The notes: generated by a model from the letters alone, not told the origin. Counted from the stretch's first letter, positions 1-64,000 are shown. The stretch is DNA of 64,000 nucleotides from Candidatus Binatia bacterium (GCA_963666515.2 OY762897.2:2144001-2208000); one strand, 5' to 3'. A program made the numbers and translations.

Positions 1-15
1 GCGACGGAGCGACAC

Positions 16-705
16 ATGGCAGGCACCAGTTCCCTGAGAGAGAGGCTCGAAGCCGCGGTGCTGGAGCGGCACTGCGCGAACCATCCGCTGACCGAGAAGT
101 GGGCCGCGGGCAAGCTCAGCCGCAACGCCATGATGGGTTGGGCCATCGAGCAGTACCACTGGATCAGCAACATCTACCGCGGCGAGCTGTACAAGGCGGC
201 CAATACGCCGCTCGAGGTGCAGCGGCTGCTGCTGGGCAACTACCTGGAGGAGAGCGACCCGGAACGGCCGCACCTGGACATCATCCTGCGCTTTTGCACC
301 GCCAACGGCGGCGACGCCGAGGCCGCCAAGCGCGGCCGCGGACTGCCCACCACCGAAGCCTGGGCGACCTGGTTCAACCGGGTGTGCAGGGACGAGTCCT
401 TCATCTGCAGCGTGGCCGCCACCAACATCGGCACCGAGTCCCAGTCGCCCATGCTGTACAGCAAGGTGCTTCCGGCCCTGCGTGACGTCTACCACTTCGA
501 CGAAGACGCCATCGAGCACTTCTGGCTCCACGCGGACGTGGATACCGAGCATGGCGGCCGGGGCTTCGATATCCTGGAACGGTACTGCACCACACCCGAG
601 CTACAGCAGATGGCCGTCGATTACGCCCGGGAGAGCGCGAAGATGCGCTGGTTCTTCTTCGACGGCATCTACATCCACTACGAGATGGGCTACGAGTTGC
701 GGTAG
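16..705 (+). CDS. Heme-oxygenase-like diiron protein (PqqC/TenA/CADD-like iron-containing redox enzyme)
   Basis: 229 aa; EE..(x)..H, E and HxxxDxxH (HADVDTEH) ligand pattern; GGAG RBS upstream. Confidence 0.8.
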   Translation: MAGTSSLRERLEAAVLERHCANHPLTEKWAAGKLSRNAMMGWAIEQYHWISNIYRGELYKAANTPLEVQRLLLGNYLEESDPERPHLDIILRFCTANGGDAEAAKRGRGLPTTEAWATWFNRVCRDESFICSVAATNIGTESQSPMLYSKVLPALRDVYHFDEDAIEHFWLHADVDTEHGGRGFDILERYCTTPELQQMAVDYARESAKMRWFFFDGIYIHYEMGYELR

Positions 706-735
706 GCTGCAACGTAGCGGCGTGAAGGGCACGGC

Positions 736-1788
736 ATGAAGACCGAACCGCAGGATTTAACAGAGCTGGACAGCTATCTCGCGGACCGATGGCTGTCGGG
801 CCTGTGGAAGCTGGACCGCCACGAACGCACGCCCGACCCCCAGACGAAGGTGGTGCCGCACCTGTGGAAATGGAAAGACGTTTACGAGAGTCTCCAGCAG
901 GCCCGGGACCGCATCGGCATCGAGAAGGGGCGCACCGAGCGCCGCACCATCCGTCTGGTCAACCCCGGGATGCGGCACATCGAGATGACCAGCCACACCA
1001 TGCTACTGGCCTGCCAGATGATCCAGCCCGGCGAGGTGGCCCCGGCCCACCGCCACACCATGGCCGCCATCCGTTTCATCGTCCAGGGCGAAGGCGCCTA
1101 CACGGTGGTCAACGGCGAGAAGCTCGACATGGCGGAGGGGGACCTGATCCTCACGCCGCAGTGGACGTGGCACGACCACGGACACGAGGGCGCCGAGCCG
1201 ATGGTCTGGCTCGACGGCCTCGACGTTCCGCTGATCCAGTCGCTGCAGGTGATCTCCTACGAGCCCTATTCCGAGGAGAAGCAGGCGACCCGGGCGAGCG
1301 AGCAGGAAGCGTCGCATTTCGGCATGACCCGCCCGGTGCGATCTGACGACCAAGGCGCGCCTGCGCCGCTCCACTACCGCTGGGAAGACACCTACCGCTC
1401 GCTACAGGCGCTGGCCGAGACGCCCGGCGACCCCTACGACGGCGTCGCCCTCGAATACGTGAATCCCCTCACCGGCGGCAGGACGCTACCGACCCTGTCC
1501 TGCTGGGCTCAGATGCTGCGCCCAGGCGAGCGCACCCGCGCTCACCGTCACAACAGCACCAGCATCTACCACGCGCTCCGCGGCAGCGGCGCCACGGTCA
1601 TCAACGGCCAGACGCTGGAGTGGAACAAGGGAGACACGTTCATCGTGCCGCTGTGGAGCTGGCACGAGCACGCCAATCGCTCGGACGGCGAGGAGGCGGT
1701 CCTGTTTTCCATGCACGATATTCCCGTGCTGGAGGCCTTCGGGCTGCACCGCCAGGAGAGCATGGACGAATCCGGCATGGGAATGTAG
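736..1788 (+). CDS. Gentisate 1,2-dioxygenase-like bicupin dioxygenase
   Basis: ERRTIRLVNPG, AHRHT...WTWHDH and second cupin AHRH...WSWHEH motifs. Confidence 0.85.
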   Translation: MKTEPQDLTELDSYLADRWLSGLWKLDRHERTPDPQTKVVPHLWKWKDVYESLQQARDRIGIEKGRTERRTIRLVNPGMRHIEMTSHTMLLACQMIQPGEVAPAHRHTMAAIRFIVQGEGAYTVVNGEKLDMAEGDLILTPQWTWHDHGHEGAEPMVWLDGLDVPLIQSLQVISYEPYSEEKQATRASEQEASHFGMTRPVRSDDQGAPAPLHYRWEDTYRSLQALAETPGDPYDGVALEYVNPLTGGRTLPTLSCWAQMLRPGERTRAHRHNSTSIYHALRGSGATVINGQTLEWNKGDTFIVPLWSWHEHANRSDGEEAVLFSMHDIPVLEAFGLHRQESMDESGMGM

Positions 1789-1789
1789 C

Positions 1790-1803
1790 CACTGTTAACA
1801 GTG
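1790..1803. promoter_or_regulatory. Perfect 14-bp palindrome, putative transcription-factor operator upstream of tctC
   Basis: CACTGTTAACAGTG in the intergenic gap. Confidence 0.45.
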
Positions 1804-1854
1804 CGTCGATGACCAAAATAACCAAAGCGTGCCAACGAAGGAGGAACCACGACG

Positions 1855-2904
1855 ATGGACAGATACCGTGCAACGATACTGACTTCGATTCTTGCAGCGC
1901 TCGTCCTGTGCGCTGCCCCGGCGCCCGCGGCGGACTACTATGAGGGCAAGACCATCAGCGTCCTGGTCTCTTCGAGCCCCGGCGGCGGCACCGACGCCAC
2001 CGCGCGGCTGGTCTCGCGTTTCCTGCCGAAGTTCATACCCGGCAACCCCAAGACCATCGTGCAGAACATGCCCGGCGGCGGCGGCACCGTGGTCAACAAC
2101 TACTACACGCGCCGGGCCAAGCCGGACGGGCTGACCCTGCTGCAGGATTCCTCGTCCGCGCTGAGCACCTACGTGCGCGGCGGCAAGCGGGTCCGGTACA
2201 ATCCCAGGACGTATTCGTACATCGGCTCCATCATGCGCGGCGGCAGCATCCTCATGGTGCGGAAGGACGCGCGCAAACGCCTCACCGACTCCAAGGCCAA
2301 GCCCGTGGTGGTGGGCGATTCGGACGGCATCCGCACCTGGGTGGCCATGACCGTCTGGGGAGCCAAGTACCTGGGTTGGAACAACCGCTGGATCTTCGGC
2401 TACGCCGGCACCGGCGAGATGGTCCTGGCGCTCAGGCAGGGCGAGATCGAGATGTGGGGCACCGGCAACGCCAAGCTCATCCGGGATCTGCAACGGGACG
2501 GCGTGGTGGACCCGCTGGTGCTGCTGACGGACCAGCGCCGCAAGGACTTCCCCGACATCCCGACCTTCGAGGAAGTGCTCGGCGACAAGAAACCCGGCGG
2601 CATCTCCTGGCAGGCCTACAAGGTATGGGCCGGCCCTTCGGACGTGGACAAGTTTCTCCACGCCCCCAAAGGAACCCCCGCGAACGTCATGGACATCCTA
2701 CACGGGGCCTGGGCCAAGATGGTGCAGGATCCGAAGTTCCAGACCGAGGCCACCAAGTTCTTCGGCGAGGCCTGGAGGACCCGTGACGGTGCAGCCACGG
2801 CCAAGCTCGTGATGGAAGTGACCAACGCTTCACAGGAGGTGAAGGACTTCCTCTTCAACATCCGCAAGGAGCACGGCCTGCCCACGGGCAAGAAGAAGAA
2901 ATAA
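1855..2904 (+). CDS. tctC: Tripartite tricarboxylate transporter substrate-binding protein (Bug/TctC family)
   Basis: Signal peptide; SPGGGTD...VQNMPGGGG...KPDGLTL; AGGAGG RBS. Confidence 0.85.
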   Translation: MDRYRATILTSILAALVLCAAPAPAADYYEGKTISVLVSSSPGGGTDATARLVSRFLPKFIPGNPKTIVQNMPGGGGTVVNNYYTRRAKPDGLTLLQDSSSALSTYVRGGKRVRYNPRTYSYIGSIMRGGSILMVRKDARKRLTDSKAKPVVVGDSDGIRTWVAMTVWGAKYLGWNNRWIFGYAGTGEMVLALRQGEIEMWGTGNAKLIRDLQRDGVVDPLVLLTDQRRKDFPDIPTFEEVLGDKKPGGISWQAYKVWAGPSDVDKFLHAPKGTPANVMDILHGAWAKMVQDPKFQTEATKFFGEAWRTRDGAATAKLVMEVTNASQEVKDFLFNIRKEHGLPTGKKKK

Positions 2905-2945
2905 CGTCGCGCTGAGCCGCACTATCCGGCAGTCTTCGTCAGCCC

Positions 2946-4454
2946 ATGCTCGAAGCCGCGTTTGACGGCCTGCTCGGCGTCCTGACCCTGCACTCCCTGG
3001 GCATGATGGCCCTGGGAGTGCTGATCGGGAGCATGGTGGGGTTCCTGCCGGGAATCGGCGGCCCCACCACCCTGGCCATCATGCTCCCCTTCGTGATGAC
3101 CATGCAGGATCCCTATCCGGTCATCGCGCTGCTGGTGGGCCTGGACGCCGTGGGCAACACCGCCAGCGCCTTCCCTTCCATCCTCATCTCCATACCCGGG
3201 AGCTCGGGCTCCCAGGCAACCATTCTGGACGGCTATCCCCTGGCCAAGCAGGGCCAGGCGGCGCGGGCGCTGAGCGCCTCCTTCGCGGCCTCGCTGCTGG
3301 GCGGGTTCGTGGGCGCCCTGGTGCTGGTGGCCTCCCTGCCGATCCTGCGCCCGCTGGTGCTGACCTTCGGCTCGCCGGAGTTCTTCGTCCTGACCCTGTG
3401 GGGCCTCACCATGGTCGCGGTGCTGAGCGGCAACGCCCCGGTCAAGGGCATCATCGCCGGCATCATCGGCGTGCTGGTGGCCACCATCGGCATGGACGTG
3501 AAGTCGGGAATCCCCCGGTTCGACTTCGACTACGACTACCTGTGGGACGGCATCAGCCTCATCATCGTCGCCCTGGGCCTGTTCGGCATCCCGGAGATCA
3601 TCGACCTGGCGAGCCGCAAGACCAGCATCGCGGAGCACGAGGAGCTGGGCAGCGGCTTCCTCCAGGGCATCAAGGACGTGTTCCGCCACTGGTGGCTGAT
3701 GGTGCGGTCTTCCGCCATCGGCGCGTGGGTCGGTTTCCTGCCGGGACTCGGCAGCTCCGTTGCCGACTGGTTCGCCTATGCCCACGCGGTGCAGACCGAG
3801 AGGAACACCGAGGGCTTCGGCAAGGGCGACATCCGCGGGGTGATCGCGCCCGAGGCGTCCAACAACGCCAAGGAAGGGGGCGGATACATACCGACCCTGG
3901 CCTTCGGCATCCCGGGCAGCACGTCCACGGCGTTGATCCTCACCGCCTTCGTGGCCGTGGGCATCAAGCCCGGCCCTGACATGCTGACATCGCAGCTCGA
4001 CCTCACCTTCGCGGTGATCTGGACCTTGGTCATCGGCAACGTCATCGCGGTGGTGATGTGCGGCGCCCTCGCCAAGCCCATGGCGCGGGCGTGCTTCATG
4101 CCCTTCCACAGCATCGTGCCGCTGGTGGCGGTGTTCGTCTTCATCGGCGCCTTCGCCGCCAACTTCAGCGTCAACGACCTGCGCGCGCTGCTGGTGTTCT
4201 CGCTGCTGGGCTTCATGATGCGGCGGCACGGCTGGCCGCGGCCGCCGCTGCTCCTGGGGGTGGTGCTGGGCACCAAGATGGAGACCTACCTGTGGCTTTC
4301 CTACACCCGCTACGGTTTCGAGTGGCTGTTGCGGCCGGCCGTCATCATCCTGCTCGTTCTGGTGGCGGCGTCGCTGTGCTACCCCATGCTCAAGGGGCGG
4401 CGCGAGCGGCGGCAAGCCGCCGTTGCCGCGGGTGAGACATCGGGGGAGACATGA
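2946..4454 (+). CDS. tctA: Tripartite tricarboxylate transporter large permease TctA
   Basis: GFLPGIGG, ATILDGYPLAKQG, GVIAPEASNNA, LAFGIPGS; polytopic membrane protein. Confidence 0.9.
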   Translation: MLEAAFDGLLGVLTLHSLGMMALGVLIGSMVGFLPGIGGPTTLAIMLPFVMTMQDPYPVIALLVGLDAVGNTASAFPSILISIPGSSGSQATILDGYPLAKQGQAARALSASFAASLLGGFVGALVLVASLPILRPLVLTFGSPEFFVLTLWGLTMVAVLSGNAPVKGIIAGIIGVLVATIGMDVKSGIPRFDFDYDYLWDGISLIIVALGLFGIPEIIDLASRKTSIAEHEELGSGFLQGIKDVFRHWWLMVRSSAIGAWVGFLPGLGSSVADWFAYAHAVQTERNTEGFGKGDIRGVIAPEASNNAKEGGGYIPTLAFGIPGSTSTALILTAFVAVGIKPGPDMLTSQLDLTFAVIWTLVIGNVIAVVMCGALAKPMARACFMPFHSIVPLVAVFVFIGAFAANFSVNDLRALLVFSLLGFMMRRHGWPRPPLLLGVVLGTKMETYLWLSYTRYGFEWLLRPAVIILLVLVAASLCYPMLKGRRERRQAAVAAGETSGET

Positions 4455-4945
4455 ACGGCGACAGACGGCTTCACTACGAGGGCATCCTCTTCACCCTGGC
4501 CGTCGGGCTGGTGCTGCTCTGGGCTCTCCGCGTGGCCCACGGCTGGGACGAGTTGCGCGCATCCATCATCATCTTCGTCCTGGGGGGCATCGGCGTGTGC
4601 CTGGCCGCGCTCCAGGTCGTGATGGACTTGCGCCCGAGGCGTGGCGGAGAGCAGGCAGGAGGCATCCACATGGACGCCCCGGTCCTTCAGTCCTCCGGCC
4701 GCTGGGGCAATGTCGAAATATGGGCCTGGATCCTGGGCTTCTACGCCGCCATCCGGATCATCGGGTTCCCCGCGACGGTCCCGTTGTTCGTCTTCGGCTA
4801 CGCCAAGTTCTACGGCGCGAGCTGGCTGCTCTCCTGCCTCCTGGCCGCCCTGGCCTGGGGGTTCGTCTACGGCGTCTTCGAGCACGTCCTCCACGTGCCC
4901 TGGCCGGAGCCGTGGCTGGCCGGGCTGTTCCTCAGCCCTGCCTGA
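4451..4945 (+). CDS. tctB: Tripartite tricarboxylate transporter small permease TctB
   Basis: 4-5 TM helices; ATGA overlap with tctA; C-terminal VF..VLHVPWP. Confidence 0.8.
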   Translation: MNGDRRLHYEGILFTLAVGLVLLWALRVAHGWDELRASIIIFVLGGIGVCLAALQVVMDLRPRRGGEQAGGIHMDAPVLQSSGRWGNVEIWAWILGFYAAIRIIGFPATVPLFVFGYAKFYGASWLLSCLLAALAWGFVYGVFEHVLHVPWPEPWLAGLFLSPA

Positions 4946-5735
4946 GGTTGATCACCGAACTCACCCCGCGGCCGGCGTCGGTGTGGATCACCTCGCCGGT
5001 CATGATGCGCGACTGGGACGAAGCCAGCAGCACGTAGGCGGCGGCGTGGTCCTCCGGGACCACGGCGACATCGAGGAGATTGTTGGGGAGCCCCGCCGGC
5101 GGCCGGGGCGCGCCGAAGACGTCGTCGCCTCCGGCCCCCGGGGCCAGAGACGGCGCCGCGCGCAGGCCGGTGGCGGTGCCGGACGGCGCCACTCCGTTCA
5201 CCCGGACCGTGGGCGCCAGTTCGTTGGCCAACTGGCGCACCAGCCCCAGCGCGGCGTGCTTGGAGGCGACGTAGAGGGTACCTCCGCTCACGTAGTAGGA
5301 GGACGTGGAAAGCGTGAAGACCATGTTGCCGCGGGTCTTCATCAGCTCGGGGATGGCGGCCTTGGCGCCCATGAAATAGCCCTTGACGTTGACCCCGAGG
5401 ACCTCTTCGTAGCCCTGCTCCAGTTCCTCGTCCGAAAGCTCCGCCAAGGGCCGTCTGGCGTCGTGGATGCCGGCGTTGCCCACGAACACGGTGAGCTTGC
5501 CGAACTCCGACACAGCCGCGGCCACCGCCCGCCGGTTGTCCGCCAGGCTCCGCACGTCGCCGGAAACGACGGCCACGTTGTCACCTATCTCGTCCTTCAA
5601 CGCGGCCAGCCGTTCTCCCGACATGTCGAAGGCTACCACCTTGGCGCCCTCCTCCACGAAACGCGCCACCACCGCCTTGCCGATTCCGGAACCGGACCCG
5701 GTCACGACCGCCACCTCGTTTTCGAGCCATTGCAT
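4932..5735 (-). CDS. SDR dehydrogenase, cis-dihydrodiol dehydrogenase (BphB/HcaB)-like
   Basis: TGSGSGIG, GDVRSL, NAGI, NVKGY, YVASK, ELAPTVRVNGV; start reset to ATG 5735 after AAGGAGGT. Confidence 0.8.
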   Translation of the reverse strand: MQWLENEVAVVTGSGSGIGKAVVARFVEEGAKVVAFDMSGERLAALKDEIGDNVAVVSGDVRSLADNRRAVAAAVSEFGKLTVFVGNAGIHDARRPLAELSDEELEQGYEEVLGVNVKGYFMGAKAAIPELMKTRGNMVFTLSTSSYYVSGGTLYVASKHAALGLVRQLANELAPTVRVNGVAPSGTATGLRAAPSLAPGAGGDDVFGAPRPPAGLPNNLLDVAVVPEDHAAAYVLLASSQSRIMTGEVIHTDAGRGVSSVINLRQG

Positions 5736-5802
5736 GGACGTCACCTCCTTGATCGTGGCTGTAACATACCAATCACCGGCCCGGTTCGGAACCCGGCGAA
5801 CC

Positions 5803-5832
5803 TTGACACTTCCACGGGCGCGGGGATAGAGT
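5803..5832 (+). promoter_or_regulatory. Putative sigma70 promoter for the NicX-like/TauD operon
   Basis: TTGACA-N18-TAGAGT. Confidence 0.45.
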
Positions 5833-5866
5833 CGCCTCTGTAGCCGGTGCGTCCGGCGGTGTTCCC

Positions 5867-6904
5867 ATGACGGTACGATTTCCCACAACCGGGGCTATCG
5901 CGGGCGATCTCTACGGCATGGTGCTGCGCGAACTGACGCTGTGCAGGGCCACGTCCGACGAGACCGTCGTGGTGTTCACCGACACCCGCACCAACACCAA
6001 CTACGCCGCCGCGTTCCTGGCCGCGGCCAAGGAGGTGGCCGCCAGCGCGTTCGAGATCAAGATTCCCCTTCTGCCCGGCACCGAGGGCAACGACACCAAC
6101 GTGGCGCCGGTGGTGGAGATCCTGAAGACCGCGCACTTGGTGGTGGACCTCACCACCGGCGGCGTCCTCTACCTCTACAGCAAGACGCTCGCCGACGTGC
6201 TGTCGGGTGGCACCCGGGTGCTCCAGGTGCGCGGCACCGAGGACCAACTCCGGCGGTGCTTCCCCGACGAGGCAGTGCGGCAACGGACCCTGAACGGCGC
6301 AAGGAAACTGGAAGAAGCCGGGGAGATCCGCGTCACCACCGAGACCGGCACCGACCTCACCATGCGCAAGGACGGCCGGCGCGGGGTCACCCAGTACGGC
6401 ATCAGCGACGTGCCCGGACGCTGGGACAGTTGGCCCTCGGGCTTCCTCTACTGCGCGCCGCTGGAGGACAGCGCCAACGGCACGCTGATGCTGGATCCCG
6501 GCGACCTGCTGGTGATGCTGGGCCGCTACGTCCAACAGCCCGTGCGCATCGAGGTGAAGGACGGCTGTATTACCGCGGTCGAGGGGGGCGTGGACGCCAT
6601 CCTGCTGAGAGAGCACCTGGAGCAGTCGGGAGACTCCCAGGCGTTCATCATCTCCCACATCGGCTGGGGCACGGACCCGCGGGCGCGCTGGGTGGAGGTG
6701 GCGCAGCGCGGCACCGAGGAAGGCGCCCGGGACGCCCGCTCCACCTACGGCAACGTGCAGATCGCCTTCGGCGCCAACTACGCCCTAGGCGGGAAGAACA
6801 CCACGCTGGCCCACGAGGACCTGATCCTGCGCCGGGCCGCGTTCCATCTCGACGGGGAGATGATCGTGGATGACGGCCGGATCATCCCCGAAGAGCTGAC
6901 GTGA
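5867..6904 (+). CDS. 2,5-dihydroxypyridine 5,6-dioxygenase (NicX)-like / M29-fold metalloenzyme
   Basis: GTDL, PGRWD.WPSG, SHIGWG and HxD (HED) metal motifs. Confidence 0.65.
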   Translation: MTVRFPTTGAIAGDLYGMVLRELTLCRATSDETVVVFTDTRTNTNYAAAFLAAAKEVAASAFEIKIPLLPGTEGNDTNVAPVVEILKTAHLVVDLTTGGVLYLYSKTLADVLSGGTRVLQVRGTEDQLRRCFPDEAVRQRTLNGARKLEEAGEIRVTTETGTDLTMRKDGRRGVTQYGISDVPGRWDSWPSGFLYCAPLEDSANGTLMLDPGDLLVMLGRYVQQPVRIEVKDGCITAVEGGVDAILLREHLEQSGDSQAFIISHIGWGTDPRARWVEVAQRGTEEGARDARSTYGNVQIAFGANYALGGKNTTLAHEDLILRRAAFHLDGEMIVDDGRIIPEELT

Positions 6905-7019
6905 CGGGCCGTACGCGTGTCGACGCCGGAGTCCTGCCCTGCACGAGGGCTCATGAGACAGCGCGAGAGCCGTTGCCGCCGACAAGGCGTATGAGAAACA
7001 ACCTCGGGAGGTGGATGCC

Positions 7020-7874
7020 ATGAACCTGACCGTCAAACCCGTTTCCCCCGCCATCGGCGCCGAGATAGAGGGCCTGGACCTGCGTGAGCCGCTGGCCGAT
7101 GCGGCCCGCGAAGCGGTCCTGGACGCGTTCCACGAGCATGTCCTCCTGCTGTTCCGGGACCAGCACCTGACGGAGCTGCAGCAGACGGCCTTCGCCATGA
7201 CGTTCGGGGAACTGGGCAAGCGCACGGTGGGCGCCCGATTCGTCAAGTCCCCGAAGGACACCTACGCCAACCCGGTGATGATGGTCACCAACCGTAGCGA
7301 CGACGGACCCACGGGCAACACGGCCTCCTTCGGCGACGGCGAGATGTGGTTCCACCACGATACCTGTTTCTACCCGGTGCCCAACATCGTCACCATGCTC
7401 TACGGAATCGAGGTCACCAGCGAGGGAGGCCTGACGCGGGTCTCGAACATGTATCGGGCCTATGACAACATTCCCCGGGAACTTCGCGACCGGCTGGAGG
7501 GACGCACCGTCCTGCAGGTGTACGACTACAACCGTTACCGCATCGACCCCAACGTGGATATGACCGGCGCCCGCAGCCATGTGCAGCCCATCTTCATCAC
7601 CCACCCGGTCACGGGCAGGAAGGCGCTCTACGTGAACCGCACCATGACCGCGCACATCGAAGGCATGGACCGGGCCGAGAGCGACGCCATCCTCGACGAG
7701 CTGTTCGACATCGCCGAGGACGACCGCATCGTCTACGACCACGAGTGGCGGGTGGGCGACCTGCTCATGTGGGACAACCGCTGCTCCACTCACGCGCGCA
7801 CCGACTTCCCCGCGGAGGAGGCGCGAATCCTGCGGCGGTGCACCGTGGCCGGCAAGGAGCCGGTTCACGCATAG
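7020..7874 (+). CDS. TauD/TfdA Fe(II)/2-oxoglutarate dioxygenase
   Basis: GAEI.GLDL, HxD (HHD), HPVTGRKALYVN, WDNR..H.R. Confidence 0.9.
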   Translation: MNLTVKPVSPAIGAEIEGLDLREPLADAAREAVLDAFHEHVLLLFRDQHLTELQQTAFAMTFGELGKRTVGARFVKSPKDTYANPVMMVTNRSDDGPTGNTASFGDGEMWFHHDTCFYPVPNIVTMLYGIEVTSEGGLTRVSNMYRAYDNIPRELRDRLEGRTVLQVYDYNRYRIDPNVDMTGARSHVQPIFITHPVTGRKALYVNRTMTAHIEGMDRAESDAILDELFDIAEDDRIVYDHEWRVGDLLMWDNRCSTHARTDFPAEEARILRRCTVAGKEPVHA

Positions 7875-7904
7875 AACAGAACCTCGGCCAGACAGGAGAA
7901 GACC

Positions 7905-8762
7905 ATGAGCCTGACCACGAGACCGCTTTCACCGGCCCTGGGCGTGGAAATTCTCGGACTGGACGTGAGCGAGCCGCTGGACGTCAAGGTCCGGGACGAA
8001 ATCCTGTCCGAGTTCTACAAGAATATCGCGCTGCTCTTTCGCGGCCAGAACATGACGGTGGAGCAGCAGAACCGCTTCACCACCACGTTCGGGGAGATCG
8101 GCAAGCGCACGGTGGGGCCGCGGCTCCGAAAATCCGCGGACGACATCTACACGACGCCGGTGATGGTGGTGAGCAACATCAAGGAGGACGGCAAGCCGCT
8201 GGAAGGGGCCTCGGCCAACGGCGACAGGGAGATGGGCTTCCACCAGGACACCGCGTTCCACGAGATACCCGACCACGTCACCATCCTCTACGGCATCGAG
8301 GTGTCGGCCCACGGCGGCCACACCATGGTGACCAACCAGCACGCGGCCTATGACCATGTCCCCGCGGACCTCAAGGCGAAGCTGGAGGGCTGCAAGGTGC
8401 TGCAGGTCTATGATTACCAGCGGCACACGGTGGACGCCGACATCGACCTGAGCGGCGCCCGCTACTACGTGCAGCCCATCTTCATCACGCACCCGGTGAC
8501 GGGCCGCAAGGCGTTGTACGTGAACCGCATGATGTCCGTGCGCATCGAGGGCATGGAGCGGGCCGAGAGCGACGCCATCCTCAGCGACCTGTTCGACATC
8601 ACCGAGGATCCGCGCTTCCGGTACGAGCACACCTGGGAGGTGGGGGACCTGCTGATGTGGGACAACTTCTGCTCGATCCACGCCCGCACGTTCTACCCGG
8701 ACGAGGAGCGGCGGCTCTTGCGGCGCACCACCGTGGCTGGCAAGGACCGGCTGCACGCCTGA
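7905..8762 (+). CDS. TauD/TfdA dioxygenase, tandem paralog
   Basis: HQD, HPVTGRKALYVN, WDN...H.R; clearly similar to the upstream gene. Confidence 0.9.
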   Translation: MSLTTRPLSPALGVEILGLDVSEPLDVKVRDEILSEFYKNIALLFRGQNMTVEQQNRFTTTFGEIGKRTVGPRLRKSADDIYTTPVMVVSNIKEDGKPLEGASANGDREMGFHQDTAFHEIPDHVTILYGIEVSAHGGHTMVTNQHAAYDHVPADLKAKLEGCKVLQVYDYQRHTVDADIDLSGARYYVQPIFITHPVTGRKALYVNRMMSVRIEGMERAESDAILSDLFDITEDPRFRYEHTWEVGDLLMWDNFCSIHARTFYPDEERRLLRRTTVAGKDRLHA

Positions 8763-8771
8763 GCCGGCCGG

Positions 8772-9170
8772 TCAGGTCAGTCCCGTCTTGACCTCGATCT
8801 GGTTGCCGTCCGGGTCGAGGATGTACTGCGAATCGCTACGCCCGGTGGCGCCGGTGCGCGGCACCACACCGCCTTCGAGCCTCACACTCATGTTCTCGAT
8901 GCGTTCCAGGATTTCCCGGAACTCGGGGCCGGTGAACGTCAGGCAGAAATGGTCCACGCCGCCGTGCTCCTCCGGGCTGCGTGCCCGGAACGACGGCTCG
9001 TAGAGCAGGAAGATGATGCTCCCGCCCACCTGCATGGCGGCCGCCTCCACGTTGCTTCTGCCGAGCATGCGGCGGTCCACCATCTCGAAGCCGAAGAGAT
9101 CGCTGTAGAACCTGATGGAGCGGTCGAGGTCGGTGACCTTGACCCCTACGTGGTCGAGTAGCGGCATCAC
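8772..9170 (-). CDS. VOC/glyoxalase family protein
   Basis: DHVGVKV.DLDRS..FY, DHFCL, DPDGNQIE. Confidence 0.85.
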   Translation of the reverse strand: MMPLLDHVGVKVTDLDRSIRFYSDLFGFEMVDRRMLGRSNVEAAAMQVGGSIIFLLYEPSFRARSPEEHGGVDHFCLTFTGPEFREILERIENMSVRLEGGVVPRTGATGRSDSQYILDPDGNQIEVKTGLT

Positions 9171-9314
9171 GCACCTCCTTGAGGGATAGGCCCTCTATAC
9201 CCCGAATGATATGCGAAGGGTATGGGAAGGCCGACGGCTTCATGCGCGCCGTGGGATCATGTAGACTATGCGGGAATCCTGAATCGTCCGTTCCATCCCG
9301 TGAGCAAAACCGGA

Positions 9315-11648
9315 ATGCCCGACGACACCACCAGGCGCGCGCCCCCGCTCGACTTCATCCGCACCATCGTCCGGGACGACCTGGCCGGCGGGAAACACCC
9401 CGGCGGCGTGGTCACCCGCTTTCCGCCGGAGCCCAACGGCTTTCTCCACATCGGCCACGCCAAGTCCATCTGCCTGAACTTCGGCGTCGCCGGGGAATTC
9501 GGCGGCCGTTGCAACCTGCGCTTCGACGATACCGACCCGGCCAAGGAGGACACGCTCTTCGTCGAGGCCATCAAGGACAACATCCGCTGGCTGGGCTTCG
9601 ACTGGGGCGAGGGCCTGTACAACGCCTCCGACTACTTCGAGGAGCTTTACCGCTTCGCCGTCCAGCTCATCGAGCGCGGCGGCGCCTACGTGTGCAGCCT
9701 GAGCGAGGCGGAGATCCGGGAGACCCGCGGCACGGTGACGGAGCCCGGCCGCGAGAGCCCCTACCGCGCCCGCGCGGTGGACGAGAACCTCGACCTGTTC
9801 GCCCGCATGCGCGCCGGCGAGTTCCCTGACGGCGCCCACGTGCTGCGTGCCAGGATCGACATGGCGTCGCCGAACATGAAGATGCGCGACCCGGTGATCT
9901 ACCGCATCCGCCACGTCACCCACCACCACACCGGCGACGCCTGGCCCATCTATCCCATGTACGACTTCGCCCACCCGCTGTCGGACGCGCTGGAAGGGGT
10001 CACCCACTCCCTCTGCACCCTGGAGTTCGAGAACAACCGGGAGTTCTACGACTGGATCCTGGCGCAGGTGGACGTCCCCTCCACCCCGCGTCAGATCGAG
10101 TTCGCCCGGCTGAACCTCGACTACACGGTAATGAGCAAGCGCCGGCTGCTGGAGCTGGTGGAGGAGGAGCACGTCGCCGGGTGGGACGACCCGCGCATGC
10201 CCACCCTGGCCGGACTGAGGCGGCGCGGCTACACGCCCGAGGCCATCCGCAACTTCTGCCACAGCGTCGGCATCGCCAAGAGCGACAACACCGTCGAGAT
10301 GGGCCAGCTAGAGTACTTCATTCGCGACGACCTGAACCACAAGGCTCCCCGGGTGCTGGCTGTCGAACGTCCCCTCAAGGTGGTCCTCACCAACTACCCG
10401 GAGGGTCGCGTGGAAGAGCTGGAGGCGCCCTACTATCCCCACGACGTGCCCAAGGAAGGATCGCGCCCGCTCCCCTTTTCCCGCGAGATATACATCGAGC
10501 GGGACGACTTCCTCGAAGAACCGCCCAAGGGCTACCGCCGGCTGGCGCCGGGGCGCGAGGTGCGGCTGCGCTACGCCTACATCATCCGTTGCGACGAGGT
10601 GGTCAAGGATCCATCCACGGGCGAGGTGACGGAGTTACGCTGCTCCTACGACCCGGAGACCCGGAGCGGCTCCGACAAGAGCGGCAAGAAGGTGCAGGGC
10701 ACCATCCACTGGGTATCCGCCGCTCACGCGCTCGAAGCCGAGTTGCGGCTCTACGACCGGCTGTTCTCGGCGCCGGACCCCCAGGGCGACCCCGGCCGCG
10801 ACTATCGCGAGCTGCTGAACCCCAAGTCCCTGGAGACCGTCACCGGACTCGTCGAGCCGAGCCTGGACAGCGCCCGCCCGGGCGACCGCTTCCAGTTCGA
10901 GCGGCTGGGCTACTTCTGCGTGGACCCGGACTCCGCTGCCGGTGCGCCGGTGTTCAACCGCATCGTCACGTTGCGGGACTCGTGGCTCAAGATCGTACGG
11001 CGGGACGACGGCTCCGGCGAGCCCAGGCGGTCCCGCGGAACGCAGGCCGCCCCGAAGAACGCGGCCAGGGTTCCCGCGGAAAGAAGGGCGCCGGCCCCCG
11101 CCGAACTGACCGCGGCGCAGCACTCCAGAATGGAGCACTACCGCGACCGGCTCGGGCTCGCGACCGGCGACGCCTTCCTCCTGGCCTCGGACGACAGCCT
11201 GGCCGGGTTCTTCGAGGAGGCGGTCCGCGCCCACGACAACGCCAAGGCGGTGGCCAACTGGATCGTCAACGAACTGCGCCCGGCGGTGAAAGACAATCCG
11301 CTGGACTCATTGCCGTTGACTCCGGCGGCGCTGGCGGAACTGGTGGCCCTCATCGACAGCCAGACCATTTCCGGCAACGCCGGTAAACAGGTCTTCGCCG
11401 CCATGCTGGAAAGCCGCGAGAGCCCGGCCGGCATCGTCGAAAGGCTCGGACTCCGGCAGGTAACCGACGCGGGCCAGCTCGAACCCCTCGTCGACGCCGT
11501 CCTCGCCGCAAATCCCGGGAACGTCACCCTCTATCGCGAGGGCAAGACCAATCTCCTGGGATTCTTCGTGGGCCAGGTGATGAAGTCCACCAACGGCAAG
11601 GCCGACCCCCGCCTCGTCAACGAGTTGCTGCGGGCGAAGCTGGCCTGA
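9315..11648 (+). CDS. glnS: Glutamine--tRNA ligase with C-terminal YqeY/GatB domain
   Basis: [26 protein letters not shown]; GatB-like tail [13 protein letters not shown]; start at ATG 9315 (GTG 9300 possible). Confidence 0.95.
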
Positions 11649-11693
11649 CGGCCGGCGAATCCGGTGCGTGGCCGGCGCGGCCGAGTCTGCACG

Positions 11694-12245
11694 TCAATTC
11701 TTCGTGCGGAACGTCCGATGGCAGTCCGAGCAGGTCTTCTGCAGACGCATGAAGACCGCGTCCGGCGCCATCGCCGCGAGGTCTTCGGATCCCGAACTCC
11801 GCGACGCCGGACCTGCGTCCGCCCCCCTTCCGCCGCCTCGCTCCGACAGCCGTTCATTGGATGCCGTTGCGGCAAGCGCGCCCGCGTACACGGCGAGGTC
11901 CCGGGCCGTGGCGGAGAAGCGTTCCCAATCGGTCCATATGGCGGGCTTCGCCCTCGACGGGTGCTTCAGACTCCCCTCGGGGAACAAGGCCGTCATCTTC
12001 TCGCCCCCGTGTGTTGCGATGGCCCGGGCGTAGGCCCTGACCCGTTCGGCGTCGTAGGGCTGCTTCCCGCGCATCATCCCCCGCAACGCCTTCATGGCGC
12101 CGGCGATGGCTTCCATGGCGTCCATGCGCTGCTTGACGATGCCGGTGGCGCCACGGTGCGCAAGCACTCCCGCGGAGGCAAGAACGAGAGCCAAGGCTAC
12201 CGCCGCGGACAGGAGCCGTTTCCCCGGTACAGACTGTGGTCCCAC
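11694..12245 (-). CDS. Cytochrome c' (class II cytochrome c)
   Basis: Signal peptide; AKPAIWTDWERF; C-terminal CSDCH. Confidence 0.85.
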   Translation of the reverse strand: MGPQSVPGKRLLSAAVALALVLASAGVLAHRGATGIVKQRMDAMEAIAGAMKALRGMMRGKQPYDAERVRAYARAIATHGGEKMTALFPEGSLKHPSRAKPAIWTDWERFSATARDLAVYAGALAATASNERLSERGGGRGADAGPASRSSGSEDLAAMAPDAVFMRLQKTCSDCHRTFRTKN

Positions 12246-12249
12246 GGTC

Positions 12250-12663
12250 CTAGAATATCCCCCTCGCCCGTTGCAAAGCGCGGACGTAATCGATGACGGC
12301 CCTGAGGTCGGCGTCCGAAAGGCCCGGAACCGGCGGCATGTTGCCGAACCGCCAGTGGTGCGCCCGAACCCCCCTTCTCACCGCCAGCACGAACGCCATG
12401 TCGGAATGATGGCCCGGTTCGTAGTATCGGTGGACCAGCGGCGGTCCCTGGGAAGACCCGACCGCTTGCGGCCCGTGGCACACCGCGCATTTCTGATTGT
12501 ATACAGCCTGGCCCGGCATACCCGCCATGGACGCCGCCGGGATTTCGGGGCGCGTCCCGGTCCCGCCGGCTGGCGGGTGCATACCGTGCCCGCCCGGCCA
12601 CAGGACCCATGCCGCCGCGGCGGCGACCACCACCGCGGCCGCCAAGCCGACGACCAGCTTCAC
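12250..12663 (-). CDS. Membrane-anchored class I cytochrome c
   Basis: N-terminal TM; CAVCH; GPPLVH.YYEP.HH..., GNMPP; GTG start at 12663 inferred. Confidence 0.8.
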   Translation of the reverse strand: MKLVVGLAAAVVVAAAAAWVLWPGGHGMHPPAGGTGTRPEIPAASMAGMPGQAVYNQKCAVCHGPQAVGSSQGPPLVHRYYEPGHHSDMAFVLAVRRGVRAHHWRFGNMPPVPGLSDADLRAVIDYVRALQRARGIF

Positions 12664-12704
12664 CCACTCTTCCCCGGCATTGCCCTCATTCGAGCCACCA
12701 TGGC

Positions 12705-14327
12705 CTAATGCCCGCCTCGGGCTTCGGCGATGAGGAGTTCCAGGATTTCCTGGCTGGTGATCGCTCCCACGAACGCCTCGGACTCGCGGTCCTTGACGGG
12801 TATCACGGTCAGGGAACTCTCCGTCATCCGCTGGAGGGCGTCTTCCAGCGCCTCGTCGGGCCAGGTGTTGGGCGCGGACTCGCGCGCGATCTTGCCCAGG
12901 TTCGTGCCCGACCACGCCGGCTTGGGCAGATACCTGAGCATCGCAAGCGATACGATCCCCACCAGCTCGTCCCTGTCCACGACCACGTAGTCCTGCTGGT
13001 GCGGCACGATCCACTGGTCGGCGAAGTCCCGCACCGACATCTCTGGATCGGGAAAGATGCGCTCCCGGTCGATGACGTCGCCGACGGTGATGTCGTCGAG
13101 GGCGAAGCGGACCAGGGAGGGCGGAAGGGGACCCTTCAGCGCGGTCCGTCCCGTGGGCTTGGCGCGGCTGACCGCGGCGGTGATGATCGGCGGCGCAAAC
13201 AGGATGTAGGCCAGCATGATGAGAACGAACAACGAGAAGACGGGCGGCCCGATGATCTCGCGTTCCAGCAGCACGAGCAGTATGGCGATCTCGGCAACGC
13301 CCTTCGCCATCAGCCCGGAGGCGATGGTGAAAGGCAGGTCGAGACGCGCCGCCACGGAGCCCAGCGCGGCGCCGGCGAACTTTCCGATCAGGGGGACCGT
13401 CACCAGCGCCGCGATGGTCCACGCCGGCAGCTCGATGAACGACAGGGTCAGATGCAACCCGGCCGAGCTGAAGAAGAGGGGCACGAAGAACCCGTCGGCA
13501 ATGCTCTTCAAGCCCGGGATGATGTCCCGCTGCACCTGGTGGGGCAGCCGCGACAGCGCGACGCCCAGGAGCAGCGCGCCCAGGGAGCCGTGCAGGCCGA
13601 ACCCCTCGGCGACCACGACCGCAACGAACAGGAAGCCCAGGATCAGCCCGAACGACAGTTGGGGGACACGGAGCGCGCGCTCCAGCAACTCGATCAGCGG
13701 CGGCACCACCCGGCCGGCCAGCACCCAGGTTGCCACGATGAAGCCAGCGATCTGTCCCAGCAGGACGAACACGCCGCCGAGGCTCAGTTCGTGGGAGTGT
13801 TCGCCGATGGTGAGTCCCACCATCAGCAGGACCAGCAGCTCCGCGATGAGCGCGGTGGTGAACATCTCGAGCCCCACGGGGTCCTTCAGGCGGTCGGAAT
13901 CGATCAGGACCTTGGCGACGACGCCCAGGCTGGTGAGGGAAAGAACCCCGGCCAGCGCCAGCGAGCCGTTGAAATCGAGGCCGAGACCGAAGTCGTGGAA
14001 CAGGTCGTAGGTGACAGCCAGCGAAGCCATGAGCGGTATGAGGACCGAAATGACCGCCACCATGAAGAACCGGCCGCGAATGGCCGCCATGAAACCGGAG
14101 ACGTCGATCTCGTGCAGGCCGATGAGGAAGAAGTAGAGGAAGATGCCGATGCTCAGGAGGACCTGGATGTGGCCGGTCAGTTCGACTATACCCAAAACCG
14201 GTCCCAGGAGGATGCCTGTGGCCGTGTAGGCGACGATGGCGTTGAGCCGGAAGCGCCAGAGAACGCCTTCAGCCAGCTTGGCGACGAGGATGAGCAACCC
14301 GGTGGAGAGCAGCGCTTCTTCAAGCAT
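12705..14327 (-). CDS. Cation:proton antiporter (CPA) with C-terminal CBS pair
   Basis: ~12 TM helices, FFVPLFF, CBS domains at the C-terminus; start MLEEALL. Confidence 0.85.
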   Translation of the reverse strand: MLEEALLSTGLLILVAKLAEGVLWRFRLNAIVAYTATGILLGPVLGIVELTGHIQVLLSIGIFLYFFLIGLHEIDVSGFMAAIRGRFFMVAVISVLIPLMASLAVTYDLFHDFGLGLDFNGSLALAGVLSLTSLGVVAKVLIDSDRLKDPVGLEMFTTALIAELLVLLMVGLTIGEHSHELSLGGVFVLLGQIAGFIVATWVLAGRVVPPLIELLERALRVPQLSFGLILGFLFVAVVVAEGFGLHGSLGALLLGVALSRLPHQVQRDIIPGLKSIADGFFVPLFFSSAGLHLTLSFIELPAWTIAALVTVPLIGKFAGAALGSVAARLDLPFTIASGLMAKGVAEIAILLVLLEREIIGPPVFSLFVLIMLAYILFAPPIITAAVSRAKPTGRTALKGPLPPSLVRFALDDITVGDVIDRERIFPDPEMSVRDFADQWIVPHQQDYVVVDRDELVGIVSLAMLRYLPKPAWSGTNLGKIARESAPNTWPDEALEDALQRMTESSLTVIPVKDRESEAFVGAITSQEILELLIAEARGGH

Positions 14328-14518
14328 GTCGGATTCCCGGCTGGCGACAGAACGAGTGGGGGTCCACATGCCCGCGCACCTTCATGACGCCATCGACAGG
14401 ACAGGACACTAGCCCGATTGGCAGAGGCGGCGCAACCCGCCGGTTGAGATCGGTCATTCTCCTTGCCATATTGTTACACCTTCGTGAAATTTCCAGTGAA
14501 TTCCTTCAGGGGGTGCGG

Positions 14519-16059
14519 ATGACCGGGGCCAGCGTCGACATACTGATTGTTCAAGAAAATCCTTCCGCGACCGCCTCTCTCCAGGCGTGTCTGGAAGAAT
14601 TGGGCTATACGGTGTGCGCCGCGGTGTCGTCCGGCCGGCAGGCCGTGGAAGCAGCCGCGGCAGCACGTCCCGACGTGGCCTTGATCGACCTCGGGGTCAG
14701 AGGGGAGGTCAGCGGCATCGAGGCGGCCGAACGGATCGGCCGCCCGCTGGACGTCGCGGTGGTCTACCTGGACGGCATTTTCGACGAGGAGCTGTGGCAG
14801 CGAGCCCAGGCGACCCGTCCGTTGGGCTACGTGCCGCAGCCGTTCGAGAAGCGGCAACTGCACCTGACCGTCCAGACCGCCCTTTCCCTGCGCGAGCGGG
14901 AAAACGGCCATCGGGAGAACGCGGCGCGGCTGGAACGCCGCGCGCGCCGCATGGAGGCGGTGTTCGACGGCTTCCGGTCGTGCGGGCGCTCCAGGGCGAG
15001 GAAACGGAAGAGATGGACTTCTTCGTACGCAATCAGCACAACCCGGACGGGACGTACATCAAGGCCCGGGCGATCCCCATCTACAACCATGACCGCACCG
15101 AGATCATCGCCGGCATGGCCGTCGTGCGCGACATCACCGAGCAGATCAACGCCCAGGAAGCGTTGTCGCACGCGTTCGCGCAGGGACGGCTGGAGATCGT
15201 CGAGACCATCCTCCACAACATCGGCAACGCCATCAACAGCGTCACCGTGGGCATCGACACCGTGGACCAGAAGCTGGCCGGCGATCCGCTCCTGCGCCGG
15301 CTCCGCAGCCTGGCAGACGCCGTCAAGGACCACGAGGAGGACTGGATCGACTACATCACCCGCGATCCGCAGGGGCAGAAGGTCATGCCCTTCATCGTCG
15401 CCATCGCCGACGACTTCACCCGGCAGAACCACCAGTTGAGAGGGACCGTCCAGCGCGTGAAGGACCGGGCGAATCACATCGCGGACATCGTCCGCACCCA
15501 GAAGGCCATCGGCGGTCCCGGCATGGACCGGAAAGACGTCAACCTGGAGAACGCCATCGCCGCGGCGGTCAAGGTGCTGCAGGATTCGGTCCAGCGAAGG
15601 AACGTCCGCATCGAGGTCGACTGCGGGAACGCGCCCCGGGAGATACGTATCCGGGAGAGTCAGTTCCACCAGATGATGGTCAACCTGGTGAAGAACTCGC
15701 TTGAAGCCATCGACGAGCTGACCGCTTCGGACGGACTCCGGGAAACTCCGTGCATCCGCATCCGCGCCCACGTCGAGGGCGAATCATTCATCCTCGAAGT
15801 GAACGACAACGGCATCGGCATCGACCGGAACCGCCAGCAAGCGATCTTCGCCGCGGGCTATACCACCAAGGAGTCCGGGACCGGCTTGGGTCTCCATTCG
15901 AGCGCCTACTTCGTCGCCGAATCGGGCGGGCAGATCCATCCTCTGAGCGACGGCGTGGGCAAGGGAACGACCATGCGCATCCAGTTGCCGCTCTCCTCCA
16001 TCACCGCTCCGGAACCCGCAGTCCAAGACGCTCGTCACGCCGGCGCAGCCATCCGATGA
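14519..16059 (+). pseudogene. Hybrid receiver-PAS-histidine kinase disrupted by frameshift/deletion at ~14970
   Basis: Receiver domain in frame from ATG 14519; the PAS C-terminal half and HisKA/HATPase (LHNIGN, NLVKNS, DNGIG, TTK..GTGLGL) continue in another frame from 14971. Confidence 0.75.
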
Positions 16060-16588
16060 ACGGCAACGCCAGCACCACCATCCACGCTTTCCCGATGACC
16101 TGTCCCAACAGGAAGTCGAGGCTCCCGAACGCGAGGTACAGGAACAGGACGCTGTCCACCACCAGGCCCACGACGCTGCTGGCGAAGACCGCCAGCAGCA
16201 ACCGGCGCCGCTGCAACGGCGTATAGACGGCAAGGTCGGCCAGTTCCGAAAGCAGGAAGGCCGCGGCCGACGCCACGACCAGAGACGGCGGCGCGAACAC
16301 CGCGGACAAGCCCGCGCCCGCCACCACCGCGCCAGCGGCCCACGCGAGGCCCATGCGGCGCTGGACCAGGTCCCGGAGCACGAGCGCCAGCCCGATGGTC
16401 ACGACCCCGCTCGGCGCCATGATCCCGGGCGCCACCGGGATCAGGCACGGCGACGCCGGCGGGCACACCGTGCCCACGTTGCCGATGAGCCAGTTGGCCG
16501 CCGGGATGCACAACCCGAACCCGACCAGAAACAGGACCCCTTCCCTGCGCCTTCGACCTTCAATATCGGACACCGCCCGTACCTCCAT
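16001..16588 (-). CDS. VUT/YhhQ family vitamin (queuosine-precursor-type) transporter
   Basis: LRDLVQRR.G, ASAAAFLLSELAD..VY, DSVLFL.LAFG. Confidence 0.8.
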   Translation of the reverse strand: MEVRAVSDIEGRRRREGVLFLVGFGLCIPAANWLIGNVGTVCPPASPCLIPVAPGIMAPSGVVTIGLALVLRDLVQRRMGLAWAAGAVVAGAGLSAVFAPPSLVVASAAAFLLSELADLAVYTPLQRRRLLLAVFASSVVGLVVDSVLFLYLAFGSLDFLLGQVIGKAWMVVLALPFIGWLRRRDERLGLRVPER

Positions 16589-16608
16589 GAGTGCACCTTC
16601 TAGCGGGT

Positions 16609-18327
16609 TCATCCCGCAGCGCGCAAGGTCGCGGCGGCGCGCCAGCCGAGAGTGAAATAGAGGATAACCAACGGAACCACGAGGAGCAGGGCCACGAGCG
16701 AGACCGCCGCGGCGTGGTTCAACTCTCCGTCCCCCCAGATGGCCCAAATGTAGACCGGCAGCGTGGTGTTGTCGCGGGTCACCAGAAGCGCCGCCATGGT
16801 CAGCTCGCTGTAGGCGAGAAGAGCCATCCACAACCACGCGTAGAGCAGCGTCGGCGCCAGCAGCGGACGCACGATGCGCCAGAACACGCTCATGGTCTCG
16901 AGCCCGAAGACATAGCCCGCCTCGTCGAGGTCCTTGTGGATTTGCAGCAGGGAGGAGTTGTACATCCGCGTGGCGAAGGGGATCCGGGCTACGACGTTCA
17001 CCAGGATGATGATGAGGATGGTCCCGTAGAACGGGACGTAGACCGGCAGCCAGAACAGCGCGATGAACAGCGCGCCTACGGCGAAGATCATGTTCGGAAT
17101 GACGTGCGGGAGAAAGGAGACGACGTCGAACAGCCCGGAGAGGCGACTCTTCGACTTGATGATGTTCCAGGAGAGGGCCACTCCCACGATCGTCGCCAGG
17201 GTCGGCACCACCAGCGTCAGGACCGCGGAGTTCCCCAGCGCGAACCAGAACGTGTCCCAGGGTATGTTCCTGAAGTTGGACAGCGTCACCATCTGCAACG
17301 CCGGCCAGGACGGCGCCATCAGGAACGGGAGCAGCGACGCCCACACCAGCATCGCCAGCGGCAACAGCAGGTTGAGCGAAACCACCAACCCGATGAACAG
17401 CCATCCGGTGACCCACCATCGCCCAAGCTCCAGGGGCCGGGGCCGGTAGGCCTTGCCCGAGATCACCTGGTACCGCTCGCCGCGCTGAATGGTCCGCAGG
17501 TACCACCAGCTAATGAGAAGCGCCAGCGCCATCATGAAGACGCTGATGGCGCCGACGATGCCGTAGTCCGGCGGAGCGTCGAGCGGCTGCGCGCGGACGT
17601 AGAGATACGTGCTCAGGGTGTAGGTCCGGTTCGCCATGCCGAGGAACGCCGGAACGTCGAAGGTCGTCATGCCGAGCGCCATCACGTAGAGGCCCGCGGC
17701 CAGGATGCTCGGCCACATCAGCGGCAGGGTCACGTACCGAAGCCGGTCCCAAAATCCGCCGCCGTGAACCTGAGCGCTCTCTTCGAGAGCCGGGTCCATG
17801 TTGCGGAAGGCGGGGGCGATCATGATGAAGGCAAGCCCCACGAAGTTGAGGCCCTGCACGAAACCCATTCCCGGCACGGCGCCGATGTTGAACGGCGCCG
17901 CCTCGAGAGACAGGAAATCCATCAGCCACCGGTTGACGATGCCGATGCGCGGGTGAAGGAGGAACTGCCACCCCATGGCCGGGAAAAAGGCCGGCACCGC
18001 CAGGGTGAGGGTGAGCAGCGTAACCACCCAGCCGCGCCCCGGCAGGTCGGTGCGCTCCACCAGGAACGCGATGGGGACCGCCAACACGAGCGCGGTGACC
18101 ACGACGATAAGCGTGAAACCGAGCGTGTTGACGACCGCCCGGAAGGCCGAGCCGTCGCGGAAGACTTCACGAAAGTTGTCGAGCGTCCAGACGCCGCCGG
18201 CGATCCGCCCTTCCTCGAGGAACGCCACCTGGACCACGACCGCCAACAGCAGGGCGATGACGGCGAGCGCCCCCAGGGCCACGCAGACGAAGGGCGGCGA
18301 GCCCATCCATAGCCGTCGCCAATGCAC
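16609..18327 (-). CDS. ABC transporter permease, FbpB/ThiP-type (two permease domains)
   Basis: ERTDLPGR; EAA loops DPALEESA..HG and HKDLDEAG..FG. Confidence 0.85.
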   Translation of the reverse strand: MHWRRLWMGSPPFVCVALGALAVIALLLAVVVQVAFLEEGRIAGGVWTLDNFREVFRDGSAFRAVVNTLGFTLIVVVTALVLAVPIAFLVERTDLPGRGWVVTLLTLTLAVPAFFPAMGWQFLLHPRIGIVNRWLMDFLSLEAAPFNIGAVPGMGFVQGLNFVGLAFIMIAPAFRNMDPALEESAQVHGGGFWDRLRYVTLPLMWPSILAAGLYVMALGMTTFDVPAFLGMANRTYTLSTYLYVRAQPLDAPPDYGIVGAISVFMMALALLISWWYLRTIQRGERYQVISGKAYRPRPLELGRWWVTGWLFIGLVVSLNLLLPLAMLVWASLLPFLMAPSWPALQMVTLSNFRNIPWDTFWFALGNSAVLTLVVPTLATIVGVALSWNIIKSKSRLSGLFDVVSFLPHVIPNMIFAVGALFIALFWLPVYVPFYGTILIIILVNVVARIPFATRMYNSSLLQIHKDLDEAGYVFGLETMSVFWRIVRPLLAPTLLYAWLWMALLAYSELTMAALLVTRDNTTLPVYIWAIWGDGELNHAAAVSLVALLLVVPLVILYFTLGWRAAATLRAAG

Positions 18328-18338
18328 CCGACGAGCTC

Positions 18339-19148
18339 CTAGCGGAAGTCGATGGCGGCGAGCCTGGAGAAGCGGAACTTGCCGGCGACCCGGGGCAGCA
18401 CCGTGAACTGGTGCAGCGTGTACTCCATCTCATAATCGGAAAGGGCGTAGATCCCGTCGAGGGGCACCACCACCGTGTAGCCAAAGGCGCGCGCGGCCGT
18501 GGTCGCGGTGTAGAGCAAGGCGAAGTTGGCGGCGCCGCCCAGGAACACCATCGTGTGGGTCCCCCAGCCTTCCAGCAGTTGCCGCAGTTCGCCGCCGAGG
18601 AACTTGTCGTAGCCGTTGGGATAGAGGATCGGTTCGTCGCTCTGCCGGGCCAACGCGGTCGCCGCGGCGCCGTGGGGCGTATCCTTCTCCCACACCACCA
18701 CCGTGTAGACCACCGGCACCGACGCCGCCCGGGCCTTGTCGAGGAACCCGCGGGCCGGCCGGATCAGCGGCTGCGCCGGCTGGGACGGGTCTTCGGCCTT
18801 GGTGTTGAGGTCGAGTACGACGACCGCGGTGCTGGCCGCGTCCAGGACAAGCGGTTCCGGGGCCACCCGGTTCGGTCCAGTCCGCACCGGGGAGCGTTGC
18901 TCGCTCACGTTCACCGTGGCATCCAGCGACACGCCGCAACCGGGACAATAGCGCTCCTCCAGCAGTGCGCGGCCTTCCATGATCTCGTGGAACGGCCCCA
19001 TGCGCCCCGGCGGCAGCAGCCGGGTGACACAGGCCTCGCGCCAGTCCTCGCCGGCGGCGCAGAGGCGGTGGCCGCAAGCGGCGCATTGCACCCACTCTCC
19101 GCCCTGCTCCTCCACCAGTTCCAGGTTTTCCCGCAGCGGCCGCCTCAC
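18339..19148 (-). CDS. Fusion: acetone-carboxylase gamma-like Zn domain + isochorismatase-fold domain
   Basis: GTG 19148 overlaps the upstream TGA; CxxCGH.LC...YCPGCG followed by TAVVVLD...PVVYT...YDKF...TA..A..FGY.VVVP.D. Confidence 0.7.
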   Translation of the reverse strand: MRRPLRENLELVEEQGGEWVQCAACGHRLCAAGEDWREACVTRLLPPGRMGPFHEIMEGRALLEERYCPGCGVSLDATVNVSEQRSPVRTGPNRVAPEPLVLDAASTAVVVLDLNTKAEDPSQPAQPLIRPARGFLDKARAASVPVVYTVVVWEKDTPHGAAATALARQSDEPILYPNGYDKFLGGELRQLLEGWGTHTMVFLGGAANFALLYTATTAARAFGYTVVVPLDGIYALSDYEMEYTLHQFTVLPRVAGKFRFSRLAAIDFR

Positions 19149-20989
19149 GACCCGGCTCCCCGGTTCTCCAGCAGGCGCTGCCGCCGGATCTCCGCCGTTG
19201 CCTGAAGGTCCACCGCGAAGGAAGCCGGGTCTATGACCACGCCGTAGACGTGCAGCGCAGTCTCCACCGTCACCAGCTCGTTCTCCACGTCCTTGAGCAC
19301 CGCCCCGGGGTCGCGGTCCAGCGGACTGCCGTAGCCGCCGCCCATGCCCAGGGTGTAGTACAGCACGTCGTCCGGCGTCAGCTCGAAGCTCGCGTAGGGC
19401 AGCACCCGCGGCGTGCCGCCAAGCTCGTCGAGCGCCTGCGGCATCCGGTTGGCGTCCAGCATCTTCCCCAGCGCCGTGCCCTCCAGGTGCACCAGGATGC
19501 TCGGCGCCCCGGGGTAGCCCCCGAAGATGCCGCGTCCGCCGTTGACGAGACCGGCCACCCCGAAGGCGACGCCCTCGATCCTGCCCTCGGGGGCCTTGTG
19601 CACCGAGAACGCCATTTCCGCGCCGGTGCCGCCGCGATAACGGCCCGCTCCCTGCTGGTCCCTGGCATGGCGCCGGAACAGGAACAGCATCGGGCAGTTC
19701 ATCTCCAGCCACTCCACGTTGGGGCAGGTCATGAAGTCGAGCTTGGTGGTGTCGACCCCGTCCATGGTGGCGCGGGCGCCGCTGCCGCTGAGGGGCGACA
19801 TGGCCAGGCTCGTGGAATAAAACGCGCCGTGCTGGTTCAGCCCTGACGTGCGCACCCGGCGCCCGCCCCATATCCGTACCATGATCTCGTCACGCCACGC
19901 CTCGCTGCCCGCCAGCATGCCGTTGAGCACCGACACCACCACGTACTTGGCGGTGGCGCCGCCCGACGTGGTGTTGAGGGAGACCGGCGCCGGATGGGTG
20001 ACGTTCACCAGGGTTCCCGGCGGCGCGATGGTCTCGATGGGCCGGAACAACCCGTGGTTGCGGGGAAAGTCGTAGGCCACGGTCTCCACGAGGCCTTCGA
20101 AGCAGGTGCCGAAGGTGGCGTGGTAGGGCAGGTTGACGCCGACGCTCGCCTGGGGGTCGGTGCCGGTGAAGTCGAAGACCATGCGGCTGCCCTGCTTCTT
20201 CAGGGTCAGCCGGACGGTCCACGAGCCTTCCCTGGACTCGATGGCGGCGCTGTCGCTCCACTCGCCGTCCGGGATCGCCTCCAGGCGCTTGCGCAGCGCG
20301 CGCTCGGAGTAATCGATCATCTGGGCGGCCACGGCGTCCATGAGGTCGACGCCGTGGTGGCTGTAGAACTGCCTCATGCGCGCCTTGGCCACGCTGTGGC
20401 CGGCAAGCTGGCAATTGATGTCCAGCGCCACCATGTCGGGCCGCCGGGTCATGTTGATGAGGGTGTCGAACACGTCCTTGCGCAGGTTGCCGCGGTCCAC
20501 CAGCTTGATGCCGGGAATGCGGAGGCCCTCGTGACAGATCTCCCTGGCTTCCGGGGAATCGCCGCCCGGGGACATGGCGCCGATGTCCATCACGTGGACG
20601 AACGACGCGCTCCATCCGATCAGCCTTCCCTCCACGTGGATGGGGGAGACGAGGTAGACGTCGGATTGGTGCACCGCCGAGACGTAGGGGTCGTTCAGGA
20701 GGAAAACGTCGTCCTCGTGCACGCCGTCGTATTCGGCGAAGCGCTCGATGATCCACTTCACCGTGAAGCCGGCGCAGGCCACGTGCCAGGGCATGGACTC
20801 GCCGGTGGCCAGGATCTCGCCGTCGGCCCGGTAGAGCGAGGCCATGTAGTCGTGCATCTGGGTGGTGTTGACCGTCCCGCCGACCCGTTCGATGGTGGTG
20901 CCCATCTCCTTGGCGATGCGCTGGAGCCGGTGCGAAAGGATCTCGAAGGTCACCGGATCCACGGTCCTGCCGTCGCCGTTATGATCCAT
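19145..20989 (-). CDS. Hydantoinase B/oxoprolinase family subunit
   Basis: DPVTFEI, NDPY...H..D, HVMDIG, EGLRIP, GGGYGSPLDR. Confidence 0.9.
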   Translation of the reverse strand: MDHNGDGRTVDPVTFEILSHRLQRIAKEMGTTIERVGGTVNTTQMHDYMASLYRADGEILATGESMPWHVACAGFTVKWIIERFAEYDGVHEDDVFLLNDPYVSAVHQSDVYLVSPIHVEGRLIGWSASFVHVMDIGAMSPGGDSPEAREICHEGLRIPGIKLVDRGNLRKDVFDTLINMTRRPDMVALDINCQLAGHSVAKARMRQFYSHHGVDLMDAVAAQMIDYSERALRKRLEAIPDGEWSDSAAIESREGSWTVRLTLKKQGSRMVFDFTGTDPQASVGVNLPYHATFGTCFEGLVETVAYDFPRNHGLFRPIETIAPPGTLVNVTHPAPVSLNTTSGGATAKYVVVSVLNGMLAGSEAWRDEIMVRIWGGRRVRTSGLNQHGAFYSTSLAMSPLSGSGARATMDGVDTTKLDFMTCPNVEWLEMNCPMLFLFRRHARDQQGAGRYRGGTGAEMAFSVHKAPEGRIEGVAFGVAGLVNGGRGIFGGYPGAPSILVHLEGTALGKMLDANRMPQALDELGGTPRVLPYASFELTPDDVLYYTLGMGGGYGSPLDRDPGAVLKDVENELVTVETALHVYGVVIDPASFAVDLQATAEIRRQRLLENRGAGS

Positions 20990-23120
20990 CGTCCTCCCTC
21001 CCGGAAAGCGCCGGCCGCGAACCCACCGCGATACGGACGTTGCCGAGATCGTCCATCATCGCGCGGTCGCCCGGGTTGATCAGGATCGTGGTGATGGGGG
21101 TCTCGATGACGCCCGGCTCCGAGATGGCCATGCCCGGGCGCATCCTGGCGACGTCGTACAACGGGGTTGTCACGAAGTCGCCGAACTCCTCGAAATAGAC
21201 CGGCCGCGTGCCCTTTTCGGCCGCCGAGATATCGCCGCCCCCCTCCAGTGGCCGCAGCACCGGCTTGGGCAGCGCCCCCGAGCCGGTGACCCGCAGGGTG
21301 ACGATCTCCCGGCCGGCGGCCCGGTAAGCCGAGCCCCTGCCGTAGACCGCCTCGTAGAGCCCGTCGAACCGTGCATACACGCCATCGAGATCCTCTTCGG
21401 TCAGGTCGGCCTCCCCCGGCGGGATCGGGACGTTGATCTCGTGGACCTGGTAGCGGTAGCGCATGTCCACGCTCCGCGCGAGGGTGATGTCCGCGGCGGT
21501 GAAACCCGCGTCCTCCAGGCTGCGGCGGACCCTGGACAGGACCGGCGAGAAGGACTCGTTGACACGGTCGGCCGGGACCGGCACCAGGCAGCGGTCCGAG
21601 ACGCCCTCCTCGTACACCACGTCGGAGGACACGAGGCCCACGGCGCCGTGGACCGAGGCGGTCACCGGGACCACCACCTGCTCGATGCCGAGTTCGGCCG
21701 CGAACCGGCCGGCGTGCACCGGGCAGGCGCCGCCGAAGGCGAACAGGGTGTCGCCCCGGGGATCGTGTCCGCGCTGGACGGTGGCGTTGCGGATCAGGTC
21801 GCTCATCTGGGCGTTGACGATGCGGTGGATGGCGCCGGCCGCCTCGGTGACGCTCATGCCCAGGGGCCGGGCCACCTTCTCCTCCACCGCCCGGCGCGCG
21901 GCCTCCACGTCGAGGGTGATCTGGCCGCCGAGGAAATAATCGGGGTTCAGGTATCCCAGGACCAGGCTTGCATCGGTCACCGTGGGCTCGGCGCCGCCGC
22001 GGTTGTAGCACACCGGACCGGGGTTGGCGCCGGCGCCGCGCGGCCCGACTTTCAAAAGGTCGGTCCCCTCCTCGAGCCAGGCGATGCTGCCGCCTCCCGC
22101 GCCGATGGATTCCACCCAGATCTTGGGAGACAGCAGCCGGTAGCGCAGGAAAACAGGCTGATAATCACGCTCCATGGCGCCGCCGCGGATAATGCCGACC
22201 TTGAAGGTGGTGCCGCCCATGTCCGCCGCCACGATGTCGTCGATGCCGCTCAGGCGGCCCATGTAGTGGCAGGCCGCGACACCGGCCGCGGGACCCGACT
22301 CGATGGTTCCCACCGCCTTGCGCACGGAGTCGTCGACCCCCAGGACGCCGCCGTAAGCCTGCATGATCAGCGGCTCCCGCCTCAGGCCCCGGTCCCGCAG
22401 CAGCGCGCGCAGTTGGTTCAGGTATGAGCCGATCCGGGGGCCGATATAGGCGTTGAAGACCGTCGTCGCGGTGCGTTCGTACTCTCCCTGGAAGGGAGCC
22501 GCCTCGCTGGAAAGGGTCACGAACAGGTCGGGATGCCGTCTGCCCAGCAGCTCGCCGATGATCCGTTCATGGCCGTCGTTGGCGATGGACCACAGGAGCG
22601 AGACCGCCACCGACTCGACGCCGCGTTCCACGAGCTTCCCGATGGCGCGCTCGGCTTCCGCCTCGTCCAGGTCCACGAGCGCATCGCCCTCGAAATCCAT
22701 GCGTTCGTTGACCTCGGCAATGAGGGGCTTGGGAACGAGGGGCTCCGGCTTCGTGAGGGCCGCCATGTGGTGCGCTTCGGACTCCGGCAGCCCGGCCACC
22801 ACGCCGCCGCGCATCATCAGGATGGTGTCGCCGAACCCGGCGGTGGCGATGAGACCGGTGCGCGCGCCGGTGCGGGTGATCAGCGTGTTATCGCCGATGG
22901 TGCAGGCGTGATAGAAGAGCCGCGTGGCGCTCAGCAGGTCGCCCTCGTCGGCCATGCCGAGATTGCGCGCCGCGTCCCGCAACGCGTCGAGCACCCCCAG
23001 GGCAAAGTTCTGCGGCGTCGAGGACGCCTTTCCCAGGGTCATGCCCCCCTCGCCGCTCACCGCGACGCAATCGGTGAAAGTGCCGCCGATGTCGACGCCG
23101 ACGATGTAGGTGTCGCTCAC
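20979..23120 (-). CDS. Hydantoinase A/oxoprolinase family ATP-binding subunit
   Basis: GVDIGGTFTD, SGPAAG, DMGGTT, IGAGGGS, GPVCY..GG.EPTVTDA. Confidence 0.9.
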   Translation of the reverse strand: MSDTYIVGVDIGGTFTDCVAVSGEGGMTLGKASSTPQNFALGVLDALRDAARNLGMADEGDLLSATRLFYHACTIGDNTLITRTGARTGLIATAGFGDTILMMRGGVVAGLPESEAHHMAALTKPEPLVPKPLIAEVNERMDFEGDALVDLDEAEAERAIGKLVERGVESVAVSLLWSIANDGHERIIGELLGRRHPDLFVTLSSEAAPFQGEYERTATTVFNAYIGPRIGSYLNQLRALLRDRGLRREPLIMQAYGGVLGVDDSVRKAVGTIESGPAAGVAACHYMGRLSGIDDIVAADMGGTTFKVGIIRGGAMERDYQPVFLRYRLLSPKIWVESIGAGGGSIAWLEEGTDLLKVGPRGAGANPGPVCYNRGGAEPTVTDASLVLGYLNPDYFLGGQITLDVEAARRAVEEKVARPLGMSVTEAAGAIHRIVNAQMSDLIRNATVQRGHDPRGDTLFAFGGACPVHAGRFAAELGIEQVVVPVTASVHGAVGLVSSDVVYEEGVSDRCLVPVPADRVNESFSPVLSRVRRSLEDAGFTAADITLARSVDMRYRYQVHEINVPIPPGEADLTEEDLDGVYARFDGLYEAVYGRGSAYRAAGREIVTLRVTGSGALPKPVLRPLEGGGDISAAEKGTRPVYFEEFGDFVTTPLYDVARMRPGMAISEPGVIETPITTILINPGDRAMMDDLGNVRIAVGSRPALSGREDDGS

Positions 23121-23167
23121 GCTCGTGTCCCGCGCGGTGCCGGCAGCGAAGGGTCCGCCCGCGAGCG

Positions 23168-24292
23168 CTAGTTCCCGCGCAGTTTCTTGGCGAGCTTCCG
23201 GGAGACCTTGCGGTAGAAGTAGGCGTTCTTCACCACGTTCTGGTCGGTGCCGAAGTAGATATTGGCGCCGGCGGCGCGCTTGCTCTCCACCAGCTTGTTG
23301 AGCTGCGAGCCGGCGCGGAACGGTGAATCGCGTCCGATCACCTTCCAGATGGTGTCCTGGCCCTGCTTCGTCAGCATGTAGACGGACAGGAGCTTGGCGA
23401 GATTGGGATGCGCGCTCGTCTTCGGCACGCTGACCTCGCTTGCGGTGCCGGACATGAAATCGTCCATGGTGGCGTAGTCCACCGGGCCTCCCTTGGCCTT
23501 GAGTCGCGAATAGGCCACCGGCTTGGTGTCGAAGGCGAATATCGGAAACTCGCCCGTGGCCACGCGGTTGTGGACGCCCGTGCGGGTGGTGCCAATGATG
23601 GTGCCGTTGGCCACCATGGCGTCGACGATGCGCGTGGCCTCTTCCTCACCCAGATGGATCGCCGCCTCGACCCAGCCGACGGCAAAGACTGTGGTGCCGA
23701 TCTTGCCCTTGTACCTGGGGTTGGTGAAGTCCTTGTACGACTTCGGCAGGTCCTTGGCCTTCACGAGGTTGGTGTTGTAGCCGATGATGTGAATCGAGGC
23801 GCCGATGACCACGGCCGCGCCGTTGATGCCGATTTCCTCGTCCCCGAGCCCCGGCATGAGCTTCTTCCAGTCCACGCGCAGGAGGGCGCCGGCCTGATCC
23901 GAGGGGATTGTCTGCCGCGAAGGGGCGAAGAAGACGTCGGTGCTGGCCGGGCGGCCGGTCTTGGCCTCGTCGATGATCCGCGGCATCAGCTTCGACGCGC
24001 TGGGGCCGGGGGTGGTCTTGAGCCGGACGTTGATGCCGTAGGTCTTGTTGAGTCCCTTCTCCAGCGCCGCCATGAGCTTGGGAGAATTCCAGTCCCCAGA
24101 GCCGAAGACGTTCAGCTCGCCCTCCTTTTGTGCCGCGGCGACCAGTTGCTTGAGCGCGTCGCCGCCCGTCTGGGCGGACGCCTGCGCCACGGCCGCGCCG
24201 ATGAACGCCAGCACCATGCCCGCGGCCGTCGCGACGGCGGCGACGCGCGGCCAAAGAAGACCCATGTCAAATCGCCCGGAAAGAACTCTCAT
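23168..24292 (-). CDS. ABC transporter extracellular solute-binding protein (Fe/thiamine-like class)
   Basis: Signal peptide; AAQKEGEL, GYNTNLV, HPNLAKL; exact start uncertain. Confidence 0.75.
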   Translation of the reverse strand: MRVLSGRFDMGLLWPRVAAVATAAGMVLAFIGAAVAQASAQTGGDALKQLVAAAQKEGELNVFGSGDWNSPKLMAALEKGLNKTYGINVRLKTTPGPSASKLMPRIIDEAKTGRPASTDVFFAPSRQTIPSDQAGALLRVDWKKLMPGLGDEEIGINGAAVVIGASIHIIGYNTNLVKAKDLPKSYKDFTNPRYKGKIGTTVFAVGWVEAAIHLGEEEATRIVDAMVANGTIIGTTRTGVHNRVATGEFPIFAFDTKPVAYSRLKAKGGPVDYATMDDFMSGTASEVSVPKTSAHPNLAKLLSVYMLTKQGQDTIWKVIGRDSPFRAGSQLNKLVESKRAAGANIYFGTDQNVVKNAYFYRKVSRKLAKKLRGN

Positions 24293-24413
24293 CGTCGTTA
24301 CCTCCCAGAGTCACTGCGGCCTTCCGTTCACCTCAAGGAACTGGGGTATCCATATTTTGAGCGAGGGCGGGTTGTCAACACTGCGCCGCGGGGTCAGGCC
24401 GGAGACCGCTTGG

Positions 24414-24548
24414 CGAAAACGATTACAAGCATCACGCTACCTCAGCCAACAGAGCGGGGGCCACTACGCTTGGACATCCGGAATCGATTACTCGTGTACA
24501 AAAACGCTTAGAAGAGGCGCTGTTCGTCCGAAAACGATTACCGTTTTC
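24414..24548. promoter_or_regulatory. Cluster of LacI/cre-like operator motifs upstream of the SBP-hydantoinase operon
   Basis: CGAAAACGATTAC at 24414 and 24529; related AANCGNTT cores at 24479 and 24499. Confidence 0.4.
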
Positions 24549-24999
24549 CGGCTCGGTGGCGTTTCGGAGGCTGCGGGTTGTTGGCGGGATTGGTGTCGTG
24601 CTTCGCCATGGCGTTCACCGCCGGCCCGCCGACCAGGGGCGCCAGTTCCGCCTCCAGCGCGTCGGCTTTTGCCTTGTCGTAGACCTCGTCGCCGTCCACG
24701 TAGAGCGTGAAGGACTTGACGTACTTCGCCTTCTTGGCGGGATCCTCGATGGTGGCCTTGGTCCAGGCGTAGAGCGGATACTTGTCGACACCCTGTCGCT
24801 CGGCTTCGGCGCAATAGCCGGCAAAGGCGTCGTACTGGCACCGCAGCACCGCGCCATGCCTGTCGAGCACGGCTACAAGCGGTTCGAGGTCCGGATGGCT
24901 GTCCCCCGTGCGCGCGGCCTCGGCGACTTCGTCTCCAAGGTTGACGCGCAACTGGTACAGCCATTCACGGGTCATGGATTCGGGCGTCTTCTCCGCCAT
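24538..24999 (-). CDS. Conserved hypothetical protein
   Basis: 153 aa with normal composition (CQYDAFAGYC.EAE, YPLY.WTKATIEDPAKK.KY); no family recognised. Confidence 0.65.
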   Translation of the reverse strand: MAEKTPESMTREWLYQLRVNLGDEVAEAARTGDSHPDLEPLVAVLDRHGAVLRCQYDAFAGYCAEAERQGVDKYPLYAWTKATIEDPAKKAKYVKSFTLYVDGDEVYDKAKADALEAELAPLVGGPAVNAMAKHDTNPANNPQPPKRHRAGKR

Positions 25000-25085
25000 G
25001 GTCTCTATCTTCCGCTCCGGGACTTTCCTTCCAGGGTGCTACACCGGACCGCCCGCCGCAACCGCCGCGGCCTGCGGCGCCCTCC

Positions 25086-26261
25086 TCACCTCCGATCGAG
25101 CGTCTCCCTGGCCACGAACGCCAGCCCCGCGGCAGCGCCCAGCAGGATGGGGGCGTAGAAGAGGAACGTCCTGCCGGCGCTCATGAGGTCAACGAGCCAG
25201 CCGCCCACCAGCGGACCCATCACCGCGCCGGACTCGCCCACGGTGCGGCGGAGCCCCTGAAGGCGCCCCCGGGCCTCTTTCGGGATGACGTCGTAGGTGG
25301 AGACGGCCAGAGCGCCCAGGGACATGCCCTGGGCGAGGCCGATGACCACCATGATCGCCGCCAGTTGCGGCAGGGTCGAGGCCAACGGGAAGGCCAGGAA
25401 GGCGATGCCCGGCAGCGCGGTGCTGGGAACACTGGCATACTTGCGCCCGACACGGTCGGTGATGAAGCCGGCGGGCAGGATCATGAGCAGGACGAACACG
25501 CCGGAAACGCCGAACAGGCCGCCGACGTGAGCCGCGGAGAAGCCAAGCTCCACCCCCGCGTACAGCGGCAGCATGCCCTGGAGCGTCGTGCGGTACATCT
25601 GCATGCTGAAAGTCGCTATCACCAGCGTTACGAAGGTGGCGCGGAGGTGCGGGAGGACGTCCGAAACCTTCCCCCACCAGGCGATCTTGCCGACTTGACC
25701 CCGCACCGTGTCTCTCCGGGCCAGGACCGCTGCCACGAACACGGCCAGGGCTACGGCCGCGTAGACCGTAAACACCATGCGGAACCCGACCCACTGGGCG
25801 ATGACGCCCCCCGCCACCGGACCGAGGGCCATGCCGGCTGACTTGACTCCCATGAAGCCGCTCAGCAGGCGCCCGCGCTGGCGCTGCGCCACCATCTCGA
25901 CCCCGGACACCTCGCGACCCATGGTCCAGACGCTGTCGCCGACGCCGGCCAGGAACTGGCCGAGAAAGAGCAGGAGGAAGTAGGGGGTGACCGCGGTCAT
26001 GACGGCGCCGGTCAGCACCAGGGCGCTCCCCACCAGCATGGTGATCTTGGCGCCGTGGCGGTCCATGAGGAGGCCTGCCGGTATCAGGATGATGGTGCGG
26101 CCCAGAGCGTGGGCGGTGACCACCTGCACGGCAAGTCCCGCCGAAACTCCGAAAGACGCCGCCAGGAGCGGGATGGTCGGGAAAACCATGCCCTGCCCCA
26201 GGCTCATGACAAGGACGGTGCCGTACAGCAGCGCGAGGCTACCGGCCCGCGGACCGGTCAT
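25086..26261 (-). CDS. MFS transporter
   Basis: 12 TM; motif A GLLMDRHG and GFITDRVGRK. Confidence 0.85.
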   Translation of the reverse strand: MTGPRAGSLALLYGTVLVMSLGQGMVFPTIPLLAASFGVSAGLAVQVVTAHALGRTIILIPAGLLMDRHGAKITMLVGSALVLTGAVMTAVTPYFLLLFLGQFLAGVGDSVWTMGREVSGVEMVAQRQRGRLLSGFMGVKSAGMALGPVAGGVIAQWVGFRMVFTVYAAVALAVFVAAVLARRDTVRGQVGKIAWWGKVSDVLPHLRATFVTLVIATFSMQMYRTTLQGMLPLYAGVELGFSAAHVGGLFGVSGVFVLLMILPAGFITDRVGRKYASVPSTALPGIAFLAFPLASTLPQLAAIMVVIGLAQGMSLGALAVSTYDVIPKEARGRLQGLRRTVGESGAVMGPLVGGWLVDLMSAGRTFLFYAPILLGAAAGLAFVARETLDRR

Positions 26262-26289
26262 CGAGTATGGACTCCCGGGACGGGAAGGG

Positions 26290-26886
26290 TCAGGGCTTGG
26301 AGCCGCCGTAGAGGGAGAGCCCGGAGCTCTTCTGATGGCACGCAACGTCCTGGAATCCCGCGCTCCGGAACCATTCGAGTTGGTCGTCCATCGACGCCGA
26401 GCCGCGGTCCAGGTTGAAGAACCGGCCGCCGGACCGCACTCGGCCGAATATCTCCTCGTAGACGGACTTGATGGTCTCGCCGGCCCGGACGTTGTGGATG
26501 GCGTTGCACGAGACCACGAGATCGAACTCGCCGTCGGCCACCTGGCTCCAGTTCTTCTTGCTGAAGTCGGAGATCACGTACTCGAAGCGACCTTCAAGCT
26601 CCTTCATGCGCTCGCCGCCCAGCTTGGCCATGGCCGCCGAGCCGTCATGGCAAACCGCGGTGGCGCTGGGGAAGGTTTCCAGCAGGAACTTGCTGAGCGC
26701 CCCGTAGCCGCACCCCACGTCCATGAACCGAAAGGCCGCGTCCTTGTCGAACGGCGCCAGGCTCGCGATGAGCGTGAACTGCCGGGCTCGAAGCGTCTCG
26801 TTGCGCATCTGGCGCTGCGCCCAATCCTCCACGTATTCCTCGGAGTTCCAATCGTGCTGCCGCAACGGGTCGGTGATCTGTGCCAT
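26290..26886 (-). CDS. Class I SAM-dependent methyltransferase
   Basis: MDVGCGYG, FDLVVS..AIHN; GGAGG RBS before ATG 26886. Confidence 0.85.
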   Translation of the reverse strand: MAQITDPLRQHDWNSEEYVEDWAQRQMRNETLRARQFTLIASLAPFDKDAAFRFMDVGCGYGALSKFLLETFPSATAVCHDGSAAMAKLGGERMKELEGRFEYVISDFSKKNWSQVADGEFDLVVSCNAIHNVRAGETIKSVYEEIFGRVRSGGRFFNLDRGSASMDDQLEWFRSAGFQDVACHQKSSGLSLYGGSKP

Positions 26887-26962
26887 TTCTGCTTCTCGAC
26901 CTCCTGTGAAGTGGCTGTGTCCTGAGCCCTGTCCGGTGGTGGTGTCGGTCGTGACCGGGCGC

Positions 26963-26987
26963 GGGCGGGTTTGGAACCCGCCCCTAC
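26963..26987 (-). repeat. GTAG-family REP-like palindrome
   Basis: Minus strand reads GTAG-GGGCGGGTT-CCA-AACCCGCCC. Confidence 0.6.
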
Positions 26988-27020
26988 AACGCTTAGACAA
27001 AATAGGCGCGGATGTCCAGG

Positions 27021-27049
27021 TTGACAGCCGCACGCCGTGGGCCTATAGG
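27021..27049 (+). promoter_or_regulatory. Sigma70 promoter for the UbiD operon
   Basis: TTGACA-N17-TATAGG. Confidence 0.55.
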
Positions 27050-27081
27050 GCCTATGGATGGCGCAGCCGGGAGACGAACGC

Positions 27082-28530
27082 ATGACGAAAGAGCGACGAG
27101 ACGTTGAAGCGGCCCTGAACCTGCGGACTTTCATCGACCGGCTCAGGCAGGCGGGAAAGCTCAAGGAGATCCGGGACGCCCACTGGGACCTGGAGATCGG
27201 CGCGCTGACCGAGATCGCCGCCGAGTCCGGCGAGGGCTCGGCGCTGCTCTTCGACACCGTCCCGGACCACCCGGAGGGCTACCGCGTCCTCAGCAACGTC
27301 CTGCGCTCTCCGGAATCGGACGCCCTGGCCTTGGGCATGCCGCCGGAGGTCCGCGGCCTGGACGTCGTGCAGGCGGTCAAGGGCCGGCTCCAGGACCTGA
27401 AGCCCATCCCGCCGACCGAGATCGGCGAGTCGCCGCTGCTGGAGAACGTCGCCTTCGACGGCGACGTCAACGTGCTCAAGTTCCCCACACCCAAGTGGCA
27501 CGCGGACGACGGCGGACGCTACATCGGCACGTTCACGGCCACGGTGTGCCGCGACCCCGACACCGGCTACGTCAACGTCGGCACCTACCGCGTCCAGGTC
27601 CACGACGAGAACACCGTGGGCGTGTGGATGATCCCCGGGAAACACGGCGACCTCATCACCCGGAAATACTGGGCGCGGGGCGAGAGCTGCCCCGTGGCCG
27701 TCGTGTGCGGGCTGCCGCCGGGCATGATGACCGCGAGCGCGGTGGGCATCCCCTGGAACATGAGCGAGTACGACTTCCTGGGGGGCCTGCTGGAGACGCC
27801 GGTGCCGGTCATCAAGGGGCAGAAGACCGGGCTGCCCGTACCCGCCTTCGCGGACATCGTCCTGGAAGGCCACATACCGCCGCCGGAGCAGGAGACCCAC
27901 GAAGAGGGGCCGTTCGGCGAGTGGCCCGGATATTACGCCTCGGGGTCGCGGCAGGCCCCGGTGGTCAAGGTGGAGGCCGTCTATCACCGCAACGACCCCA
28001 TCATCACCGGCGACCCGCCGCTCAGGACCTTCCTCAACAGCGAGACCCACAAGTACATCCGCTCGGCCAACATCTGGTCGTCCCTGGAGCGCGCCGGCAT
28101 CCCCGAGGTGCAGGGCGTGTGGTTCCCGCGGCAGGGCCGGTTCATGGTCACCGTGGCCATCAAGCAGCGCTACTCGGGCCACGCCAAGCAGGCCGGATAC
28201 GGCGTGCTCGCCACCCGCGACGGCGGACGGGACGTGCGCATGGTCATCGTGGTGGACGAGGACGTGGACATCACCAACGTGGGCGAGGTGCTCTGGGCCA
28301 TGTCCACCCGCTGGGACCCCCGGACCGATTCCGAGATCCTCGACGTCGCCGCCAGCATCCTGAACCCGCGGCTTTCGCCCGAGGACAAGCAGCGCCGGGA
28401 GCTGACCACCTCCTGCATGGTGGTGGACGCGTGCCGGCCCTACAGTTGGAAGGACGAGTTCCCGAAGATCTCGGGCGTGAGCGCCGACTACAAGGCCAGG
28501 GTCCGCGCCAAGTGGGCGGACCGGTTGTGA
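27082..28530 (+). CDS. UbiD family prFMN-dependent (de)carboxylase
   Basis: DGGRYIGT, NVGTYR, EGPFGEWPGYY, VVDEDVD, WAMSTR; alternative start 27058. Confidence 0.9.
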   Translation: MTKERRDVEAALNLRTFIDRLRQAGKLKEIRDAHWDLEIGALTEIAAESGEGSALLFDTVPDHPEGYRVLSNVLRSPESDALALGMPPEVRGLDVVQAVKGRLQDLKPIPPTEIGESPLLENVAFDGDVNVLKFPTPKWHADDGGRYIGTFTATVCRDPDTGYVNVGTYRVQVHDENTVGVWMIPGKHGDLITRKYWARGESCPVAVVCGLPPGMMTASAVGIPWNMSEYDFLGGLLETPVPVIKGQKTGLPVPAFADIVLEGHIPPPEQETHEEGPFGEWPGYYASGSRQAPVVKVEAVYHRNDPIITGDPPLRTFLNSETHKYIRSANIWSSLERAGIPEVQGVWFPRQGRFMVTVAIKQRYSGHAKQAGYGVLATRDGGRDVRMVIVVDEDVDITNVGEVLWAMSTRWDPRTDSEILDVAASILNPRLSPEDKQRRELTTSCMVVDACRPYSWKDEFPKISGVSADYKARVRAKWADRL

Positions 28531-28621
28531 CACGGGCGACGGGCATTGCGTGGAGGAACGACCGGGCGAGCGGACGTGACGGGGTCACCGCCCCGCACCC
28601 GGTGACAGGAAGGAGATACCG

Positions 28622-29656
28622 ATGAGACATCCGTACCGATTCGCGGCAGCCTTCTCGTTGCTGCTGTGCATGGCCGTCCCGGCCACGGCATGGGCCGACG
28701 TGGCGGCGTTCTACAAGGGCAAGACCTTGCGGTTCATCCTGGGCTCCGCGCCCGGCGGGGGCTTCGACACCTACGGCCGCACCATCGCCCGCACCCTCAC
28801 CAAGCACATTCCCGGCAACCCGAAGATCATCGTCCAGAACATGCCCGGCGCCGGTTTCGCCATCGCCATGAACTACGTCTACAACGTCGCCAGACGTGAC
28901 GGCTCGGTGATCGGAGCGACCAACAGCGGCTTGGTGATGAAGCAGGTGCTGGGCGAGAAGGGCATCAAGTTCGACAACGCGAAGTTCGGCTGGCTGGGCA
29001 GCGCCGGCAAGGCCACGCCCACGTGCATGGTGATGTCGCGCACGGGTGTGACCGACCTCAAGGGGATCCTGAACGCCCCGAAGCCCATCAACTTCGGATC
29101 CGCGGGCACCCTCACCCGGGACACCCCGCTGATCCTGCGGGATTTCGTGGGCGGCAAGATCAACGTCGTCAGGGGGTATAACGGCACGGCGCAGATTCGC
29201 GCGGCCGTGGGGCGCAAGGAGGTGGACGGGTACTGCTCTTCGTGGGAGTCGGTGCGGATCCAGGCCACGGAAATGCTCAAGGGCAAGGAGGGCGACCGGC
29301 TGGTTCCCTTCCTCACCAGCGGCGACAAGGACGAGCCGGTGCTCAAGAACCTGCCGCTGTTCGCCGATCACATCAAGAACGCCGACGAGCGCGCGGCCTA
29401 CGAAGCGTGGCTGGCGCCGTACAAGCTCTTCCGCGCCTACGTGACGCCGCCGGGCATCCCGAAGGATCGGCTGGAGGCGCTGCAGACCGCCTTCAAGAAC
29501 ACCCTGGACGACCCGGAGTTCAAGACGGCCTCCAAGAAGATCGGCATCGAGATCTCGTACCTGTCGGGCGCCGAGATCCTGGGCCTCGTGAAGAAGGTCT
29601 TTTCCATCGGGCCGGGGGCCAAGGCGCGGCTCGAGCGGCTGGTCAAAGGCAAGTAG
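28622..29656 (+). CDS. TTT substrate-binding protein (Bug/TctC family)
   Basis: Signal peptide; APGGGFD, HIPGNP, VQNMPGAG. Confidence 0.85.
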   Translation: MRHPYRFAAAFSLLLCMAVPATAWADVAAFYKGKTLRFILGSAPGGGFDTYGRTIARTLTKHIPGNPKIIVQNMPGAGFAIAMNYVYNVARRDGSVIGATNSGLVMKQVLGEKGIKFDNAKFGWLGSAGKATPTCMVMSRTGVTDLKGILNAPKPINFGSAGTLTRDTPLILRDFVGGKINVVRGYNGTAQIRAAVGRKEVDGYCSSWESVRIQATEMLKGKEGDRLVPFLTSGDKDEPVLKNLPLFADHIKNADERAAYEAWLAPYKLFRAYVTPPGIPKDRLEALQTAFKNTLDDPEFKTASKKIGIEISYLSGAEILGLVKKVFSIGPGAKARLERLVKGK

Positions 29657-29675
29657 GGTGTCCGAGGGAAGCCAC

Positions 29676-30404
29676 ATGGAAGCGCACGCTGCGAAACGGA
29701 ACGGCGTGGAGAGCGTCTGGCAGGAACTGGTGGAGCTCGTCAACGCGCAGTTCGAGACCCCGCCCTTTCAGCGGCTGCTGGGGCTCCGGTTCTCGCAGGC
29801 GCGTGCCCAGGCCCTGTCCATCCAGATGAAGCACTACGTCGCCAACCGGCGGGACTGCTGGGCGTTCGTCGCCGGCGCCGCCCCGCTGAGCGTCAAGCGC
29901 CTCATCTGGGAGCACGAGGGCGAGGAGCTGATGGGCGACAAGGCCGCGGGCAAGGTGGACCACATCACGCTCGCCGTGCAAGAGGGCAGGATTTTCGGTC
30001 TGTCGCCCGAGGATTACGAGCGCGTACGCCCGCTGGACGCGGCTGTGGCGTGTTTCTACGCGTGGATCCACTTGGCCAAGGACCGGCCGTGGCGCGAGGC
30101 CGTCGCGGCGTCGGCAGTGCTGGAGATGCGCAACTCCGACGACTTGGTGCGCGGCGGCTCGCTGTCCTACCGCGTCGGCAAGAACCTCGAACGGGACCTG
30201 GGGATTCCGCTGAAGCGGCAGATCAACAACGCCGAGCACGTGACCGCGGACGTGGAGCACGGCCAACTCCTGCTGGAAGTGGCGCGCGAACACTGCCACA
30301 CCGAGGAAGAGCAGCAGGCGCTGCTGCGGGGCGCGCGGGAGAGCCTCGTGATCGACCGGGCCTACCGCGAGCAACTCGCCAACATGATGAAGGCGCTGGA
30401 CTAG
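29676..30404 (+). CDS. Heme-oxygenase-like diiron protein
   Basis: HEGEEL...DH, LEMRN, HVTADVEH. Confidence 0.75.
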   Translation: MEAHAAKRNGVESVWQELVELVNAQFETPPFQRLLGLRFSQARAQALSIQMKHYVANRRDCWAFVAGAAPLSVKRLIWEHEGEELMGDKAAGKVDHITLAVQEGRIFGLSPEDYERVRPLDAAVACFYAWIHLAKDRPWREAVAASAVLEMRNSDDLVRGGSLSYRVGKNLERDLGIPLKRQINNAEHVTADVEHGQLLLEVAREHCHTEEEQQALLRGARESLVIDRAYREQLANMMKALD

Positions 30405-30431
30405 GAGCCTGCGCCACAGGAGTCCGACGAC

Positions 30432-31139
30432 ATGCCCGATATCGCGAAGCTCAAGAGCACTCTGAACGAGATGTGCAACCGCCAGTACACAACCGACGAG
30501 TTCCAGGACCTGCTCACGCTGCCCTGGACCATGGAGCGCGGGCGCTACTACGTGGTGCAGAACGCCCTCTACACCAGGAACCGGCGGGACTGTTGGGGCT
30601 ACGTGCAGGCCGCGGCGCCGCTGGACGTCAAGGCGCTGGTGTGGCAGCACGAGAGCGACGAACTGATCAACGACCCGCGCGCCGGCATGGATCACTACTC
30701 CCTGACCGTCAAGCAGGGCGAGGTCATCGGCCTGGAACGCGAGGACTTCGAGAAGGCCGAGTTGCCGCCCATGGCGCAGGCGGCCTTCCTCGCCTGGCAC
30801 CACATCGCCGTCAAGGGGCCGTGGCTGGCTTCGTTCACCTCCTCCCAGATGCTGGAGCGCCGCAACAACCCCGACATCGTGAAGGACGGCGGCATGTCCT
30901 ACCGTATCGGCAAGAAGTTCGAGAACGAGCTGGGCATCAGCCTCAAGCGGATGATCTCGCTCAACGTGCACTCCACCGCGGACACCGAGCACTCCGACAT
31001 GATGGACGGCGTCTACGACAAGCACGTGCGCACGCAGGAGGACTACGACACCGTGCTGCGGGCCGCGAAGCAGTGCATGGCCATCGACCGCGCCTACCGC
31101 GGCGGGCTGGCCTACGTCATGCAGCGCATCGAGGGCTGA
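30432..31139 (+). CDS. Heme-oxygenase-like diiron protein (paralog)
   Basis: HESDEL...DH, LERRN, HSTADTEH; shares NRRDCW and IDRAYR with the upstream gene. Confidence 0.75.
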   Translation: MPDIAKLKSTLNEMCNRQYTTDEFQDLLTLPWTMERGRYYVVQNALYTRNRRDCWGYVQAAAPLDVKALVWQHESDELINDPRAGMDHYSLTVKQGEVIGLEREDFEKAELPPMAQAAFLAWHHIAVKGPWLASFTSSQMLERRNNPDIVKDGGMSYRIGKKFENELGISLKRMISLNVHSTADTEHSDMMDGVYDKHVRTQEDYDTVLRAAKQCMAIDRAYRGGLAYVMQRIEG

Positions 31140-31163
31140 GCGGAGACGCGCAGGGAGACGACC

Positions 31164-32183
31164 ATGAGCCTCGAAGACCTCAACAAGGATCTCGCCACCA
31201 AGCAACTGGCGGGTTTCTGGGCGTCCAACATCACCGACAACGACGGCGAGGTGCTGGAGCCCCGGACCACCGTGGTCCCCTACCTGTGGAAGTGGGACGA
31301 CATCTACAACGGGCTCTTGCAGGCCGGCGAACTGGTGAGCCTGGAACAGTCGGAGCGGCGCACCATCCGCCTCATCAATCCCGGCGTGCCCGGCACCACC
31401 GGCGCCACCAACACGGTGCACACCTCCATCCAGCTCGTGAAGCCGGGCGAGGTCGCCAAGGCCCACCGCCATACCCTGACCGCGCTGCGCTTCGTGCTCC
31501 GGGGCGGCGGCGCTTTCACCACAGTGGAAGGCGAGCGCTTCACCATGCACCCCGGCGACCTGATCCTCACGCCCCAGTGGACCTGGCACGACCACTACAA
31601 CGGCACCGGCGAGAACATCATGTGGCTGGACGGCCACGACGGCCCCCTGCTGAAGGCGCTGGAGGTGATGGCGGTGGAGCCCTTCGGCCAGAAGCAGCAG
31701 CCGGTGGAGGCCATGCCCGACTTCAGCCTGCACCAGTTCGGCTGGGCGCGTCCGCCCGAGCAGCTCTCGGAGTTCCCGGACCCGCCCTTCCGCTATCCGT
31801 GGGAGACCACTTACGAATCGCTGGAGGCGCTGGCGACGAGCCCGGGCGACGAGTGCGACGGGGTGCTGCTGCGCTACGTCAACCCGCGCAACGGCGGCTT
31901 CACGCTGCGCACCATCGGCTGCGAGATCCAGATGATCCGGCCCGGCGAGAATACGCGCTCGCACCGCCACACCAGCACCACCATCTACCACGTGTTCCGC
32001 GGCAGCGGCGCCACCACGATCAACGACCAACGCATGGAATGGACCGAGGGCGACTTCTTCACCGTGCCGCTGTGGTCCTGGCACCAGCACGAGAACGGCA
32101 ACAAGGACGAGGCCATCCTGTTCTCAGTCAACGACCGCCCGGTGAAGGAGGCCTTCGGCCTCTACCGGGAAGAGCGTGCGTAG
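31164..32183 (+). CDS. Gentisate 1,2-dioxygenase-like bicupin
   Basis: ERRTIRLINPG, AHRHT, WTWHDH, SHRHTS, WSWHQH; paralog of 736..1788. Confidence 0.85.
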   Translation: MSLEDLNKDLATKQLAGFWASNITDNDGEVLEPRTTVVPYLWKWDDIYNGLLQAGELVSLEQSERRTIRLINPGVPGTTGATNTVHTSIQLVKPGEVAKAHRHTLTALRFVLRGGGAFTTVEGERFTMHPGDLILTPQWTWHDHYNGTGENIMWLDGHDGPLLKALEVMAVEPFGQKQQPVEAMPDFSLHQFGWARPPEQLSEFPDPPFRYPWETTYESLEALATSPGDECDGVLLRYVNPRNGGFTLRTIGCEIQMIRPGENTRSHRHTSTTIYHVFRGSGATTINDQRMEWTEGDFFTVPLWSWHQHENGNKDEAILFSVNDRPVKEAFGLYREERA

Positions 32184-32211
32184 TATCGGAATCCAAGGAA
32201 GGAGCATTCCC

Positions 32212-33327
32212 ATGAGCAAAGCCGCCGCCATCGACACCTCAACCGGAGCGGAGCGGAACCTGAATGAAGCCTCCGGCTTCGCGCCCATCAGCCCCTACGA
32301 GATCTACCAGCAGTGGGAAGGTATCCCCGTGTACAAGGGGTTCATCATCGACGACCTGCTGGAGCTGGAGCTGGGCGACTGGGCTCGCACCGGCGGCAAG
32401 GGCGCGTTCGTGAACCTCGACGGCGCCGGCGGCACCTGTGACACGGTGATCCAGGAGATCGCCCCGGGCGGGGAGCTGCGGCCGCAGCACCACCTGTTCG
32501 AGGAAGCGGTGTTCATCCTGTCCGGCCAGGGCGCCACCACCCTGTGGAACGAGGGCGGCCGGAAGCACACGCTGGAGTGGCAGAAGGGAAGCCTGTTCTC
32601 GATCCCGCTCAACGCCTGGTTCCAGCACTTCAACGCCCAGGGGCGGGAGCCGGTGCGGATGATCTCGCTGACCGACGCCACCGTGATCATCAACCGCTAC
32701 CGGAACCTGGACTACATCTTCAACAACCCGTTCACCTTCGGCGACCGCTACGCCGGCGACGCCAACGAGTGGGGCAAGCCCGGACGGTATCTCGAAGGGG
32801 TGAAGAAGGGCCGCGTGTGGGAATCCAACTTCATCGCGGACCTGTGGCAGTTCTCGCCCAAGGACTACAAAGAGCGCGGCGGCGGCAACCGCACCACGCT
32901 TTTCGAGTTCGTCGACAACACCATGAGCGCGCACCTCTCGGAGTTCCCCGTGGGCAAGTACAAGAAGGCCCACCGCCACGGCGCCGGCGCCCACATCATC
33001 ATGCTGACCGGCTCCGGCTACTCGTTCCTGTGGGAGGAAGACGCGCCGCGGAAGCGCGTGGAATGGGGCCGCATGAGCATGTTCGTGCCGCCCATCCAGT
33101 GGTGGCACCAGCACTTCAACAACGGCGCCGAGCCCGCGCGCTACCTGGCGCTCAAGCCGTGGGGTTTCAAGTACAAGGTGGAGGAGTTGAAGGACACCGG
33201 CGAGGACGTGAAGAAAGGCGGCGCGCAGATCGAGTACCAGGACCAGGATCCGGAGATCCACCGGGTCTTCGTGGAGGAGTGCCGCAAGAGCGGCGCCGAG
33301 GTGGACATGGCGCAGTTCGGGTTCTGA
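32212..33327 (+). CDS. Bicupin-domain protein
   Basis: PQHHLFEE...WFQHFN and KAHRHG...WWHQHFN; GGAG RBS before ATG 32212. Confidence 0.8.
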   Translation: MSKAAAIDTSTGAERNLNEASGFAPISPYEIYQQWEGIPVYKGFIIDDLLELELGDWARTGGKGAFVNLDGAGGTCDTVIQEIAPGGELRPQHHLFEEAVFILSGQGATTLWNEGGRKHTLEWQKGSLFSIPLNAWFQHFNAQGREPVRMISLTDATVIINRYRNLDYIFNNPFTFGDRYAGDANEWGKPGRYLEGVKKGRVWESNFIADLWQFSPKDYKERGGGNRTTLFEFVDNTMSAHLSEFPVGKYKKAHRHGAGAHIIMLTGSGYSFLWEEDAPRKRVEWGRMSMFVPPIQWWHQHFNNGAEPARYLALKPWGFKYKVEELKDTGEDVKKGGAQIEYQDQDPEIHRVFVEECRKSGAEVDMAQFGF

Positions 33328-33351
33328 CGGACTGCCGGGGACGGGCGGCCT

Positions 33352-35166
33352 CTAACGGTCTTCCCGGAGCCGGCGCCGCAGCGCCTTGGTGGCTTCGGGG
33401 TCCACCTCGCTGGCCTCACCCTCCAACGCCACGCCGTAGATGCTCCTGGCCGCCTCCTCGGAGACCGCGCCGTCCATCACGTCGGCCCGCACCCGGCCGG
33501 GCTCCCGGGCCAGCGGGTCGCCGTAGCCGCCGCCGCTGGCCACCCGCATGTAGAGCACGTCCCCTTCGTTGAACTCGAAGTTGCAGTACGGCAGCACCCG
33601 TTCCGTTCCGCCGACCTCGTCCAGGTCCACGGCGTTCCGGTCCCGCTCCATGACCTCGCGGACCCGCGTTCCCTCCCTCAGCACGATGACGCTGGGGGCT
33701 CCGGGATAGCCGCCGTACATGCCGTGGCCGGAGTTGCGGAGTCCCGCCACCCCGTAGGCGACACCCCCCAACCTCCCCTCTCCCGCGTCGTGGGGCGTGT
33801 GGGCCGTCTCCACCGCCAGTCCGCCCCGGAACTTCCCCGGACCCGCGGAGTCCGTCGCGTGGCGGCGGAACAGGTAGAGCACGGGGAAGTTCAGCTCGAA
33901 CCATTCGGCGTTGGGACAGTTCATGTAGGTGCCGCCGGAGTCGATGCCGTCGCGGTAGACCCGGGCGCCGTTGCCGTCCATGGCGCCGTGGGCGAGGTTG
34001 AACACGCAGTAGCGTCCGTACTGGTTCACGCCGGAGTGCTTGCCGTTCCGGTGGCTGGCGTTGGGGGTCACGATCTCTTCCTTCCAGCGTTCGTGGGTGC
34101 CGAGCATCTGCATCAAGACCGAGCTGGCCAGGAAGCCCACGCCGAAGCCGCAAGAGGTGGTGTTCATGGACACCGGAGCCGGGTACCGGACGTTCACCAG
34201 AGTCCCATCGGGGGCGATGACCTCCAGCGGCCTCAGCACGCCGTGGTTCTTGGGGAGATCGTACACCAGCGTGGTCAGCACCGCGGCGAAGCAGAACCCG
34301 GCGGTGCCGTGGAGCGGCAGGTTGACGCCGGTCGAAGCCTGGGGATCGGTGCCGGTGAAGTCGAAGACCAGCCGGTCGCCGCGCTTGCGCAGCGTGACCT
34401 TCATGCGCCAAGTCTCCTGCGCCTCCAGCGCCAACTCCTCGGTCCACTCGCCGTCCTCGAACGAGGCGATGCGCTCCCGCAGGATCGCCTCGGTGTAGCG
34501 GATCATCTCGTTGCCCACCGACTCCAACAGCTCCGGACCGTAGTGGTCGTACATCTCGCCCAGCCGCGCCTTGGCCACGTTGTTGGCAGCGATCTCGCAC
34601 TTGAAGTCCAGGCCAACCATGCCCGGCTGGCGGGTCATGTTGGTCAGCGTGTCGAACACGTCCTGGCGCAGCCTGCCCCGCTCCACCAGCTTGATGCCCG
34701 GGACCCGCAACCCCTCGTGAAAGATCTCGGTAGCGTCGGGGGAGTCGCCCCCCGGCGAATTGGCGCCGACGTCGTTCACGTGGACGAAGGTGGCGCTCCA
34801 GGCCACCAGGCGGCCGCTGTGGTGGATCGGCGCAATGACGTAGACGTCGGATTGATGGATGGCGGCGAGGTAGGGATCGTTCAGCAGGAAGACGTCGTCC
34901 TCGAACACCTCATCGGGCGGAAAGCGCTCGATGATGCTCTTGACCGCGCAGCTTGCGCAGGCCACGTGCTGCCCCAGTGTAGCGCCGGCGCAGAGGATCT
35001 CCCCGTCCGGGCGGTAGAGGGAGGCCATGTAGTCCCGTTGCTGCGTGGTGTTGACGGTGCCGCCGGTGCGCTCCAGGGTGATGCCCATCTCGCGGGTCAC
35101 CTGGTGCAGACGGTGCGAGAGTATCTCGAAGGTCACGGGATCGACGCCGCGGATTCGCGTGTCCAT
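33352..35166 (-). CDS. Hydantoinase B/oxoprolinase family subunit (second copy)
   Basis: DPVTFEI, NDPY, HVNDVG, EGLRVP, GGGYGDPL.R. Confidence 0.9.
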   Translation of the reverse strand: MDTRIRGVDPVTFEILSHRLHQVTREMGITLERTGGTVNTTQQRDYMASLYRPDGEILCAGATLGQHVACASCAVKSIIERFPPDEVFEDDVFLLNDPYLAAIHQSDVYVIAPIHHSGRLVAWSATFVHVNDVGANSPGGDSPDATEIFHEGLRVPGIKLVERGRLRQDVFDTLTNMTRQPGMVGLDFKCEIAANNVAKARLGEMYDHYGPELLESVGNEMIRYTEAILRERIASFEDGEWTEELALEAQETWRMKVTLRKRGDRLVFDFTGTDPQASTGVNLPLHGTAGFCFAAVLTTLVYDLPKNHGVLRPLEVIAPDGTLVNVRYPAPVSMNTTSCGFGVGFLASSVLMQMLGTHERWKEEIVTPNASHRNGKHSGVNQYGRYCVFNLAHGAMDGNGARVYRDGIDSGGTYMNCPNAEWFELNFPVLYLFRRHATDSAGPGKFRGGLAVETAHTPHDAGEGRLGGVAYGVAGLRNSGHGMYGGYPGAPSVIVLREGTRVREVMERDRNAVDLDEVGGTERVLPYCNFEFNEGDVLYMRVASGGGYGDPLAREPGRVRADVMDGAVSEEAARSIYGVALEGEASEVDPEATKALRRRLREDR

Positions 35167-35209
35167 GCAGCTCCTCGTTCCTCGCCCGGCACAGTCGTAA
35201 CCGGGCTTT

Positions 35210-35238
35210 CTGGATTCCGGCTTTCGCCGGAATGACGG
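35210..35238 (-). repeat. CGTC-type REP palindrome
   Basis: Reverse complement of CCGTCATTCCGGCGAAAGCCGGAATCCAG; same element as at 38672-38700. Confidence 0.75.
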
Positions 35239-35240
35239 GA

Positions 35241-37358
35241 CTACTGGCCGATGAGCAGCCTGACGTTGCGGTACTCGTCCATCACCGCCCGGTCGCCGGG
35301 GTTTATCACGATGGTGGTCACCGGCGTCTCGATGACGGCCGGTCCGGCGATCTCGTTTCCGGGTTGCAAGGGTTCGAAGCCGTACACCGGGGTCGCGCGT
35401 GATTCCTCGTACTCCTCGAAGAAGACCTTCCGGCTCCCCTTGACCGCTCCGCCTGCATCGCCCGACGACAACGGGTAGCGCTGCGGCCGGGGCTTGTCCA
35501 GCGCGCCGGTGGCGGTGAGCCGGAAGTTCATGATCTCCTTGCCGGCCTCGCGGTAGCCGGAGCCCTGGCCGTAGGTCCGTTCGTACAGGTCGTCGAAACG
35601 TTCGTACACGCCCTCCAGCTCCTGCTCCGAAAGCGGCTCCGCGCCCTCGGGCATACCCACGTTCAGCTCGTGCACCTGGTAACGGTACCGCATGTCAAGG
35701 CTTCTCTCGATGCGGACGCCCTCGCCCTCGAATCCGGCGGCGGCCAGGTCCGCGCGGGCGCGCCGCACCAGCTCGTCGAAGTTCCGGTTGACGCGCCCGC
35801 GGTCCGCGGGAACCGGCAGCCGGTCTGACTTGCCGTACTGGTAGACGATGTCCGAGCTGACCAGGCCGGTGGCGCTGTGCACCGACGCCGTCAGCGGCAC
35901 CACTACCTGCTTGATGCCCAGCTCCGCGGCGTAGCGGGCCGCGTGCACCGGCCCGGCGCCGCCGAACGCGAACAGGGTGAAGTCACGAGGGTCGTAGCCC
36001 CGCTCCACCGTGGCCCGCCGGATGAGGTCGCTCATGTGGGCGTTGATGATGCGGAAGATGCCGGCGGCCGCGGCCTCCACGGACAGTCCCAGGGGCTGTG
36101 CGACCTTCTCCTCGACGGCCCGCCGCGCCCGTTCCGCATCCAGCGACATGCGCCCGCCCAGGAAGTAATCCGGGTTGAGGTAGCCGAGCACGAGGTCTGC
36201 GTCCGACACCGTGGGCTCGGTCCCGCCCAGGCCGTAGCAGGCGGGACCGGGCTGCGCGCCCGCGCCGTCCGGCCCCACCTTCAGCAATCCGGTCTGGGGG
36301 TCCGTCCAGGCGATGCTGCCGCCGCCCGCGCCGATGGACTCCACCCATATCTTGGTGGCGTAGATCTGGTGGCGCAGCAGCACGGGCTTGTAGTCCATCT
36401 CGATGGCGCCGTCCCGGATCACGCTGACCTTGAAGGTGGTGCCGCCCATGTCCGTCGCCAGGACGTCCGGCAAGTCCATGAGCCGACCGAGCCATGCGCT
36501 GCCGGAGACCCCGGCCGCCGGCCCGGACTCGATCGTGCCGATGGCGTTCCGGGCGGTGGCGTCCACGCCCAGCACGCCGCCGTAGGACTGCATGATGAGC
36601 GGCTCACCGTCGAGGCCCCGATCCCGGAGCCTGCCGCCCAGCCGCTTGATGTAGGCGGAAATGCGCGGCCCTATGCAGGCATTGAACACCGTGGTGGCGG
36701 TGCGCTCGTACTCGCCCAGGTAGGGGGCCACCTCGCTGGAGAGGCTGAGGAAGACCCCGGGGTGCTTTTTCGTGACGATGTCGGCGACGGCCCGCTCGTG
36801 GCTGTCGTTGGCGACGGACCAGATGAGGCTCACGGCGACCGCCTCCACGCCCTGCGACGCCAATTCCGCCACGGCCTTTTCCACTTGGCCCGAGTCGAGC
36901 CGCACCAGCACCGCCCCCTTGTAGTCCACCCGCTCGTCAACCTCCTTGATCAAAGGCCGAGGCACCATGGGTTCGGGCTTGTCGAGGATGGAGAGATGGA
37001 AGATCTCGGACTCTGGAACGCCGTCGGTGAAGCGCCCGCGCATGATGCGCAACGTGTCCGCGAACCCCCTGGTGGTGATCAGGCCGGTGACGGCCCCGGA
37101 GCCGGTGATGAGCGCGTTGTCGCCGATGGTGCAGGCATGGAAGAACAGCCGGGTGGATGCGAGAAGCTCGCCTTCGTCCGCCAACCCCAGGCTCTCGGCG
37201 GCGTTCCGCACCGCGTTCAACGCGCCCACCGAGTAGTCGTCGGGCGTGGAGAGGGCCTTGCCCACCGTCATTGTGCCGAGCTCGTCCATGGCGACGCAGT
37301 CGGTGAAGGTGCCGCCGATATCGACGCCGATGCAATACCCGGTTTCAGACTTAGACAT
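35241..37358 (-). CDS. Hydantoinase A/oxoprolinase family subunit (second copy)
   Basis: GVDIGGTFTD, SGPAAG, DMGGTT, IGAGGGS. Confidence 0.9.
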   Translation of the reverse strand: MSKSETGYCIGVDIGGTFTDCVAMDELGTMTVGKALSTPDDYSVGALNAVRNAAESLGLADEGELLASTRLFFHACTIGDNALITGSGAVTGLITTRGFADTLRIMRGRFTDGVPESEIFHLSILDKPEPMVPRPLIKEVDERVDYKGAVLVRLDSGQVEKAVAELASQGVEAVAVSLIWSVANDSHERAVADIVTKKHPGVFLSLSSEVAPYLGEYERTATTVFNACIGPRISAYIKRLGGRLRDRGLDGEPLIMQSYGGVLGVDATARNAIGTIESGPAAGVSGSAWLGRLMDLPDVLATDMGGTTFKVSVIRDGAIEMDYKPVLLRHQIYATKIWVESIGAGGGSIAWTDPQTGLLKVGPDGAGAQPGPACYGLGGTEPTVSDADLVLGYLNPDYFLGGRMSLDAERARRAVEEKVAQPLGLSVEAAAAGIFRIINAHMSDLIRRATVERGYDPRDFTLFAFGGAGPVHAARYAAELGIKQVVVPLTASVHSATGLVSSDIVYQYGKSDRLPVPADRGRVNRNFDELVRRARADLAAAGFEGEGVRIERSLDMRYRYQVHELNVGMPEGAEPLSEQELEGVYERFDDLYERTYGQGSGYREAGKEIMNFRLTATGALDKPRPQRYPLSSGDAGGAVKGSRKVFFEEYEESRATPVYGFEPLQPGNEIAGPAVIETPVTTIVINPGDRAVMDEYRNVRLLIGQ

Positions 37359-37373
37359 TACGGCCCGATTTTC

Positions 37374-38573
37374 CTACCACGCTCTTTCGAGCACCGTCAG
37401 GACTTCCTCGGGATCCGTTACCGGCCTGGGGTTGTAGATGATGTTCGGCGACACGATGACCTTTTTCGCGATGTCCGGGAGGTCGTCGCGGGGGACGCCC
37501 ACGTCCCGGAGCCGGGTGGGCAGGTCCAGGTCCCGGATCAGGCCGGCCACCGCGGACTGCGCTGATTCGGCAAGCTCGTCGTCGGTGGCGCCCTCGCCGC
37601 CCAGGGCCCGGCCAAGGGCCGCCTGGGCGCTTTGGCTCACGGAACGGTTGAACTCCATCACGTGGGGCAGCATGACGCAGGAGGTATGGCCGTGGGCGAC
37701 GCCGTGGGCGCCGAGCTGCCAGCCGATGACCTGTGACAGGCCCTTGTGCACGCCACGTCCGTGGAAGCCCACGCCCACCAGCGCCACGTGGCATTGGGTG
37801 AAGGCCTCCAGGTCCTCCGGGTTGTCCTTGCAGCGGGGCAGGTAGCGGTAGAGCAGCTCGCCGGCCTTGAGGCACATGTTGTCCACCACCGGGTTGCGGT
37901 CCACGGTGTAGAGCTTCTCCACCACGTGCTCCATGGCCTTGAGGCCGGTGGCACACCACAGGCCGGCCGGGGTGGATGAGGCGATGGCCGCGTCGAGGAT
38001 CACGGCCCTGGGCACGAGGTCGGGATGCCTCACGTGGTCCTTGAACTTCCGCTCGGGCCGGTTGATGGTCACCGACCACGTCGCCTCCGAAGCGGACAGG
38101 GTGGTGGGGATCGCCACCTGGGGGATCGGCGGGCGAGGCAATGCCGTCAGCCGCTGGTTGTCCGGCGAGGCCACGTAGCCGTCCAGTTCCTCGACCGATT
38201 CGAGGCCCTGGGCGAGTATGAACGCCACCGCCTTGCCCCAGTCGGCGACGCTGCCGCCGCCCACGGTGACGATGACGTCGGGCTCCACCTCGCGGGCCTG
38301 CCGCGCCGTGTCGAAACACAGCCAGTCGGGGGTGAACTCCGCGCTGTCGCTGCGGACCGCCGCCACCATGCCGCCGAGCCCGTCCACAATCCTGTCCACC
38401 CATTGCGTGCGCTTCTTGAGCGAACCGCTGGTCAGGAGCAGTGCCCGGGTGCAGCCCATCTCTTCCAGCAGCCCTCTCAGGCGCTCGTGGGAGCCGGGGC
38501 CCCAGATTACATGGTCCGGCACCGCGGCGCGGTCGCGCCATTCGCCCTGGAGATCATTGGCTGCCGTCGTCAT
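37374..38573 (-). CDS. Iron-containing alcohol dehydrogenase / maleylacetate reductase-like protein
   Basis: GGGSVAD..K, AIPTTLSASE, GVAHG, LPTRLRDVGV; GGAGG RBS. Confidence 0.8.
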   Translation of the reverse strand: MTTAANDLQGEWRDRAAVPDHVIWGPGSHERLRGLLEEMGCTRALLLTSGSLKKRTQWVDRIVDGLGGMVAAVRSDSAEFTPDWLCFDTARQAREVEPDVIVTVGGGSVADWGKAVAFILAQGLESVEELDGYVASPDNQRLTALPRPPIPQVAIPTTLSASEATWSVTINRPERKFKDHVRHPDLVPRAVILDAAIASSTPAGLWCATGLKAMEHVVEKLYTVDRNPVVDNMCLKAGELLYRYLPRCKDNPEDLEAFTQCHVALVGVGFHGRGVHKGLSQVIGWQLGAHGVAHGHTSCVMLPHVMEFNRSVSQSAQAALGRALGGEGATDDELAESAQSAVAGLIRDLDLPTRLRDVGVPRDDLPDIAKKVIVSPNIIYNPRPVTDPEEVLTVLERAW

Positions 38574-38672
38574 GGATGAACCTCCCCTCTCCGGTTCGGG
38601 GATGGTTGCACGCCCGGTTGATGGCGTCAAACCGGGTCATTCATGACCATGAAATAGCGCCCAGGTGTTCCC

Positions 38673-38809
38673 CGTCATTCCGGCGAAAGCCGGAATCCAG
38701 ACGGGGCGAGACTGTAGCCTGCACCGTCGCCTCCTCCCCTGGATTCCGGCTTTCGCCGAAATGACGGAGAAGAAGTCCAGAATGACGGGGAGGGGATACG
38801 GAATGACGG
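38673..38809. repeat. Inverted REP pair (BIME/REPIN-like) with trailing GAATGACGG partial repeats
   Basis: CGTCATTCCGGCGAAAGCCGGAATCCAG (38673-38700); inverted copy at 38739-38767; GAATGACGGG at ~38780 and ~38800. Confidence 0.75.
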
Positions 38810-38880
38810 GTTCAATGTGAAGGCACGGGCTTGCCACACCCGGATGACTGTGCGAGAAGTGAGGGCCGGAGGGAACGATC

Positions 38881-40011
38881 ATGAGCGAGCGAATCATCTC
38901 GGCTGACGGACACATGGACCTCTTCTATCTCGACGAGGATACCTTCCGGTCCCGGGCTCCGGCGAACCTGAAGGACCGAGTGCCCAACGTACATACGGTG
39001 GACGGGAAGCCCACGTGGGTGGGCGACGGCGCGGTGATGGGCGGGCATCGGGCTTGGATGGGCAGGCAGCCCATGACCAACCACCGGGGGCGGCGGATGC
39101 GCGAGGCCGGGTGGGAACCCACGCACCCTTCGGACCCGAAGTTGCGGGCCAAGGACATGGAAATCGACAACATCGCGGCCGAGGTCATCTACGGCATCCG
39201 CTTCGTGGAGGACAGCATCAAGGACCCGGACGTGATCACCGCCACCTACCGGGCCTACAACGACTTCATCGCCGAGTTCTGCGAGTACGATGCCAACCGC
39301 TTCATCGGCATCGCGGATATCCCGGCCCACTCGCCCGACGCCGCGGCCGCGGAGGTCCGCCGCATCGGCAGGAACGGGTTGGGGCTCAAGGGCGCGCTGT
39401 TCGACTTCTTCAACGGCCCCGCGCCCATCTGGCACGAGATGTGGGAGCCCATGTGGGCCGCGGCCGAGGAGGAGGAAGTGGCGCTGTCGTTCCACATCGG
39501 AGCGGGCCACGGCACCACCACGGTGGGACCCCGGAGCGCGGAGGAGAAGCTCAGGGGCGATACCCCGAAGGTTTCCCGGGAAGCGCACATCGCGGTGGTG
39601 GCGATGCAGGCCGACGAGTGCCTCGTGTCGATCATTCTGTGCGGCGCGCTGGAGCGCCATCCCGCCCTCAAGGTGGTCATGGCCGAGAGCCACATCGGCT
39701 GGATCCCCTACGTGCTGGAGCGGCTCGACACCAAGTTCCGGGAAGGCGAGTACGAGGGCATGATCAGCACGCCGCCGAGCACGCTGTTCCAGCGCCAGAT
39801 GTGGGCCACGTTCCAGGACGACAAGGTCGGCGCGCAGCTTGCGGAAGAATACGCCCCGGAAAACTTCTGCTGGGCGTCGGACTATCCCCACCGGGACGGC
39901 ATCTGGCCCGACTCGCAGGAGTTCATCGCCCAGACCATGGGCGGGTTGAGCGACAGGATGCGCAAGCGGCTTACCGCGGACAACGTGGCGCGGTTGTACA
40001 ATATCCAGTAG
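38881..40011 (+). CDS. Amidohydrolase_2 family metallo-hydrolase/decarboxylase
   Basis: ISADGH, SFHI, GALERHP.LKVVMAE..IGW, WASDYPH. Confidence 0.85.
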   Translation: MSERIISADGHMDLFYLDEDTFRSRAPANLKDRVPNVHTVDGKPTWVGDGAVMGGHRAWMGRQPMTNHRGRRMREAGWEPTHPSDPKLRAKDMEIDNIAAEVIYGIRFVEDSIKDPDVITATYRAYNDFIAEFCEYDANRFIGIADIPAHSPDAAAAEVRRIGRNGLGLKGALFDFFNGPAPIWHEMWEPMWAAAEEEEVALSFHIGAGHGTTTVGPRSAEEKLRGDTPKVSREAHIAVVAMQADECLVSIILCGALERHPALKVVMAESHIGWIPYVLERLDTKFREGEYEGMISTPPSTLFQRQMWATFQDDKVGAQLAEEYAPENFCWASDYPHRDGIWPDSQEFIAQTMGGLSDRMRKRLTADNVARLYNIQ

Positions 40012-40018
40012 TCCGTCG

Positions 40019-40645
40019 CTACAGGATCCTGATCTTCGCGCGGTTGTAGGCGGCCATGGAGGCGGCTGACGCGCGGCTCTGCGGGTAGTCGGCGGCGTCG
40101 AGGCTCCACACCATGGTGTCGCGCGCGAGACCGTCGGCGTCGGTCTTGTTGCCGTAGAGGGTCGAGCGGTGGACGTAGCCGAGCTTCTCGGCCACCCGGG
40201 CGCTGGCTTGGTTGCGCGGGTCGCAACGTATCTCGACCCGCTCCACCCGGTTGATCTCGAAGGCCACCCGCGTGAGCGCGCCCGTGGACTCGGTGGCCAA
40301 GCCCTGGTTGGCGTGGGGCTGGGCGATCCAGTAGCCGATCTCCCGCGCGTCCTTGTTCTCCCGGGTGTGCAGGCCGGTGCCGCCGATGATGCGTACGCCG
40401 TCGGCGCCGAAGATGCCGTAGACGTAGTCCCGCCGTGACAGGAAGTCGTCCCGGAACCGCCGCAGCCGCTCCGTCTTCATCTCCAGCGATTCCGGCTCCT
40501 GCCGCGCCCAGTCCATCCACGGGCGCAGGTAGTCCAGGTTGTCGTTGATCGCCCGCTGCAGCAGGTTGGCGTCCGTCGGATGCCAGCAACGGAGGATCAG
40601 GCGCGGCGTGTGAATGCTGTATGCCAGTCCCGAGGGGCGAGCCAT
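40019..40645 (-). CDS. GNAT N-acetyltransferase, RimJ/RimL type
   Basis: TPRLILR, EIGYWI....QGLATE, N.AS.RVAEKLGY. Confidence 0.85.
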   Translation of the reverse strand: MARPSGLAYSIHTPRLILRCWHPTDANLLQRAINDNLDYLRPWMDWARQEPESLEMKTERLRRFRDDFLSRRDYVYGIFGADGVRIIGGTGLHTRENKDAREIGYWIAQPHANQGLATESTGALTRVAFEINRVERVEIRCDPRNQASARVAEKLGYVHRSTLYGNKTDADGLARDTMVWSLDAADYPQSRASAASMAAYNRAKIRIL

Positions 40646-40700
40646 CTACCCGGTGTCCTGCCTCGAGGCCCGCCCCTCGGCGGCGGAAACGTGGCGCCCG

Positions 40701-41741
40701 CTACTTCTTGACAGCAAAGGTCTTCTTGATGGTGGACATCAGCTCCGGCGGCAGCTTGGCGATGTTGGCCACGAGCCGTTCCACCTCCTCGCCGGAGACG
40801 GGCGTGATGTCGAACTTGCCCTTTGCCTCGGCCAGGAGCTTGGGGTCCTTGGTGGCGGCGTCGAACGCCCGGCGCAGGATCATCACCCGGTCCTTGGGCG
40901 TCCCCGGAGGAAGCGAGTAGGGCCGGTTGAGCGAGCCGCCGATATCGTGGACCACGGTCTTCATGACCACCCTTCCCTCCTCGGTCTTCATCTGGTCGAT
41001 GCCCAGGGGCACCTTGGTGAGGTCGTAATGGGGCTTGTCCACGAATTGCAGCAGCACGCGCACGTCGCCGCTCTTCAGCGCCGCGGCCCAGGGGTTCTTG
41101 AGTCCTTCCCAACTCGCGCACACGCCGCCTACCTCGCCCCGCTCCGCCGCCAGCCGCACCGGCGCCGTGCCGCCGTAGCCCTCGATGAGCTTGAGGGGAA
41201 GGTCCGTGTGCTTGCCCAGGATCATCGGGATGTCCGACATGGTGGAGCCGGGCCGCTGGCCGCCGAACTTGAGCGGCTGCTTGGCCGTGCGCCAGGCTGC
41301 CAGGTCGGCGACGCCGCTGGTCTTGTGGGCCATGCATACGTTGTGGATGCGCACCGGCGCGCCGACCCACTCGAACTTGGCCGCGTCGAACTTCACCCCC
41401 TTGTCCCCCAGGTACTGCTGCAGGATGAGGCCGCCGATCCACATACCCATGGTCAGCCCGTCGGGCTTGGCCTTGTTGTACATGTAGTTGGCGGTGATGC
41501 GGCCGCCGGCTCCGGGGCGGTTCTGGACGATCATCGTGGGGTTGCCCGGTATATGCCTGGGCATGTGCCGGGCCATCATTCGCGAGTAGGCGTCAAAACC
41601 GCCGCCGGGGGAGGCCGCGACCATGATGTGCATGGTCTTGCCGGCGAAGAAGCTGTCGGCGGCATGCGTTGCCGAAGCGAAAGCGAAAATGGCAAGGGCC
41701 GCGAAAAGAGACAAAGACGAAAGCACGAGTTTCCGGGTCAT
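40701..41741 (-). CDS. TTT substrate-binding protein (Bug/TctC family)
   Basis: Signal peptide; SPGGGFD, HIPGNP, VQNRPGAG, KPDGLT. Confidence 0.85.
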   Translation of the reverse strand: MTRKLVLSSLSLFAALAIFAFASATHAADSFFAGKTMHIMVAASPGGGFDAYSRMMARHMPRHIPGNPTMIVQNRPGAGGRITANYMYNKAKPDGLTMGMWIGGLILQQYLGDKGVKFDAAKFEWVGAPVRIHNVCMAHKTSGVADLAAWRTAKQPLKFGGQRPGSTMSDIPMILGKHTDLPLKLIEGYGGTAPVRLAAERGEVGGVCASWEGLKNPWAAALKSGDVRVLLQFVDKPHYDLTKVPLGIDQMKTEEGRVVMKTVVHDIGGSLNRPYSLPPGTPKDRVMILRRAFDAATKDPKLLAEAKGKFDITPVSGEEVERLVANIAKLPPELMSTIKKTFAVKK

Positions 41742-41820
41742 GGCGTCCTCCAGTGTCGTCGCGGTTGACGGGTGTTTGAAACAACAACGGTCAAGTTGCC
41801 TACCCTATACCACAGGCACC

Positions 41821-42213
41821 CTATTGCGATTCAAACGGATAATGGCCTATGGACATGAGCCGCACGGCTGGCAGCTTCCTCAGTTGCCGGTTGAGCGGAT
41901 CGACTTCGATCCCCAGGGACTCCAGTGCCGTTACCCCGAGCAGCGGCTCGGTGTTCGCATCGCCGAAAAGGACCGTGCCCCCGACGACCTCTCCCATGAG
42001 CTCGATTCGCGCAACCGCGACGTCCATCGCAACTTCACTGCCGTTCGCCAGCAGGTATCTCCGCTGCCCTTCGGGCTCGATACCGATGGCTTCCAGGTGT
42101 TGCCTCGGGACGACGCTGTCGGTGGCGCCCGTGTCCACCACGAAGACCCCTTCCCAGGCCTTGTCCCGGTCGGCGGGGTTGCTGATGACTACTTTGGCGT
42201 TGACGACACCCAT
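41821..42213 (-). CDS. Clan AA (retropepsin-like) aspartic protease
   Basis: VVDTGA catalytic motif, LANG flap, PLLGVTALE. Confidence 0.85.
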   Translation of the reverse strand: MGVVNAKVVISNPADRDKAWEGVFVVDTGATDSVVPRQHLEAIGIEPEGQRRYLLANGSEVAMDVAVARIELMGEVVGGTVLFGDANTEPLLGVTALESLGIEVDPLNRQLRKLPAVRLMSIGHYPFESQ

Positions 42214-42267
42214 CTTGCATTCCTCCTTCCCCCGGGCCGGATAACTGGCTCCGGCGCCGGACCCGGC

Positions 42268-45200
42268 TCAGGCGAGCTTCAACTCGTCGGATACCTGGGA
42301 CAGCAGCTCGTTGATTTCCTCTACGGCTTCCGGTGCGGGAGCGGTCTCGCCGCCGAACTCGACCCGGACGTTGAACCGAAGGTCATGACCCACCGCGGCC
42401 TTGGCGATGTTCGGCACTTGGTCCGCCAGATCCTGGATGCCGTTGACCTCCAGGACCGCCTCGGCCGTTAGCAGCCCCTGGGGCTTCGGTGTCGGGGGCT
42501 TGACGTCACCGTCACCTTTCGGAACACGGAGGATGACGTGCCTGGCCCCGGCGAGGTCGCACGGCCAGGCGCCGCCCCCGTCGCCAAGCTCGATCCATCG
42601 CGCCCGGATACCGTCCTCTATGGCCGACTGCACGGTGAACCAGGGCAGGTTCATGCCGCGCCGGGCCGACAGCGCGGTGGCGACGGCGAGCGCGTTGGTC
42701 TCGCCATCCTTCCAGGCATCGGGGATCGCCTCGGCCATCAGCTCGTGAACCTCGAACCGCTCGGGGGGCGGGTGCAGCATCGCCGCGGCACCGAGGACCC
42801 CTGCGGGCACGGGCTCCTTCAGGATCGAAGCCGGTCCGTTGGTCAGCCACACGAGCCCGTTCTCCACGGCCTGTGAAACCGCCGCTTCCACGTCCTCCGG
42901 CTCGCACTTCGGCAACGTGACGGTCTCTTCATAGCCGTCCATCGGGACCGTCACGGTGTGGCCGCCGGCAAAGTAGTCGCACACGTCCTGGACGCTGATC
43001 CCTCCTTCGCGCCACAGTCCGGGCAGCTTTTCCGGTTCGAACAGCTCGGCCGGCAGCTCACTGAGTGTCACGGCTTCGGGCAATAAGACCTCCAGACCCG
43101 AGTCCTTGAGCGCAGGCTCGTCGATGGCCGTGCGCCAGAACGTTCTGACGGTCCTGTCAGGACGCAACAGCCGTGCCACCCATATCCCCTGGCGGACGCC
43201 CTGCACGACGGTATCGAGTATCTCCTTCGTCCGCAGCATCTTGGGCAGCTTGGGAAACTGGGCGAACGCTCCCACCAGGTCCTTCACCCGGCGCCCATCC
43301 TCCCCTTCCCGCCACAGGTCGTACGGACCGCCCGGCAGCATCGCCTCCGAGTTGATGGCCGTCTCCTGGATGCGGGAGCGCCTGTCCGCCTTGATGATCG
43401 TGAACAGGGGTTCGTCCGTCACCACCACCTTGAAGGCCTGGACGTCGTCGTTTTCGTTCACTGTGACGACAATGGAATATGCCTGGGTGACGGCGTCCGG
43501 GACGCGCTTCCGCGCAGCGTCCAGCTCCCTGGCGAGCATCTGCTCCCGGACGAGGTCGATGGACTGGTCCTTGAGCTGGTCGCGGACCTCCACCCAGCCG
43601 AGATATTCGCGCACGCGCGTGCGCGCCGCTTCGAGGCCGTCCCGCGAAGGAACGACCAGGACGACGGCATTGCGGTAGACCCGGGGCTTGTCGGCGGCGG
43701 TGGTCTCGTCGATGAACCGCCGTGCATCCGTGTTGGGCTTGCCGGACTCGGAGGCCGCCTTCGGTCCGAGGATGCCGTAGTGGAAATCGCCGTCGTCGGC
43801 GACGTCGCGCGGCCGCTCCGGCAGGTTGTGCACCTTCGCGCCCGCCGCCGCAGCGCCCGACGTGAGCGTCTTGCGTTTCTCGATGGCGTCGATGAGCTGC
43901 GATTCCACGAGTTCGGGCGGCACCCGCGTGGTGCACGCGTCGTGGTGCATCTGGCGCAGGTTGGGACGGTTGCCAAGCCGCCACCCCTTGGGCAGTTGCG
44001 GGGCGCCTTCCGGACCGGCGCCGCCCGTGGCCACCTGCACCTCGTCCAGGAACCAGGACAGTTCCGTCCAGCGGCGCAGGGCTTTCTCCAGCTCGATCCT
44101 GTCGGGACCGCCGGCTCCCAGCAGCGCCATCAACTCCGGCGTCGAAGCCTTGTGGCCGATGGGTTGAGAGTTGAGGAAAACCGCAATCACCGCCTGCTCG
44201 ATCTCCCGGTGGCGCAAACCCGCGGCCTCCGACTGAATCGTCCGCGCCTTGACCAGCTCGCCTTCGACGATGGGCCGCCACTCCTGCCCCCCGGCCGCTT
44301 CACCCACGCTGGCGAAAGACGCCAACTCGCTCGCGGCTTCCGCAAGGTCGTTCCTTTCCGGTTCGGCAAGCAGCACGTTGGGGCCCACCAGCGGGCTCGT
44401 GTCCCACTTCTCCGCGTCCCGTAGCGCAATGGCGAAGGTCCGCAGGATGCCGCGCGTGCGCTGGAAGCCCTCGACCTGGGTCCAGCGGGTGTAGAAGACC
44501 TCGGTGAGGTCCGGGTGAAAGGGATAGCTCTCCAGGTAGCGCTTTTCCGCGGCCTCGCGCTCCTTGCGAGTGCCCTCGTCAAGCGCGGCGATGCTGGCCG
44601 CGGCCGAGGTCACGTGCGGACGGAAAGCGTCGGTATCGCGAATCGATTCGGGTTTGAAGAAACGGCGCCGGAGAACCTCGGCCACGTCCTCCTTGCTCAC
44701 CGGGCTGGCGTCTTCCTCCTTCTGGCGGCCGAAGATCTCCGACACCTCTCGCAGCAACTCGCTGCCGAATTCATCGTTTTTCCGCGGGTCCGAGGCCAGC
44801 AGCGACGCCACCAGGGCGCAACGGTCCACCTTGACCACCGCTTGCGTCAGGTACTGGAAGAAGCTCATCAGGAGTCCGCGCCACGAGGGCTCGATCCGGG
44901 CGCGCATGTACATCAGCACCTCGTCCAGCAGCACCAGGGTCGAAAGCCCCTCCTTCTGTGGCGCCGACAACAGCTCCGCCAGGAGCGGCTCCGCAGGCGG
45001 CGTATCCCGCTCCTGGTCCTTGCCCTCGGCGTGGATCAGGCGGAGACCGTCCGGCCCGGCAAGCTGAAACGCCAGGATGCTCCACGGATGCCTGAGCATC
45101 CTCACGGTTCCGTCGGGCGCCCGCGTCTCGACCCCTTTCTCCAGGTCGATCTTGTCGAAGCACAGCGCCGCCACCCGCGCCTTGGGCGCCCGGGAACCGA

Positions 45201-45567
45201 TGTGCGCCTCGAAGTCCTGCACCGCCGACAGGTCGGGCAGCGCCGCCGGATCATGCACCAGGTGCCTGAGAGTGATGAGCGTATGAGTCTTGCCGCCGCC
45301 GTAGTTGACCGAGAGCTTCCTGCACGCCTTGTCGCTCTTGCCCGCCAGCCGAACGCACACGTCCTTGACCAACTCGCGCAGGTTGTAAGTCGGGTACGTC
45401 AGCGCGAAGAACTCCGCCGGGTCCTCGTACACCGGCCGACGGCCCTTCTGCATCATCACGTCGTGCAGGTCCGCGGCGAACACGGCCAACGAAAGCTCTC
45501 CGGTCTTGAGGTCGTCGCGCAACTGCACGACCTCGTGCCAGGGCTTCCGGGAAGGTTGGGTTGTCAT
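42268..45567 (-). CDS. DUF499 family AAA+ ATPase (BrxC/PglY-related)
   Basis: PW.EVV, FAADL, EFFALTYPT, GGGKTH, LLDE, YPFHP, FQRTRG.LR. Confidence 0.85.
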   Translation of the reverse strand: MTTQPSRKPWHEVVQLRDDLKTGELSLAVFAADLHDVMMQKGRRPVYEDPAEFFALTYPTYNLRELVKDVCVRLAGKSDKACRKLSVNYGGGKTHTLITLRHLVHDPAALPDLSAVQDFEAHIGSRAPKARVAALCFDKIDLEKGVETRAPDGTVRMLRHPWSILAFQLAGPDGLRLIHAEGKDQERDTPPAEPLLAELLSAPQKEGLSTLVLLDEVLMYMRARIEPSWRGLLMSFFQYLTQAVVKVDRCALVASLLASDPRKNDEFGSELLREVSEIFGRQKEEDASPVSKEDVAEVLRRRFFKPESIRDTDAFRPHVTSAAASIAALDEGTRKEREAAEKRYLESYPFHPDLTEVFYTRWTQVEGFQRTRGILRTFAIALRDAEKWDTSPLVGPNVLLAEPERNDLAEAASELASFASVGEAAGGQEWRPIVEGELVKARTIQSEAAGLRHREIEQAVIAVFLNSQPIGHKASTPELMALLGAGGPDRIELEKALRRWTELSWFLDEVQVATGGAGPEGAPQLPKGWRLGNRPNLRQMHHDACTTRVPPELVESQLIDAIEKRKTLTSGAAAAGAKVHNLPERPRDVADDGDFHYGILGPKAASESGKPNTDARRFIDETTAADKPRVYRNAVVLVVPSRDGLEAARTRVREYLGWVEVRDQLKDQSIDLVREQMLARELDAARKRVPDAVTQAYSIVVTVNENDDVQAFKVVVTDEPLFTIIKADRRSRIQETAINSEAMLPGGPYDLWREGEDGRRVKDLVGAFAQFPKLPKMLRTKEILDTVVQGVRQGIWVARLLRPDRTVRTFWRTAIDEPALKDSGLEVLLPEAVTLSELPAELFEPEKLPGLWREGGISVQDVCDYFAGGHTVTVPMDGYEETVTLPKCEPEDVEAAVSQAVENGLVWLTNGPASILKEPVPAGVLGAAAMLHPPPERFEVHELMAEAIPDAWKDGETNALAVATALSARRGMNLPWFTVQSAIEDGIRARWIELGDGGGAWPCDLAGARHVILRVPKGDGDVKPPTPKPQGLLTAEAVLEVNGIQDLADQVPNIAKAAVGHDLRFNVRVEFGGETAPAPEAVEEINELLSQVSDELKLA

Positions 45568-45574
45568 GCTGTCC

Positions 45575-46207
45575 TCATTCGCCGAGATCACGCCTCCCGG
45601 AAGGAAACCACTTGCTCAGGATACTCTTGAGTTCCAGAAACGCCGTATCGGTGCATCGACGCAAAGAAACCCTTTCCGCAATCTGTTGATACAGGGAAGC
45701 ACTCCGCGGTTTTTGCGCTTCACGCAGGGCCGCTTCAAATGCCTCTTTGGGCCGCCCCGGCTTAACCTCGCCCACTCGCAAGTATTTCTGCTCGATCAAC
45801 CAGGGGCGGAGTTTGGGATCACGGTTTCTCCAGCCTGCTACGACATCGACGTGCGGAGAATCACTCCAAATCCACGCTTCCAACTCTGGGGACAGCACGA
45901 CCGCCCTCGCCCGTTCGCCCCAAACCGAGCCGGCAAACGCCTCGTTGAGCGTTGTCTGGAGGTCTTGAGGCGTCGTGGCTTCCCTTCCGCTTCCCATGTG
46001 GTCGAATATGAGCAACCCATGGCCATAGTCCGCAGAGAGGTTGACCAGGAAATCAACGCCGCGCAATGCACAGGCAGGATCATGTTCCGGTTCCACAAAG
46101 ATATCGGCGTCGACGGGTCTGGTGCCCAACGCTTCTGGTCTTGCAAGCAATCCCTTCAGGACGTGTTCCAGATCCTTGTCCGCGGCAAGAATGACGATAT
46201 CCTTCAT
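45575..46207 (-). CDS. TOPRIM-like ATPase partner, resembles MADS MAD4
   Basis: KDIVILAADKD, LL.RP.ALG, HDP, PELEAWIW, PKEAFE; ATGA-coupled to the ATPase. Confidence 0.65.
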   Translation of the reverse strand: MKDIVILAADKDLEHVLKGLLARPEALGTRPVDADIFVEPEHDPACALRGVDFLVNLSADYGHGLLIFDHMGSGREATTPQDLQTTLNEAFAGSVWGERARAVVLSPELEAWIWSDSPHVDVVAGWRNRDPKLRPWLIEQKYLRVGEVKPGRPKEAFEAALREAQKPRSASLYQQIAERVSLRRCTDTAFLELKSILSKWFPSGRRDLGE

Positions 46208-47457
46208 CCCAAGACCCCTGATGCAAGCAACATGCCGAGCTTGGCTTCGCCATGCCACTGCTTGAGCCTGGGATGCTCGGAACCGAGCACGATGTCCGTT
46301 GCTCCCATCCCGTCTTTGGCGAAGCATAACACGTCGCGTATTCCAGCGGCGTTCAATACTACCGGCGAGTGCGTTGCCAGCAGCACCTGCGCGCCGTAAA
46401 CGGACGAAAGGGAATCGTACGCCGTCGCTATGGCTCTGGGATGGATGCCGTTCTCCGGTTCTTCGATCAGGTAGATGCCACGAAGATCATTGAGATAGGC
46501 GGGCAAGGTCAGGGCTGTCAGCCTGAGGGTGCCGTCAGAGACCATCCAGGACGGCACTTTCAATCCACCTTTGTACTCATAGACCATGTAGCAATGTCTG
46601 TCGTCCTTTCGTTCAACGGTCGTAATCTCCTCCAGATCAGTCAGCGCCGTACGGAGGTGTGCGATCCAATCCCGGTATCGGTCTCCAGCTTCTCCACGCA
46701 ACCGCTCAACGACCCACGGCAGATTCGATCCGTTGGGCAAGAAACCTGCCACTCGCGTCGGCGGACTGGCCTGCCTGATCGCAAGGCTGTTGAGAACAAA
46801 CTTCTGCACCCCGGAGCTCAGGTATTCTCGAAACCACATGGCCACGGGGAGAGCATTGACGTCCGCGGGGAGATTGCCGAGGGCCGACTTTTGCGGCCCC
46901 AGCTTGAACGACGGCGCCCAGCCTTTTCCCCCTCGGGGATAGGTTTCACTGTAGAAGTTGTCGTTCCCTCCCGGCACCTTGTTGACTACGGTCTTGTAGT
47001 TCCGGCCCTTGGTCAGCAACGACTTCGGCGCGTCGGGCGGCATGGGAAACAGTGAGCGCTGGAGCGGCTCCGTCCCATTGTCTTTCTTGAGCAGGAACTT
47101 CTCCGCCTTGAACTCGAACTGCAGTTGTGTCTCATCGAAACCGATCGCCACTTCATACCGCGCCGTGTCCAACTCCGGTCTCGCCGTCCGCTTCCGCAAC
47201 TCATCCGGTATCCGCGCTTCGATGGCCAGTTCCAACCTGTCTCCCTGACGCCGAAACAGGAGCTCTTGCGGGTTGTTGGTTCGGCCGGACGTGGCTGCGT
47301 CCAAACCCTCCGACAAAAGGTCCTGGAGAAAGCCAACGACATCGAGAAAAGTCGTTTTGCCGGACGCGTTCGGTCCCACCAGTACGTGAAACGGGTGAAG
47401 CGGCCTCGAGACGTACCGCAAGCATCGATAGTTCAGCGCTTCAACCAGTGTGATCAT
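46204..47457 (-). CDS. ABC/AAA_21 ATPase, resembles MADS MAD3
   Basis: NYRCLR, GPNASGKT, SDGTL, LIEEPENG, ATHSP. Confidence 0.8.
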   Translation of the reverse strand: MITLVEALNYRCLRYVSRPLHPFHVLVGPNASGKTTFLDVVGFLQDLLSEGLDAATSGRTNNPQELLFRRQGDRLELAIEARIPDELRKRTARPELDTARYEVAIGFDETQLQFEFKAEKFLLKKDNGTEPLQRSLFPMPPDAPKSLLTKGRNYKTVVNKVPGGNDNFYSETYPRGGKGWAPSFKLGPQKSALGNLPADVNALPVAMWFREYLSSGVQKFVLNSLAIRQASPPTRVAGFLPNGSNLPWVVERLRGEAGDRYRDWIAHLRTALTDLEEITTVERKDDRHCYMVYEYKGGLKVPSWMVSDGTLRLTALTLPAYLNDLRGIYLIEEPENGIHPRAIATAYDSLSSVYGAQVLLATHSPVVLNAAGIRDVLCFAKDGMGATDIVLGSEHPRLKQWHGEAKLGMLLASGVLG

Positions 47458-47493
47458 CCCTGCGCTCCATCCGGGTTCAGTGTTCAGAGGACC

Positions 47494-48147
47494 TCAGCGT
47501 GCGAGTTCCCGGAGTTTCCGTCGAAAGTACTGGAAACTGGGCGATGCGTTGTTTTCCACATCCATCAGCGGAGCGATCCTCTCCGCCCATGCCGACTTTT
47601 CCGCCCCTACTGCCTGCCATCCGTTCGATTTCAGCGCACCTGAACCGCCTGCGAATATGGCGTCAGCCAGAACTTCCCACGTGCCGCAAATCGAGTCGCT
47701 AGCGTAGCGGTTGAGGATATCGACCTTGGCGTTGGGATAGGCCGACCTGATCGCCGGGAGGTCTCCGAGCAGCCACGCTTCACCTTCTTCGATGGCGATG
47801 CAGAATCGAGTGGTCGGTCCAGGATTGCAAGCATTCAGCACGGCAAAGAGTTCCTGCCGAAATGTTTTCTGACACCTGTCGTCCAGGTCGCAAACCAAGA
47901 CCACCGCTGCTGGATAGTCGGCCGGGTAACCGGCAAATGCCCTGCCGTAGCCCTTGAGCAAACGGGGGAGTTGGTCAAGTAAAAGGCGCTTGCTGGCGTC
48001 GGTAACCCTCTTGAGGTTCCTTGGAATACGTCCGATTCCCCGGTATTTGGTCACCTTGAACGTGTGCTCACACCCGATCATCTTCGGGATCAAGATGTCA
48101 AGTGCCCTCTTGCCGGACGCGTCTTCGACAAGTACCTCGAAGTGCAT
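47494..48147 (-). CDS. DUF4276-like TOPRIM-fold protein
   Basis: HFEVLVED.SG, VLVCDLD, IEEGEAWLLGD, N.SPSF. Confidence 0.7.
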   Translation of the reverse strand: MHFEVLVEDASGKRALDILIPKMIGCEHTFKVTKYRGIGRIPRNLKRVTDASKRLLLDQLPRLLKGYGRAFAGYPADYPAAVVLVCDLDDRCQKTFRQELFAVLNACNPGPTTRFCIAIEEGEAWLLGDLPAIRSAYPNAKVDILNRYASDSICGTWEVLADAIFAGGSGALKSNGWQAVGAEKSAWAERIAPLMDVENNASPSFQYFRRKLRELAR

Positions 48148-48151
48148 CCCA

Positions 48152-49423
48152 TCACCTGGCGTCGAAATAGTCGCTATACCAGAGGCCGCCCAACGGCAAT
48201 CCCTCCGCCACCATGTTCTCCACGATCGGATCGTCGCTCGCCCGCCGAACGGTTGAGAGGCCATCTGCTCCCTTCTCCAGTATCCAGACTTCGTTGGGCT
48301 CCAACGCATCCACCAGATAGGGTTGGTGCGTCGTCACGAAGACCTGTGAACCACCTTTGTGCGCACCGGCGTATTCACGAAATTCCTTGGCCAGTGTTTC
48401 CAGGAGCTTGTGATACAAGCCGTTTTCCGGCTCTTCGATACAGAGAAAGGGGGGCGGGGTGGGATCTTCAAGCAGCAACAGATAAGCGAACACCTTGAGC
48501 GTCCCGTCTGACATCTGCTGCGCGAAGAAGGGATCCTGAAAACCCTTGTCGTTGAACCTGAGCAATAGTCTGCCATCATTGGTTCTTTCCGTATCGATCT
48601 TGTCGATGCCCGGAATCTTGCCGGCAATGCTCTTCAGAATCTCCAAGAACCGTTGCGGATGTTCACGCTCCATAAATTGCACGACGTTACCAAGGTTGTC
48701 GCCGTGGATACTGAGATGCTTCTGAGGCCCGGCCAGCGGCAGACCGCGGGCCGCATCCGGCGTAAAGTAACTGAGATACCACCCCTCGATGAAACGGCGA
48801 AAAGCGGAGATTCGCGGGTGCTGTTTCAAGGCGCCTAGCGTGGCAATGCCGAGCCTACGACGATCCTCCAATTCGATGCGTTCAGCATCCTTGGATTCCT
48901 TCCCGGCTTTGACCAGTTCCAAAAACTCGAAAGCGTTGAAACCTTCTGTTGAATCGCCCTGAACAGCCAGATTTCCCTTCCACGCCACGCCACGCCCTTC
49001 GCTGAGAACAAGAAAAAGCGACGATGCAATATCTTCGCCCCGGTCTTCGCACATTTTCTCTTCTGACACATAAGGACGACCAGACTCGTCGACTTCGATA
49101 GCAACTTCATAGGTGATGGGAATAGAATTCTCATCTTCCCGATAGTACACCTCAAACTCCATAGGAGCCTCTTCCCCTTGCGTCCGCATTCTCTCGAAGC
49201 CGCCACGTCCCCGTGCGTCGCAAGCCTCTTCGACCCCGGATTTCAACGCATCGGCGAGAAACCCGAAGGCGTCGAACAGGGCGCTCTTGCCCACGCCGTT
49301 CTTGCCGATTACCGCCGTCATTGCTGTCACGGGTTGGACGTCCGGTCGGTCCCACAAACGGCCCAGCGTCACATCCTTGAGCACCTTGAAGTTTTTTACT
49401 CGAAAGCCTTCGATCCTGGCCAT
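48152..49423 (-). CDS. ABC/AAA_21 ATPase
   Basis: GKNGVGKS, SDGTL, IEEPENG, TTHQP. Confidence 0.85.
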   Translation of the reverse strand: MARIEGFRVKNFKVLKDVTLGRLWDRPDVQPVTAMTAVIGKNGVGKSALFDAFGFLADALKSGVEEACDARGRGGFERMRTQGEEAPMEFEVYYREDENSIPITYEVAIEVDESGRPYVSEEKMCEDRGEDIASSLFLVLSEGRGVAWKGNLAVQGDSTEGFNAFEFLELVKAGKESKDAERIELEDRRRLGIATLGALKQHPRISAFRRFIEGWYLSYFTPDAARGLPLAGPQKHLSIHGDNLGNVVQFMEREHPQRFLEILKSIAGKIPGIDKIDTERTNDGRLLLRFNDKGFQDPFFAQQMSDGTLKVFAYLLLLEDPTPPPFLCIEEPENGLYHKLLETLAKEFREYAGAHKGGSQVFVTTHQPYLVDALEPNEVWILEKGADGLSTVRRASDDPIVENMVAEGLPLGGLWYSDYFDAR

Positions 49424-49442
49424 TTTGCAGTACCTTATTGAA

Positions 49443-49841
49443 TTATTGGGTGGTAGAGGAGCGGGGCTTCAGCCTCCGTTCTCCGAATCTCCACCGGCCG
49501 TCCGCAAGCGACGCAATCGCGTCTATCTCCATCCAGCCGCCAATCAAGCCGTGGTGATGGCCTGCACCAACAAGCTGCTTTTGGCCAAGCCATCCGAACA
49601 CGAGACAGTGACCGGCATTTCGCAGGGTCCTTTTTAGCCAATCCTCCCGGACCAGCAAAGCCATGTGGCCATCCCCTTCAACGTAGCGCGCTACCGTCTC
49701 TCCACTCGGGATGCGCCACTCGCGAGTGCCCGGGACCCAGCGCAGCTTTCCCGACCTGAACAGAACCGGTGCCGGGGAAAAGGCCGTTACGCCTTCGTCG
49801 ATGGAGCAATCAAGGACATTGCCCTCCCAGTGGTAGTCTTC
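49443..49841 (-). pseudogene. Start-less C-terminal remnant of a large protein, resembles AVAST type 2 (Avs2) C-terminus
   Basis: Open frame of 132 codons directly after a TGA: EDYHWEGNVLDCSIDEG...LRW...ALLVREDWL...VFGWLGQKQ; family match recalled, not searched. Confidence 0.5.
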
Positions 49842-51088
49842 TCATCGTCAGCCTCGTCGCTGTTTTCGGTGAACGCGAGCGCCGTTTCCATCCACCCTTC
49901 GCTGAGGAGCCGGCCCAGCCCGCCCTGGGATGTTCTAAGCTCCTTGGCGTTGGGCAATTCGGCAACCGGGCGAATGATGGCGTCGTAGGAATCTTCAAGA
50001 CGGCACACGACCGACGTGTTCTCGAACGTGCTGTCGTTGGCGAAAGTCAGCATGTCCGGCGCATGGGTCGTGGTCACGACCTGGACGCTGCCTTTTGCTG
50101 TCTGTCTTTCGATCAGTTCAAGCAACAGCGCCAGCCGCGCGGGGTGAATGCCCGTGTCGATTTCCTCGAAAAAGTACAAACCATGAGGGTTGTCGCCCAG
50201 CAACGCAGCCAACACCGCTAGAAAACGCAGTGTGCCGCCCGAGGCGCTATATGCCGACACCCTTCTTTCCCCGGTCTCAAGAATGTGTAGATGGACTCGG
50301 TCACTTGGATCCGGGAGAAACTCAAGTTTCGCCACGTCCATCGGTGCGAGCTCCCGCAACCAATCGGCCAGAATCGTCCGTCGCGCCTCGTCTGTGCAGA
50401 TTTCCTTCAGAACCGTCGGCAGGTTCTGTCCAAAATCGCCCAATGTGTCCGCGTTCGGGAAGGAGGGTTCGCGCATGAGCTTGGGGGTCAACTCCAGAAA
50501 ACGCATGCCCTGGAAAACACGGAGCACCGGGACTTCGGATAGATCGAAGTATAGATCTGGCTGGTCCAGGAAAAATGCCTGATTCAGAACCGGTTGAGAC
50601 GCGCTCGCGGAATATCCTAGCGGACCGTTCTTCCCATCGAGCGACAATGAGTGGTCAGTTGCTGTCGTCGCCTTGTAGACCCTTCCAGACTCGGTCTCCA
50701 GCTCCTCGCTCACCACGACAAACCTGTCAGGGCCATGAGGCTTGAATCCCACGGTGATCGCGTAAGATGTCCTTTTGCCCGCCAACTCCATCTTGACCTC
50801 GATGGAAAACTCGGATGGCTTCAAGTAGAAGGATGACGGAGAGAAACGAGCGATCTCGTTTGGAGCGCCGCGAATCGGTTCCCATTCCGGTTGGCCCCCG
50901 ACCCCGTGTTTCCCAGCGATGATTTCCTCCAGTGTGTAGCCCCGGCCAATACCGTGAAGGAAGCGGAAGGCGTCGCGGACATTGCTCTTGCCGCTTGCGT
51001 TCGCGCCCACGATCGTCGTGAACGGTCCTACCCGCAACGTCTCATCCGCGAAATTCTTGAAGTTCACGAGGCGGATCGAGGTAATCAT
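49787..51088 (-). CDS. ABC/AAA_21 ATPase lacking a downstream partner
   Basis: NFKNF, GANASGKS, SGGTL, FEEIDTG, TTHAP; GGAGG RBS before ATG 51088. Confidence 0.85.
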   Translation of the reverse strand: MITSIRLVNFKNFADETLRVGPFTTIVGANASGKSNVRDAFRFLHGIGRGYTLEEIIAGKHGVGGQPEWEPIRGAPNEIARFSPSSFYLKPSEFSIEVKMELAGKRTSYAITVGFKPHGPDRFVVVSEELETESGRVYKATTATDHSLSLDGKNGPLGYSASASQPVLNQAFFLDQPDLYFDLSEVPVLRVFQGMRFLELTPKLMREPSFPNADTLGDFGQNLPTVLKEICTDEARRTILADWLRELAPMDVAKLEFLPDPSDRVHLHILETGERRVSAYSASGGTLRFLAVLAALLGDNPHGLYFFEEIDTGIHPARLALLLELIERQTAKGSVQVVTTTHAPDMLTFANDSTFENTSVVCRLEDSYDAIIRPVAELPNAKELRTSQGGLGRLLSEGWMETALAFTENSDEADDEKTTTGRAMSLIAPSTKA

Positions 51089-51131
51089 CGGCTTTCCTCC
51101 GATTGACGGTTCATGTCCCAAGGGAACCGGA

Positions 51132-54100
51132 TCAAAGGTGCATCTGCCGCGGCTCCTGGACGCCGTCGCGCCCGGCCACATGGTTGCTCACGGCTTCGAG
51201 AATCGCCCGCTCGTCCGATCCGGCATCGGCCAATTCGATCAGCGTCTGGAGGATCTGGTTGAACAAGGGGTTGCGCTGGAGGCCGCGGGTGTCGAGGTAG
51301 TCGTCTACCTTGACCTGATCCCCAGCTCGCCACAGGTGCATGAGCTTGTGCACCTGGTCGATCAAGGGTGCCGGCCGCCCACCCGGAGCTTCGAAACCGA
51401 GGTTGCGGCCACTGCGACGATGCCAGGGTTTGAGCTTTACTTTGGCCCCGGTGCCCGGCTCTCCAACGTCCTCCGACGGGTCCTCCTCATCGTCCGGGTC
51501 GCCGGTCTTCTCTGATTTGGTCAAGAGATCATACTGCCGGACCAGATCCGAATCGGACAGATTGCATGACAGCGCATAGAGAATACATCCGCCAATGGCC
51601 GCTTCCGTCGTACCGAAGTCGTGGCGATGGAGCAGGTAGTATGTGGTGACGTCGTCCAGTCCCGTGGCCGCCTCTTGCCCGTTGGACGACGTGGGAGCGC
51701 TTTCCTGGAACAACACGCGGCCTACTACGAAGTCCACAACCATGCGGCGGACCTCGGTCAAAAACTCCGAGACCGTCATCTGCCGGTCTCGGTCATTCGC
51801 CTTCTTGACGGCCGGATGCTTGCTGAAAGCCTCGAGCGCCGGCCCCGTAGCCGCCCATACGAAATCCGGCCCGCGGATGCCGGCATCCCAGAAGTCACGA
51901 AGTTGCCGGGTGATGTTCTCACGCATCTCGCCGAGGACTACGTTGTCCCAGCCGACACGGGAGGCTGAACGCCTCTTGCAGACTAGCCAAACGGAAGATG
52001 AGAGGGCAGCGGAGGCCATCGCGCGAGTCCTGGTCCCCATCTCCGTCTGGATGGGCCAAGAGCCATCAACTACGAGTCCGGCCCTGATCAGGGCGGCGGC
52101 GAGTGTCTCCCATGCATCCGGCTGCTTGTTGGCGAATACGACTACTAGACGGCCGTCTGGCCGGAGCGCCGCAGCCAGGGAGCGAAACACACGGGCCATG
52201 CCATCTTCGTAGTTTTGCTTCGACCGTTCCTTGTCGCCCCCGAATCGGCTCGCGTCGTCTATGAGTTCACCGTCCTTCTCTTCATGATCCCATTTAGGGC
52301 CGAGCTTGTCCGAGAAAAGCCCATCGACCTCCGACGACAAGCCCGTTACAGATCGCCTCAACCACACGTAGAAGAAATCCATCAGGTCCGAATACGGAAT
52401 TGCATCGTAGTATGGAGGATCGGTGACAATGGCGTCATACTCTCCGGATGCTGCAACCGCGCTGGCGCCCAAGACACTGTTCCCTTCCGCCGATTGAGCC
52501 GCCACCAGTGTGTGGGCAACACAGCGCGAGACCCAATCGAGTGCACCGAGATAGTTGCCGGACGAATCCGACAGCGGATTGACCTCGGTGTAGTCCCACA
52601 CGATGGGGAGTGCGAAGCGCGCAAAGGTATGTCCGAGTTTTTCCCCGCTGTTGTGCCACGAGCAAACTGCGCTGGAGTAGTCGGCCAGCCGGTCGTTGAC
52701 GAGCGCAAGTTGCGCGATCATGGCTTCGCGCCAGCTTTCCGGCCAACCGTCGAGTTCTTGCATAAGGTTCCGAAGGACGAGAGCAAACCGTCCAAGGGTC
52801 AGTAGCTGCCGGTTGGTGAATAGCTTCCGCCAAGTGTCGAGACCGTATAGCGGAACGCGGAACCCAAGAGCCTCCTTGCTCGGCAAGGACTCCTCCGGTA
52901 GCCCGAAAGGAATATCAGCGTAGAGGATCTGGAGTTGTTCATCGGTTACCTCAGCCACAGCACGCTCATGATCCGTAGGCAAGCGGTACTCCTTGCCCTT
53001 CTGGCCATCGACAACCACCGCGGTCATCACCGCACCCAGCCTGCCCGCCCGGCCCTCAAAACGGATGTCCTCCATCGTCATGATCGTGCCGCAGCATGGG
53101 CAGGTGGCTCCGGTGCGCGACATGGTGCCCGCCCCGACACGCCTGTCGTGCTCCCGTCGCTGAGCCGCGTTGCCGCCGTTTTGCGGGACTCCGTTCTGAA
53201 CTCCAAACACGGCCCCAGTGCCGTCGGAGTTCCGATCCATCGTCAGCAGGACGCGCTTTCGTTCCTTCTTGCATAACCAGCGCGTCTTGAGCAGCGGGAG
53301 CGTGGCCCGGCACTGCTTGCAGGTCACGGTACGCGCCCAGAGAAAGGCGACCGTAGGTTTGGCAATCCAGCGCGGGTTTCGCGGGTCCTTGAGGCAGGCG
53401 GCGTCGAATTCCGCGTTGAGCGGGTCGAGTAACGGCAGGCCCCTCTCGTCAACCTCCAGAAGTCGCATGGGGCGCGGTTCAAACTCCAGGCCCGGCGCCG
53501 GCGGCTCGAACTCGGCATAGGTCGGGTAGTACGCCGCCAGTTCCCTGCGCGCCCTTGCCAGCACCCACCGCCCCCAGGCGCGCACCTGCCAGGCCAAGTC
53601 CGCTTCCACCGTCGGATCGTCATGCGCCAATGCATCAAGTTGCATTTCACCGCCGTCGCCGTGGCCGAGGCGTTCCAGGTGAGTCCGCAGGCTCGCGCCC
53701 TTGAACCCCTTGGCCTTGAGGAACGCCTCCATGAACTCCCAGTCTTCCCGGGCAAATTCAGGCAAAGGCCGCGTCTGGCCGGCGAGCTTCTGGGGATATT
53801 CAAGCGTGCACTTGAGGATGAACCAAGCCACCGGGTTGATGTCCATGGCAGTGACTTCACAGCCCAACCGCATGGCTTCGAGGGGAATAGCGCCGCCTCC
53901 GGCAAACGGGTCCAGCACCTTGGGCGCCCGGCCGCCGTACGCATTGCGTATCTCGTCCCTGAACCACGCGAGACCCGGCTGGTTCTCGCGGCCCCAGTGA
54001 AGAATGCCGCCGACGGTCTCCTCTTTCACCGTCTCGACCGTGCGGCCGTTCAAGCGCTTGCGCTCGATCTTCTCCGTGACTCGGCCCGCCATGCGCTCCA

Positions 54101-54329
54101 GGATCGCTCGGCGCTTGTCGGGATCACCGGGATCCGGCAGCAGCGTTGCGATCAACGCCGCCCGCGCCGCCGCCAACGGCCTCCGCGCCGGCCAGATATG
54201 CAGCGTGGAGATGTGCCCGTGCCGCACGTTCTTCTCGTGCACGGAGTCGAGAGACACCTGCTTGAGCGGAAAGGCCGCTTCGATGAGGCGACGGTCGCTC
54301 AAGGCGCCGTCAATGTTCGGCACCGACAT
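51132..54329 (-). CDS. DUF1156 adenine-specific DNA methyltransferase with Zn-finger
   Basis: LH.WPARRPL, motif I DPFAGGG.IPLEA, CxxC pairs, motif IV DPPY. Confidence 0.9.
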   Translation of the reverse strand: MSVPNIDGALSDRRLIEAAFPLKQVSLDSVHEKNVRHGHISTLHIWPARRPLAAARAALIATLLPDPGDPDKRRAILERMAGRVTEKIERKRLNGRTVETVKEETVGGILHWGRENQPGLAWFRDEIRNAYGGRAPKVLDPFAGGGAIPLEAMRLGCEVTAMDINPVAWFILKCTLEYPQKLAGQTRPLPEFAREDWEFMEAFLKAKGFKGASLRTHLERLGHGDGGEMQLDALAHDDPTVEADLAWQVRAWGRWVLARARRELAAYYPTYAEFEPPAPGLEFEPRPMRLLEVDERGLPLLDPLNAEFDAACLKDPRNPRWIAKPTVAFLWARTVTCKQCRATLPLLKTRWLCKKERKRVLLTMDRNSDGTGAVFGVQNGVPQNGGNAAQRREHDRRVGAGTMSRTGATCPCCGTIMTMEDIRFEGRAGRLGAVMTAVVVDGQKGKEYRLPTDHERAVAEVTDEQLQILYADIPFGLPEESLPSKEALGFRVPLYGLDTWRKLFTNRQLLTLGRFALVLRNLMQELDGWPESWREAMIAQLALVNDRLADYSSAVCSWHNSGEKLGHTFARFALPIVWDYTEVNPLSDSSGNYLGALDWVSRCVAHTLVAAQSAEGNSVLGASAVAASGEYDAIVTDPPYYDAIPYSDLMDFFYVWLRRSVTGLSSEVDGLFSDKLGPKWDHEEKDGELIDDASRFGGDKERSKQNYEDGMARVFRSLAAALRPDGRLVVVFANKQPDAWETLAAALIRAGLVVDGSWPIQTEMGTRTRAMASAALSSSVWLVCKRRSASRVGWDNVVLGEMRENITRQLRDFWDAGIRGPDFVWAATGPALEAFSKHPAVKKANDRDRQMTVSEFLTEVRRMVVDFVVGRVLFQESAPTSSNGQEAATGLDDVTTYYLLHRHDFGTTEAAIGGCILYALSCNLSDSDLVRQYDLLTKSEKTGDPDDEEDPSEDVGEPGTGAKVKLKPWHRRSGRNLGFEAPGGRPAPLIDQVHKLMHLWRAGDQVKVDDYLDTRGLQRNPLFNQILQTLIELADAGSDERAILEAVSNHVAGRDGVQEPRQMHL

Positions 54330-54720
54330 GTATGCGCTCCTCAGCCCAGCGAATGACAGACTTGGCAATTTCCAGTGCTTCCTGGTGCTGCTTCTCTGTG
54401 ACGGGAGGTTCGGCGCCGGGGTAGCGAGTAGCGACGGCGAAGTGAGTGAGGCGCTCCGCCTGCCACACTGCTTCGGATATCTCCTCACCCCCTTCTTCAA
54501 GAATCGTCAGCATAACGCCCAAATCATGAATGTAAGGAAACTCGACGTTACGCCGGATCAGCACCGCCTTGATGGCCTTCTCCGCGGCCTGTTGTGCCTG
54601 GGAACACAGATCCTCGATATGGATTTCGGGTCCGCGCAAGCCTGCCAGGGCAAGGCTGCTCTGAGCCCGACTCAGCCACTCTCGCGGATCATCCGGCGGA
54701 AACCGGTCAGGCGGACTCAT
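54310..54720 (-). CDS. HEPN domain protein (MNT-HEPN pair)
   Basis: AQQAAEKAIKA, HDL, RYP. Confidence 0.85.
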   Translation of the reverse strand: MSPPDRFPPDDPREWLSRAQSSLALAGLRGPEIHIEDLCSQAQQAAEKAIKAVLIRRNVEFPYIHDLGVMLTILEEGGEEISEAVWQAERLTHFAVATRYPGAEPPVTEKQHQEALEIAKSVIRWAEERIHVGAEH

Positions 54721-55159
54721 AAACGACCTTGCCCTCCTGCAACGCCGGCTTGATGACCAAGGCATGGCTGTCCTTGTAGCGCTCGACGTCCGCCGGCGAG
54801 ACCACAATCGCATCCACGGCGGTCCGCACGCCACGCAAGCCTTCGTAGATTCGCGCGCTGAGTTCGCGGTCGCCTCCTTCCTTGATGATGAGAAGATCGA
54901 CGTCGCTTTGTCCGGTCATGATACCGCGGGCCGCGGACCCGAAGAGTATGATCTTCTCCGGCTGGGCAACCTTCACGACGCGTCGGATAACTTCGTCGAG
55001 AGCCGCTGGGTCCAGTGCCGCTGAACTCAATGCTGCGGCCCTCGAAACCTCTTCCGCGCGGCGACGCGCCGTTCGAGCCGCCCTGTGCATGGCTGCCTCT
55101 GCGCCGATCAAGTCGGAGCTACGAGGCCTTTCCGTCGGCTTCCGATTCCCTGCGCTCAT
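54707..55159 (-). CDS. Minimal nucleotidyltransferase (MNT) with N-terminal extension
   Basis: ILFGS.ARG....SDVDLL. Confidence 0.85.
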   Translation of the reverse strand: MSAGNRKPTERPRSSDLIGAEAAMHRAARTARRRAEEVSRAAALSSAALDPAALDEVIRRVVKVAQPEKIILFGSAARGIMTGQSDVDLLIIKEGGDRELSARIYEGLRGVRTAVDAIVVSPADVERYKDSHALVIKPALQEGKVVYESA

Positions 55160-55188
55160 CCTTTAACTCCCTCTCCACTGACCGTGGC

Positions 55189-56610
55189 TTACATGAAGAA
55201 CCGGAATTGATAGGGGGTTTTCCCCAAGCTCGGCATACGCTTCACTACACGGGAGAGCACCTTGGCATAGGCCATGGTTACAGGTAGCGGGTCGTATAGC
55301 GCATCATTGTTCCAGTTCATCTTCGACAGCCCAAGCACTGCCCGTACCGTGTCATCCCACGGCCCGTGACCTGCATGGCGAACCAGCCGCACAGGCCTGG
55401 GAGTGCTCCGAGCCCCCTGAAAGTAGGAACCTGATGTGATGCCCGTCACATTACCGTGTGTCCACAGCAACGCGTCTCGTGGTCCAAGCCTGACCACGGT
55501 ACCACGCGGAACCGGGTATGCGGCGCCGCGGCCCTTCTTTTCACCTTGATGACCGGGATCAATGCGGACGCCACGCCAACCAACATCCTCAACCACCTGA
55601 ACGAGATCGACTTCTTCACACAAGTGCAACGCCTCCATACAACCCTCGACTTCGTCCCGTTTGAACTCAGTGGTCTTATGTACCATCACACGCCGGGGCG
55701 GCTGTCCTGCATGACGACGGCGGTAAAGGTCCAGGGAACGCGTCATGACGCGGAACATTTCGGTCCGGGAAAGGAACGGATTGTCTCGCTGGACGTTGAC
55801 CTCATGAGCGTCATAGGCAATGAACTCCAAGCCGGAGCCTTCTTCGTCGAACACCTGACTGCAACACGTCACAAATCGAGGTCGATCGGCCTGAACGGGA
55901 CGGATCGCGTATGAGATGCCTATGTAGGCGGTTCCGGGATCAGCTTCAGCCAACTTCCATGGAACGCCGCCAGCCTTGGCATAAAGCGCAAGACCGACAC
56001 GCCACATCACACTGGCTCGGCAGGGATAAGCAAGTGCCTTGTCCTCTCGGACCAATTGAACAGGGATACGACGTGTGGCGGTGACGGCTTTTAGATGGTC
56101 GTGCAGGTCGAAGTCTCCCTCAACTCCACCGGCGAAGCCGGGTTCCCAGCGTTTGGGAAGGTAGATGAACAAGACGTCGAAATCATTCCGGCGAGATCCA
56201 AGGCTGTGAATCGCCCTCGTCAACGCCTCCGCGAGTACCGTGTAGGGCCTGGGTGAACTACGGAAATCGGACTCGACCCGGGAATCGAGTTCCACGAGGC
56301 AGCCGCTGTCTGCCGGGCCGATGTGCAGCCCAAAGACTCTATGGAATCCTGGCCATTCTGGCAGATAATCAACTCGCTCCTTTGGTTTATACGTCGTTTT
56401 CAGCTTCTTCATGAATCCGTAAAGACGTTCGCTCTCACCGGCTGGTGCCAGCGTGGCCACCCTTATTGGGTCAGGGACGCAACCCGCTGAGTGAGGACCG
56501 AACTTCAACAGCCCGTAGAGCGGATGAGGCGTTCGATCCGAACTACGGTCGGGATGAAAGCTCAACTGAGGCTCAGACAACCACATGTGGGGGCTGATCT
56601 CGAAACTCAC
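55189..56610 (-). CDS. Short prokaryotic Argonaute (MID-PIWI, non-catalytic)
   Basis: 473 aa; EP.L.F, HPL.GL..FGP, HDHLK, YAKAGGVPW, YIGISY, VHKT, RGT, LSKMNWN, LPVT. Confidence 0.9.
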   Translation of the reverse strand: MSFEISPHMWLSEPQLSFHPDRSSDRTPHPLYGLLKFGPHSAGCVPDPIRVATLAPAGESERLYGFMKKLKTTYKPKERVDYLPEWPGFHRVFGLHIGPADSGCLVELDSRVESDFRSSPRPYTVLAEALTRAIHSLGSRRNDFDVLFIYLPKRWEPGFAGGVEGDFDLHDHLKAVTATRRIPVQLVREDKALAYPCRASVMWRVGLALYAKAGGVPWKLAEADPGTAYIGISYAIRPVQADRPRFVTCCSQVFDEEGSGLEFIAYDAHEVNVQRDNPFLSRTEMFRVMTRSLDLYRRRHAGQPPRRVMVHKTTEFKRDEVEGCMEALHLCEEVDLVQVVEDVGWRGVRIDPGHQGEKKGRGAAYPVPRGTVVRLGPRDALLWTHGNVTGITSGSYFQGARSTPRPVRLVRHAGHGPWDDTVRAVLGLSKMNWNNDALYDPLPVTMAYAKVLSRVVKRMPSLGKTPYQFRFFM

Positions 56611-58349
56611 GACATCGTCCTCCGCGAAAAGGCAGTGGTACGCGAAAGCTCAAATATGGCATCGATCCCACCTTCGACATCCAACGCACGCATCTCCGTC
56701 CCGTTCCGTCCCAAGTATCCCGCCCAAAAATCAATGAGCCCGTTCAGCATTCGATTGTAGCGCTTGACAGTCCGCTCACGAGCGAAATCTGCCGCCGCGG
56801 CCTTGTTCTCGTAATTCACTCCCTCGAACACGGTCGCTGGCTCGATCAATAGCCAGAGCTTGTCATCGGCCCAACCTAGACGAATGGCGATGCCTTCGCT
56901 CCACAGCAGATCCCGATCACCATTGACCGTGCCGTTCAATCTTCCCACCAAATTCTCCAAGGGTTTCCAGACGACATCGCTCGGATTGGCCGGCGACAGT
57001 AGGTCCGTACCCCTGCGATGTCGCCGTATAAGGTCACACTCCCGCGCTAGCGCCACCGTCAAGGCTTCGCGTAAGAAACCGCGTTCGTTGGAATCGTATC
57101 TTTGTTTCCTGACGTCCAACGTGTGGATATCGAATTCGCTAATGTCCTTACCTTCAAATGCAGCCCGCACGTCGGCATCAGCACCAAAGGCCAAAACCCC
57201 GACTCCGGAGCGAACAGCGAGCACATTGACCCCAGCTTCCTGAACTGCTTGGCGTACCTCCGAAGTTCCACCTATTTCACAAACCACCCTCCTGCATGTG
57301 TTCGGCACTTTGACCAGAGGTAAGGCGTTGAGTCGTACGACCGGCCAACCGCGACGCCGGACTTGTGGAAGCGGTGCAGGACTCCAATGTCTGCGCTCCG
57401 TGGCGAAGTCATCAAGCACTTTGGTATCGATGCTCTCAAAAAGGCGCATCAAATCTCGCAAAGTCTCGTCGAAGTTCTCGATAACGACCAACGCCGTCTC
57501 AACCCCCGCTTCCTTCCCTCGATCCAAGAGTCTTTGAACACGTGTCAAGGGGGGTTGCTCACCACGGTGTAACCAAAAAAATCCGGAGGGAAACGCCCTT
57601 TGACACGTGATCGCCTCCTCCAAAGTGTCCATGATCGAGTCGTCACGCCCGCTGTATCCCGCAACCACAAGTCCAAATCGCTGGCATTGGGCGATCATTG
57701 CTTGTCTCAGGCGTTGATCTTGATGTCTTAATTCGTCGTCCGTGTTCTTCAATCGGCGGGATCGGAAATCGCCATGTAGCTTTACCTCGAGTGGCCAGCG
57801 CTCGTCGGCTATCGCTTGTTCGGCCAAATCCGGGGCGTCGAGAGCCGCTGTGGTTAACGCACCTGTGGTGTCATATATCTTTGCACAGGCGTCGGCTACC
57901 AGTGCATCGAAGTTTGTAGTCCAGACGATGCGCATCAGTTCGGCGTACATCAACGTAGCGAGCGCCATGTGACCATAAGACGGTTTCGCTCCCGCCAATT
58001 TCGCACGCAAAAACGCTTGGCGGTCCTTTTCGGCAGGATACGCAGCTTCGAATAGCTGAGCGTACTCGTCCGGAGCACCCGGCTTAGGGGATTGCTCCAT
58101 GGAATCGATGTGGCCCTGGAGCTGATCACGCACCATGGGCTGGGAAAGATCTGCTACGGTTTGATACGAGCCCCGACGTTGACTGACGAAAAGCGTCTGT
58201 TTGAACTCCCATATCATGTCCATGGCAGTAGGAACACCGGCCGCAGCAGAACTCCCAGCGCCAAGGAACCACATCAGACTTCGCGCCCGCATGGAGAAAC
58301 GACGCGCGAAGTCATCCAGTGTGATTCTTGGAGTATCTGATTCCTGCAA
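56607..58349 (-). CDS. SIR2-APAZ NADase partner of short Argonaute (SPARSA)
   Basis: FLGAGSS, WTTNFD, KLHGDF, VAGYSGRD, RLNALP; TTG start after AGGAGGAGG; GTGA overlap with ago. Confidence 0.9.
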   Translation of the reverse strand: MQESDTPRITLDDFARRFSMRARSLMWFLGAGSSAAAGVPTAMDMIWEFKQTLFVSQRRGSYQTVADLSQPMVRDQLQGHIDSMEQSPKPGAPDEYAQLFEAAYPAEKDRQAFLRAKLAGAKPSYGHMALATLMYAELMRIVWTTNFDALVADACAKIYDTTGALTTAALDAPDLAEQAIADERWPLEVKLHGDFRSRRLKNTDDELRHQDQRLRQAMIAQCQRFGLVVAGYSGRDDSIMDTLEEAITCQRAFPSGFFWLHRGEQPPLTRVQRLLDRGKEAGVETALVVIENFDETLRDLMRLFESIDTKVLDDFATERRHWSPAPLPQVRRRGWPVVRLNALPLVKVPNTCRRVVCEIGGTSEVRQAVQEAGVNVLAVRSGVGVLAFGADADVRAAFEGKDISEFDIHTLDVRKQRYDSNERGFLREALTVALARECDLIRRHRRGTDLLSPANPSDVVWKPLENLVGRLNGTVNGDRDLLWSEGIAIRLGWADDKLWLLIEPATVFEGVNYENKAAAADFARERTVKRYNRMLNGLIDFWAGYLGRNGTEMRALDVEGGIDAIFELSRTTAFSRRTMS

Positions 58350-58393
58350 TCCCTCCTCCTATGCCGCTTCCGCAATCCTTCTGTCCCGGTCCA

Positions 58394-58987
58394 TCAGTCT
58401 GGCAATCCACGGAAGGCATTACGAAGATCCGCTATGAAACGCTGAAAGGACCTGTCCACACTTGCCACGCGGTCGATTTCCATATGCCGGACAATCTCAT
58501 CCGCGTATTCGATACCCCCGAGCCTCGGTACCGTTTCGGTAGCTCTAATGGCCTCGATCAGTCGTTCCTTGTAGCGGCTTCGGGCGCACTTCTGGTCGGG
58601 TGCATCGCAGCCCTTTCCGAACACAGCCTTGAACGCTGCCCCATCCAACAGCAACCAGCGCTCTATGTGGGGATCAGGTATGGCGAGGATAAGCGTGGGT
58701 TTGTCTCGACTCCTTTTGGCTTGGCTCCTTACTTCCTGCGCTCGTCGGTTCAAGCCCCTGCAGTTGGCGTCGGTGGCTACAACGAGCAGATCAGGCCACG
58801 GACTACCTTGGCGCTCGAGATCACTTATGTAGTCCTTGAGCTTTCCGACAACTTTGCCGTAGCCGCCTACGGCGTTGCGCCAATTGAGCCGTATGGAGAC
58901 ACCGTATTCCGCGGCGATCCTCTCCACGAGTGTCCCGATCACCTGCCGATGCGCGTAGTCCTCAACGAACAGCGCAATCTCACGCAT
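58394..58987 (-). CDS. DUF4276/RloB-like TOPRIM-fold partner protein
   Basis: LFVED, VVATDAN, PHIERWLL.D; 8-nt overlap with the ATPase. Confidence 0.7.
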   Translation of the reverse strand: MREIALFVEDYAHRQVIGTLVERIAAEYGVSIRLNWRNAVGGYGKVVGKLKDYISDLERQGSPWPDLLVVATDANCRGLNRRAQEVRSQAKRSRDKPTLILAIPDPHIERWLLLDGAAFKAVFGKGCDAPDQKCARSRYKERLIEAIRATETVPRLGGIEYADEIVRHMEIDRVASVDRSFQRFIADLRNAFRGLPD

Positions 58988-60290
58988 CGAAATCTCCTCT
59001 CAGAATGCGTTCAGACACGGCTGGTGCGTCCTGCTGGTCCGATAGTGCCTCATCGATCCCAATCCGTCGTCCCAATGGCCCCCAAACAGAAAACGAGTCG
59101 ATCCGAGTCCTTCGGTCGATCCGATTCATCACGAACAGGGAGCTGTCCTCCAACATATCAGGCAGGATGGGCGAGTGCGTCGTGACAACGTACTGGGTCG
59201 TCTTCAGGACCTCCTGAGTCTTGAGAAGCTCAGCGATGAGCTGGATTCGACGAGGGTGAACGCCGTTTTCTGGTTCTTCGAAACCCACAAGCGCAGGGGC
59301 CTCGTCAACACCGGTCAACGCTAGAAGCCCGAGCATCCGCAGTGTCCCTTCCGAGAGTACGCGAGCGGGGAACGCAACACCGCCTTCCCGGAGGCGAAGC
59401 TCCACCTCACCGAGATCGCTAACCTCCACTTCGATGCCGTCGATGTTCGGCATCAACAGATTGAGCGCCTTCTCAATGCCTTTGAACTGTCTCTCATCCG
59501 TGGCCTTCATGGTGTTGAGGAACGCTGCGAGCTCTTCTCCCATCAAGCCGATATGGCGGACTTCCTTTACCGGATTGGCGGCACGCATGCGTTCGCGCGG
59601 CTCGAAGTAGAAAAACAACCAACTCTCCAACTCGCGCCGTGCAGCCACCAAATGGGGATAGTGTGGCGGATAATGCGGCATGGAGAGGATGCTATGATCC
59701 AGATAACGGTCGAAATAGGTGGGGTGCGCTTGCCCTTCGTGGCGGAGGTGTATTCTTCCGCCTTGTCTTTCGAGAAAAGGCTTGCGCTTGCCCGTGGGCT
59801 CTCCCTTGCTGTTGAGCGCAGCCAGATACTCGTCGGCAACACGCAACACGCCCGACCTGGGCAGCATTTCCACCTCAATGCGGTACCGCAAGTCGCGTTC
59901 ACGAACGCGCGCTGGCACCTTGCTCTGCTTCTGGGAGACTCCGGCATCGTTTGGTCGACGCATTTCTCGGATCTGGCGATCGACGAACTTTACCACGCTG
60001 TCCGACAAGCTCAGATCGGCTTCGATTGAAAACGACAACCGCTCTTGCTCCAGCAAACCCTTGATCCCTGTTTGCCCTATCGTAAAGGACTCCAGCGGCT
60101 TTCCACGATAAGGAGGCTCAAAGGCTTCTTTGAGCGTCCGGCTCGTCACTAGCTTTGACAACAATTGCAAAGCGTCAAGTAGATTGCTCTTGCCGGCGGC
60201 ATTCGGCCCAAACAGGACGACAAGCTGAGACAGACTCACTTCAACGTCTTCAAGGGACTTGTACCCTCGTATTTGTACGCGCTTCAGCAT
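58980..60290 (-). CDS. ABC/AAA_21 ATPase
   Basis: GYKSL, GPNAAGKS, SEGTL, FEEPENG, TTHSP. Confidence 0.85.
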   Translation of the reverse strand: MLKRVQIRGYKSLEDVEVSLSQLVVLFGPNAAGKSNLLDALQLLSKLVTSRTLKEAFEPPYRGKPLESFTIGQTGIKGLLEQERLSFSIEADLSLSDSVVKFVDRQIREMRRPNDAGVSQKQSKVPARVRERDLRYRIEVEMLPRSGVLRVADEYLAALNSKGEPTGKRKPFLERQGGRIHLRHEGQAHPTYFDRYLDHSILSMPHYPPHYPHLVAARRELESWLFFYFEPRERMRAANPVKEVRHIGLMGEELAAFLNTMKATDERQFKGIEKALNLLMPNIDGIEVEVSDLGEVELRLREGGVAFPARVLSEGTLRMLGLLALTGVDEAPALVGFEEPENGVHPRRIQLIAELLKTQEVLKTTQYVVTTHSPILPDMLEDSSLFVMNRIDRRTRIDSFSVWGPLGRRIGIDEALSDQQDAPAVSERILRGDFDA

Positions 60291-60320
60291 GTTTCCCCCT
60301 CCAGGACTCCAATCAAGCAA

Positions 60321-60381
60321 TCCTCAGCTTGGCGAAGGATCGCCTTGGCGATTTCCAGTGCCTCCTGGTGCTGCTTTTCTG
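60321..60381 (-). pseudogene. 3' remnant of a HEPN gene; imperfect direct repeat of 54338-54398
   Basis: 51/61 nt identical by manual alignment; encodes EKQHQEALEIAKAILRQAE vs EKQHQEALEIAKSVIRWAE. Confidence 0.75.
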
Positions 60382-60420
60382 CAGCGGCACGGCTGCTCTC
60401 TGCTCGGTTCACACCCGGCT

Positions 60421-60783
60421 CTACCCAGCCAGCGGAACAATCCTTGAACCGCGGATGACCCGATCCCGCGTCAGTAACGGCACGTCATGCACGATGCTGG
60501 TGGCGGCGATGATCTCGTCCGCGGGATCGCCCTTGAAGTCCAGTCGGGTCGAGGCTCGCGCAACGGCGAAATCGATCGGCCACACGTGCACGCGGTTCAA
60601 TACACGGACCACTTCACGGTCGTCGAGGTCCACATCCAACCGACCCAGTTGGACGAGCTTGGCCAATTCCCACAAGACTATGGCCGAAATGGACCACGGA
60701 CTCCCCGTCAATAGACTCTGCTCGGAACGTTGGAGGTTGCCGTCCATCGCGAAGACGAGAATATGCGTGTCAAGATTGAGCAT
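60421..60783 (-). CDS. vapC: VapC/PIN toxin
   Basis: LDTH, S.IVLWE, DPAD.II.AT, LLTRD. Confidence 0.9.
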   Translation of the reverse strand: MLNLDTHILVFAMDGNLQRSEQSLLTGSPWSISAIVLWELAKLVQLGRLDVDLDDREVVRVLNRVHVWPIDFAVARASTRLDFKGDPADEIIAATSIVHDVPLLTRDRVIRGSRIVPLAG

Positions 60784-60994
60784 TTGCGTCCCAGGAAACG
60801 CCGGTCGTCAGGATATCTCCCCGAATCTTGATCTTGTGTCGCAGGCTACCGATCAGATCAGCGCATTGCCGGTCGTAGGGGACCACCCGGGCGACAGGCT
60901 TGCCACGCTTCGTAACGATCAACCCTTCCGTGTCAAGGCTGTCCAGCAATGCCAGGCACTGCTCTTTGAACTTGGCGGCTCCAATCGTCTTCAT
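60770..60994 (-). CDS. Phd/YefM family antitoxin
   Basis: AAKFK..CL.LLD, IVTKRGKPVARVVP. Confidence 0.9.
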   Translation of the reverse strand: MKTIGAAKFKEQCLALLDSLDTEGLIVTKRGKPVARVVPYDRQCADLIGSLRHKIKIRGDILTTGVSWDANAQS

Positions 60995-61010
60995 TGTGTT
61001 CCTCCGCTAA

Positions 61011-61048
61011 ACTGGACACATTATATGACCAGTCACTCAATTTGTCTA
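61011..61048 (-). promoter_or_regulatory. Sigma70 promoter with overlapping inverted-repeat operator for phd-vapC
   Basis: TAGACA-N17-TATAAT on the minus strand; ACTGG(T/A)CA inverted repeat flanks the -10 box. Confidence 0.7.
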
Positions 61049-61088
61049 TGCTGACCGCCATTGATAGGCAAGTGGAAGCTGATGTTCA

Positions 61089-64000
61089 TCAGTTGATTCC
61101 CGCCTGTTCCGCTGCCTCCATGACCGCACCCGCCGTGATGGTAAACGCGAGCGACTCCCGTCCCTTGACCAGCAGCTTCGCGAACGGATCGCGTACCCTT
61201 ACCAGCCGAGGGTTGGGCGTGGCGCAGTCGAAGACCACGTAGAGCCAGTACCGACCCCGAAGGTTGCAGGCCCTGGACCACTCGTTTTCCTGCATCTCCA
61301 CGCTGCCGGTGCGCGCGCGGCCTTTGACTTCGATGGCTCGTTCTTCCCCGAGACGGCGGGATCTGAGATCGAAGCCCGGCCAATCGGTCAGGCCGGCGCG
61401 GCGTGCGAGTTCGGGGCGCGATACGTCGGCGACCTCGGCGCCGAAGCGCTCCTCGTAGGCAGTGGCCACCTGCATTGCGACGGCTTCCACGTCGGAGTCG
61501 TATCGCTCGGTCTCGCCGGTGTCCTGTACGGGCACCACGAGAGCGTGGGCGAGCAACTCGACCTCTCCGGCCTGGATGAGGTCCGGCTCGGCTTCCAACG
61601 CGGCCAACGCGCGGTTGCGGTGGCTTGTCAGGCTCCGCTGCCGTTCCTTGACTCTCGAAAGCTCGGCGTTGGCACGGGGGTCACCCGCGCGCGCCTTCTC
61701 CCCGAGACGCGCGCGGGCCGCGGTCAGCTCCGCGGCACGAAAGTCGAACCCGCGCTTGACGAAGTCGACGCGGGCGGGGAGGTCTTCCGTGCGACGCTGC
61801 CGGTGCGACTGGACAAGCCGGTCCAGCACGAACTCCCGTGCGTAAGTCACGGCATCCTGGACCATGCCGCGCGCCAGGGTCGCGAGGGGAACTCGGCTCG
61901 GCGCGAAGCCATGTGCGCCTCTGAGCAACAGCAGGTGCTCGACCGGACACTCCTCCACGGCGCCGTCGTTGGACTGGCGCAGCCCGGTAAGCCTCGACTC
62001 CAGAGTCTTCGAGGCTGACTGTTCGCGCTGTTCCACCGTCACCCGTGCGACGTGGAACAGGTACGGCTCGGTTGCATAAGGGTCGGTGAACACGGCGCCC
62101 CGAAGACCGTCCCGGCCGAAACGGTCCAGGACGGTAACCGACAGAGCGTCGAACAGCGGCTCGCCGGGGTGCAGCCAGACAGCGTCTTCACGGGTCGCCG
62201 GCTTGTAGACCGTAAGACGTTGCCGCGCAGGCTCGGCGTACCGTTCGAGGGCGGGCAGCAGCGGGTCGCCGGCGCCGGGACGGTCGGAAACGAATGCGAA
62301 GGTCGTTTCCGGATCGCCTTCGATACGGAGGTTCAGCAACGGCGCCACCTTTTCCACGAAACGGCGGACGTAGCCGGGCAGAAGCCGCCGGTAGTTCTCC
62401 TGCTCCGCCTCATCCTTGAGGTCGTCGAGTCTTCCGCGCACGTCCCCGCCCTGCCCGTAGAGCACACGCTCCCTTTCCTCCAGAGCCCGGACCTGCTCCT
62501 CGGTCAGGTGTCCCTCCAACTGCTGGACAACGGCTTCCGCATCGTCCGTGACAGCCTGCTCAAGGTAGTCCTTCATGGAGACGCCCTCGAACAGGCGGCC
62601 CACCACGTCGAACACCTTGTCGGACTGAAGCCTGCGGCGCATGGCCTCCAGCTTGTCGAGCAGCGTCTTGAGCACCCTGCCCTCGCGCGTGCCGCCGGCC
62701 ACCAGATTGACGATGACCACCGGATCGTGACGCTGGCCGTAGCGATGGATGCGGCCCATCCGCTGCTCCAGCCGCGCCGGGTTCCAGGGGATGTCGTAGT
62801 TGACCATGAGCCAGCAGAACTGCAGGTTGATCCCCTCACCCGCGGCATCCGTGGCCACCAGGTAGCTGGCTCCGCCTTCGGCCGCTGGCCGCCGGAAGAA
62901 CTCGACTTGCCGTTCCCGTTCCTGGTACGGCAGGCCGCCGTGGATCAGCGCGACGCGGCCGGTGAAGCCCAGACCTTCGAGGCGGCGCACTAGGAATTCC
63001 GCGGTGTCGCGGTGCTCGGTGAAGACGATGAACTTCTCGTCGGCGTAGCGAGGATCGCGGAGCACTTCGCGCAACTTCTCGAACTTGGACTCCTCGCCGG
63101 CATCGAAAAGCCGTCGCGCCTTGTCGAGCAACTCCTCGACCTTCAGACGCTCGGTCTCCAACTCCCCGAGAGTCACCGCGACCGTAGCGCCGAGCGCCTG
63201 GCTTTCGAACTCCTCGTGCTGCTCGCCCCGGTCCTCGATCGACGCATCCTCGTCCGCGGTGCGACTCTCGAAGACGTCCTCAATATCGTCCAGGTTCCGC
63301 TGAAGGCGGGCGAGCGCTTCCTCGGTGAGCCCCCCGTCCCGAATGTCTTCGATCAGCCCCTCGATCTTGTCCAACCGGCGCTCGAAAGACCGCATCAGGG
63401 CATACGTGGAGCTGGCCAAGCGCCGCTGGAAGACGCTCATGGCCAAGCGGGCCGCGGACCGGTTCAGCACCCGAGCCCGGTTGTAGTAGAAGCGGAGGTA
63501 CTCGGTCGCGTCGTCGTAGAGTTCCTGTTCACCTTCCCGCCCCTGAGACAGGTCGTAACTCAGCGTGTCGCAGTTGCGCTGCGGATACAGCGGAGCACCA
63601 TCAAGATGAACCAGCTCCTCCTTGGTCCGGCGGATGAAGTGCCTCGGCCGCGAATCGCGGGCAAACGCATCGAACGCGTCGCCGGTCGAGAGCGTGTCGG
63701 GAAGCAGCAGCCGCCACAGGAAGTAGTAGGGGTGGTCCTTGCCCATGTGCGGCGTTGCGGTCAGCAGCAACAGATGCTGAGCAGACCACGGTAGTCTCCA
63801 CCGGTCACCGTCCACCTCGGCGCCCGCCAATGCCTCCGCCAGCCGGTAACGGTCGGTCTTCCGCACCCGGAAGTCGGGCTGGCGATCCGCGGAGAGCTTG
63901 TGCGCTTCGTCGAAGACCACAAGGTCGTAAGGCTGCGTCGCCGCATCCTTGAGGCAACCGAACAGCCTTTCTCCGGCCAGGGTGTCGACGCTGACGATGA
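61089..64000 (-). CDS. SNF2-family helicase with C-terminal DUF3883 PD-(D/E)xK nuclease (5' end outside window)
   Basis: DEAH, LTATPH.G, ATDAAGEGINLQ, PWNP.RLEQR.GRIHR; GFD...IEVKG; frame open to the window edge. Confidence 0.9.
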   Translation of the reverse strand, partial: IVSVDTLAGERLFGCLKDAATQPYDLVVFDEAHKLSADRQPDFRVRKTDRYRLAEALAGAEVDGDRWRLPWSAQHLLLLTATPHMGKDHPYYFLWRLLLPDTLSTGDAFDAFARDSRPRHFIRRTKEELVHLDGAPLYPQRNCDTLSYDLSQGREGEQELYDDATEYLRFYYNRARVLNRSAARLAMSVFQRRLASSTYALMRSFERRLDKIEGLIEDIRDGGLTEEALARLQRNLDDIEDVFESRTADEDASIEDRGEQHEEFESQALGATVAVTLGELETERLKVEELLDKARRLFDAGEESKFEKLREVLRDPRYADEKFIVFTEHRDTAEFLVRRLEGLGFTGRVALIHGGLPYQERERQVEFFRRPAAEGGASYLVATDAAGEGINLQFCWLMVNYDIPWNPARLEQRMGRIHRYGQRHDPVVIVNLVAGGTREGRVLKTLLDKLEAMRRRLQSDKVFDVVGRLFEGVSMKDYLEQAVTDDAEAVVQQLEGHLTEEQVRALEERERVLYGQGGDVRGRLDDLKDEAEQENYRRLLPGYVRRFVEKVAPLLNLRIEGDPETTFAFVSDRPGAGDPLLPALERYAEPARQRLTVYKPATREDAVWLHPGEPLFDALSVTVLDRFGRDGLRGAVFTDPYATEPYLFHVARVTVEQREQSASKTLESRLTGLRQSNDGAVEECPVEHLLLLRGAHGFAPSRVPLATLARGMVQDAVTYAREFVLDRLVQSHRQRRTEDLPARVDFVKRGFDFRAAELTAARARLGEKARAGDPRANAELSRVKERQRSLTSHRNRALAALEAEPDLIQAGEVELLAHALVVPVQDTGETERYDSDVEAVAMQVATAYEERFGAEVADVSRPELARRAGLTDWPGFDLRSRRLGEERAIEVKGRARTGSVEMQENEWSRACNLRGRYWLYVVFDCATPNPRLVRVRDPFAKLLVKGRESLAFTITAGAVMEAAEQAGIN

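Follow-up and report, generated by a model that had tools for sequence, protein, structure and literature searches.

An apparently complete SPARSA gene pair nested with other defence cassettes in an Hma operon of a Candidatus Binatia bacterium

A SIR2-APAZ gene followed by a short prokaryotic Argonaute (pAgo) gene, the arrangement of SPARSA systems, lies within a larger operon in the window, the 64,000-nucleotide stretch of a Candidatus Binatia genome analysed here. Does the pair constitute a self-contained immune cassette lodged in a permissive site, or is it a working part of the operon by which it is surrounded? A preliminary description of the locus had proposed the latter, with the neighbouring helicase-nuclease, methylase and RNases providing single-stranded DNA targets or guide RNAs for the Argonaute. 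The integrity of the two genes, the identity of their neighbours and the recurrence of the arrangement in related loci are considered below with respect to this question.

The gene pair and the operon around it

Both genes of the pair are intact. The SIR2-APAZ protein matches the PADLOC model Aga_SIR2-PNTD1-PNTD2 (1e-184) and Pfam SIR2_2 (8.2e-13), while the Argonaute (Ago) matches PADLOC pAgo_I (8e-194, model positions 3-457 of 457), its Pfam Piwi match falling under the cut-off (19.3 vs 28.9 bits); the length (473 aa) and alignment of the latter fit MID and PIWI domains only, without an N or PAZ domain. The motifs GAGSS (as GAGxS), TTNFD and KLHG are present in the SIR2-APAZ translation, and HDHLK and the Q within PVQLV in that of the Ago, in agreement with the intact SIR2 motifs and with the HxxxK and Q of the HxxxK/Q/K MID pocket noted in the preliminary description. 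The GTGA coupling that it mentioned is likewise read at the junction of the two genes, ATGTCGTGAGTTTC, where the SIR2-APAZ stop TGA and the Ago start GTG share 4 nt. A strong ribosome-binding site, AGGAGGAGGG, precedes the SIR2-APAZ TTG start at 58349.

When aligned to the solved SPARSA of Geobacter sulfurreducens (Gs; PDB 8in8, 8jkz, 8jl0, 8k87, 8k88, 8y7z, 8y80 and 8y82), a check suggested at the outset, both proteins match end to end, the SIR2-APAZ protein with 8in8_B/8jl0_A across residues 10-575 (9.8e-71) and the Ago with 8in8_C (1.7e-109), its residues 4-473 lying on 7-473 of the 473-aa GsAgo chain. Residues A31, A42, N146, H192, S233, R235 and D236 of the SIR2-APAZ protein correspond to Gs A26, A37, N142, H186, S227, R229 and D230, mutation of which abolished or strongly reduced Gs activity. 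Similarly, Ago F159, D168, H170, N434 and the C-terminal M473 correspond to Gs F158, D164, H166, N434 and M473, of which H166, N434 and M473 are ligands of the 5'-phosphate and the cation, and F158 and D164 read A1; the MID pocket for a 5'-phosphorylated guide thus retains H170, N434 and M473, with Gs I182 replaced by L186. In the same alignment the window motifs GISY and VHKT line up with GLSY and IHKT of GsAgo, at what we take to be the positions of the PIWI catalytic Asp residues (DEDX tetrad). GsAgo has been called catalytically inactive (Zaremba preprint). Given the full-length similarity to the solved system and the conserved catalytic residues, the SPARSA identity proposed earlier holds, and the gene pair is probably a complete and functional SPARSA system.

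Table 1. Predicted features of the SPARSA-containing operon, in order of transcription (positions are those of the window)
Feature	Position	Strand	Length and supporting matches
hmaA, SNF2 helicase with C-terminal NOV_C/PD-(D/E)XK nuclease	61089..64000	(-)	Helicase_C 3.3e-23; NOV_C 5.2e-14; PADLOC HmaA 1.4e-123
Candidate sigma-70-like promoter, TAGACA-17-TATAAT	61020..61048	(-)	11/12 consensus match only; just past hmaA stop, upstream of vapB
vapB-like antitoxin (Phd/YefM family)	60770..60994	(-)	74 aa; Pfam PhdYeFM_antitox 4.1e-07
vapC-like PIN-domain toxin	60421..60783	(-)	120 aa; Pfam PIN 3.2e-12
HEPN-gene 3' end remnant	60321..60381	(-)	61 nt; direct repeat of 54338-54398, 84% identical
AAA_21 (ABC/OLD-type) ATPase, HEC-01A-like	58980..60320	(-)	446 aa; Pfam AAA_21 4.6e-28; PADLOC HEC-01A 6e-56
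DUF4276 partner of HEC-01A-like ATPase	58394..58987	(-)	197 aa; Pfam DUF4276 6e-09; weak PADLOC HEC-01B 1e-06
SIR2-APAZ, putative NADase effector of SPARSA	56607..58349	(-)	580 aa; TTG start; PADLOC and PDB matches
Short pAgo (MID and PIWI)	55189..56610	(-)	473 aa; GTG start; PADLOC and PDB matches
MNT-type nucleotidyltransferase (antitoxin of MNT-HEPN pair)	54707..55159	(-)	150 aa; Pfam Polbeta 1.2e-09; NTP_transf_2 3.4e-08
HEPN protein	54310..54720	(-)	Pfam HEPN 2.1e-25; likely start ATG 54720
hmaB, DUF1156 N6-adenine methyltransferase	51132..54329	(-)	Pfam DUF1156 1.9e-18; PADLOC HmaB 9.5e-122
AAA_21 ATPase, PDC-M07A-like	49787..51181	(-)	464 aa; Pfam AAA_21 5.4e-27; PADLOC PDC-M07A 1.1e-57
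HEC-01A ATPase	48152..49423	(-)	423 aa; PADLOC HEC-01A 4.6e-184; Pfam AAA_21 1.6e-40
HEC-01B (DUF4276/TOPRIM-like partner)	47494..48309	(-)	PADLOC HEC-01B 1.6e-93
Third AAA_21 ATPase	46204..47457	(-)	417 aa; Pfam AAA_21 1.7e-28
Partner ORF of third ATPase	45575..46327	(-)	no Pfam family
hmaC, DUF499 AAA+ ATPase	42268..45591	(-)	1107 aa; Pfam DUF499 4.1e-17; PADLOC HmaC 1.1e-68

The flanks of the pair are assigned by their domains to the published Hma system (helicase-methylase-ATPase), also named "Type-1 BR" (Table 1). The 5' end of hmaA lies off the window and its PADLOC match covers model positions 220-1160 of 1176; hmaB likely starts at ATG 54329, with a GGAG site upstream and a 20-nt overlap of the HEPN stop, its longest ORF extending to 54500. 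The cassette does lie between a helicase-nuclease gene upstream (hmaA) and a methylase gene downstream (hmaB), but these are not its immediate neighbours as had been described: vapB, vapC, an AAA_21 ATPase and a DUF4276 protein separate hmaA from SIR2-APAZ, and MNT and HEPN separate the Ago from HmaB.

At least seven predicted defence or toxin-antitoxin cassettes are nested in the Hma operon, namely VapBC, AAA_21 ATPase with DUF4276, SPARSA, MNT-HEPN, the PDC-M07A-like ATPase, HEC-01 and the third ATPase with its partner, which amount to eight genes between hmaA and hmaB and five between hmaB and hmaC (13 in total). VapBC and MNT-HEPN are classed as ordinary toxin-antitoxin pairs. Both have the overlapping gene arrangement of Type II toxin-antitoxins. 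In the former, a small antitoxin gene and a PIN toxin gene share 14 nt; in the latter, the MNT gene opens with an ATG and a GGAG site 29 nt past the Ago stop, and its own stop lies within the HEPN gene, the overlap again being 14 nt (longest HEPN ORF to 54834). The order of an ABC/AAA_21 ATPase followed by a TOPRIM-like protein, which defines HEC-01, is found at 47494-49423, and the pair at 58394-60320, whose genes share 8 nt, is a weaker relative. The PDC-M07A-like ATPase has no clear partner gene, all ORFs in 49424-49786 being of 73 aa or less. The 61-nt direct repeat was considered as a possible mark of cassette insertion; its likeness is confined to about 60 nt of the HEPN 3' end, and a gene remnant is the most plausible reading of it, the 42-aa ORF 60284-60412 matching HEPN residues 147-166 (15/20 identical, E=5e-09).

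The junctions from vapB to hmaB run from -20 to +100 nt, with tight junctions of -8, 44, -4, 29, -14 and -20 nt from the DUF4276 overlap through the hmaB start. This spacing fits co-transcription with the backbone, as had been supposed, and the SPARSA cassette is probably co-transcribed with its host operon. Expression of SPARSA may depend on its neighbours, since the only promoter-like site near the cassettes lies upstream of vapB, in a 19-kb region with two promoter-type matches against 4.4 expected from shuffles. The terminator scan was uninformative (17 matches vs 15.8 expected from shuffles). As for island borders, no tRNA was found in the window and no integrase among the scanned ORFs; the right border of the island falls outside the window.

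Recurrence and phylogeny of related loci

The 80 closest SPARSA loci (numbered L001 to L080) were taken for comparison, and dereplication at 95% gave 61 Ago clusters, the window included. SIR2-APAZ lies directly upstream of the Ago in 79 of the 80 loci, the exception (L072) being a 2.6-kb contig, and no other gene family occurs in more than seven of them; the SIR2-APAZ and Ago pair is the conserved unit. Matches to VapBC were absent from all the 80 loci, as were tblastn matches to MNT and HEPN.

The preliminary description had tied its proposal to recurrence of this context in other genomes. The Hma context does recur, five of the 80 loci being Hma-linked: the hmaA-hmaB slot holds SPARSA in four, from Binatia and Pseudomonadales (L001, L002, L031, L077), and in one (L007) SPARSA lies just past hmaC. 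In 64 of the 80 loci (42/61 clusters), however, no operon of the Hma, type I restriction-modification (RM) or DISARM kind was detected that contains or adjoins SPARSA; four of these loci have genes of Druantia, type III or other type I systems next to SPARSA. Ten loci lie in or beside type I RM, with placements that include the hsdS-hsdR gap (L003, L014, L026) and the position after hsdR (L041, L057, L058, L080), and one (L006) follows DISARM genes, past drmD-drmMI. In terms of clusters, 19/61 lie in or against an operon that encodes a DNA methylase, a large SF2 helicase or translocase, or both (Hma 6, type I RM 9, DISARM 1, Druantia 2, type III RM 1).

The two Binatia relatives L001 and L002, whose Agos are 90% and 80% identical to that of the window, keep HmaA, the ATPase, DUF4276, SPARSA, HmaB and HmaC, the ATPase orthologues at the position of 58980..60320 being 91% and 86% identical, respectively. 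Both are without VapBC and MNT-HEPN and carry PDC-S32 in place of the latter, and L001 is without any inserts between hmaB and hmaC. In L001 two overlapping ORFs (8263-9123 and 9000-10004) take the place of a single SIR2-APAZ gene, as would be expected from a frameshift. In L003, an ATPase upstream of SPARSA (5835-7091) is 70% identical to the third ATPase of the window, and the gene after it (7040-7756) is 60.6% identical over 218 aa to the partner ORF.

The AU test rejected the grouping of all six Hma-linked Agos in one clade (p=0.0017), and with it a single origin of Hma-linked SPARSA, although it does not tell gains apart from losses. Five of the six nevertheless fall in one 15-row clade (97 SH-aLRT), and the Hma label is more clustered than when shuffled (9 of 500 shuffles as low); because of these two observations, the association of Hma with SPARSA is not random. 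A link of some kind to Hma-type hosts, selective or functional, is thus conceivable.

Autonomous cassette or part of the host system

The reading that best accounts for these observations, to which we assign a probability of about 0.85, is that of an autonomous and complete SPARSA cassette in an Hma insertion hotspot, probably co-transcribed with its neighbours and constituting an independent, additional layer of immunity that is not part of Hma. By homology to G. sulfurreducens, the short pAgo and SIR2-APAZ would form a heterodimer and 5'-phosphorylated small RNA guides would be loaded into the MID domain. Pairing of the guide with complementary single-stranded plasmid or phage DNA would then lead to tetramerisation, which would align the SIR2 catalytic His/Asn for NAD+ hydrolysis and cause death or stall of the infected cell. 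The arrival of SPARSA in the Hma operon would represent cassette exchange.

Functional coupling of SPARSA and Hma, in which the translocating Hma helicase-nickase or the neighbouring RNases would make single-stranded targets or guides, and the locus would be a two-stage machine rather than a co-located pair, is speculation and unlikely. It draws on the shared strand and near-zero spacing of the genes, on the renewed use of the hmaA-hmaB slot in four relatives, on the 19/61 clusters placed in or against helicase, translocase or methylase operons and on a report that HmaA is a nickase. Against this, most of the related loci are without a detected host operon, the host systems are mechanistically unlike each other, and the Sir2/Ago pairs of Gs, Cc and Pg defend E. 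coli alone, without other genes (Zaremba preprint). No evidence was found that the neighbours supply guides or targets, as originally suggested: besides these observations, the two toxin-antitoxin pairs are ordinary and not conserved with SPARSA, and the share of Hma-linked loci is small. A broader version is similarly improbable, namely that this SPARSA clade is preferentially recruited to operons with a helicase or translocase and/or a methylase, which by unwinding, nicking or degrading DNA would expose single-stranded invader DNA, or would boost invader-derived transcripts, for SPARSA to read; the plain count of 19/61 clusters would accord with it. If true, restriction would come first and Argonaute-triggered suicide second, in a real mechanistic hand-over.

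It is very unlikely that the pair is a decaying passenger, its frame intact and its function or expression lost as expected for some genes of a fast-turnover hotspot: the split gene of L001, its closest relative, the HEPN remnant and the partnerless PDC-M07A-like ATPase are signs of decay at such loci, but an assembly error in the MAG may account for the L001 split, and both window ORFs are full length relative to Gs and keep their catalytic and ligand residues, with a strong ribosome-binding site ahead of the first.

The related loci are of interest as a natural series, with the slot filled differently in the Binatia relatives and the same cassette also occurring in type I RM; embedded abortive-infection modules that are merely co-regulated could thereby be distinguished from those fed mechanistically by the host restriction system.

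Comparison with known systems

The host operon agrees with Hma (Payne 2021), or the BREX-related "Type-1 BR" system (NAR 2026), in having hmaA, hmaB and hmaC in order on one strand, with inserts in both intergenic slots, all oriented as the host. Among these inserts are the published HEC-01 pair and further pairs with an AAA_21 ATPase, the family most often found embedded. Embedded genes occur in 931 of 1,485 Hma systems (Payne 2024, "guilt by embedding") and insertions in 66.5% of hma systems (Liu 2024), so that the context is a case of a described general phenomenon on a published backbone. It differs in its load, the 8 + 5 genes being far above the surveyed set; a locus of this kind would have fallen outside the Payne 2024 survey because that allowed three or fewer embedded genes between consecutive hma genes, a search setting and not a biological criterion. 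Hotspots with a heavy load, and what they carry, may thus be under-counted. Short-pAgo systems lie inside Hma in several lineages, and no insert of the pAgo or SPARSA kind is mentioned in the running texts of Payne 2024 and the NAR 2026 paper or in the running text and searched supplement of Liu 2024 (Piwi, PF02171 and Argonaute, 0 matches). In the latter supplement SIR2_2 has 38 matches, among them a STALD-SIR2_2 protein and a SIR2_2 gene next to one of DUF87 (HerA-like) type. Little weight attaches to the Piwi null, as Agos of this family fall under the Pfam Piwi cut-off. The STALD-SIR2_2 protein is presumably Thoeris-like.

With SPARTA (TIR-APAZ and short pAgo) and SPARDA (nuclease-APAZ and short pAgo), the window pair shares a short, presumably catalytically inactive pAgo accompanied by an APAZ-effector protein, but its effector is SIR2 rather than TIR or a nuclease, and its Ago matches SPARTA-type PDB chains at about 1e-22 to 1e-24 in the PIWI half only (residues ~166-472).

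The closest likeness is to Gs SPARSA, with two overlapping genes, SIR2-APAZ first and the short pAgo second, of similar product lengths (580 and 473 aa vs 586 and 473 aa in the Gs solved chains) and with the sensor-loop N272 (Gs numbering) kept. By hand mapping, the tetramer-interface residues Gs Y168 and Q297 are D174 and L303 in the window, the U2-reading R190 is Y195 and, besides the I182 to L186 change in the MID pocket, Y274 is F279. Activation details and the 5' guide preference may differ from Gs because Y168, Q297 and R190 differ; with Y195 in place of R190, the 5'-AU preference is possibly not carried over. The overlap is 4 nt against 11 nt reported for Gs, and GsAgo is reported to have no conserved operon around it (Zaremba preprint), whereas an Hma operon encloses the window copy. 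As SPARSA and the Hma hotspot are both published, the locus illustrates well a pattern already known and does not represent a new type of system.

The SPARSA pair in its Hma operon

Two minus-strand ORFs occupy exactly the interval that the preliminary description assigned to a SIR2-APAZ and short Argonaute (SPARSA) pair, and all the motifs named there were seen in the translations: GAGSS, TTNFD and KLHG in SIR2-APAZ, and HDHLK, the Q in PVQLV, GISY and VHKT in Ago, the last two of which would lie at the PIWI Asp positions. The SIR2-APAZ stop overlaps the GTG start of Ago (GTGA), and SIR2-APAZ itself starts with TTG at 58349, preceded by a AGGAGGAGGG ribosome-binding site. SIR2-APAZ matches the PADLOC profile Aga_SIR2-PNTD1-PNTD2 (1e-184) and Pfam SIR2_2 (8.2e-13), while Ago matches PADLOC pAgo_I (8e-194) and Pfam Piwi under the family cut-off.

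Embedding between a helicase-nuclease and a methylase was borne out, the slot being bounded by hmaA and hmaB of an Hma system. Every gene from 42268 to the window end is on the minus strand, and the G+C content of this island is ~56-62%, as against ~66% in the 42 kb on its left, which carry housekeeping and metabolic genes. Elsewhere in the window are a gene for an 808-aa protein that joins a class I Glu/Gln-tRNA synthetase to a GatB/YqeY domain at the C-terminus (9222-11648, plus strand) and two hydantoinase/oxoprolinase A/B gene pairs (19145-23120 and 33352-37358).

The hmaA-hmaB slot carries eight genes, namely a VapBC pair (Phd/YefM antitoxin family and PIN), an AAA_21 ATPase and DUF4276 pair, SIR2-APAZ, Ago and an MNT-HEPN pair. 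Calculated with refined gene starts, the successive gene junctions between hmaA and hmaB measure 94, -14, 100, -8, 44, -4, 29, -14 and -20 nt; as they run from -20 to 100 nt, the spacing is compatible with co-transcription. The only strong promoter-like site (61020-61048, minus strand; near-consensus sigma-70-type, TAGACA-17-TATAAT, 11/12) lies directly past the hmaA stop, upstream of vapB, and may be an internal promoter of the embedded genes. The hmaB-hmaC slot has five genes: a PDC-M07A-like ATPase, HEC-01A/HEC-01B (strong PADLOC matches, 4.6e-184 and 1.6e-93) and a third ATPase, whose partner has no Pfam family. The PDC-M07A-like ATPase (49787-51181) apparently stands without the partner gene that follows its relative in locus L077, with only ORFs of at most 73 aa on its 3' side. 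Directly downstream of hmaC is a 130-aa retropepsin-like aspartyl protease ORF (41821-42213, minus strand; Pfam gag-asp_proteas, 2.9e-09).

Genes of the SPARSA pair, the Hma backbone and the PDC-S32 candidate defence gene of two related loci
Feature	Position	Strand	Description
hmaA	61089-64000	minus	SNF2 helicase + NOV_C nuclease, HmaA 1.4e-123; N-terminus beyond window
SIR2-APAZ	56607-58349	minus	580 aa ORF
Ago	55189-56610	minus	473 aa ORF
hmaB	51132-54329	minus	DUF1156 methylase, HmaB 9.5e-122
hmaC	42268-45591	minus	DUF499 ATPase, HmaC 1.1e-68
PDC-S32	L001:11914-12984		between Ago and hmaB
PDC-S32	L002:11296-11826		between Ago and hmaB; matches C-terminal part of model only

Distribution and turnover in related loci

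Scanning one genome per species, we confirmed 545 stretches with genes for Ago relatives. The best 80 (L001-L080; Ago 66-90% identical) were retained together with 10 kb on either side, and for 55 of them both flanks reach at least 3 kb. Among these best 80 of 545, SIR2-APAZ precedes Ago in 79, the Hma context recurs in five and a type I RM context is present in ten, with no other flanking family in more than seven loci. SPARSA lies between hmaA and hmaB in L001, L002, L031 (all Binatia) and L077 (Pseudomonadales), and after hmaC in L007 (Verrucomicrobiota, contig cut). In the type I loci it is placed between hsdS and hsdR (L003, L014, L026), directly 3' of hsdR (L041, L057, L058, L080), 3' of hsdS (L013, L065) or in divergent orientation (L038). 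It follows drmD-drmMI in L006, Druantia druE in L008 and L019 and a type III methylase in L032; some other loci of the 80 have DRT, retron, Hachiman or Zac genes as neighbours. Dereplication at 95%, window included, gave 61 clusters (Hma 6, type I 9, DISARM 1, Druantia 2, type III 1, other 42).

In a quick IQ-TREE phylogeny of 81 Agos (window plus 80), the window Ago pairs with L001 (support 100). One clade of 15 rows (support 97) takes in five of the six Hma-linked rows, two that are embedded in type I loci and eight more. A single clade for all six was rejected by the AU test (log-likelihood difference 100.2, p=0.0017); thus, the Hma association has been repeatedly gained or lost, yet is clustered.

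Two groups of near-identical Agos (at least 95% within group), L042, L046, L048 and L050-L053 (group 1) and L067-L073, L075 and L079 (group 2), each span different genera and in one case another phylum (a Fimbriimonadaceae MAG). TrbI conjugation genes adjoin four group-1 loci (L042, L048, L050, L051) and chromate or efflux (metal) resistance genes adjoin most of group 2. The near-identity suggests either recent transfer by conjugative elements or errors in MAG binning.

The ATPase-DUF4276-SPARSA block is kept in L001 and L002, which have neither VapBC nor MNT-HEPN, the place of the latter being taken by PDC-S32; the hmaB-hmaC slot holds no inserts in L001 and HEC-01 only in L002. The third ATPase pair of the window (45575-47457) recurs at L003:5796-7756 (70% and 60.6% identical), beside SPARSA and DarTG in a gammaproteobacterial type I RM locus, and such cassettes apparently move between host operons of different kinds. 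A 61-nt direct repeat (60321-60381 and 54338-54398, 84% identical), whose upstream copy is a HEPN gene 3'-end remnant between vapC and the first AAA_21 ATPase, brackets the ATPase-DUF4276-SPARSA-MNT-HEPN block and therefore suggests past recombination between HEPN genes. L001, a Binatia MAG and the closest relative with a 90% identical Ago, has its SIR2-APAZ gene broken into two ORFs that overlap (L001:8263-10004), as a result of either a frameshift or an assembly error. The HEPN remnant and this split gene show turnover.

Hotspot embedding and the proposed functional coupling

The preliminary description proposed a novel coupling of SPARSA with the SNF2-nuclease/methylase backbone and nearby RNases, the neighbours supplying ssDNA targets or RNA guides. 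The arrangement comes down to a known phenomenon, the embedding of defence cassettes in the Hma hotspot. According to the texts of the respective reports, the definition of Hma goes back to Payne et al. 2021 (PMC8565338), and a 2026 NAR paper (PMC12839542) renamed the system "Type-1 BR"; embedded genes occur in 931 of 1,485 Hma systems, 22.8% of these genes belonging to known defence systems and 96.7% having the host orientation, in a survey that allowed no more than three such genes in each slot (Payne et al. 2024, bioRxiv 10.1101/2024.01.29.577857); and HmaA protects against T4, the hma region being a defence-gene insertion hotspot with insertions in 66.5% of systems (Liu et al. 2024, PMC11232893). 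Argonaute, pAgo or SPARSA is not named as an Hma insert in the running texts of Payne 2024, Liu 2024 and NAR 2026, and a literature search for Hma with pAgo had no such report among the matches listed.

Functional coupling to the Hma backbone or the RNase neighbours keeps a low probability, as about one-third of the dereplicated lineages (a raw share) lie within or next to operons based on a large helicase or a methylase. It is nevertheless disfavoured, because characterised Sir2/Ago systems are autonomous, the contexts of SPARSA are varied and the RNase neighbours are not conserved.

Comparison with the Geobacter system

Each of the two proteins can be aligned over its full length with chains of the Geobacter sulfurreducens system (Gs) in the PDB, SIR2-APAZ with 8in8_B/8jl0_A (9.8e-71) and Ago with 8in8_C (1.7e-109); the PDB sequence groups of these chains also contain 8Y7Z, 8Y80 and 8Y82, which the text of PMC11452484 gives as G. 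sulfurreducens SPARSA. Residue correspondences were mapped by hand from the pairwise alignments. In SIR2-APAZ, the catalytic N142 and H186 (window N146, H192) and the NAD-binding A26, A37, S227, R229 and D230 (window A31, A42, S233, R235, D236) are kept. Ago keeps the 5'-phosphate ligand H166, the A1-reading F158 and D164 and the sensor-loop N272 (all in Gs numbering), as well as the cation ligands N434 and C-terminal M473. The full-length matches and the kept NADase and guide-pocket residues support the SPARSA identification and, since these Gs residues are kept, the pair looks intact and active.

However, the tetramer-interface residues Y168 and Q297 of Gs are D174 and L303 in the window, with I182 and Y274 replaced by L186 and F279, and the U2-reading R190 is replaced by Y195 in Ago. 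As this Tyr is invariant in a 12-sequence family alignment, the window Ago clade may prefer another 5' guide dinucleotide than GsAgo; judged from these substitutions, both the guide 5' preference and the interface details may differ from those of Gs.
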